Assembly (NCBI RefSeq): GCF_001405015.1 | Contig: NZ_CYZX01000003.1 | Coordinates: 113,137-137,136 of the forward strand | Reading direction: 5' to 3' | Length of the DNA stretch: 24,000 bases | DNA from: Clostridium disporicum | Lineage (GTDB): Bacteria; Bacillota; Clostridia; Clostridiales; Clostridiaceae | Shown: positions 1 to 24,000 of the stretch, one piece after another | Numbering within the stretch: position 1 is the first letter of the stretch | How the letters are laid out: each line of letters starts with the position of its first letter | Program-made: the position numbers and the translations under genes | The notes under the pieces: model-generated | Database searches by the model: none | Seen by the model: the letters and a program-made list of their open reading frames with translations, nothing else | What the model was told of the DNA's origin: nothing

Positions 1-2
1 CG

Positions 3-125
3 AACTTCTACAGACTAGATGCATTTATTAAACTATATAAAGATAGTCTAGAAGAAGACTCTAGTTCTAATAGTACTACTGAAAGTAATACTCAAGAAAC
101 AGAATCAAACAACTTCTTTTATTAG
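3..125 (+). CDS. 3' end of an unidentified plus-strand gene (partial, runs off the window); S/T/E/N-rich C-terminal tail
   Basis: Frame 3 is open from the window edge to TAG at 123-125 (NFYRLDAFIKLYKDSLEEDSSSNSTTESNTQETESNNFFY*). A strong hairpin lies about 55 nt downstream. No recognisable motif. Confidence 0.35.
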   Translation, partial: NFYRLDAFIKLYKDSLEEDSSSNSTTESNTQETESNNFFY

Positions 126-171
126 ATTACTTCAACTTTGAAATTTCTATCTCGTAATATTATATATAATA

Positions 172-207
172 TAAAAATAAGCCGTATTACTAAACTAGTA
201 ATACGGC
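172..207. terminator. Rho-independent terminator hairpin between convergent genes
   Basis: Perfect 12-bp stem gccgtattacta (181-192) / tagtaatacggc (196-207). An A-run lies 5' on the plus strand, which reads as TTATTTTT after the stem on the minus strand. On the plus strand only the weak TTCTCT follows. It therefore fits best as the csp operon terminator and may be bidirectional. Confidence 0.5.
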
Positions 208-470
208 TTCTCTACAACTTGTAGGTATAAGTTTCATATCAAGGAATTTAAGACTTTAAGATGATAGATTCATAACACATATATTACCTATAACTCCTTG
301 TATGTTTATTATTAAATCTAGTACTGAACATGAAAATAAATCTATCTAACGAACCCCGTCTTTTCCCCTACAATATATAATATAATAATTCATTATTTTT
401 GTTACTTCTTTATGATATATTTAAACTTTATAGAGTAACTTTGTATTGTGAAAATTTCATCTAAATAGTT

Positions 471-2246
471 TTATGTCATATTATTAAATATTTTATAAAA
501 ATTAATTATTCCATATCCAAGATGCGAATTAGGATATTTATCTCCTCTTCTTCTTTCAGCCCCTCTCCTAAAAAATGTCTTCATACTCTGTGTATACATA
601 TATGGATAATTGCCATTTACTATCCCCCACTGAAATAATAATACACAAGCTCCTGCTCCAATAGCAGCTGCAAGACTTGTACCATTAATAATCCTTGTAG
701 TATTATTAAGTCCTACCGTTAACGTATTTACTCCTCCTGCGGCAAAGTCTATCTTATCATCCTTATCATCTCTAAATGCTGTACCTGAGTAGCCCAAAAG
801 ATTATTATTATTTTGATTATATGCAGCTACAATTATAACAAAAGATGAGTCTCCTGGAATAGTTATAGTTCCATATGGATCGCTAGGGCTAAATCTTGTA
901 CCTTTCTCCAAAAGCTCTCTCTGCATTGTCCACATATTATATCTTGCATTTGAACCAAGCTTTAATTTTAATACTATACTCCAAATTCCCGGAGTAATAT
1001 TAGAAAAATTAATCATTATAAACTCATCACCACTATATTTTTCTGGAACAAAATAATTTATCATCACTTTTGTATTTTCTATAGTAAATTCATATTTTTC
1101 CTGAAGGTTAAATGATAGCTGAATAATTCCAGTGGCCTCTCCTGATGGAGATATAAGACCAACCTCCATTATATTAGGCAAATCTACCCACACTTCTACA
1201 AAACAGTCTTTCTGATTTTCATCCATTATCAAATCCACTACCTCTTCACCTGATACTTCCTGTATTATCCCTGAAACATGTTCATCTTCAATTCCTTCAT
1301 TACCAGTTCCACTAACTACAGCTATTCCTATGTTTCTAGTTATACTTTCTATATAAGAATCCAAAAGATTTATTCCTTTATGACTTCCAGCATTACTTCC
1401 CAATGGAAGAAGGATTACGACAGGTTTTTGCTGTATTAATAAATATTGATTTAAAAATTCTATTGCTGCGAAAATAACTGATGCATCAAATACTGTTACA
1501 CTTTCATCATACCCATTTCTATATTTAAATCCTATGGATTCAACTAATTTTATTACTACAAATTCACATTCTGGTGCAATACCTTTTATATCTGGATTTT
1601 TCCCTGCTGCACCAACTATTCCCGCCATACTTGTTCCATGTCCATTCATATCTCTGCTTGGAACTATACTATATGGATTTTCTCCATTCCTTTTTGCCTG
1701 TATTGCTCTATTTATATCATCTTTTGTATACACTTCTCCAAAAGGAATCTCTCTATTCTCTTCCTTAATAGAATCAATAGTTTGATCCCATATAAGATTA
1801 ATTCTGGTATTTCCTTCACTATCCATAAACTCTTCATTTAAATAGTCTATACCTGTATCTATTATCCCAACAACTACCCCTTTACCTGTTAAATTCAATT
1901 GCATCTGGTCCTGTAAAAGATTTACTCCTACTGCTTCAATAGCTGATATTTGTTGTAATGAAAACAGTGTTAACGGTTCAAGATATACTATATAAAATTT
2001 ATTACTTACTTCACTTTCATTAATTTTATTTACAATTTCCGTTGCATCAAAGGTATACTCTATATTACTCTGTTCAACAGAAAGTATCGCAAAACTATCA
2101 TTTATTACAGTTATGTGTGTTCCTGAAATCTCTTTTATATTACTTATTTCTCCTTCATATTGAATTACGTAATGTAAATAATTCCTATTGATAAAAATAT
2201 TCTCTTTATATTTAGGATTATAATTATTAATTTTTAAATATTCCAC
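471..2246 (-). CDS. Csp-type subtilisin-like (peptidase S8) spore germination protease, catalytic triad intact
   Basis: Triad motifs GIIDTGIDY (Asp), NGHGTSMAGIVGA (His) and INGTSLAAAIGAGA (Ser). About 590 aa, with an N-terminal YVIQYEGEI prodomain signature typical of clostridial CspA/B/C. GGAGGA RBS lies before the ATG at 2246. Confidence 0.85.
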   Translation of the reverse strand: MEYLKINNYNPKYKENIFINRNYLHYVIQYEGEISNIKEISGTHITVINDSFAILSVEQSNIEYTFDATEIVNKINESEVSNKFYIVYLEPLTLFSLQQISAIEAVGVNLLQDQMQLNLTGKGVVVGIIDTGIDYLNEEFMDSEGNTRINLIWDQTIDSIKEENREIPFGEVYTKDDINRAIQAKRNGENPYSIVPSRDMNGHGTSMAGIVGAAGKNPDIKGIAPECEFVVIKLVESIGFKYRNGYDESVTVFDASVIFAAIEFLNQYLLIQQKPVVILLPLGSNAGSHKGINLLDSYIESITRNIGIAVVSGTGNEGIEDEHVSGIIQEVSGEEVVDLIMDENQKDCFVEVWVDLPNIMEVGLISPSGEATGIIQLSFNLQEKYEFTIENTKVMINYFVPEKYSGDEFIMINFSNITPGIWSIVLKLKLGSNARYNMWTMQRELLEKGTRFSPSDPYGTITIPGDSSFVIIVAAYNQNNNNLLGYSGTAFRDDKDDKIDFAAGGVNTLTVGLNNTTRIINGTSLAAAIGAGACVLLFQWGIVNGNYPYMYTQSMKTFFRRGAERRRGDKYPNSHLGYGIINFYKIFNNMT

Positions 2247-2267
2247 TTAAGGTCCTCCAATTCAATA

Positions 2268-4058
2268 CTATTGTTTTGGAATTCTTACAAATAAATTATT
2301 AATATGATACTCGTCGTATTCATTATCACTAATTCTATAATTTCCAGCTATTATATTAAATACCTCATCTAAATCCATATCACCATATCCATTTTCCTCA
2401 TTTGGGTAAATAAAATTACCTTTTCTTTTTGCTGCATATATTAATAAACTCCTAATTTTAGTAGAATTAATAGCTAAATCATTTTTATCAGTTACTGCCC
2501 ATTGAAGTAAAAGCGCACATACTCCAGCTACGATTGCTGTTGCAGCAGAACTTCCAGTTGTTGAAATGACATTGTTCCCATCTAAATCTATTGTTAATAT
2601 ATTTGTCCCAACCGTTGCTATATCTGGATTGATAAGATAATTTGCATTAAATCCTTTTCCTGATTCTGCTTGAATTCCACCGGTTATATTACTGTAATAC
2701 GCTACTGTTACCACTCTCATAGCAGTAGATGGTATTGTTAATGTATTATATGGACTAGGTTCTAAAAATTTAGTTCCCTCCGGCATCAACATTTTATCAT
2801 TTAACCATATATCATATCTTCCATTGATTATATACTCTCCTTTTAATTTCAGCTTCCATATACCAGCTTTTATACTTTTAAATTTTAGATGATAAACCTG
2901 ATGTCCTGTATAGTTTTCTGGATCATATTCTTCAACCTGAATATTTGTATCTGTTAAATAAAACTTTCTATCATACTTTGCTTGTACTTTTTGTATAAAA
3001 AAGCCTATCTCCTCCCCTGCTGGAGAAATTATGCTTAAAGACATTCTATTTGGCTTCTGAACCCATATATAGAAATTGAAGACTTCGATAGTTCTAGGTA
3101 TATTTATTTCAACGGTATCAATATCTCCTACATTTTTAATATACCTTGTAACATGGCCTTCACTATTCCCCAAATTTCCAGTACCTGCAACAAATATAAT
3201 TCCACTTTTATCAGCTATTGAAGTAATAAATCTTGCTGTAATATTATATCCATCATGACTTCCCTGTGTACTACCAACTCCTAAGTATATAACTATCGGC
3301 CTCTCTAGTTCTTGTGCTCGTTTTTCTAGATAGGCAATAGCTGCTAATACTTCTGAATTATTATAAACAGGAACTATATGAAGATTGTTCCTCTTTAAAA
3401 TTGTCTTATAATTAGGTGATTCAAAAAGTTTTACAACTAAAAAATCACAATCATTGGCTATTCCAACCATTTTTCCGTTATATCCTCTAGCACCAATTAT
3501 CCCTGCCATTTTTGTGCCATGCCCTACTTCATCTTTACTATTTACAAGTGCATATGGATCTTGTCCATTTTTTTGTGCTTTAATTGCATTATTAATTTCT
3601 GCATTGGTAAATTCTCTTCCTATATATACATTCTCTTTTCTATCTGATTGTATACTTTGGTCCCATAAACTAATTATCCTCGAAGTATCATCTTCTCTAA
3701 TAAACTCCTTATTCAAGTAATTAATCCCTGTATCTATTATTCCAACCAAAACTCCTCTTCCATTTAAACCTATATAAGGATTACTTTTAACTTGATATAT
3801 ATTATCAACATCACTTGGTGATATATCTTGAAGTGTATATACGCTTCTAGCCTCAATAAATATTATTGCCGGTACATCTTTTCTTAATCTATCAAGATTT
3901 TCTTCACTTACAGCTACTACTGCTAATGTATCTGTAATAGTATCACCACATGCATAATCTACCTTATCAATTTGTTCCTTAAAATTCCCTCTATATTCCA
4001 CTACATATCCTGGAGCATTTTCATCTAAATAATAGTTACATGTACTATTACTCATCAT
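2268..4058 (-). CDS. Csp-type subtilisin-like (peptidase S8) spore germination protease, catalytic triad intact; paralog of the downstream gene
   Basis: Triad motifs GIIDTGINY (Asp), VGHGTKMAGIIGA (His) and TTGSSAATAIVAGV (Ser). N-terminal YVVEYRGNF prodomain signature. Only 21 nt separate it from the next csp gene, so they form an operon. Confidence 0.85.
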   Translation of the reverse strand: MMSNSTCNYYLDENAPGYVVEYRGNFKEQIDKVDYACGDTITDTLAVVAVSEENLDRLRKDVPAIIFIEARSVYTLQDISPSDVDNIYQVKSNPYIGLNGRGVLVGIIDTGINYLNKEFIREDDTSRIISLWDQSIQSDRKENVYIGREFTNAEINNAIKAQKNGQDPYALVNSKDEVGHGTKMAGIIGARGYNGKMVGIANDCDFLVVKLFESPNYKTILKRNNLHIVPVYNNSEVLAAIAYLEKRAQELERPIVIYLGVGSTQGSHDGYNITARFITSIADKSGIIFVAGTGNLGNSEGHVTRYIKNVGDIDTVEINIPRTIEVFNFYIWVQKPNRMSLSIISPAGEEIGFFIQKVQAKYDRKFYLTDTNIQVEEYDPENYTGHQVYHLKFKSIKAGIWKLKLKGEYIINGRYDIWLNDKMLMPEGTKFLEPSPYNTLTIPSTAMRVVTVAYYSNITGGIQAESGKGFNANYLINPDIATVGTNILTIDLDGNNVISTTGSSAATAIVAGVCALLLQWAVTDKNDLAINSTKIRSLLIYAAKRKGNFIYPNEENGYGDMDLDEVFNIIAGNYRISDNEYDEYHINNLFVRIPKQ

Positions 4059-4229
4059 TTCTCTCCCTACTATTACTTACACTATAAGTTTATGATTTAA
4101 TAAAAAATAATACCCCAACAATTATAAAATCACCTCTATAACTTATAGCTTACTAATAATATGCATATTTTTAGATGCTCCGCTTAAAGAGCATACTATA
4201 ATATTAATAAAAAATTATGGAGTTTCATT

Positions 4230-4276
4230 TACATAAAAAAATAAAAAGTGGATTCTAATTGAATCCACTTTTTTTT
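4230..4276. terminator. Bidirectional rho-independent terminator downstream of the antiporter gene
   Basis: Perfect 10-bp stem aagtggattc (4246-4255) / gaatccactt (4261-4270) with a 5-nt loop. T-runs follow the stem on both strands. Confidence 0.75.
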
Positions 4277-4306
4277 ACTTCTTATTTACTTAACTTATCT
4301 AATTTA

Positions 4307-5539
4307 TTAACTTACTACTTTTGAGTCAGGAATTTGTTTTTCTGATTTAATTTCTCCAGCCATCTTAAATGCTTGCTTTGCTAAAAATACTGCAATAATT
4401 TCATTTATTACTGCCGCTGCTGCAATTGTTCCTTGAATCATAGTTGCATACTCAGGTGCTATTGGTAATAAAGTTGTTACTGCTATTCCTGTAAATAAAA
4501 GTGATACTCCTGAATGAGGAAGTAATGAAAGCCCTAAATACTTACATACATTCTTGTCAGCCTTTGATATTTTACCACCAAGGTATGCACCTAATATTTT
4601 ACCTATAGCACGAGCTATTATATATACAGCAGTAAGTGCTCCAGCTCCTAATATTAGATGATAATCTAGTGGTGCTCCTAATGCTACTATCATAAGCATT
4701 AATGCCACAGCAATAATAGGATTCATAGCTCCCATTATTTCTTTTAATCTCTCTTCTGAAACCATATTTGCAATAACAGCTGAAAATGCTATACCTACTA
4801 ATAATAAATTAATTTCTAATATATTTTGGCTTACAAATCTACCAATCATAGCTGTAACAATTATAAGCAGCATATTCTTTATAATAGTTTCTTTCTTATC
4901 ACAGCTCTTACGTAGAATTTTACCACTTATATATCCAGTTATTCCACCTACTACCATTGGTAAAATTACCATCATTAATATAGGAAGTATTTGGATTCTT
5001 CCACCAGTATACATACTTGAAACTCCACCAATAACTAAAAAGAATACTATTACTGCTAATATGTCATCTAACGCTGCAAGTGGTATTAAAGTTTTTGCAA
5101 CTGGTCCATTTGCCTTGTACTCTCTAACTATCGATAAAGATGGTGCCGGAGCTGTTGCTAATGCAATTCCTCCAAATATTAATGCAATTGACATTGGAAT
5201 ATCTTCAACAAAGAAAAATGCAATTGCTACTATTATAAATGTAATCAACCCTTCAAATATAGTAATAGTTACTATCTGTTTTCCTGACTTTTTAATTTCT
5301 CTCAATATTAATTCCGTACCAATTAACATACCTGCAGTTACTTCTCCAACGTTACTTAAAATATGAAACCAATTTGAGTCTAGCAATCCTTGTGTCATCC
5401 AATTTAATGCGTGAGGTCCTATAATCATACCTGTTAATAACCATCCAAGAATAGATGGTAGTTTAACTTTAGTAACTAGCTTCCCTACAAAAAATGCTAT
5501 TACAACAAATACTGTTAATAAAATAATTCCTTTTATCAT
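4307..5539 (-). CDS. Cation:proton antiporter (Na+/H+ exchanger family) polytopic membrane protein
   Basis: 410 aa, hydrophobic throughout with about 11-12 predicted TM segments and Gly/Ala-rich helices typical of CPA-type exchangers. GGAGGAG RBS. Starts 14 nt after the TetR stop, so they form an operon. Confidence 0.7.
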   Translation of the reverse strand: MIKGIILLTVFVVIAFFVGKLVTKVKLPSILGWLLTGMIIGPHALNWMTQGLLDSNWFHILSNVGEVTAGMLIGTELILREIKKSGKQIVTITIFEGLITFIIVAIAFFFVEDIPMSIALIFGGIALATAPAPSLSIVREYKANGPVAKTLIPLAALDDILAVIVFFLVIGGVSSMYTGGRIQILPILMMVILPMVVGGITGYISGKILRKSCDKKETIIKNMLLIIVTAMIGRFVSQNILEINLLLVGIAFSAVIANMVSEERLKEIMGAMNPIIAVALMLMIVALGAPLDYHLILGAGALTAVYIIARAIGKILGAYLGGKISKADKNVCKYLGLSLLPHSGVSLLFTGIAVTTLLPIAPEYATMIQGTIAAAAVINEIIAVFLAKQAFKMAGEIKSEKQIPDSKVVS

Positions 5540-5553
5540 TTTTACTCCTCCAT

Positions 5554-6162
5554 TTATTTATCTATACCTTCAAAGACCATTTCTATCATTATTTTATGGT
5601 CTTTTCTAAACTCTTCTATTACTGTATCTTTATCTTTATCCCCAATATTTCTCATATGCTTTTCTTCTAACTTTTCACCTATAATCATTATTAACTCAAA
5701 GGCTTTTTCTCTATCAAATTTAGGATTTATATCTATATTTTTAATGATTTTGTATATAAGATTATTATTATACTCTTGAAATTCTTCACTTAATTTAATA
5801 GCTTCCTCAATGTTATAATAAAGTACAGAATTTACTATAAGCATTGAATAAAGGGGGTTCTCCCTAAAGAATTTGAATTTAATATCAAAATATCTGCTTA
5901 TATAATCTATCCCACACTTATCTTTATCATCTATTTCAATATTTACATTTTCTTTAAATCTATCTATAGCAAACTTAAGTGCATGTAAGTAAATTTCTTC
6001 TTTTGATTTAAAATAATAATAAATTAACCCTTTTGATACTTTAGCCTTTTTACAAATACTATTTGTAGATGCTGCCTTATATCCATTTTCAGCAAATTCT
6101 TCTATAGCTGCTTTTATTATTTTATCTTTAACCTCTGCATTTTGAAGTTCTTTATCACTCAT
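5554..6162 (-). CDS. TetR/AcrR family transcriptional regulator
   Basis: N-terminal HTH IIKAAIEEFAENGYKAASTNSICKKAKVSKGLIYYYFKSKEEIY is a textbook TetR_N signature. The 202-aa size is typical. Confidence 0.9.
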   Translation of the reverse strand: MSDKELQNAEVKDKIIKAAIEEFAENGYKAASTNSICKKAKVSKGLIYYYFKSKEEIYLHALKFAIDRFKENVNIEIDDKDKCGIDYISRYFDIKFKFFRENPLYSMLIVNSVLYYNIEEAIKLSEEFQEYNNNLIYKIIKNIDINPKFDREKAFELIMIIGEKLEEKHMRNIGDKDKDTVIEEFRKDHKIMIEMVFEGIDK

Positions 6163-6200
6163 ATCTAAACCCCTTTATATTATTACTTTCATCATTTTAA

Positions 6201-6229
6201 ATAGTACCACCAACTGACCACTTGGTCAA
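6201..6229 (-). promoter_or_regulatory. Putative sigma-A promoter of the tetR-antiporter operon with an overlapping palindromic operator
   Basis: On the minus strand: TTGACC (6229-6224), a 17-nt spacer, then TACTAT (6206-6201). The palindrome TGACCA-ct-TGGTCA (6215-6228) overlaps the -35 box and spacer. It lies about 40-65 nt upstream of the ATG at 6162. Confidence 0.45.
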
Positions 6230-6294
6230 TAATCATCTTGTACCATATTACACTTTATAATTTCAATATGTCCCACATTTAATAGAATTTTCTC

Positions 6295-6330
6295 AAAAAA
6301 ATAAAAGATGTATCAAAATAATACATCTTT
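6295..6330 (-). terminator. Rho-independent terminator of the flavodoxin-like gene pair
   Basis: Perfect 10-bp stem aaagatgtat (6304-6313) / atacatcttt (6321-6330). On the minus strand it is followed by TATTTTTTT. Confidence 0.65.
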
Positions 6331-6380
6331 AAAATATTACTACTATAATATTTAACAGTTTTTTTAATATTATAATCCAA

Positions 6381-7040
6381 TTATTTAATTTTATATGGCT
6401 TCTTGTTAAAACTTGTTATATATACCTTGTTTTTAAATCCTGAACTTATCCATCCAAAGTTTCCTGCTTGCATATAAAGTACCTTATTCATATTCGCTTC
6501 TGCGTACAAATCCTTACCCATAGATTCTCCACTATTTATAACATCAATAAGCTTGTCTAAAACTTCCTTTATCGATGATTTAATCTTAGCCTGCCATGGA
6601 ATACTAGAACTATTTCCAATAAACGGACCTGTTCCAATGCCTATTCCCCCACCATATCTTAATTTTTCTATGTGATTTGTAAAGTTTCTAAGTATCTTAA
6701 GTGCTTGCCTATTCTGTTTACCTTCATAAAAGCCGCAATTAACAATACCGTATATCCTAGAATCACATTTTATATTATTTTCTTTTGTGTATTTTTCAAA
6801 TCCCTCTAAAAATTTAATTACTGTAGATGGAAGACAATCTACATAAAGAGGAAAAGCAATTACTATATTATCGCAATTAGTTAATACATGAAATTTATCT
6901 ACATCTTTTATTCTTTTATCTGCTATAGAAATTTCATAAACATTATTTTCTTTATCAAAGTAACTTTTAACTACTTCCAGTAAGTATTTACTACAAGATT
7001 TTTCTCCTTTAGGACTTCCATTAATCAATACGATATTCAT
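6381..7040 (-). CDS. Flavodoxin-fold NAD(P)H-dependent FMN oxidoreductase-like protein
   Basis: N-terminal MNIVLINGSPKGEKS is typical of FMN-reductase/flavodoxin_2-type proteins. The ATG lies 1 nt after the upstream gene's stop codon. Confidence 0.6.
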   Translation of the reverse strand: MNIVLINGSPKGEKSCSKYLLEVVKSYFDKENNVYEISIADKRIKDVDKFHVLTNCDNIVIAFPLYVDCLPSTVIKFLEGFEKYTKENNIKCDSRIYGIVNCGFYEGKQNRQALKILRNFTNHIEKLRYGGGIGIGTGPFIGNSSSIPWQAKIKSSIKEVLDKLIDVINSGESMGKDLYAEANMNKVLYMQAGNFGWISSGFKNKVYITSFNKKPYKIK

Positions 7041-7041
7041 C

Positions 7042-7611
7042 TTAATTCACCCCACACAAATTATCTAATCTAGTAGTAATTTTATTTTGTATGTTATTAC
7101 TATCTTCAAGGATTAAAAATTCATTTTCTTTACAATGAAAATTAATCATATTTCTATTAAACAATTCTTTAAAAGTACTAGCTTCTCCAGTATATAATTT
7201 AGTAGAATATCCTATTACAAACATCTTAAAATCCTTTTTATATCTTTTTTTATGATGCATCTCTCCATTAGCTAATTGAAAAAACGGTGAAATATTAGGT
7301 ATCATTCTATCAAGAATAACTTTAAATGATGGAGAATACATTCCATACAATATTCTTGAAACTAAAACTATGTAATCACATTCTATAAACAATCTATTCT
7401 TAAGCTCATTATCATCATTTATAATACATTTACCAGGAGTTTTTACCCAACAATTAAAACATCCTACACATGGATTTAAATTCATATCGTCTAAATATAA
7501 AAAATACTTTTCAACCTTACCCTCTACATGATTATCAATTTTTTTTACTATTTCATCTCTCAATTCTTTATCTCTATCATCAGTATCTACTATTATTAAA
7601 ATACTTCTCAT
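7042..7611 (-). CDS. Flavodoxin family protein with a Cys cluster (iron-sulfur flavoprotein-like)
   Basis: ILIIVDTDD start plus the Cys motif CVGCFNCWVKTPGKC. Start moved to the second ATG (7611): GGAGG (7618-7622) abuts the first ATG with zero spacing but lies 6 nt from the second. Confidence 0.6.
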   Translation of the reverse strand: MRSILIIVDTDDRDKELRDEIVKKIDNHVEGKVEKYFLYLDDMNLNPCVGCFNCWVKTPGKCIINDDNELKNRLFIECDYIVLVSRILYGMYSPSFKVILDRMIPNISPFFQLANGEMHHKKRYKKDFKMFVIGYSTKLYTGEASTFKELFNRNMINFHCKENEFLILEDSNNIQNKITTRLDNLCGVN

Positions 7612-7837
7612 AAACATCCTCCAAAACCTATTCTATGTTATTTTTTAACATAACTATAAGTAATTTAGGCTTTACCCCTCCTTTTAACCAAATTATTTAA
7701 TACCCCATCATTTAAATAAGTATAAATTTTGCGCATTATAATAATTATATTTAATATCTACCCTATATAATTCCTATTTTAATAATATTTTTAAATACTT
7801 ATTATGATTAAATTAATATTAGATTAACACTTATATA

Positions 7838-7862
7838 ATAAAAAAGCCAGCAAAGCTGACTT
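7838..7862 (-). terminator. Rho-independent terminator of the GH1 gene
   Basis: On the minus strand the stem AAGTCAGC-ttt-GCTGGCTT contains one G-U pair as RNA and is followed by a T-run. It lies 29 nt after the stop codon. Confidence 0.65.
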
Positions 7863-7890
7863 TTTATTATAATAAATTTTTAATTCTTAA

Positions 7891-9345
<1,455 letters not shown>

Positions 9346-9485
9346 CTAATATAATAAACATTTCATACCTTTACTTACTTTTTATTATATTTCTATAACA
9401 GAAAAAATAATTTCAAATTTTGAAAATATTTAAACTATTTTGCTATTATTTGTTCACTTTACGAAAACTATAGTTCATAAAAAGA

Positions 9486-9531
9486 AAATAAAAAATTCAC
9501 TACCTAACAAGTATAAACTTACTAGGTAGTG
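9486..9531 (-). terminator. Rho-independent terminator of the GntR-ABC operon
   Basis: 9-bp outer stem cactaccta (9498-9506) / taggtagtg (9523-9531) plus inner pairing aagt/actt. On the minus strand it is followed by AATTTTTTATTTT. Confidence 0.6.
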
Positions 9532-9545
9532 TTCCATAAGCTTAT

Positions 9546-10271
9546 TTATTTTACTGTAGCCTTTCTAATCATCTTAAACGAACCAAAAATACATACACCA
9601 AATACTAATATATAAATCAACAACACCAAAAATACCCTATTATCTGTAGATGGTCTAATCTTATCCAAAATAAGAAACCTATCATCTATATTAAACCATA
9701 CTATCCACAATCCTACTGAAAGTACTGACCATATAAGCTGAGTCCTTTCACTAGTTTTTAAATTAATAACACCTATTATTAACCCTATAACAGAAGCTAA
9801 ACTATAAATCATAAATGAAAACAACACTGATCCTATAATTGCATTCAAGCCACCATCCTGCATCCAAATAATTCTTCCTTCTACATCTGTAAACTTTTCA
9901 AAGGTTGTAAAGTAAAGATCATAAAATGTAGGTGCTTTGATAAATAAATTCATTGTTCTATTTATAGCAAAATCTATTACTGCCATAAGCGCTGATATAG
10001 GAAATATAGAAATTATAGTTCCTTTTATAAAAGTACTTCTTGATATATTATTAGCTTGTGCAAACTTAAATTTATTTTTTAATGTATCTGATGCACAAGA
10101 AAGTAAAAATATAAAAGTTAATACGTCCATTATTACCGGTAAAAGAATCTCTCCATATTGCCCTATATTTATAAAAAACATTAGTACTATTGATATTATA
10201 AGATAAAAATATATAATTCTTTTTCTCATGTCTATTATATTAAACTTTGCTACCCTTAAACTTTTATCCAT
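9546..10271 (-). CDS. ABC transporter permease-like membrane protein (paralog 2)
   Basis: About 6 TM segments. Clearly paralogous to the upstream ORF: FAQANNISRSTFIKGTIISIFPISALMAVIDFAINR versus FAQSNNISRKSFIIGVIESIFPIAVVMAVIDVMINR. Operon context with an ABC ATPase. Confidence 0.6.
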   Translation of the reverse strand: MDKSLRVAKFNIIDMRKRIIYFYLIISIVLMFFINIGQYGEILLPVIMDVLTFIFLLSCASDTLKNKFKFAQANNISRSTFIKGTIISIFPISALMAVIDFAINRTMNLFIKAPTFYDLYFTTFEKFTDVEGRIIWMQDGGLNAIIGSVLFSFMIYSLASVIGLIIGVINLKTSERTQLIWSVLSVGLWIVWFNIDDRFLILDKIRPSTDNRVFLVLLIYILVFGVCIFGSFKMIRKATVK

Positions 10272-10274
10272 AGA

Positions 10275-11042
10275 CTATTTCCCCTTAACTTCAGCTTTTT
10301 TAATTAATAAAAATGATATTCCTGTTAATACCATTACAATTAATATTAAACTTAAAAAAGCTAGATAAACATTATTTGTTGCTATTCCAAAAACTTTTCT
10401 TATACCTTCATATACTGAAGGGAAAAAATATCTATTATTTAACTCTATAACTCCAGCTATATTTAACAATGCTATTGGAATTATTGATACTACAACCTTC
10501 ATAATTGTGTTACATCTAAAATATATCATATTTATCACTACACCTAATACATAAGCAAAGCAGTATAACGCTAGCAATAAAAGAAATGTATTTATTATTG
10601 TTAAAAAACTATTACCTTGAATCCATTCATTATATATCCCTACTCTATCAGCTCCAGTTGAAGTATATAATATATCATAAATAGTAGGCATTTGAACAAA
10701 GATATTGGTAATCCTATTTATCATCACATCAATTACAGCCATCACCACAGCTATTGGAAATATTGATTCTATAACACCAATAATAAATGATTTTCTTGAT
10801 ATATTATTACTTTGTGCAAAATAAAAATTTTCTTTAAAAGAATTTAATCCACATACAAAAAGAAATATTACAGTTGCTAGCTCCAATCCTGAATTTACTA
10901 TATGAAAGTTATCATTAAAATTAGTAATATTTTGTATTGTTGTAAAAGTTACTACAGCTATTATAATTAAATAAAATATTATTATAGGCTTTACCATATC
11001 ATTTATATTCATTTTAGCTATTTTAAAGCTCTTATTCACCAT
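10275..11042 (-). CDS. ABC transporter permease-like membrane protein (paralog 1)
   Basis: About 6 TM segments. Its start overlaps the ATPase stop by 11 nt, suggesting translational coupling. Paralogous to 9546..10271. Confidence 0.6.
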   Translation of the reverse strand: MVNKSFKIAKMNINDMVKPIIIFYLIIIAVVTFTTIQNITNFNDNFHIVNSGLELATVIFLFVCGLNSFKENFYFAQSNNISRKSFIIGVIESIFPIAVVMAVIDVMINRITNIFVQMPTIYDILYTSTGADRVGIYNEWIQGNSFLTIINTFLLLLALYCFAYVLGVVINMIYFRCNTIMKVVVSIIPIALLNIAGVIELNNRYFFPSVYEGIRKVFGIATNNVYLAFLSLILIVMVLTGISFLLIKKAEVKGK

Positions 11043-11913
11043 GACTCTCCCCCTTATTAGTCAAGTATATGAATAACTTTTGAAGCTCTACCTTTGAAAA
11101 TTCTAAACCTAGATTTTCTGCTAACTCCTTATCTTTGTTATTAATCTCACCTAAAACTGTAACTGATTTATAATTGCTTAATGATTCAATATTTACAATC
11201 TCCTTAGCTTCAATATATTTATCAACATTTTGACCTAACCCTGATACTGTATAAACCTTGTTTAATAATTCTTCTGATTCTTCTGTATTAACTATCTTTC
11301 TATCATTTAATATAACTACATTTTCTAAAAGGCTAGAAACCTCCTCAATAATGTGAGTTGATAATATTATAGTCTTCGGATTTTCAATATAATCCTTCAT
11401 TAGCTCCTTATAAAATAATTCTCTATGATTTGCATCTAACCCAAGGACCGGCTCATCGTAAATTACAATCTCTGCATTTGATGCCATAGCAGTTATAATC
11501 TTAGCTATCGAACTATAACCTGTTGAAAGATTCTTTATTTTTTTACTTATATCAAGGTCAAACTTTTTAGAAAGCTCTAAGGCATATGACATATTAAAGT
11601 TTGGATAAAACTCTTTTGTATATTTAAATATATCCTTTACCTTATAGCCTTCTGGAAAAAGGTTTCTCTCTGTCATAAAGTATATTTTTTCTAAAGCTTT
11701 ATCATTTTCACGAATATTTTCACCATCAACTTCTACAGTTCCATCATCTTGAAAAACTCTATTTGTAATTATATTTAAAAGAGTAGTTTTCCCAGCTCCA
11801 TTTCTGCCTAACACCCCATAAATTTTATTTTCTTCAAAAGTAAGCGAAATATCATCTAGCACTAAATTATCATCATATTTTTTTCTTAAATTTTTTATTT
11901 CTATCTTTGCCAT
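11032..11913 (-). CDS. ABC transporter ATP-binding protein
   Basis: Walker A GRNGAGKTT, signature-like LSTGYSS, Walker B IVIYDEP and an H-loop STH. Confidence 0.9.
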   Translation of the reverse strand: MAKIEIKNLRKKYDDNLVLDDISLTFEENKIYGVLGRNGAGKTTLLNIITNRVFQDDGTVEVDGENIRENDKALEKIYFMTERNLFPEGYKVKDIFKYTKEFYPNFNMSYALELSKKFDLDISKKIKNLSTGYSSIAKIITAMASNAEIVIYDEPVLGLDANHRELFYKELMKDYIENPKTIILSTHIIEEVSSLLENVVILNDRKIVNTEESEELLNKVYTVSGLGQNVDKYIEAKEIVNIESLSNYKSVTVLGEINNKDKELAENLGLEFSKVELQKLFIYLTNKGESHGE

Positions 11914-11916
11914 ATC

Positions 11917-12279
11917 TTATTCCTCTCTCTCAATCATCTTTATAATATCTTCTTTAGAGATATTAAGTTTTTTTGCCTCTTCAATTAAAGCTACAATGTA
12001 ATCCTTAAAAAATCTCTCTTTTCTTTTATTCATAAGTAAGTCTTTGCTACCCTCTGCTACAAACATACCTATACCTCTCTTTTTATAAATAATTCCTTCA
12101 TCAACAAGAATATTAAATCCTTTTCCAACAGTTGCTGGATTAATTTTATACTTTACAGATATCTCTGTAGTTGATGGAATCATCTCATTTTCTTTAAAAA
12201 TATCTTTTAATATATTATCTTCAATAGCCTGTGCAATCTGGATATATATAGGTACATCATTAGTAAACTCTAAATTCAT
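11917..12279 (-). CDS. GntR family transcriptional regulator, short YtrA-like subfamily
   Basis: 120 aa. Winged-helix motif PSTTEISVKYKINPATVGKGFNILVDEGIIYKKRGIGMFV. It is the first gene of an ABC exporter operon, as in YtrA-type systems. AGGAGG RBS. Confidence 0.85.
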   Translation of the reverse strand: MNLEFTNDVPIYIQIAQAIEDNILKDIFKENEMIPSTTEISVKYKINPATVGKGFNILVDEGIIYKKRGIGMFVAEGSKDLLMNKRKERFFKDYIVALIEEAKKLNISKEDIIKMIEREE

Positions 12280-12316
12280 ACGTCGCCTCCTATACCTTTA
12301 TAATTTAATATATTCA

Positions 12317-12358
12317 ACTATAGTTAATTAGTTCATTGCTTATATAATTAACTATAGT
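12317..12358 (-). promoter_or_regulatory. Candidate operator of the GntR/YtrA-ABC operon (perfect 14-bp inverted repeat)
   Basis: ACTATAGTTAATTA (12317-12330) and its exact reverse complement TAATTAACTATAGT (12345-12358) are separated by 14 nt. The repeat lies 38-79 nt upstream of the regulator ATG. Confidence 0.5.
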
Positions 12359-12540
12359 ACTAACTTACTTTATTGTAAATATTTTACTTATATTTCTTTT
12401 AATAAATCATATTTCATTTTTAGACATTCTTCTTAGTTCACTTTATAAAATTTAGATATTTAGTGAAGCTCTTTACACCTTGTAATAAATTCAATTATTT
12501 CTTTATTAATAACGTAGAATAAATATATAAAGTTTTTAAA

Positions 12541-12584
12541 CAAAAAAAGACCTAGAGCTTTTTTTAGGGGATTAAGCTCTAGGT
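12541..12584 (-). terminator. Rho-independent terminator downstream of hsdR
   Basis: Perfect 11-bp stem acctagagctt (12550-12560) / aagctctaggt (12574-12584). On the minus strand it is followed by CTTTTTTTTG. Confidence 0.7.
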
Positions 12585-12710
12585 TATTTTCAATATTAAA
12601 ATTTTACAAAAGGTTATTTATTTAGGGGACATAATAATTTATTAATTACTACAAGATTTATAATACTCTTTATTTATGTCAATTATGTGACGTAAATTTA
12701 AATTATTTTT

Positions 12711-15700
12711 TTATATAACTTCTGCATTTAATTTTATTTCATTTATAATCTTCATAATTCTTCTTGCATCATCCATGTTATCCTTAAATAACGTAGTTAT
12801 ACTTCCTACTGTTCTAAATGGGTCTTCCTGAAGGATTCTATTATCTTCTATAAATCCGTTAGCAACTACATAATCAACTATAAGCTTAACAAAGTGGATT
12901 TGCTTAGTATTAAGATTCTCATTATTTAAAAACTCTGAAAATGCTTCATTAGCTGCTTGCCTGTCTAATCCTAATACTTTTCTCACAAGCTTACTTACAG
13001 GCATATTACCAAATTCTTTTTCATAATCAGCATTTGAGCCTAACTCATTCCACATAATAGCTTCTAAACTTTCTAAATCTTGCTTAGTAAGCTTTTTATT
13101 ATTTCTAAGATTAAATATAGCTAAATCATCTTTATGCTGATTTAAATAATGCTCAACTTTTTTTCTATAATTTTTAAGGTCATTAGCATTATACATTGCA
13201 TCATTTGATTCTTCATGAACTATAAAGTCTTCAAACTTAGTATAATAAATGGTTTGACCTGTTCTTTGAATATACTTTAGTAATTCCCTTAAAGCATCTC
13301 TAACTTCTTCAATCTCGAATATGTCTGTACTTTCCCAGAATTCCTCTGTCTTTACTTTCTCGATAATATACTTCTTTTCCTGAACCTGAGGAATAGTTCC
13401 AAGCTTAGAAAGGTCTTCTGCTGTATTTATAACCATTCTAATAGGCTTAGTTGCATTACCTCCCTGTAAATAAGCAAGTTCTATTAGATACATTACTAAG
13501 TCAAATCTTTTTGCTAACTCATCATCTTTTAATGATGTTATTAAAGGAGAGATATTCTGCTTTATCTCATTTATATCCATACTTCCAAGAGCATTCCATC
13601 TTTCTCTATTCTTATATTTATGGACTGAACTTAAATTCATTCTTACCCTGAAGTTATCTTCATTTAAGCTTTCTACTGATTTTAAAACAGCATCTAATAA
13701 TTCTTTTCTATAACTTTGATATTCTTCATCAGAATATCTTATATCTTGTAACTCTTTTATTATTTCAACTTTTTTATTAAAAATCTTTTCCGTTAGAGAT
13801 TCGCCTAAAGCTCCATCAAAGCCTTTTGGATTAGCTCTAAAGAATTCAAAGTTATTACAGAAATCAAAGATTAAGAATTCCTCTTTATCTAGACCTACAC
13901 CTAATAAATCTTCACAAAGCCTTGTACCTCTACCTATCATCTGCCAGAACTTTGATTTACTTCTTACTTTTTTAAAAAATACAAGATTTAATATTTCAGG
14001 TATATCGATTCCTGTATCAAGCATATCAACAGATACAGCTACCTGTGGTTCCTTATTCTTATCTGAAAAATCATCAATAATAGTATCAACATATTTAATG
14101 CTATAATCCACAACCTTCATAAAGTTTGCACCATACTCAGGATATATTTTATTAAATCTATCAACTATAGCCTGTGCATGTCTATGGCTCTTTGCAAAGA
14201 TAATAGTCTTCCCTAACTTATCTCCACCTTCAACTCTTAAACCATTATCAATAAGCTTATTTAATACTATATCAATAGTTTTTTCATTGAATAACCAGTT
14301 ATTTATAGCTGAATTTGATATCTCTTTATCTACATTATCATCATCATCAAAAGTATCTTCAAACTGTGCTTTATCTTCTTCAGATAACTCATCATATTTA
14401 ATACCATCTTCCATAACCTTAGACTTAACTTCTAAAGTTTTATAATCAACAAGATATTTATCTTGAACTGCTTTCTCTAATTCATAAGCAAAGGTAGGCA
14501 CACCACTTTCAAGGTCAAAAATTGAATAAGTATTTTTATCTATTTCATCCTTAGGGGTAGCCGTTAACCCTAAAAGCATAGAATCAAAGTAATCGAATAT
14601 AGCTCTATACTTTTTATAAATACTTCTATGTGATTCGTCTACTATTATTAAATCAAAATGACCAGGAGTGAATAACTTCTTACCGTCCTTAGTCTTTGTA
14701 TCATCTATAGCATTCATCATTGTAGGATAAGTTGAAAATATCATTCTTGATTCTTCTGGATTATCCTTATTATCTAAAAGATTACATAATGAAAGGTCTG
14801 GCAATAACTTTGAAAAGTTGTTCTTAGCCTGTTTAACTAATGCAGTTCTATCAGCTAAGAATAAAACATTCTTAATCCAGTTATGCTTTGCAAGTACATC
14901 TACTATAGAGATAGCAGTTCTTGTCTTTCCTGAACCTGTAGCCATAACTAAAAGCATTTTTCTTTGATTTGTGCTTAAAGATTCGCATACAGAAATTATT
15001 GCTTCCTTCTGATAATATCTGTTTGAAATATTGTCATTTATCTTAACATCATTAAAAGGCTTTCTAGAAACTCTTCTATCCACCATAAGCTGAAGCTCAT
15101 CTTTAGTAAAGAATCCGTAAACTCTTCTTTCAGAATACTTGTTATAATCATCCCATATATAAGTTTCAAATCCATTTGTAAAGAATATTACAGGTCTTTG
15201 CCCATACTGTTTTTCTAAACAGTCAGCATAAAGTTTTGCCTGTTGTTGTCCATCTTTAGGGTCTTTACTACTTCTCTTAGCTTCAACAACAGCTATAGGC
15301 TTGCCATTAGCTCCATAAAGTACATAATCAACAAATCCCACACCAGTTTCATTTGGCATTCCATGAACTTCTAACTCTTCTTCAATATCCTTATTAAACT
15401 CCCAGCCTGCAAGCTTAAGCTCAATATCAATATATCTCTTTCTAGTTTCAAATTCACTTATTTCATCTATATTAAAATCATAATTCTTAGCTTTAGCTTC
15501 TCTCTTCTTTGAAAGCTCTTTTCTTAAATCTTCATTCTGCTTTACAATCTCTTCTAATTTTTTATCCTTAGCACTTAGCTTTTCATAAAGATCCTTAAGC
15601 TCTTCAGGTCTAGTTCTCTTCTCTTCACCTTCTAATAAAATATCCTCGTCAAATGGTTCTGCCTTATAATCTCCATAACAATAATCTATCCAAGAAACAA

Positions 15701-16052
15701 ATTGATGAAGATTATGAAGTGCTAAAACAGCCTCTCCTCTTTTAATATTAGAATTAGTATGAACTGCAACATTTCCAAGCTTAACTATGTACTTAATAAG
15801 CGGTAGAAGTTTTGAATCTATAGTCTCAATAAAATTATTATCATAAATAAGACTTGATAAATTATCTTGATATGGAACATTTAAACTCTCATCAAAGCTA
15901 TATACCCATTTAACAGCTAACTCCAAAGCTCTTCTAGTAAGAATTGCACAAGTAGCTGGACTTACTAAAATACTCTTTTCAGCTTCTACACATGCAGTAT
16001 AAAAGCTCTTAAATATATCATTATCCTTTAAAAACTTAAAATTTCCGCCCAT
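12711..16052 (-). CDS. hsdR: Type I restriction endonuclease R subunit (HsdR) with an extra N-terminal DUF4145-like helical domain and an EcoEI-type C-terminal domain
   Basis: PD-(D/E)XK nuclease motif GFVDYVLY...IAVVEAKR; SF2 motor Walker A MATGSGKTRTA and DEAH-box IVDESHRS; QMIGRGTRL motif VI; C-terminal tail ending in a helical domain. GGGGA RBS. Confidence 0.92.
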   Translation of the reverse strand: MGGNFKFLKDNDIFKSFYTACVEAEKSILVSPATCAILTRRALELAVKWVYSFDESLNVPYQDNLSSLIYDNNFIETIDSKLLPLIKYIVKLGNVAVHTNSNIKRGEAVLALHNLHQFVSWIDYCYGDYKAEPFDEDILLEGEEKRTRPEELKDLYEKLSAKDKKLEEIVKQNEDLRKELSKKREAKAKNYDFNIDEISEFETRKRYIDIELKLAGWEFNKDIEEELEVHGMPNETGVGFVDYVLYGANGKPIAVVEAKRSSKDPKDGQQQAKLYADCLEKQYGQRPVIFFTNGFETYIWDDYNKYSERRVYGFFTKDELQLMVDRRVSRKPFNDVKINDNISNRYYQKEAIISVCESLSTNQRKMLLVMATGSGKTRTAISIVDVLAKHNWIKNVLFLADRTALVKQAKNNFSKLLPDLSLCNLLDNKDNPEESRMIFSTYPTMMNAIDDTKTKDGKKLFTPGHFDLIIVDESHRSIYKKYRAIFDYFDSMLLGLTATPKDEIDKNTYSIFDLESGVPTFAYELEKAVQDKYLVDYKTLEVKSKVMEDGIKYDELSEEDKAQFEDTFDDDDNVDKEISNSAINNWLFNEKTIDIVLNKLIDNGLRVEGGDKLGKTIIFAKSHRHAQAIVDRFNKIYPEYGANFMKVVDYSIKYVDTIIDDFSDKNKEPQVAVSVDMLDTGIDIPEILNLVFFKKVRSKSKFWQMIGRGTRLCEDLLGVGLDKEEFLIFDFCNNFEFFRANPKGFDGALGESLTEKIFNKKVEIIKELQDIRYSDEEYQSYRKELLDAVLKSVESLNEDNFRVRMNLSSVHKYKNRERWNALGSMDINEIKQNISPLITSLKDDELAKRFDLVMYLIELAYLQGGNATKPIRMVINTAEDLSKLGTIPQVQEKKYIIEKVKTEEFWESTDIFEIEEVRDALRELLKYIQRTGQTIYYTKFEDFIVHEESNDAMYNANDLKNYRKKVEHYLNQHKDDLAIFNLRNNKKLTKQDLESLEAIMWNELGSNADYEKEFGNMPVSKLVRKVLGLDRQAANEAFSEFLNNENLNTKQIHFVKLIVDYVVANGFIEDNRILQEDPFRTVGSITTLFKDNMDDARRIMKIINEIKLNAEVI

Positions 16053-16099
16053 GATTATCCCCTTAATTTTTTTAACATTATCCTAAGATAAGTATTTAA

Positions 16100-16115
16100 T
16101 TAAATTATATCATAG
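16100..16115 (-). promoter_or_regulatory. Putative hsdR promoter, extended -10 (TGATATAAT)
   Basis: The minus strand reads CTATGATATAATTTAA, about 50 nt upstream of the hsdR ATG. The same 16-mer recurs upstream of hsdM. Confidence 0.45.
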
Positions 16116-16197
16116 ATTGTACTTTTTAATCGTCAAAAAAACAAAAAGGCACATTATACTGGCGCCTAATCATCAATTGGGATTTCTTTTATTTTAC

Positions 16198-16218
16198 TTG
16201 GTGATATCCTCTCACCAA
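16198..16218 (-). terminator. Weak hairpin just after the Rpn-family gene stop
   Basis: 7-bp stem ttggtga / tcaccaa with a 7-nt loop. The T-tract on the minus strand is poor (GTAAAATAAAAG), so termination is probably leaky at best. Confidence 0.25.
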
Positions 16219-16221
16219 ATC

Positions 16222-17073
16222 TTATTTACAGTTATCTTCTCTTAATTTTTTTACTTCATCAATATCTAACCCTATCTTTTCTGATATAGTTTCATCATCA
16301 AGTATATCTAATAAAGAAATAGCATTTTTTATTTTCTCTTTCATGCTACCTCTTGCTTCTGCAGTATTAATCATATTGGCTCTTTCATGAAGCGACCTCT
16401 CTCTTTCCCAATAAATACTCATAGTATCCTCATCACTACTTAAGTACTCAATTCTCTTTTCAGCCTTTTCTATAGCAGGTTCCAAATTCATCAACTCCCT
16501 CAAAGTTGTTTCTGGTATATCCTTCTCTAAAAATGCTAACCATCTTTCAATAGCATTATCTTTATAGTTCTTATTTTGCTTACGCCTAAACTTAGGTAAC
16601 TCTAAAAAATGTATTTCAACCATATCAGTTAGCATATAATCTTTTTCAATATCCTCCCAAAGGTGAAATGATGATTGATAACCTTCCGTATTTAAGTAAT
16701 CAAAATCTAATATGTTTATTGTAATTACTTTTTCAAGCTTAGTATAGTCATCACCTTGTTTAATATTCTCAAGATACATCTTTCCCCAATAGAATAAAGT
16801 TCTTTTATCCATATTCCCTTGGTCAGTCAACTGCACCTCTATATCAATATTTTCACCTTTAGCAGTTCGTGCTCTTACATCTATTATACCAGTTTTATCA
16901 TTTATGACTTCTTTAGTTAATTGCTTATTATCTATAATTTCAATTTCTATTATCGGTTCTTTATTAGTTCTTTTTAATACTGCATTAATGAATGATATTA
17001 AGATATCTTCATTACCTTTTTCACCAAACACTTTTTTAAAAATGAAGTCATTTAGTGGTTTAATTTTTCTCAT
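16222..17073 (-). CDS. Rpn-family recombination-promoting nuclease / PD-(D/E)XK putative transposase (YhgA-like, PDDEXK_2)
   Basis: N-terminal MRKIKPLNDFIFKKVFGEKGNEDILISFINAVL is the family hallmark. Nuclease core GIIDVRARTAKGENIDIEVQL shows the D...E-x-Q pattern. Start moved to the ATG at 17073, because GAGGTG lies 6 nt upstream while the ORF-track start is a GTG inside that RBS. Confidence 0.8.
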   Translation of the reverse strand: MRKIKPLNDFIFKKVFGEKGNEDILISFINAVLKRTNKEPIIEIEIIDNKQLTKEVINDKTGIIDVRARTAKGENIDIEVQLTDQGNMDKRTLFYWGKMYLENIKQGDDYTKLEKVITINILDFDYLNTEGYQSSFHLWEDIEKDYMLTDMVEIHFLELPKFRRKQNKNYKDNAIERWLAFLEKDIPETTLRELMNLEPAIEKAEKRIEYLSSDEDTMSIYWERERSLHERANMINTAEARGSMKEKIKNAISLLDILDDETISEKIGLDIDEVKKLREDNCK

Positions 17074-17147
17074 TATATTCACCTCATAGGTTTTATCTTT
17101 AGTTTAAATTGTTGACTTATCTTAAAGTTTATAAACATCACTTTTTT

Positions 17148-17693
17148 CTATGATAAATTATATTCTAATAAGTCATTATTTATCTTTATATTTCCATATT
17201 TTAAATTTTTATTTAGAAATTCTCTAGCATATGGTTGTAAATTATACGCAAAACTTGAACCACTCCTACTAATAGTTGATGCTAAATATATTATTTTCTT
17301 ATTCTCTAAAGCAGCCTTTCTTCCATCCGAATAACTTATATATCCTGATGATTTAAATATCTTATTTGTATCATCATAAAATGTTTTAATAATTAGTTGC
17401 ATCTCATCGGGGCTAATTTGATTTTTCATATATTTAATAGCTATTTTCTTTGAATTTATTAATTTACTAACCATCATCTCACTTATAAATACTATTATAC
17501 TTAATATATAATATGCAGATGCTATAATAAGTCCTAAACTAATATATACTTGATACTTTTCTTTAAACTCTCCTAGATACATCAATTCTATTATATTTTT
17601 AGGTAATATAGTTATTAATAATGTTGTAAAAAATACTACTCCAACAAGCTCTTTAATTTTAAACTTATCTACTATCGTTTTTATTAATTCCAT
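17148..17693 (-). CDS. Small 2-TM membrane protein, tentatively superinfection-exclusion B (SieB)-like
   Basis: TM1 is around aa 16-31 and TM2 around aa 48-75, followed by a soluble tail of about 105 aa (ISPDEMQLIIKTFY...ENKKIIYL...YNLQPYAREFL). Layout and size recall Firmicute SieB-family proteins, but this rests on memory only. GGGGG RBS. Starts 41 nt after the hsdS stop, with no hairpin between. Confidence 0.4.
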   Translation of the reverse strand: MELIKTIVDKFKIKELVGVVFFTTLLITILPKNIIELMYLGEFKEKYQVYISLGLIIASAYYILSIIVFISEMMVSKLINSKKIAIKYMKNQISPDEMQLIIKTFYDDTNKIFKSSGYISYSDGRKAALENKKIIYLASTISRSGSSFAYNLQPYAREFLNKNLKYGNIKINNDLLEYNLS

Positions 17694-17734
17694 TTATCCC
17701 CCTATATATTTTTATTAAGTTAATATCTTATCAA

Positions 17735-18862
17735 TTAAAATAACTCTCCTTTGAATGCTTTTTGCATTAATGAATTAAAGTTATCTTCTAATTCATTTAA
17801 ACTCTTTTCCATTTCAAGTTTTAATTTATCGACTTGTTCAACGAAATCAGCAAATTGATTTTGAAGCTCTATTGGTGGTACAATAACTTTTTGTTCACTC
17901 AATATTTTAAGGTTTATATTCTTTTGTGCTGACTCTGGTGCTGAATCTTCCAATATTTTTTGCAAGAATGACATCCAAAATTGAATAAACATATTATTAG
18001 TTTTTTCATTTGGAATGAAAGCAACTACACTATCTGGGAAACAAGCGTCAAAAGTTAATATACTTGTTTTTGCAATGTTAGCAGCAATAGTAATACATAA
18101 CGTTCCTTTATCCCACATTTTACTCTGCTTAAGTCCAAATTCTGAATAAGTCTGTGTATATTCTTTCAAATATATACCTGCATTTGCAATATCTCCTGTT
18201 TGAACTAAAGGATATGGACCACCTAATAATTCTGGAGCATTTCTTGGTCTATGTTTAGATTTCCCTCTTGCTAACTCACCTAACTCATTTAGCTTCTCTT
18301 TTTCCCATCCCTTTGAATTAGTAACTGGATCACCAAACATCTCGATAAATTGTGATTTAACTAATTCGTCTAAAGCTTCTATTTGTTCTTTTCTTTTATC
18401 TATTAATTCTTGTGCTTTATTTATAATATTTTTAATTTTTTTTTGAATTTCTAACGGTAACTTAGGTATCTCTAATTCTTCTAAAGACTCTCTCTGTATA
18501 TGTGGTATAGTAGCACCTGTGCATTTCTCTCTTAAATACGCTGATTTACTTCTAAGAAATAACCCGCAAAATTCTGTATCCATTTCATTATTATCTTTAG
18601 TTAACTTAGCTAGTGTACTTCCTATAGCTCCTTCTAAACCAAATCCTATAGTCCCAGCATTAGCTCCATCCCAAGCTATAATAATATCCTCTTTATTCAC
18701 TATTACATACTTTTTATCATTTTCACAATATTTTAAGTTAATATCATTTCTTAAATCATCTATTTGAATAAATCTTATGGAAGAATCCGTTCTTTCTTCT
18801 ACTTGTTCTACCTTCTTTCCTTTTGTTATTTTAAAAAGGTCCTTTATTTTAATATACTCCAT
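17735..18862 (-). CDS. hsdS: Type I restriction-modification specificity subunit (HsdS), two target-recognition domains
   Basis: Two TRD-like halves separated by the conserved helix LEIQKKIKNIINKAQELIDKRKEQIEALDELVKSQF, and ending with LQNQFADFVEQVDKLKLEMEKSLNELEDNFNSLMQKAF. Start moved to the ATG at 18862, 4 nt after the hsdM stop, with GGGGAG 7 nt upstream. Confidence 0.9.
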   Translation of the reverse strand: MEYIKIKDLFKITKGKKVEQVEERTDSSIRFIQIDDLRNDINLKYCENDKKYVIVNKEDIIIAWDGANAGTIGFGLEGAIGSTLAKLTKDNNEMDTEFCGLFLRSKSAYLREKCTGATIPHIQRESLEELEIPKLPLEIQKKIKNIINKAQELIDKRKEQIEALDELVKSQFIEMFGDPVTNSKGWEKEKLNELGELARGKSKHRPRNAPELLGGPYPLVQTGDIANAGIYLKEYTQTYSEFGLKQSKMWDKGTLCITIAANIAKTSILTFDACFPDSVVAFIPNEKTNNMFIQFWMSFLQKILEDSAPESAQKNINLKILSEQKVIVPPIELQNQFADFVEQVDKLKLEMEKSLNELEDNFNSLMQKAFKGELF

Positions 18863-18866
18863 ACCT

Positions 18867-20339
18867 CTACTCCCCAATCATCTCTGCTAACTCTTCAATT
18901 CCAGCAGTGATTTCCATTTCTAGTTCTCTTATTCTTAGCATTATTTCTTGTGGTGAGTCGTAGTGAACTTCTTCGTATTCTATTTCTTTGTATTTATTTA
19001 TTGATAAATCATATCCGTTATCTCTTATTTCTTCTACTGGTACAAAGAAGCTTTGCTCTGTTCTTTTTCTATCTACTTCTTTATCTAGGTTGCTGAATCT
19101 TTCTACTATATCATTAATGTCATTATCTTCTATTGGATTTCTCTTATCATCTAATGAATATCCGTCAGCTTTCATATCATAGAACCATACTTTATCTGTT
19201 CCGCCTGTACCTGTCTTTGTGAATATCATAATTGCTGTAGATACTCCTGCATATGGTTTAAATACTCCTGATGGCATTGAGATAATAGCTTCTAGCTTAT
19301 GGTTTTCTACTATTTCTTTTCTTATAGATTTATGTCCTCCTGTTGAACCAAATAAAACTCCATCTGGAACTATTGAAGCACATCTTCCACCTGTCTTTAA
19401 AATTCTTAAGAATAACGCTAAGAATAAAAGCTCAGTTTTCTTTGTTTTAGTTGTCTTAAGTAAATCTGCTGATACTGCTTCATAGTCTAAACTTCCCTTA
19501 AATGGAGGATTTGCAAGAACTAAAGTAAACTTATCTTTATCTGTATTTACTTCTGATAATGAATCCTTATATTCAATATTAGGATTATCAACACCATGAA
19601 GCATCATATTCATAGCACCGATTCTAAGCATAGTTCTATCCATATCAAAACCATAGAACATTCCATTATTAAAATGCTCCTTTAAACCTTGAACTAAGAA
19701 AAGTTCAGGATGATTTTCTCTTAAGTAAGCCTGAGAAGATACTAAGAACCCTGCTGAACCTGCTGCTGGATCAACTATTATATCTTCAGGAGTTGGCTTC
19801 ATAAGCTTAACTATCATATCGATAATATGTCTTGGAGTTCTAAACTGCCCATTAGTACCTGCTGTGGCAACCTTTGAAAGTAAATATTCATAAAGGTCAC
19901 CTTTAGTATCTTTATCATCCTCCATATCTATATTATCAATACCATCAACTATCTTACTTAGCATAAGTGGAGTTGGAATCTTAAATATTGCATCTCCCAT
20001 ATACTTTGCATAAGCTGAATCTGCATTATTGTGAAGATTTTTTATAAAAGGAAATACCTCTTCAGATACTACCTTATACATTTCTCCTGCTTCAAAATTC
20101 TTAAACTTGCTCCATCTTAATTGTTGTTTATCTTCTGGAAAAGTCCTATCAAAATCTATACCTAAAAGTACAGCATCATTTTCCTTAACAATTTCCTTAT
20201 CATCAAGACCTTTAATAAATAAAAGATATGTAAATTGTTCTATTACCTCTAATGGGTTAGTTATACCTCCAGTCCAAAATGTTTCCCATATTTTATCAAC
20301 TTTACTTCTTAATTCGCCTGTAATCATATTTTCCTCCAA
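18867..20339 (-). CDS. hsdM: Type I restriction-modification N6-adenine DNA methyltransferase subunit (HsdM)
   Basis: HsdM_N-like N-terminus (LRSKVDKIWETFWTGG); AdoMet motif I VDPAAGSAGFL; catalytic motif IV LANPPFKGS. GGAGGA RBS. Confidence 0.95.
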   Translation of the reverse strand: MEENMITGELRSKVDKIWETFWTGGITNPLEVIEQFTYLLFIKGLDDKEIVKENDAVLLGIDFDRTFPEDKQQLRWSKFKNFEAGEMYKVVSEEVFPFIKNLHNNADSAYAKYMGDAIFKIPTPLMLSKIVDGIDNIDMEDDKDTKGDLYEYLLSKVATAGTNGQFRTPRHIIDMIVKLMKPTPEDIIVDPAAGSAGFLVSSQAYLRENHPELFLVQGLKEHFNNGMFYGFDMDRTMLRIGAMNMMLHGVDNPNIEYKDSLSEVNTDKDKFTLVLANPPFKGSLDYEAVSADLLKTTKTKKTELLFLALFLRILKTGGRCASIVPDGVLFGSTGGHKSIRKEIVENHKLEAIISMPSGVFKPYAGVSTAIMIFTKTGTGGTDKVWFYDMKADGYSLDDKRNPIEDNDINDIVERFSNLDKEVDRKRTEQSFFVPVEEIRDNGYDLSINKYKEIEYEEVHYDSPQEIMLRIRELEMEITAGIEELAEMIGE

Positions 20340-20355
20340 ATTTCTACTTTAATAT

Positions 20356-20371
20356 TTAAATTATATCATAG
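20356..20371 (-). promoter_or_regulatory. Putative hsdM-hsdS promoter, extended -10 (TGATATAAT)
   Basis: The minus strand reads CTATGATATAATTTAA, about 25-30 nt upstream of the hsdM ATG. It is identical to the 16-mer upstream of hsdR. Confidence 0.45.
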
Positions 20372-20620
20372 GTTAAGTGAATCTAATTTATTTTATTAAA
20401 ATATAGACCATCTTATATCTTTTTGAAAAATTATCTTTTCAAAGACATCATTAAGTCTTTCTCCATCACCTCTATTTGTTGTTTACTGTAAAACCAATAT
20501 AAAATTGAGTAACTAATTACTCCCTATTAGCAAGTATTAATATTCGTCCCTTTATTTTAATATTTGTAAAGATAACTCTTTTATAAAATTCTCATAGCTA
20601 TAACCTAGTTTTTATATCTT

Positions 20621-20892
20621 GACTTACATTTTTCTTACCTTTGACTTACGTAAGAAGCTGGTCTTAGCCCTTGAAATCACTAGTGACTTACATGACTTAC
20701 GTAAATCCTATATACATTATCTATATATTTTTCAATAAATAAAAAAATTTTCCATAAAAATATATATCTCTAATTAGGTAAGTCATGTAAGTCATTAATA
20801 ACTTTTTCTTTGTAAACCTAGTGATGATAAGTGTTTAGCTATGACTTACATACCTAAGAAGTCATGTAAGTCAACGTAAGTCAATGTAAGTC
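20621..20892. repeat. Iteron array (GACTTAC / GTAAGTC, 10 perfect copies in two clusters) flanking an AT-rich core; candidate replication origin of the element
   Basis: GACTTAC occurs at 20621, 20643, 20685, 20694 and 20843. GTAAGTC occurs at 20778, 20787, 20866, 20876 and 20886. There are tandem 9-10-bp units, such as three copies of (a/c)(t/g)GTAAGTCA at 20864-20893. An almost pure A/T stretch at 20705-20777 separates the clusters. Confidence 0.6.
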
Positions 20893-22791
20893 AAAAGCTA
20901 TTAATGCAGATTTATTAGAAACTTCTCTCTCTTTAAAATCTCTTTTTATTTCCTCTTCATCCTCTATTGCTATATTTAATTTGATACAGTTTGTCATAGC
21001 TCCAAATATTCTTGTTTGATGTACATATCTTCCCTGTGAATTCTTGGTTATAAGCCCTACCTTGTACAACTTATCTTTAACTGCATTAAAATTAATCCTA
21101 TGTGAATTTAGCATTTTCATTAATACTGTTTTATTTATAAAACATTCTTTCTTTATATTGTCTAATTTACCCCATATTTCACCACTTTCATTTTCTTTAA
21201 ATTTATTAATATTCTGCCCAATCCAATCTAGTATTAGGTCATATATGTTTTTAGTAACATCTTTCTCGCTATTTTTAGGAATAAATTCTGTTATGTCACT
21301 AATTTCTAGTTTTTCATCTCCAAATATAAAGTTGCTAAGCTCATCCCCTAAAAGAATTGCTGCTGTGCTTAATACTTGTTTATCTGTAATATCTGAACTT
21401 TCTTGCACCATCTTAATAAATTCAGAGTATATTATGTTAACCTCTTTATTAGTAATTAAGTTATCTATAAAGTCTTTTCCAGCAAAACCGTAATTTTCTC
21501 TTACAAAGTTTGCCGTATAATTCCCATCTTCTATTACACTTTCTTTTGCTTCTATTTCGATAACTCTATTTTTAACACCTCCACCAGAGTTTTCTTGAAC
21601 TATTGGCTCTTCACCAGAAAACATAAATATATTTTGCCAAGTCCCCTGAACATCAACGCCACCATAAGACTTACCTCTACTTCTATCTATACCTTCAGTA
21701 AGTTGCATTATTAAAGAATCAAAGCTTTCATATTTATCTTTTATAATCTGAAGCTCATCAAAGGCTATTGGTAAGCTATTCATAAAAGAAGCGTATCTTC
21801 CCATAGCTACTGCTGTGGAATTTAATGTCTTAACAAGCTTGCCTAACGAGGGGTCACCCCATATACTCATAGCTACCATTAATCCAACAGTTTTCCCTGC
21901 TCCAGTACCTCCCCAAAGATGTATAATAAAAGGTAACGTTCCTGTTATTTTAAGTAAACAGCTAGCAAAAGAAGCCGCCATAAGTATTTTTACGATTTTA
22001 CTTTCACTTCGTAGCTTTATACAAAAGCTTTTCCAAGCTTCATAATCTCCTTTTTCTTTTATACTATCGTAAACTTCTTTAAAAGCAATATCTCCATCAT
22101 ATTTTAAATTTTCTGCATATGGTGAAAACTCTTTATCTATCCATCCTACTTTGCTTATACTTCTTGATACAGGTATCTTATCCACATTTGTATCTAATAC
22201 ATCTGTTATATATGTGACTAAATTGCCTGCATTGTTTGAATTTACGCCTATTCCTCTATCAGCAATGTTTATTATAATAGATTTATTTGCAATTACACTT
22301 CTTTCGATAACAACCTCCTTCCAAATATTATCCTTATAAAAAGCAATCTTAACCTTCTCCATACCAGTTTCTATATTTACAAGCCTCTCTACTGGTAATA
22401 TAGGGTGGGGACAAGCTACTTCTTTTACTTGTTGAATATTCTTCAATTCTGTTTTCCATACACCACTATCATCTGCAATCCACTCTCCACATTGTAAGTC
22501 CTCTAATGGTGGATTAGAAAAATCTATAAAATTATTACTTTCCTTAGGCTTAATATCTTTCATCTGTTGCTTCTTATAAGCCTTTTCCACAGCCTTAAAC
22601 TGTTTAGTAATATTTAAATCAGAAGCTCTATTAAAAAGCTTAGCTAAAATAATCTCTCGCTCAACTTCATCATCTATTGAATAAATATACTCAAAATTCT
22701 TTTTATCAATAATCTCATTTTTACCCATATTCAAGATTAAACTTTCCATAAAACCTAAATTAATTAATTCATCAGCAAAATTATTATTCAA
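20881..22791 (-). CDS. DUF927-type P-loop NTPase / replicative helicase of a mobile element
   Basis: Walker A LWGGTGAGKT and Walker B IAFDELQ. Size and layout match DUF927 primase-helicase proteins of Firmicute islands and prophages. TTG start at 22791 with GGGAGGAA 6 nt upstream. Overlaps the upstream gene by 8 nt. Confidence 0.8.
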   Translation of the reverse strand: MNNNFADELINLGFMESLILNMGKNEIIDKKNFEYIYSIDDEVEREIILAKLFNRASDLNITKQFKAVEKAYKKQQMKDIKPKESNNFIDFSNPPLEDLQCGEWIADDSGVWKTELKNIQQVKEVACPHPILPVERLVNIETGMEKVKIAFYKDNIWKEVVIERSVIANKSIIINIADRGIGVNSNNAGNLVTYITDVLDTNVDKIPVSRSISKVGWIDKEFSPYAENLKYDGDIAFKEVYDSIKEKGDYEAWKSFCIKLRSESKIVKILMAASFASCLLKITGTLPFIIHLWGGTGAGKTVGLMVAMSIWGDPSLGKLVKTLNSTAVAMGRYASFMNSLPIAFDELQIIKDKYESFDSLIMQLTEGIDRSRGKSYGGVDVQGTWQNIFMFSGEEPIVQENSGGGVKNRVIEIEAKESVIEDGNYTANFVRENYGFAGKDFIDNLITNKEVNIIYSEFIKMVQESSDITDKQVLSTAAILLGDELSNFIFGDEKLEISDITEFIPKNSEKDVTKNIYDLILDWIGQNINKFKENESGEIWGKLDNIKKECFINKTVLMKMLNSHRINFNAVKDKLYKVGLITKNSQGRYVHQTRIFGAMTNCIKLNIAIEDEEEIKRDFKEREVSNKSALIAFDLH

Positions 22792-23350
22792 TATAATTTC
22801 CTCCCATTCTAAGCTTGTTTATTATTTTCTTATTATTTATTAAAAATTGTAGCTTGTCTCTTTCATCTCCTTCTATAAAAATATCTAGGTAATAATCTAT
22901 TTGTTCTAACATCATTGCTGTCTCATCATCATTCTTTTCTGCTAGGTATCTTCTATAATCGCTTAGCAAAATAAATATTTCATTTTCTACTCTTTTGAAT
23001 TCTTCTAATATAAGCATTTTTTGCTTGTACTTATTTGGGAATTTAAATTCAGATTTGCATTTATTCTTACTTAAATTAAGACCTAATGCTAAAGAATCAT
23101 TTATATATTGTGCTGCTTTATATGGCTTTATATTAAGTATCTTAGATACAAGAGTTATTGAATCTCCCGTTTCTCCACATCCAAAGCATTTAAATATTTG
23201 TTTCTTTTCAGATATGCTGAAAGATGGTGTGTTTTCAGAATGAAATGGACATAAACATTTATTAGCTCTATTAAGATTTATACCTACTAATTTTGCAACA
23301 TCAATTATGTTGCTTCTTGTTTTAATTTCCTTTATAAGCTCATTGACCAT
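22784..23350 (-). CDS. CHC2 zinc-finger (DnaG-type) primase-like protein, no TOPRIM domain
   Basis: CPFHSENTPSFSISEKKQIFKCFGCGETGD is the canonical zf-CHC2 primase finger. At 188 aa the protein is too short for a catalytic TOPRIM domain. AGGAG RBS. Confidence 0.8.
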   Translation of the reverse strand: MVNELIKEIKTRSNIIDVAKLVGINLNRANKCLCPFHSENTPSFSISEKKQIFKCFGCGETGDSITLVSKILNIKPYKAAQYINDSLALGLNLSKNKCKSEFKFPNKYKQKMLILEEFKRVENEIFILLSDYRRYLAEKNDDETAMMLEQIDYYLDIFIEGDERDKLQFLINNKKIINKLRMGGNYIE

Positions 23351-23486
23351 ATTGCTCCTATGAAATTTCTAGAAATTTAAATATAAATTATTAAAGTACT
23401 CATTTAGTAAATATGATTGAATTTTTTAATTTTGCTTATATAAAATAAAAAATTTAATATTTTATAAAATTAATCTTTAAAGCATT

Positions 23487-23531
23487 ACAGCTCTAAACAT
23501 AGTATTTTACACTGTTTAGAGCTGTTTTTAT
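23487..23531 (+). terminator. Strong hairpin with a T-tract only on the plus strand (orientation opposite to both flanking genes)
   Basis: Perfect 13-bp stem acagctctaaaca (23487-23499) / tgtttagagctgt (23513-23525). On the plus strand TTTTTA follows; on the minus strand AATGCTTTAAAG follows. Confidence 0.4.
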
Positions 23532-23590
23532 CTATTATTTTTGTATATAACAAATAATTTGTATAATAAAATTTTCAAATAATCTTCTTA

Positions 23591-23989
23591 CTAATCTTCT
23601 ACATCAATTAAATTACTTTCATATTCTATTTTTCCAGTAAGTACACCGTCATAGAAAGCTTGTTTATTATCAATAAAATTAATACACTCATTAATTTCTT
23701 TAATTTGATTTAATAACGCTTCTTTTGATTTATTAAGCATCTCTTTTCTTTCTGGAATTGTAGACGGTCCTTGTAAGCAATAATTCATATATAATTTCAT
23801 ATCTTTAATACTCATACCACATTTCTTTAAACATTGTAGTCCCTTTAACCATGCAACATTTTTTTCATCAAAAATACGATAATTATTTTTATCTCTTTTT
23901 ACATTAGGCACTAAGCCTTCTTTACAATAATACTTTAATGTTTCATATGATATCCCAACTTGCTTACTAACCTCTTTCATTGTGTACAT
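23591..23989 (-). CDS. MerR family transcriptional regulator
   Basis: N-terminal HTH YTMKEVSKQVGISYETLKYYCKEGLVPNVKRDKNNYRIFDEKNVAWLKGLQCLKKCGMSIKDMK followed by a coiled-coil dimerisation helix. The 132-aa size is typical. Confidence 0.85.
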   Translation of the reverse strand: MYTMKEVSKQVGISYETLKYYCKEGLVPNVKRDKNNYRIFDEKNVAWLKGLQCLKKCGMSIKDMKLYMNYCLQGPSTIPERKEMLNKSKEALLNQIKEINECINFIDNKQAFYDGVLTGKIEYESNLIDVED

Positions 23990-24000
23990 AAAATTTTCCT

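Follow-up and report, generated by a model that had tools for sequence, protein, structure and literature searches.

What are two further genes doing between the specificity and restriction subunits of a type I restriction-modification (R-M) operon? The question arises in the window analysed here, the whole stretch of 24,000 nucleotides of Clostridium disporicum DNA, whose minus strand carries, in this order, hsdM, hsdS, a SieB-like two-transmembrane (2-TM) gene of 181 aa, rpn and hsdR. The ORF positions bear out the statement of an earlier note on this DNA that two extra genes sit between hsdS and hsdR. Both embedded ORFs are real genes, since conserved homologues were found for each (84 for the 181-aa protein and 1635 for the Rpn protein), and two other assemblies of this locus (L030 and L031) show the SieB-like gene and rpn arranged in the same way.

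To judge from its sequence, the host operon is intact and belongs to a type I R-M family that occurs in Clostridium. The methyltransferase gene hsdM (18867..20339, minus strand, as are all genes described here) matched Pfam N6_Mtase (E 2e-69) and HsdM_N, as well as PADLOC MTase_I (E 5e-196). Its ORF begins at a TTG at 20339, and the start in database gene calls is at 20327, giving 486 aa; the HsdM protein is 91–93% identical to those of loci L032, L037, L064 and L067. The specificity gene hsdS (17735..18877) matched Pfam Methylase_S in two stretches and has two variable target-recognition domains with conserved central and 3' segments, and its conservation with relatives is limited to 18302–18423 and 17726–17881. 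The restriction gene hsdR (12711..16052, 1113 aa) matched Pfam ResIII (E 1e-43) and PADLOC REase_I (E 2e-177), and its domains comprise HSDR_N, ResIII, an N-terminal DUF4145 and a C-terminal EcoEI_R_C. The PADLOC matches were full-length (MTase_I 5–489, Specificity_I 7–380, REase_I 4–1087).

The first embedded gene (17148..17693), for which the earlier note gave no family, belongs to the SieB family and already carries that name at NCBI, where the identical protein (100% identity) is entered as 'super-infection exclusion protein B [Clostridium disporicum]'. The match to Pfam SieB PF14163 had an E value of 3.1e-15 and a score of 56.5 bits against a cut-off of 26, with residues 23–163 aligned to profile positions 7–146 of 147. 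All but two of the 84 homologues carry PF14163, the exceptions being the two shortest-matching ones. The earlier description as a 2-TM protein was confirmed by hydropathy, with two hydrophobic segments at residues ~17–31 and ~50–72. The AlphaFold2 model (mean pLDDT 86) has helices at 13–29 and 41–78 followed by an alpha/beta domain, so that the predicted architecture is an N-terminal 2-TM hairpin with a conserved cytosolic alpha/beta domain (~81–178), and Lys-rich flanks suggest that both ends of the protein are cytoplasmic. In a Foldseek search of BFVD, which also gave other weak viral matches, the second-ranked hit was Q38660 (P22, 195 aa), inferred from its size and operon to be P22 SieB; this match is weak (probability 0.98, E 0.039, TM 0.33, 107 columns), and it is on this match together with the profile match that the SieB assignment is based. 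Against the PDB, Foldseek gave only weak winged-helix matches (E ≥ 0.065), and the winged-helix-like matches of the cytosolic domain to MarR and PadR proteins were not significant (E 0.07–0.5). The SieB-like protein had no match in PHROGs or NCBIfam, and PADLOC models matched neither this protein nor Rpn.

To our knowledge, SieB-family proteins have so far been studied only in lambdoid prophages. The present clade had no relative in IMG/VR viral contigs or plasmids, and its function may therefore have diverged from that of prophage SieB. The 50,697 phage records contained a single SieB-like match, YopH of prophage SPbeta, a partial homologue (37% coverage) annotated as superinfection exclusion B family. 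We found no conserved candidate for an Esc-like internal start in the gene: neither M73 nor M74 is conserved, and M89, which is invariant, lacks a Shine-Dalgarno sequence. An antisense promoter-like site lies within the gene at 17501–17528, and such sites were no commoner than expected by chance. P22 SieB stops macromolecular synthesis in mid-cycle (PMC10883804). By analogy, the most likely role of the membrane-anchored SieB-like protein would be to abort infection by phages that escape restriction.

The second embedded gene, rpn (16222..17073), encodes a full-length PD-(D/E)XK nuclease, RpnL, of 283 aa. The listed ORF (16222–17082, 286 aa) extends to a GTG at 17082; translation probably begins at the ATG at 17073, which has GAGGTG ahead of it and on which NCBI and Logan gene calls agree. 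Matches to PF12784 (PDDEXK_2; E 1.2e-62), TIGR01784 ('Rpn family'; E 8.2e-47, 160 bits against a cut-off of 52) and phrog_3300 confirm the earlier reading as a PD-(D/E)XK Rpn nuclease, but place the gene, treated as part of a pairing that was not recognised, among the RpnL/RpnS-type genes of a known antiphage family. Members of this family encode the RpnL toxin and, within the same gene, the RpnS antitoxin (Zhong et al., 2023; PMC10400941). Rpn genes are enriched in defence islands, a C. difficile rpn gene produces RpnS, and defence activity was directly demonstrated for one Rpn protein (PMC10400941). RpnA is a non-specific endonuclease, and Rpn proteins increase RecA-independent recombination (PMC5350276). 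Residues D9, D65, E79-x-Q81 and R91 of the window protein do not vary among 12 homologues (alignment A2) and correspond in order and spacing, as judged by motif position, to D11, D63, E82, Q84 and R94 of RpnA, a PD-(D/E)XK-type active site in which Q replaces K. A sequence search of the PDB returned no Rpn relative.

Residues 1–241 of Rpn are nearly invariant, and the tails that follow are of at least three alternative types. Nucleotide homology with all relatives ends at 16349, which is rpn codon 242, and the variable C-terminal tail (16222..16374) is a candidate intragenic RpnS antitoxin. Two internal starts are candidates: M234 (16374), which is invariant and has a weak Shine-Dalgarno sequence (GAAAGAG plus 5 nt), and M244 (16344), which has a good one (AGAGGT plus 4 nt) in this allele only. 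The tail of homologue P0147 contains four-residue repeats (GIEQGIEKG). Tail types are common to paralogues outside hsd loci, which points to recombination among rpn copies.

The neighbourhoods of the SieB-like gene were surveyed in 18 distinct loci, a small sample for which the genome-contig scan gave only 10. Type I genes adjoin it in 8 of the 18 and a type II system in one; the rest have neither. In six loci besides the window's own, the gene begins 13–42 nt past the stop codon of an R-M gene. Two of these (L024 and L001) belong to the same hsd family as the window and two (L002 and L011) to a different type I family whose HsdM is 52% identical, and in the other two the gene follows hsdR (L017) or a fused HpaII methylase-endonuclease (L020). 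In two more type I loci it lies one gene (L022) or ~2 kb (L023) downstream of hsdS. Other relatives lie in defence islands, their neighbours including SIR2_2 with Abi_2, PDC-S60 with a HEPN protein, and NOV_C with a PLD nuclease. Among the 18 loci, no Rpn gene was found within 8–10 kb of the SieB-like gene outside the window's lineage, and no rpn traces were detected in L001, L002, L011 or L017 at E values up to 1. That a SieB clade repeatedly tails R-M operons is a modest new point.

For Rpn the census covered ~25 loci, again a small sample. The high-identity relatives (83–87% over the full length, or ~93% over the first ~240 conserved residues) all belong to the type I operon family of the window, where they lie just ahead of hsdR, and the loci bearing them occupy five or more genomic contexts. 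No hsd genes were seen in the flanks of relatives at ≤ 80% identity. PrrC-style embedding is thus found for all Rpn proteins at ≥ 83% identity and for none at ≤ 80%, and these rpn–hsd linkages all trace to one ancestral operon and are not independent observations. In L024–L029, hsdM, hsdS, the SieB-like gene and hsdR are kept and rpn has decayed to a remnant of 12 N-terminal codons and a C-terminal tail broken by a stop codon, which indicates that rpn is dispensable for the rest of the operon; in L001 rpn is absent and the R-M genes are intact.

Comparison with relatives shows that the two genes occupy different kinds of position. The segment 17121..17732, here called slot X, is missing from the empty-site relative L042, in which hsdS homology stops at window position 17733 and the homology upstream of rpn resumes, 12 nt later, at 17120; no direct repeats were seen flanking the slot. 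In the window, slot X holds the SieB-like gene only. Elsewhere it contains a DRT gene (RT_UG31, E 3e-113), a SIR2-like gene or a 232-aa weakly GIY-YIG-like gene, or it is empty with rpn present (L042 and L063–66). Cargo also varies in a second slot, which lies between rpn and hsdR: an 88-aa ORF or a 212-aa ORF is found there, or else an IS3 element accompanied by a tyrosine recombinase and by an additional half hsdS. Breaks in the mosaic coincide exactly with the hsdS stop codon, a point 45–60 nt ahead of rpn, codon 242 of rpn and the hsdR promoter. A conserved, embedded rpn between swappable cargo slots is the other modest new point of this analysis. The earlier note had allowed that rpn might be a recent independent insertion, but the reverse was found: rpn is conserved and it is the SieB-like gene that is swappable. 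A comparison of filled and empty sites revealed no target-site duplications or terminal repeats at the junctions, and a recent transposon-like insertion of either gene was rejected on this ground. Cargo probably accumulates and swaps at this operon position by homologous recombination through conserved flanks at the 3' end of hsdS, in the 5' part of rpn and around the hsdR promoter. That the SieB-like gene and rpn are found together would then follow from the way in which the position collects and exchanges defence cargo.

Next, we considered how the embedded genes might be transcribed. Between hsdS and the SieB-like gene lie exactly 41 nt (17694..17734), as had been noted; this gap ends in the ribosome-binding site AGGGGG and contains no hairpin, its folding being no better than that of shuffles (z +0.28). 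The 74-nt gap between the SieB-like gene and rpn (17074..17147), with GAGGTG near its rpn end, has no hairpin either (z +1.07 against shuffles); its last ~45–60 nt, including GAGGTG, are kept in all relatives, with homology beginning at 17119–17133. Folding of the gaps against shuffles thus gave no hairpin ahead of the rpn stop codon, which supports the proposal that the two genes are probably co-transcribed with hsdMS. Two hairpins, a feature missed by the earlier note, lie 3' of the rpn stop codon (16133..16220; RNA fold −20.5 kcal/mol, z −3.13, with 1 of 200 shuffles as good). The first spans 16196–16220, and the second, with a G+C stem at ~16147–16167 followed by a U-run, looks like an intrinsic terminator (~16174–16133). 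The promoter-like box described earlier for hsdR is present (TTGACG-16-TATGAT, 16109..16136, 10/12 matches in a consensus scan) inside a block conserved with relatives that starts at 16141 or 16113, but is not significant by itself: the scan yielded 46 sites overall against 54 expected from shuffles, so that promoter calls are suggestions only. These signals fit an hsdM-hsdS-sieB-rpn transcript that would stop before a separate hsdR promoter. In this scheme, which is drawn from sequence, the hsdM promoter probably drives hsdMS together with the SieB-like gene and rpn, transcription probably stops at the post-rpn hairpin, and hsdR probably uses its own promoter.

The earlier note took the two genes for a cassette, and a true two-gene system would make the SieB-like protein and Rpn its sensor and effector. 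Their adjacency on one strand across a hairpin-free gap agrees with this, as does the repetition of the arrangement in the two other assemblies, which represent the same locus. The genes assort independently, however, and the pairing is confined to a single lineage: rpn is lacking in 16 of the 18 SieB-like loci, and orthologous rpn occurs in five to six configurations of the operon family, with the SieB-like gene only in the window's configuration and lacking in four to five of them. Moreover, rpn stands beside an empty slot X in L042 and L063–66, and the SieB-like gene beside a dead rpn in L024–29. Independent assortment largely refutes a two-gene system, which we rate as highly improbable. 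Inherited independently of each other, the two genes are add-ons in their own right and do not form a new two-gene system. Our favoured account, which we hold to be probably correct, is that hsdS and hsdR enclose two defence modules of one gene each, separate from one another. The first module, the SieB-like gene in the variable slot directly after hsdS, would by the precedent of its family abort infection. The second, rpn, resident upstream of hsdR, would encode the toxic, non-specific DNA endonuclease RpnL, with its variable tail probably also made on its own as the antitoxin RpnS; the RpnL nuclease would be set free upon infection, a mechanism published at the family level and carried over here. 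Both modules would work in parallel to restriction and not as a two-component system. The functional roles of both Firmicute proteins are deduced from family membership and gene context, and the tight 13–42 nt spacing behind R-M genes and the retention of rpn would also be expected under coupling to the R-M system. As both families have defence roles, the locus is best read, in line with the earlier idea, as R-M with a further layer of defence built in, but the system is not an uncharacterised one: embedded defence genes in R-M operons have already been described, and the locus is an instance of that published pattern, built from two known families.

Closer dependence on the R-M system could take several forms. 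In a PrrC-like arrangement, the SieB-like protein, RpnL or both would bind the HsdM/HsdS(/HsdR) complex and be held inactive by it until a phage anti-restriction protein disabled the R-M enzyme; the effector, once released, would kill the infected cell. The location between hsdS and hsdR is that of prrC, probably no transcription signals separate hsdS from the two genes, the SieB-like gene follows the last R-M gene tightly in at least four unrelated R-M backgrounds, and the rpn subclade is confined to this operon family, much as PrrC is almost always embedded. Pfam, NCBIfam and PADLOC, however, detect neither an ABC-ATPase nor an anticodon-nuclease domain in either protein, an adjacent R-M gene is missing from about half of the SieB-like loci, and the Rpn family overall functions without R-M genes and with its own antitoxin (PMC10400941). 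The R-M genes also stay intact where rpn has decayed (L024–L029) or is missing (L001), and the embedded systems that have been tested, such as TgvAB and BrxU, are independent of the system around them; we consider such a guard unlikely. We are equally doubtful that rpn is mainly a selfish or structural element, serving island addiction or a nuclease-driven recombination that exchanges cargo in the flanking slots. This would agree with its place as a fixed anchor between two variable slots, with the break point inside it at codon 242, with the tail types common to non-hsd paralogues, and with the published recombination (PMC5350276) and toxin-antitoxin (PMC10400941) properties of Rpn proteins. 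Yet the conserved slot flanks are long enough for ordinary homologous recombination, the hsdS variable domains are equally mosaic without help from Rpn, cargo turnover occurs in L001 without rpn, the junctions lack specific sites or repeats, and one Rpn protein has directly shown defence activity. Far less probable still is that the SieB-like protein is an R-M accessory, a membrane tether or regulator of the R-M complex at DNA entry. Its gene does lie repeatedly and directly downstream of different R-M types, and the weak MarR- and PadR-like fold matches would suit a regulator, but those matches are not significant, many homologues stand beside non-R-M defence genes or have no R-M gene at all, and the family is defined by phage exclusion proteins. 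The boldest proposal makes rpn a working part of this type I R-M family, with the Clostridial SieB clade, in parallel, as a gene that generally tails R-M operons and senses the failure of restriction, and we give it a small chance only. In one version RpnL could be a PrrC-like guard of a new protein type, latent under the restraint of the Hsd complex plus RpnS and freed by phage anti-restriction proteins; in the other it could drive cargo swapping, its recombination activity making and maintaining the two flanking hot spots, whose cargo includes the SieB-like gene, DRT UG31, genes of the SIR2-like and GIY-YIG-like kinds and a shufflon of hsdS.

As two separate modules, the embedded genes make this locus a clear natural example of defence genes piling up inside R-M operons: one operon backbone shows at least five different inserts at one slot, plus an empty site and a decayed one. 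It raises the questions of whether SieB-family proteins act as chromosomal abortive-infection genes in gut Clostridia, and of whether an Rpn toxin-antitoxin nuclease draws any benefit from its place beside hsdR. A dependence of either gene on the R-M complex, if it proved real, would add a second type of R-M guard to PrrC.

The window protein resembles the SieB proteins of P22 and lambda in its PF14163 match over nearly the whole model, in its size (181 aa against ~190 aa), in its N-terminal 2-TM hairpin with a cytosolic domain and, by analogy, in an expected abortive exclusion. It differs in being a Firmicute protein too distant for BLAST, encoded in a chromosomal R-M operon and not in a prophage; its clade was absent from the viral and phage records searched except for the partial YopH match, and neither an Esc-type internal start nor a sas-like antisense RNA is evident in the gene. 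With the RpnL/RpnS proteins (E. coli RpnA–E and RpnP2, C. difficile Rpn), the window Rpn shares TIGR01784, the intact D, D, E-x-Q, R motif, a nearly invariant 1–241 region with a hypervariable tail and, in homologues, four-residue repeats, as well as a setting among defence genes and the lack of target-site duplications (PMC10400941). In contrast, it belongs to PF12784 and the E. coli proteins to the sister family PF04754, its RpnS internal start is a candidate only, and its subclade is fixed in a type I R-M operon instead of being scattered.

Genes embedded in type I R-M operons have been described for PrrC, for TgvAB and in a 'guilt-by-embedding' survey (Payne et al, 2024), and they are usually defence genes acting alone. 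The text and supplementary files of that survey do not mention SieB, Rpn or their Pfam numbers, and a literature search for SieB with type I restriction returned mostly false matches to the author name Siebert. With PrrC of EcoprrI, the embedded genes share the slot between hsdS and hsdR, as the earlier note had pointed out for hsdM-hsdS-prrC-hsdR, a probable co-transcription with hsdMS and the idea of a second layer of defence. They differ in the missing ABC-ATPase and anticodon-nuclease domains and in that the SieB-like family often occurs without any R-M genes; in addition, the window HsdR is of the EcoEI_R_C type and EcoprrI is type IC. Further parallels are TgvAB, from VPI-2 of Vibrio cholerae, and the candidates in the survey by Payne et al (2024), where defence genes likewise interrupt an active-looking hsd operon, cargo varies among related operons and embedding couples the horizontal transfer of the two systems, whereas the window differs from them in having an rpn that is conserved across its operon family and two exchangeable slots.

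The two extra genes that an earlier note had placed between hsdS and hsdR are borne out by the gene coordinates, all on the minus strand: hsdM at 18867-20339, hsdS at 17735-18877, a 181-aa SieB-like ORF at 17148-17693, a 286-aa rpn ORF at 16222-17082 and hsdR at 12711-16052. The likely rpn start is the ATG at 17073, which has GAGGTG ahead of it, gives a protein of 283 aa and agrees with public gene calls. In profile searches all three Hsd proteins matched type I models over their full length, and the restriction-modification (R-M) system therefore looks intact. HsdR ends in an EcoEI_R_C domain and has at its N-terminus a DUF4145 domain (residues 23-115), which precedes the usual nuclease and helicase parts and is shared with all relatives in the operon family. 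Neither the 41-nt gap after hsdS, described earlier as free of hairpins, nor the 74-nt gap before rpn folded better than shuffled sequence. Two hairpins lie 3' of the rpn stop codon, the second consisting of a G+C stem and a following U-run (z -3.1 against shuffles). They are followed at 16136-16109 by the promoter-like box previously reported ahead of hsdR, TTGACG-16-TATGAT, a kind of site no commoner than in shuffles. The predicted transcription units are likely to be hsdM-hsdS-sieB-rpn and, apart from it, hsdR.

Three genes upstream of hsdM, one with DUF927 and a Cch-type HTH (20881-22791), one primase-like with a CHC2 zinc ribbon (22784-23350) and one for a MerR-type regulator (23591-23989), have the look of a small mobile island's replication module. 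The window contains neither an integrase nor a tRNA gene, and related hsd-rpn blocks occupy quite different chromosomal contexts. Two genes in tandem at the window's far end (471-4058), encoding subtilases (Peptidase_S8) of 591 and 596 aa, are unrelated to the finding.

The protein encoded at 17148-17693 had been presented as a 2-TM protein. The 2-TM architecture was confirmed, and the protein is a member of the SieB family: it matched Pfam PF14163 (E 3.1e-15) over nearly the whole profile, and is 100% identical to the NCBI 'super-infection exclusion protein B' of Clostridium disporicum. It combines a pair of hydrophobic helices with a cytosolic alpha/beta domain that is conserved (AlphaFold2 mean pLDDT 86), and a fold search with this model gave weak matches to winged-helix proteins and to a 195-aa P22 entry (probability 0.98, E 0.039), which is probably SieB itself. 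SieB of P22 halts macromolecular synthesis when superinfecting phages are midway through their lytic cycle (PMC10883804). Its control involves Esc, a product made in frame, and an antisense RNA (PMC12197685). No conserved internal start of the Esc type was found in the window's SieB-like gene. An antisense promoter-like site with an extended -10 element was seen within this gene at 17501-17528 on the plus strand, although such sites are no commoner in the window than in shuffled sequence. Just one match emerged among 50,697 phage records: yopH of the Bacillus phage SPbeta (NC_001884.1, 74916-75101), whose product carries the annotation 'superinfection exclusion B family protein' and is 43% identical to SieB-like residues 97-163.

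The second gene encodes an Rpn-family protein, matching TIGR01784 (E 8e-47) and PF12784 (E 1e-62). Residues D9, D65, E79-x-Q81 and R91 were invariant in the Rpn homologue alignment and share order and spacing with the residues essential for activity in RpnA (PMC5350276); the PD-(D/E)XK Rpn-type identity proposed in the earlier note stands. Rpn proteins are toxic nucleases blocked by RpnS, a small antitoxin whose translation begins inside the gene, within the variable C-terminal tail (Zhong et al., PMC10400941). According to the same study, a C. difficile rpn gene also produces RpnS, one Rpn system is protective against T-even phages, and rpn genes, enriched in the vicinity of defence genes, show no self-transposition. 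The window's rpn fits the published description of a full-length toxin, RpnL, with its RpnS, as judged from its sequence, because residues 1-241 are nearly invariant, the tail occurs in alternative types (with four-residue repeats in one homologue), and nucleotide homology to every relative ends at codon 242. M234 and M244 are candidate internal starts for the putative RpnS.

A total of 1635 Rpn homologues were found, which is typical of a multi-copy Clostridium family. The closest relatives, with 83-87% identity over the full length or ~93% over the first ~240 residues, all sit a short way upstream of hsdR within the window's operon family, where HsdM is 91-93% and HsdR 84-86% identical to the window's, and they occupy at least five genomic contexts. 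No hsd genes were seen flanking Rpn relatives of 80% identity or less. Multiple copies outside R-M loci are shown by two paralogues (L046 and L052, 76-77% identical to the window's) that lie ~20 kb apart on metagenome contig OIFK01000080.1, with no hsd genes near either.

In this operon family the slot between hsdS and rpn holds a DRT type UG31 reverse transcriptase of 519 aa that is often split (E 3e-113; L036-39), a 523-aa SIR2-like protein with a weak match (L032-35), a 232-aa protein weakly matching GIY-YIG (L067-70), or nothing (L042, L063-66). The second slot, from rpn to hsdR, is occupied by an ORF of 88 aa or of 212 aa, or by an IS3 element accompanied by a tyrosine recombinase and an additional half hsdS. 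This last arrangement, seen in L063-L066 with an IS3-family transposase and a second hsdS of half size beside the recombinase, looks like a phase-variable hsdS shufflon. The reverse transcriptase is 519 aa in L038 and split into 209 + 301 aa in L036, L037 and L039; hsdM and hsdR are also split in L036, as is hsdR in L038, which suggests that in some strains the locus as a whole is still decaying.

Aligned with L032, L037 and L042, the window shows homologous blocks at hsdM, at the conserved segments of hsdS, over a stretch that begins ~50 nt before rpn and runs to its codon 242, and at hsdR together with its promoter; the intervals between these blocks all differ. Relative to the empty site of L042, the SieB cassette corresponds to window positions 17121-17732, and junction comparison with L042 revealed no flanking repeats. 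Loci L024-29, a close relative of the window's, keep hsdM, hsdS, hsdR and a SieB-like gene whose product is 81% identical to the window's, and retain of rpn a mere remnant of 12 N-terminal codons plus a tail of the type found in the Rpn homologue P0098, broken by a stop codon. In L001 of C. gasigenes, the interval from the SieB-like gene to hsdR is taken up by a SMODS cyclase, which is split, and by a SLATT_4 gene, and no rpn trace was found there. The L001 region 8661-12635 contains the CBASS-like oligonucleotide cyclase as two ORFs, a SMODS ORF and a 115-aa ORF (PADLOC Cyclase, E 1e-41), together with the SLATT_4 gene and an hsdS fragment. From the slot variety, the mosaic blocks and the empty and decayed loci we conclude, by sequence comparison, that rpn is a conserved resident of the operon family and the SieB-like gene one among several interchangeable cargoes. 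This reverses the idea of rpn as a recent independent insertion.

The SieB-like census comprised 18 distinct loci; the sample of loci as a whole is small and partly non-independent, and the structural matches are weak. Apart from the window's own locus, six loci have the SieB-like gene starting 13-42 nt after the stop codon of an R-M gene. Such tight placement was seen with the window's own hsd family (L024-29, L001) and with a different type I family whose HsdM is 52% identical (L002, L011); the gene also follows hsdR in L017 and a fused HpaII methylase-endonuclease in L020. The latter is one 703-aa ORF combining a C5 DNA methylase and an HpaII-type restriction endonuclease, with the SieB-like gene 13 nt on (L020 region 7876-10555). 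In L022 and L023 the SieB-like gene is near other type I families. The remaining loci place it beside other defence-type genes (SIR2_2 and Abi_2; the defence candidate PDC-S60 and a HEPN protein; NOV_C and a PLD nuclease) or in contexts without annotation. No rpn was found within 8-10 kb of the SieB-like gene among the 18 loci, except in the window's own lineage.

We favour, with some reserve, the reading that the operon carries two separate single-gene abortive-type defences acting in parallel to restriction. The SieB-like protein, given its family and architecture, would probably sense a phage cue through its cytosolic domain and act at the membrane, and RpnL would probably degrade DNA once restraint by RpnS ends, as published for the family. 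Embedding would keep both genes co-transferred and co-expressed with hsdMS, and cargo turnover probably proceeds by ordinary recombination through the conserved flanks. That the two genes form a linked pair, as the earlier note proposed, is contradicted by SieB-like loci lacking rpn outside the window's lineage and by rpn relatives with other cargo or none, so that a true SieB-Rpn two-gene system is largely excluded.

The main rival, the previously proposed PrrC-like coupling to the Hsd complex, draws on the tight tail position of SieB-like genes behind several unrelated R-M systems and on the strict retention of rpn in the operon family. Against it stand the many SieB-like genes with no R-M gene alongside, the antitoxin that Rpn itself brings, and the loss of rpn from lineages with intact hsd genes; we regard such coupling as improbable. 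That rpn serves as an addiction module or drives cassette exchange appears similarly doubtful, and it is very unlikely that the SieB-like protein is an accessory that tethers or regulates the R-M enzyme.

The embedding of genes in type I operons is already well documented: PrrC is embedded in EcoprrI (PMC12707154), TgvAB in a Vibrio cholerae type I cluster (PMC11411939), and 17,432 embedded genes were reported in BREX, DISARM and type I systems (Payne et al., bioRxiv 10.1101/2024.01.29.577857). In the immigration control region of E. coli, according to a review, type I families are likewise accompanied by rpn toxin-antitoxin genes. Payne et al. name neither SieB nor Rpn in their text or supplements, and PADLOC has no model for the SieB-like protein or Rpn; the specific content described here is therefore new, while its kind is not. 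Of the uncharacterised embedded defence module originally suggested, two embedded genes of defence families stand, but not a new two-gene system. What is worth keeping is a conserved embedded rpn between two exchangeable slots and a Clostridial SieB clade that is repeatedly the last gene of R-M operons.

What the first reader, a model, noticed from the sequence alone, without database searches (positions are those of the whole stretch)
20621..20892. Iteron clusters flanking an AT-rich core, starting at the helicase stop codon: candidate origin of replication
There are ten perfect copies of the 7-mer GACTTAC or its complement GTAAGTC within 272 bp.

- Cluster A (20621-20700) has four copies in one orientation.
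- An almost pure A/T stretch follows at 20705-20777.
- Cluster B (20778-20892) has mostly the inverse orientation. It includes three consecutive 10-bp units (20864-20893), one helical turn apart, that overlap the last codons and the TGA of the DUF927 gene.
- Some copies form the palindrome CTTAC/GTAAG (20645-20654).

Staphylococcal pathogenicity islands have the same layout: two iteron sets flanking an AT-rich melt region immediately 3' of the rep helicase gene.
Basis: partly seen in the sequence, partly recalled or inferred. Interest (0 to 1): 0.65.

Follow-up and report, generated by a model that had tools for sequence, protein, structure and literature searches.

The report
Phage-type replication origin beside its helicase
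The repeat cluster is real and is the replication origin matched to the neighbouring initiator-helicase gene, the same design as in staphylococcal pathogenicity islands, but here it lies in a decayed prophage fragment of a low-GC bacterium, so it is a well-supported but fairly ordinary find.

Summary
The real repeat unit is the 10-mer TGACTTACRT. It has nine perfect copies and one one-mismatch copy, all within 20620-20893 and none elsewhere in the 24 kb. Two inverted inner pairs flank a 71-bp core of 12.7% GC. One copy spans the TGA of the adjacent DUF927+HTH_56 gene.

That protein matches the SaPIbov1 Rep initiator-helicase and SCCmec Cch in both sequence and predicted fold.

In 58 of 64 distinct homologous loci, mostly about 40-kb temperate phages, the 385 bp around the helicase stop show the same layout. 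Only 11 of 1,280 control windows do. The repeat word differs by lineage and tracks one residue of the helicase's C-terminal winged-helix domain: Gln592 goes with GTAAG in 23 of 23 arrays, window included, and non-Gln goes with GTTAG, GTTGG or other words. This links the repeats to this protein.

The interpretation as an origin is supported, but the element is not a SaPI or PICI. No integrase or packaging genes are present, and a 27-residue fragment of the phage SNF2 gene shows a prophage remnant next to a type I restriction-modification cluster. The helicase is under purifying selection (dN/dS 0.20). Whether the origin still fires is untested.

Verdict: new member of a known kind, moderate interest.

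The parts
20620..20893 (.). Whole origin: 10 iterons in two sets around an AT-rich core. It begins inside the last codons of the helicase gene.
   Evidence: It is positionally homologous to the region after the helicase stop in phage relatives.
20884..20893 (-). Iteron TGACTTACAT, inside the coding region (last codons, ...D-L-H).
20874..20883 (-). Iteron TGACTTACGT, containing the helicase TGA stop (20881-20883).
20864..20873 (-). Iteron TGACTTACAT, third of the 10-bp-spaced triplet. A partial copy (AGAAGTCA, 20857-20864) follows it.
20842..20851 (+). Iteron TGACTTACAT, a lone copy in the opposite orientation. It is 10/10 conserved in the related locus L004.
20785..20794 (-). Inner iteron TGACTTACAT (helicase-proximal inner pair, 9-bp spacing).
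   Evidence: Conserved 9/10 in L004.
20776..20785 (-). Inner iteron TGACTTACCT (one mismatch), abutting the AT core.
20705..20775 (.). AT-rich core, 71 bp at 12.7% GC. It is the presumed DNA-unwinding region and carries the family-conserved landmark TATGGAAAAT (read on the - strand).
   Evidence: In the relatives, the median gap between the inverted iteron sets is 93.5 bp at 23% GC.
20693..20702 (+). Inner iteron TGACTTACGT (distal inner pair, abutting the AT core).
20684..20693 (+). Inner iteron TGACTTACAT (distal inner pair, 9-bp spacing).
   Evidence: Conserved 9/10 in L004.
20642..20651 (+). Outer iteron TGACTTACGT. It forms the palindrome CTTACGTAAG (20645-20654) with a partial inverted copy.
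20620..20629 (+). Outermost iteron TGACTTACAT. An identical 2,984-bp contig from another sample begins exactly here.
20881..22791 (-). Initiator-helicase gene (636 aa). Domains are DUF927 (residues 107-379) and a C-terminal Cch-type winged helix, HTH_56 (residues 511-607, nt 20971-21261). Gln592 (codon 21016-21018) is the residue that co-varies with the iteron word.
22784..23350 (-). Gene for a 188-aa protein that has only the DnaG-type CHC2 zinc-ribbon domain (no TOPRIM domain). It overlaps the helicase start by 8 nt. The same gene pair is found in the phage relatives.
20402..20482 (-). Pseudogene fragment: 27 residues matching residues about 136-162 of the roughly 500-aa SNF2-type helicase that lies 1-2 kb downstream of the origin in intact phages. 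It marks the truncated end of the prophage remnant.
   Evidence: up to 70% identity, E 3.5e-8, 59 phage queries hit in this 300-bp bin.

Best explanation
The region 20620-20893 is the replication origin matched to the adjacent DUF927/HTH_56 initiator-helicase. Both come from the early replication module of a temperate siphovirus of low-GC Firmicutes.

The proposed mechanism is taken from the SaPI Rep model.
1. The C-terminal winged-helix domain of the helicase binds the 10-bp iterons (TGACTTACRT).
2. The two inverted inner pairs (20684/20693 and 20776/20785) position one helicase ring on each side of the 71-bp AT-rich core.
3. The core is melted without a separate loader (a self-loading, MCM-like AAA+ helicase).
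4. The two rings move apart, and priming involves the upstream zinc-ribbon protein and/or the host primase.

What is shown here: the repeat anatomy, the homology of the protein to SaPIbov1 Rep, the conservation of the layout across the helicase family, and the covariation of protein and DNA.

What is inferred: binding, melting and firing.

In this genome the module is a prophage remnant (zinc-ribbon gene, helicase, origin and a fragment of the next phage gene) lying next to a type I restriction-modification cluster. The origin is intact in sequence and its initiator is under purifying selection, but whether it still fires is not known.
For: 1. Enrichment. Ten copies lie in 274 bp, and the 10-mer occurs nowhere else in 24 kb plus a further 8.8 kb.

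2. The initiator.
- Pfam gives DUF927 (2.3e-39) and HTH_56 'Cch helix-turn-helix' (1.2e-11).
- PHROG 8841 'DNA primase/helicase' matches at 3.4e-153.
- By sequence it matches PDB 8tch at E 7.8e-24 and Cch 5dgk at 2.4e-12. describes 8tch as the SaPIbov1 replication-initiation protein with helicase activity.
- The predicted fold matches 8tch at 1.7e-19 and 5dgk at 2.9e-14.

3. The layout meets the published SaPI ori definition (PMC9371898). PMC6092414 describes the same rule for PICIs.

4. Comparative evidence.
- Of 64 distinct regions after the stop of helicase homologues (36-74% identity), 58 have at least 5 copies of one 7-mer within 385 bp. Only 11 of 1,280 control windows from the same loci do.
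- 55 of the 58 have both orientations, and 53 have the largest gap flanked by opposite orientations. The median gap is 93.5 bp at 23% GC.
- Copy positions relative to the stop codon match those in the window, and the alignment shows shared non-iteron landmarks.

5. Protein-DNA covariation.
- The iteron word differs by lineage: GTAAGAC, GTTAGAC, GTTGGAC, GGTAAGT, GGTGTAAC, AGGTGGA, TGTTAGCA, and GTAAGTCA in the window.
- The motif H-Q-T at residues 591-593 goes with GTAAG in 23 of 23 distinct iteron arrays, including the window and L004. The 24th H-Q-T protein, L047, has no array because a gene follows the stop directly. None of the 24 non-H-Q-T cases has GTAAG in the iteron core.
- L055 and L067 differ at 15 residues in total, 3 of them in HTH_56 (F589M, I590V, S592Q), and their iteron changes from GTTAGAC to GTAAGAC. 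The same S/Q swap with the same iteron change occurs independently in L027 versus L020.
- Residues 590-595 are a beta-strand following helix 568-577 of the winged helix in the model.

6. Between the window and the related chromosomal locus L004, iteron positions are 71% identical and spacer positions 49% (Fisher p 5e-4). Four-fold degenerate sites are 57% identical.

7. Helicase dN/dS is 0.20 overall (ATPase core 0.11, HTH_56 0.115). Its dS of 0.92 is like that of the neighbouring chromosomal genes (0.69-1.27). All family-invariant residues are present.
Against: - There is no experimental evidence of binding or replication.
- The module is truncated. There is no integrase, repressor or structural gene within the window or within 8.8 kb beyond it. 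The other early phage replication genes seen in intact relatives (Sipho_Gp157, the AAA protein, DUF669, SNF2 helicase) are absent or fragmentary.
- The zinc-ribbon protein has no catalytic primase domain.
- As a whole the origin is no better conserved against L004 than four-fold degenerate sites (59% against 57%). In L004 several outer iterons have decayed. Selection on origin function is therefore shown only weakly.
- The structural model is of moderate quality (mean pLDDT 69, ATPase core poor).
Confidence: 0.8

Rival explanations
1. Dead relic. The sequence is an origin by descent, but it has been silent since the prophage decayed. The helicase gene persists for another reason, or only because the decay is recent.
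For: - The prophage is reduced to two genes plus a 27-residue fragment of the next gene.
- In the related locus L004 the zinc-ribbon gene is gone and four of ten iteron positions are degenerate.
- Overall origin identity to L004 (59%) is about the same as at four-fold degenerate sites (57%).
- No sigma-70-like promoter was found upstream of the zinc-ribbon gene on the coding strand.
Against: - Nine of the ten 10-mers are perfect in the window.
- Iteron positions are more conserved than spacers (71% against 49%, p 5e-4).
- Helicase dN/dS is 0.20, and 0.115 in the DNA-binding domain, which is not expected for a decaying gene.
- The Gln592-GTAAG match is intact.
Confidence: 0.25
2. Origin of a SaPI/PICI-type phage satellite: a small helper-dependent island that excises, replicates from this origin and is packaged.
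For: The Rep-type helicase and the origin layout are those of SaPIs and PICIs. Defence-type cargo follows the origin (type I R-M and a SieB-family protein), much as interference or accessory genes follow the origin in PICIs.
Against: - No integrase, Stl/Rpr-type repressor, xis, terS or capsid-remodelling genes occur in the window or in the 8.8 kb beyond it.
- No flanking direct repeats of att type were found, and no tRNA.
- The closest relatives are 36-42 kb temperate phages with an integrase, a cI/cro pair and an endolysin.
- A fragment of a phage SNF2 gene lies between the origin and the R-M genes.
Confidence: 0.04
3. Domesticated anti-phage device. The helicase-origin pair is kept beside the restriction-modification/SieB cluster for one of two reasons. 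It may act as a decoy for related infecting phages, like the phage-encoded-resistance (Per) origins of dairy phages. Alternatively, it may amplify the neighbouring defence genes in place when an initiator is supplied or induced.
For: - The helicase is under purifying selection even though the rest of the phage is lost. Its synonymous divergence is like that of neighbouring chromosomal genes, which is consistent with long residence.
- It sits directly next to a type I R-M system and a SieB-family gene.
- Cloned phage origins are known to confer copy-number-dependent resistance (PMC6356513).
Against: - This is purely circumstantial.
- Only two such chromosomal loci were found.
- Orthology of the two loci is not proven. 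They could be independent insertions of related phages, because their flanking gene order differs.
- A single chromosomal copy is a poor decoy.
Confidence: 0.08
4. Not an origin. The array is instead an operator array, a terminator for the helicase or hsdM operons, or a packaging (pac/cos) or recombination site.
For: The array lies between two co-directional genes. An unrelated group of viral contigs carries arrays of the very same word just upstream of a terminase gene pair. Arrays of this kind are therefore not necessarily origins.
Against: - No promoter excess and no terminator were found in 20250-21000.
- In the helicase family the array always follows the helicase stop, far from any terminase.
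- Its word co-varies with a residue of the helicase's own winged-helix domain.
- The hsdM start is 280 bp beyond the last iteron and has its own 22-nt element shared with hsdR.
Confidence: 0.04

Closest known systems
SaPI / PICI Rep-ori replicons (SaPIbov1, SaPI1, SaPI5; Ubeda et al. 2007 and 2012 as cited in PMC9371898; PMC6092414)
   Same: - The initiator is a self-loading DUF927/MCM-like helicase with a C-terminal winged helix.
- The origin starts right after the rep reading frame.
- It has 6-12 short iterons in two sets around an AT-rich centre.
- At least two iterons on each side point in opposite directions.
- The window protein matches SaPIbov1 Rep in sequence and in predicted fold.
   Different: - The host is a low-GC, Clostridium-like bacterium.
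- The unit is 10 bp rather than 5-6 bp.
- The upstream partner is a bare DnaG zinc ribbon, not a Pri primase.
- No integrase, repressor or packaging genes are present.
- The relatives are full-size temperate phages, not about 15-kb satellites.
Replication modules of about 36-42 kb temperate siphoviruses from gut and anaerobe metagenomes, and of a Clostridium polynesiense prophage (PHROG 8841 helicase)
   Same: - The gene pair is the same: a zinc-ribbon gene overlapping the DUF927/HTH_56 helicase gene.
- The origin has the same position and internal layout, down to copy positions and the ATGG(G/A)AAAT landmark.
- The same downstream SNF2 gene is present, here as a fragment.
   Different: The window keeps only about 3 kb of the phage. 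Its iteron word, GTAAGTCA, was not found in any of the 80 phage loci of this family and is shared only with L004. Helicase identity to the phages is at most 53%.
SCCmec Cch helicase (PDB 5dgk)
   Same: The DUF927 core and the HTH_56 domain named after Cch.
   Different: The match to Cch is weaker than to SaPIbov1 Rep. The SCCmec partner genes (the CCPol-MP pair, PMC7581432) are absent here. From my own knowledge, not checked here, no iteron origin has been defined for SCCmec.
Iteron plasmids (RepA/Rep_3 type, e.g. pSC101, F, P1)
   Same: Repeated initiator-binding sites lie next to an AT-rich unwinding region.
   Different: From general knowledge, the plasmid iterons are about 17-22 bp, tandem and in one orientation on one side of the AT region, with DnaA boxes and a small dimeric Rep that recruits the host DnaB. 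Here the units are 10 bp, in inverted sets on both sides, and the initiator is itself the helicase. The window has no Rep_3-type gene.
Per (phage-encoded resistance) origins of Streptococcus thermophilus and Lactococcus phages
   Same: A non-coding phage origin lies downstream of a primase/helicase-type gene, and it can persist in cryptic prophages (PMC6356513).
   Different: The Per effect needs many copies on a plasmid. No such test exists here, and sequence relatedness to those origins was not examined.

Membership tests
SaPI/PICI-type Rep-ori replication origin (architecture) | The initiator next to the origin is a Rep-family helicase (DUF927 / MCM-like AAA+) with a C-terminal winged-helix domain. 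| tested here: met
   Pfam DUF927 and HTH_56. PDB 8tch (SaPIbov1 Rep) E 7.8e-24 by sequence and 1.7e-19 by fold.
SaPI/PICI-type Rep-ori replication origin (architecture) | The origin lies immediately downstream of the rep open reading frame. | tested here: met
   One iteron spans the TGA at 20881-20883, and the array runs 20620-20893.
SaPI/PICI-type Rep-ori replication origin (architecture) | Six to twelve short iterons lie in two sets around a central AT-rich region. | tested here: met
   Ten iterons (4 + 6) surround a 71-bp core of 12.7% GC. The definition is from PMC9371898.
SaPI/PICI-type Rep-ori replication origin (architecture) | [quoted passage not shown] | tested here: met
   20684 and 20693 are on the + strand, 20776 and 20785 on the - strand. 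A 31-nt inverted repeat brackets the core.
SaPI/PICI-type Rep-ori replication origin (architecture) | Rep binds its own iterons specifically. | not testable with these tools
   The support is indirect: the iteron word co-varies with residue 592 of the winged-helix domain across 47 distinct arrays, with two independent S/Q swaps.
SaPI/PICI-type Rep-ori replication origin (architecture) | The origin plus pri/rep supports autonomous replication. | not testable with these tools
   This needs a cloning experiment.
SaPI / PICI element (phage satellite) | An integrase and a specific att site, a master repressor (Stl/Rpr), xis, a size of about 10-15 kb, and packaging or interference genes. | tested here: not met
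   None of these genes occurs in the window or in the 8.8 kb beyond it. There is no flanking direct repeat and no tRNA.
Temperate siphovirus replication module (PHROG 8841 family) | A zinc-ribbon gene overlaps a DUF927/HTH_56 helicase gene, followed by the origin and then an SNF2-type helicase gene. | tested here: met
   The gene pair and origin are present. The SNF2 gene is present only as a 27-residue fragment at 20402-20482.
Temperate siphovirus replication module (PHROG 8841 family) | The module is embedded in a complete prophage (integrase, cI/cro, structural and lysis genes). | tested here: not met
   The flanks are housekeeping genes and a type I R-M cluster. It is therefore a remnant.
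Iteron-plasmid origin (Rep_3/RepA type) | Tandem, same-orientation iterons of about 17-22 bp beside a Rep_3-type initiator gene. | tested here: not met
   The units are 10 bp in inverted sets. There is no Rep_3 gene and no plasmid match.

The most novel reading that the evidence does not exclude
The helicase-origin pair is not debris but a domesticated unit. It would be kept under selection in the chromosome, beside a type I restriction-modification/SieB cluster, after the rest of the phage was lost. It would work against related phages in one of two ways. It could capture their initiator or mis-fire on their origins (a chromosomal version of phage-encoded resistance). Or it could amplify the adjacent defence genes in place upon infection. 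The evidence that leaves this open is as follows: helicase dN/dS is 0.20, its synonymous divergence equals that of neighbouring host genes, and iteron positions are preferentially conserved between two species.
Probability: 0.08. Interest if true: 0.7.

Novelty: new member of a known kind. Interest (0 to 1): 0.35.

Why it matters
For this window, the result settles what the repeat cluster is, and it shows that the surrounding 3 kb is a fossil of a temperate phage lying next to a defence cluster.

Two points reach beyond the window.

1. [quoted passage not shown] Here it is the rule in a large family of full-size temperate phages: 58 of 64 loci examined.

2. Within that family the iteron word tracks a single residue of the helicase's winged helix (Gln with GTAAG, Ser/Ala/Cys with GTTAG, Asn with GTTGG in two distinct loci). 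This gives a directly testable recognition rule for Rep-type initiators, and a way to predict which phages and remnants share origin specificity.

Neither point changes how such origins are thought to work.

Tried and rejected
- DNA similarity searches of 20300-23400 against phage and plasmid records found nothing.
- A single-protein scan of reference genomes gave only one distant locus. The same query found nothing in viral contigs or in JGI metagenomes. An alignment-based scan was needed to reach the 80 phage loci.
- Rfam and tRNA scans of the window were empty.
- Promoter and terminator scans showed no excess in or around the array, and no coding-strand promoter upstream of the zinc-ribbon gene.
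- The search for att-like direct repeats flanking 12.25-23.6 kb found none. It turned up only a 22-nt element shared by the hsdR and hsdM leaders.
- I expected the whole origin to be better conserved than neutral sites between the window and L004. It is not (59% against 57%). Only the iteron positions are.
- Binned comparison of HTH-domain identity for same-iteron versus different-iteron pairs gave only a modest difference (for example 0.89 against 0.83). The clear signal came from individual residues.
- A search for phages with the window's exact iteron pair found arrays only in an unrelated group with no homologous helicase, so no candidate cognate phage was identified.
- The PICI and plasmid-iteron readings were rejected on gene content (see the membership tests).
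Full report
**1. The observation**

The 7-mer GACTTAC/GTAAGTC occurs 14 times in the window, against 1.45 expected (the largest of 100 shuffles gave 6).

Extending the word shows that the unit is the 10-mer TGACTTACRT. Nine perfect copies and one one-mismatch copy all lie within 20620-20893. The rest of the window has no perfect copy. An identical contig from another sample extends 8.8 kb beyond the window end and adds a single further TGACTTAC.

The layout on the + strand is:
- four copies reading TGACTTACRT, at 20620, 20642, 20684 and 20693;
- a 71-bp core at 20705-20775, with 9 G/C (12.7% GC, against 28.6% for the window);
- copies on the opposite strand at 20776 and 20785, one + copy at 20842, and a 10-bp-spaced triplet at 20864, 20874 and 20884.

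A 31-nt inverted repeat (20674-20704 / 20774-20804) brackets the core. The unit at 20874-20883 contains the TGA of the 636-codon ORF 20881-22791 (- strand). The unit at 20884-20893 encodes its last residues. Only 'almost pure A/T' is slightly overstated.

**2. The neighbouring genes**

All relevant genes are on the - strand.
- MerR-family regulator: 23591-23989.
- A 188-aa protein with only the DnaG-type CHC2 zinc ribbon: 22784-23350. It has no TOPRIM domain.
- The 636-aa protein with DUF927 (2.3e-39) and HTH_56, the 'Cch helix-turn-helix' (1.2e-11): 20881-22791.
- After the repeat region, a type I restriction-modification cluster: hsdM 18867-20339, hsdS 17735-18877 and hsdR 12711-16052.
- A SieB-family gene (17148-17693) and a PDDEXK_2 gene (16222-17082) are inserted between hsdS and hsdR.
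- Ordinary chromosomal genes follow.

The 636-aa protein matches PHROG 8841 'DNA primase/helicase' at 3.4e-153. In the PDB it matches 8tch (E 7.8e-24) and SCCmec Cch 5dgk (E 2.4e-12) by sequence. describes 8tch as the 'initiation of replication protein with helicase activity encoded by pathogenicity island SaPIBov1'. A moderate-quality AlphaFold model (mean pLDDT 69) finds the same two structures first (E 1.7e-19 and 2.9e-14). The gene next to the repeats therefore encodes a Rep-family initiator-helicase.

**3. Comparison with the published origin design**

PMC9371898 summarises SaPI origins as follows:
- six to twelve iterons immediately downstream of the rep reading frame;
- an AT-rich region at the centre;
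- at least two iterons on each side pointing in opposite directions;
- recognition by the winged-helix domain in Rep's C-terminal domain;
- ATP-independent binding and melting, with no loader.

PMC6092414 gives the same rule for PICIs of Gram-positive and Gram-negative bacteria. The window region meets every structural clause.

**4. Comparative test**

The protein search found 2,428 homologues at E <= 1e-10. Many sit on contigs of about 42 kb. An alignment-based scan of viral contigs returned 80 loci. Two contexts were read in full.
- A Clostridium polynesiense prophage.
- A 41.9-kb contig with endolysin, integrase, cI-like and cro-like genes, Sipho_Gp157, the zinc-ribbon gene, the DUF927 gene, a gap of about 300 bp, small genes, an SNF2-type helicase and a methyltransferase.

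These are full-size temperate siphoviruses, not satellites.

I then examined the 385 bp around the helicase stop in 64 distinct loci.
- 58 carry at least five copies of one 7-mer. Only 11 of 1,280 control windows from the same loci do.
- 55 of the 58 have both orientations.
- 53 have the largest inter-copy gap flanked by opposite orientations. The median gap is 93.5 bp at 23% GC.
- In most loci the 7-mer is absent from the remaining 5-9 kb.

Copy positions relative to the stop codon are nearly superimposable on the window's. The window has -13, -3, +7, +32, +86, +95, then the core, then +181, +190, +232, +254. L053 has +3, +24, +35, +78, +87, +96, then the core, then +200, +208, +250, +261, +282.

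A multiple alignment shows shared non-iteron landmarks, such as (C/T)ATGG(G/A)AAAT at the edge of the core. The exceptions are L047, where a gene follows directly, and L040, which has GC-rich tandem repeats.

**5. Link between the repeats and this protein**

The repeat word differs between lineages: GTAAGAC, GTTAGAC, GTTGGAC, GGTAAGT, TGTAAGAC, GGTGTAAC, AGGTGGA, TGTTAGCA. The window and L004 have GTAAGTCA.

Tabulating the word against the helicase sequence gives a clean rule at window residues 591-593.
- H-Q-T goes with GTAAG in all 23 distinct iteron arrays, window and L004 included.
- One further H-Q-T protein, L047, has no array.
- H-(S/A/C/F/H)-T goes with GTTAG.
- H-N-T goes with GTTGG in the two distinct loci tabulated, L072 and L081. 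It goes with GTTAG in L085.
- More divergent motifs go with unrelated words.

L055 and L067 differ at 15 residues in total. Three of these lie in HTH_56 (F589M, I590V, S592Q), and their iterons are GTTAGAC and GTAAGAC. The same S/Q difference with the same one-base iteron difference occurs independently in L027 versus L020, in the other main clade.

In the model, residues 590-595 form a beta-strand following helix 568-577 of the C-terminal domain, which is the wing region of a winged helix.

These counts are not phylogenetically independent. Even so, the repeated swaps are hard to explain unless this domain reads the repeats. In the window, Gln592 (codon 21016-21018) and the GTAAG iterons are a matched pair.

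**6. What kind of element this is**

- No integrase, repressor, excisionase, terminase or structural gene lies in the window or in the 8.8 kb beyond its end. The flanks there are housekeeping genes.
- No tRNA, Rfam family or att-like flanking repeat was found.
- Searching the window with all ORFs of the phage loci found a 27-residue match at 20402-20482 (- strand), up to 70% identical (E 3.5e-8). It matches residues about 136-162 of the roughly 500-aa SNF2 helicase that lies 1-2 kb beyond the origin in intact phages.

The module is therefore a prophage remnant: the zinc-ribbon gene, the helicase, the origin and a scrap of the next conserved gene. It abuts the hsdM leader. It is not a SaPI or PICI.

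**7. Is the remnant alive?**

The only close relative (74% protein identity) is on a 9.5-kb contig, L004, from a related organism.
- Its flanking genes are 81-82% identical in DNA to those of the window's genome, and the helicase-origin stretch is 77.7% identical.
- There the zinc-ribbon gene is missing and the gene order differs.
- Helicase dS (0.92) is within the range of the neighbouring chromosomal genes (0.69-1.27).
- dN/dS is 0.20 overall, 0.11 in the ATPase core and 0.115 in HTH_56.
- All family-invariant residues are kept in both proteins.

In the origin, iteron positions are 71% identical and spacers 49% (Fisher p 5e-4), while four-fold degenerate sites are 57% identical. The inner pairs and the lone + copy are best kept, and several outer copies are degenerate in L004.

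This argues for continued selection on the protein and on some iterons. It does not prove that the two loci are orthologous rather than independent insertions. The origin as a whole is no better conserved than neutral sites.

**8. Alternatives**

- An operator or terminator role is not supported. There is no promoter excess and no terminator, and the hsdM leader has its own element, shared with hsdR.
- A packaging-site reading was raised by a side finding. About 20 unrelated viral contigs carry arrays of the same word ATGTAAGTCAT just upstream of a terminase gene pair, and they have no homologue of the window's helicase. That shows the word itself is not diagnostic. In the helicase family, however, the array is tied to the helicase stop and to residue 592, not to a terminase.

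**9. Verdict**

With high confidence the region is the cognate, Rep-type origin of the adjacent initiator-helicase.

It is a new member of a known kind. Its closest functional model is the SaPI/PICI origin, and its closest relatives by descent are the origins of temperate phages of Clostridium-like hosts. The window's copy sits in a decayed prophage. Whether it still fires is open.

The wider by-products are the prevalence of this origin design in true phages and the one-residue recognition rule. They are modestly interesting and directly testable.

Noticed in passing
L099 9212-9541; L136 3930-4294; L130 3020-3315; L126 1826-2188 and about 15 other viral loci: Viral contigs with no homologue of the window's helicase carry arrays of the very same word (ATGTAAGTCAT / ATGACTTACAT). 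The copies are 9-bp spaced, in both orientations, around an AT-rich stretch. The arrays lie just upstream of a 151-aa + 507-aa gene pair whose large member matches terminase large subunit (phrog_2, 5.9e-40). They may be a pac/cos site or another origin. The shared word is probably coincidence.
   Followed up: partly
window 20620-23603 (= L003): A 2,984-bp contig from another sample (ERR634987) is identical to the window. It begins exactly at the outermost iteron and ends 13 bp inside the MerR gene. The assembly graph therefore breaks at both edges of the zinc-ribbon/helicase/origin module, which suggests the module sits in more than one context in that sample.
   Followed up: no
window 16097-16118 and 20353-20374: A 22-nt repeat (91% identical, TAATTAAATTATATCATAGATT) lies just upstream of the hsdR start and of the hsdM start. 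It is a likely shared control element of the two transcription units of the type I restriction-modification system.
   Followed up: no
window 16222-17693: A SieB-family (superinfection exclusion, PF14163) gene and a PDDEXK_2 'nuclease family transposase' gene are inserted between hsdS and hsdR. The cluster 12711-20339 therefore looks like a small composite defence island.
   Followed up: no
window 20741-20750 and the aligned positions in L007-L073: The non-iteron landmark (C/T)ATGG(G/A)AAAT is conserved at the helicase-proximal edge of the AT core across the phage origin family and in the window. In phages, CGGAAAAA precedes the distal inner iteron pair. These could be a priming site or a second protein's site.
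   Followed up: no
L004 7124-7261 versus L002 4305-10095: In the related organism the helicase gene follows a Na+/H+ exchanger gene directly. In the window's genome, 5.8 kb lie between the orthologous exchanger and the helicase. That stretch holds MFS, LMWPc, phosphatase, flavodoxin, aldo-keto reductase, MerR and zinc-ribbon genes. The GntR/ABC operon is also on the other side, so the locus has been rearranged.
   Followed up: partly
window 22476-22791 (helicase residues 1-106): The N-terminal 106 residues of the helicase evolve much faster than the rest: 45% identity to L004 and dN/dS 0.52, against 0.11 for the ATPase core. The function of this domain is unknown here, as it is for SaPI Rep.
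   Followed up: no
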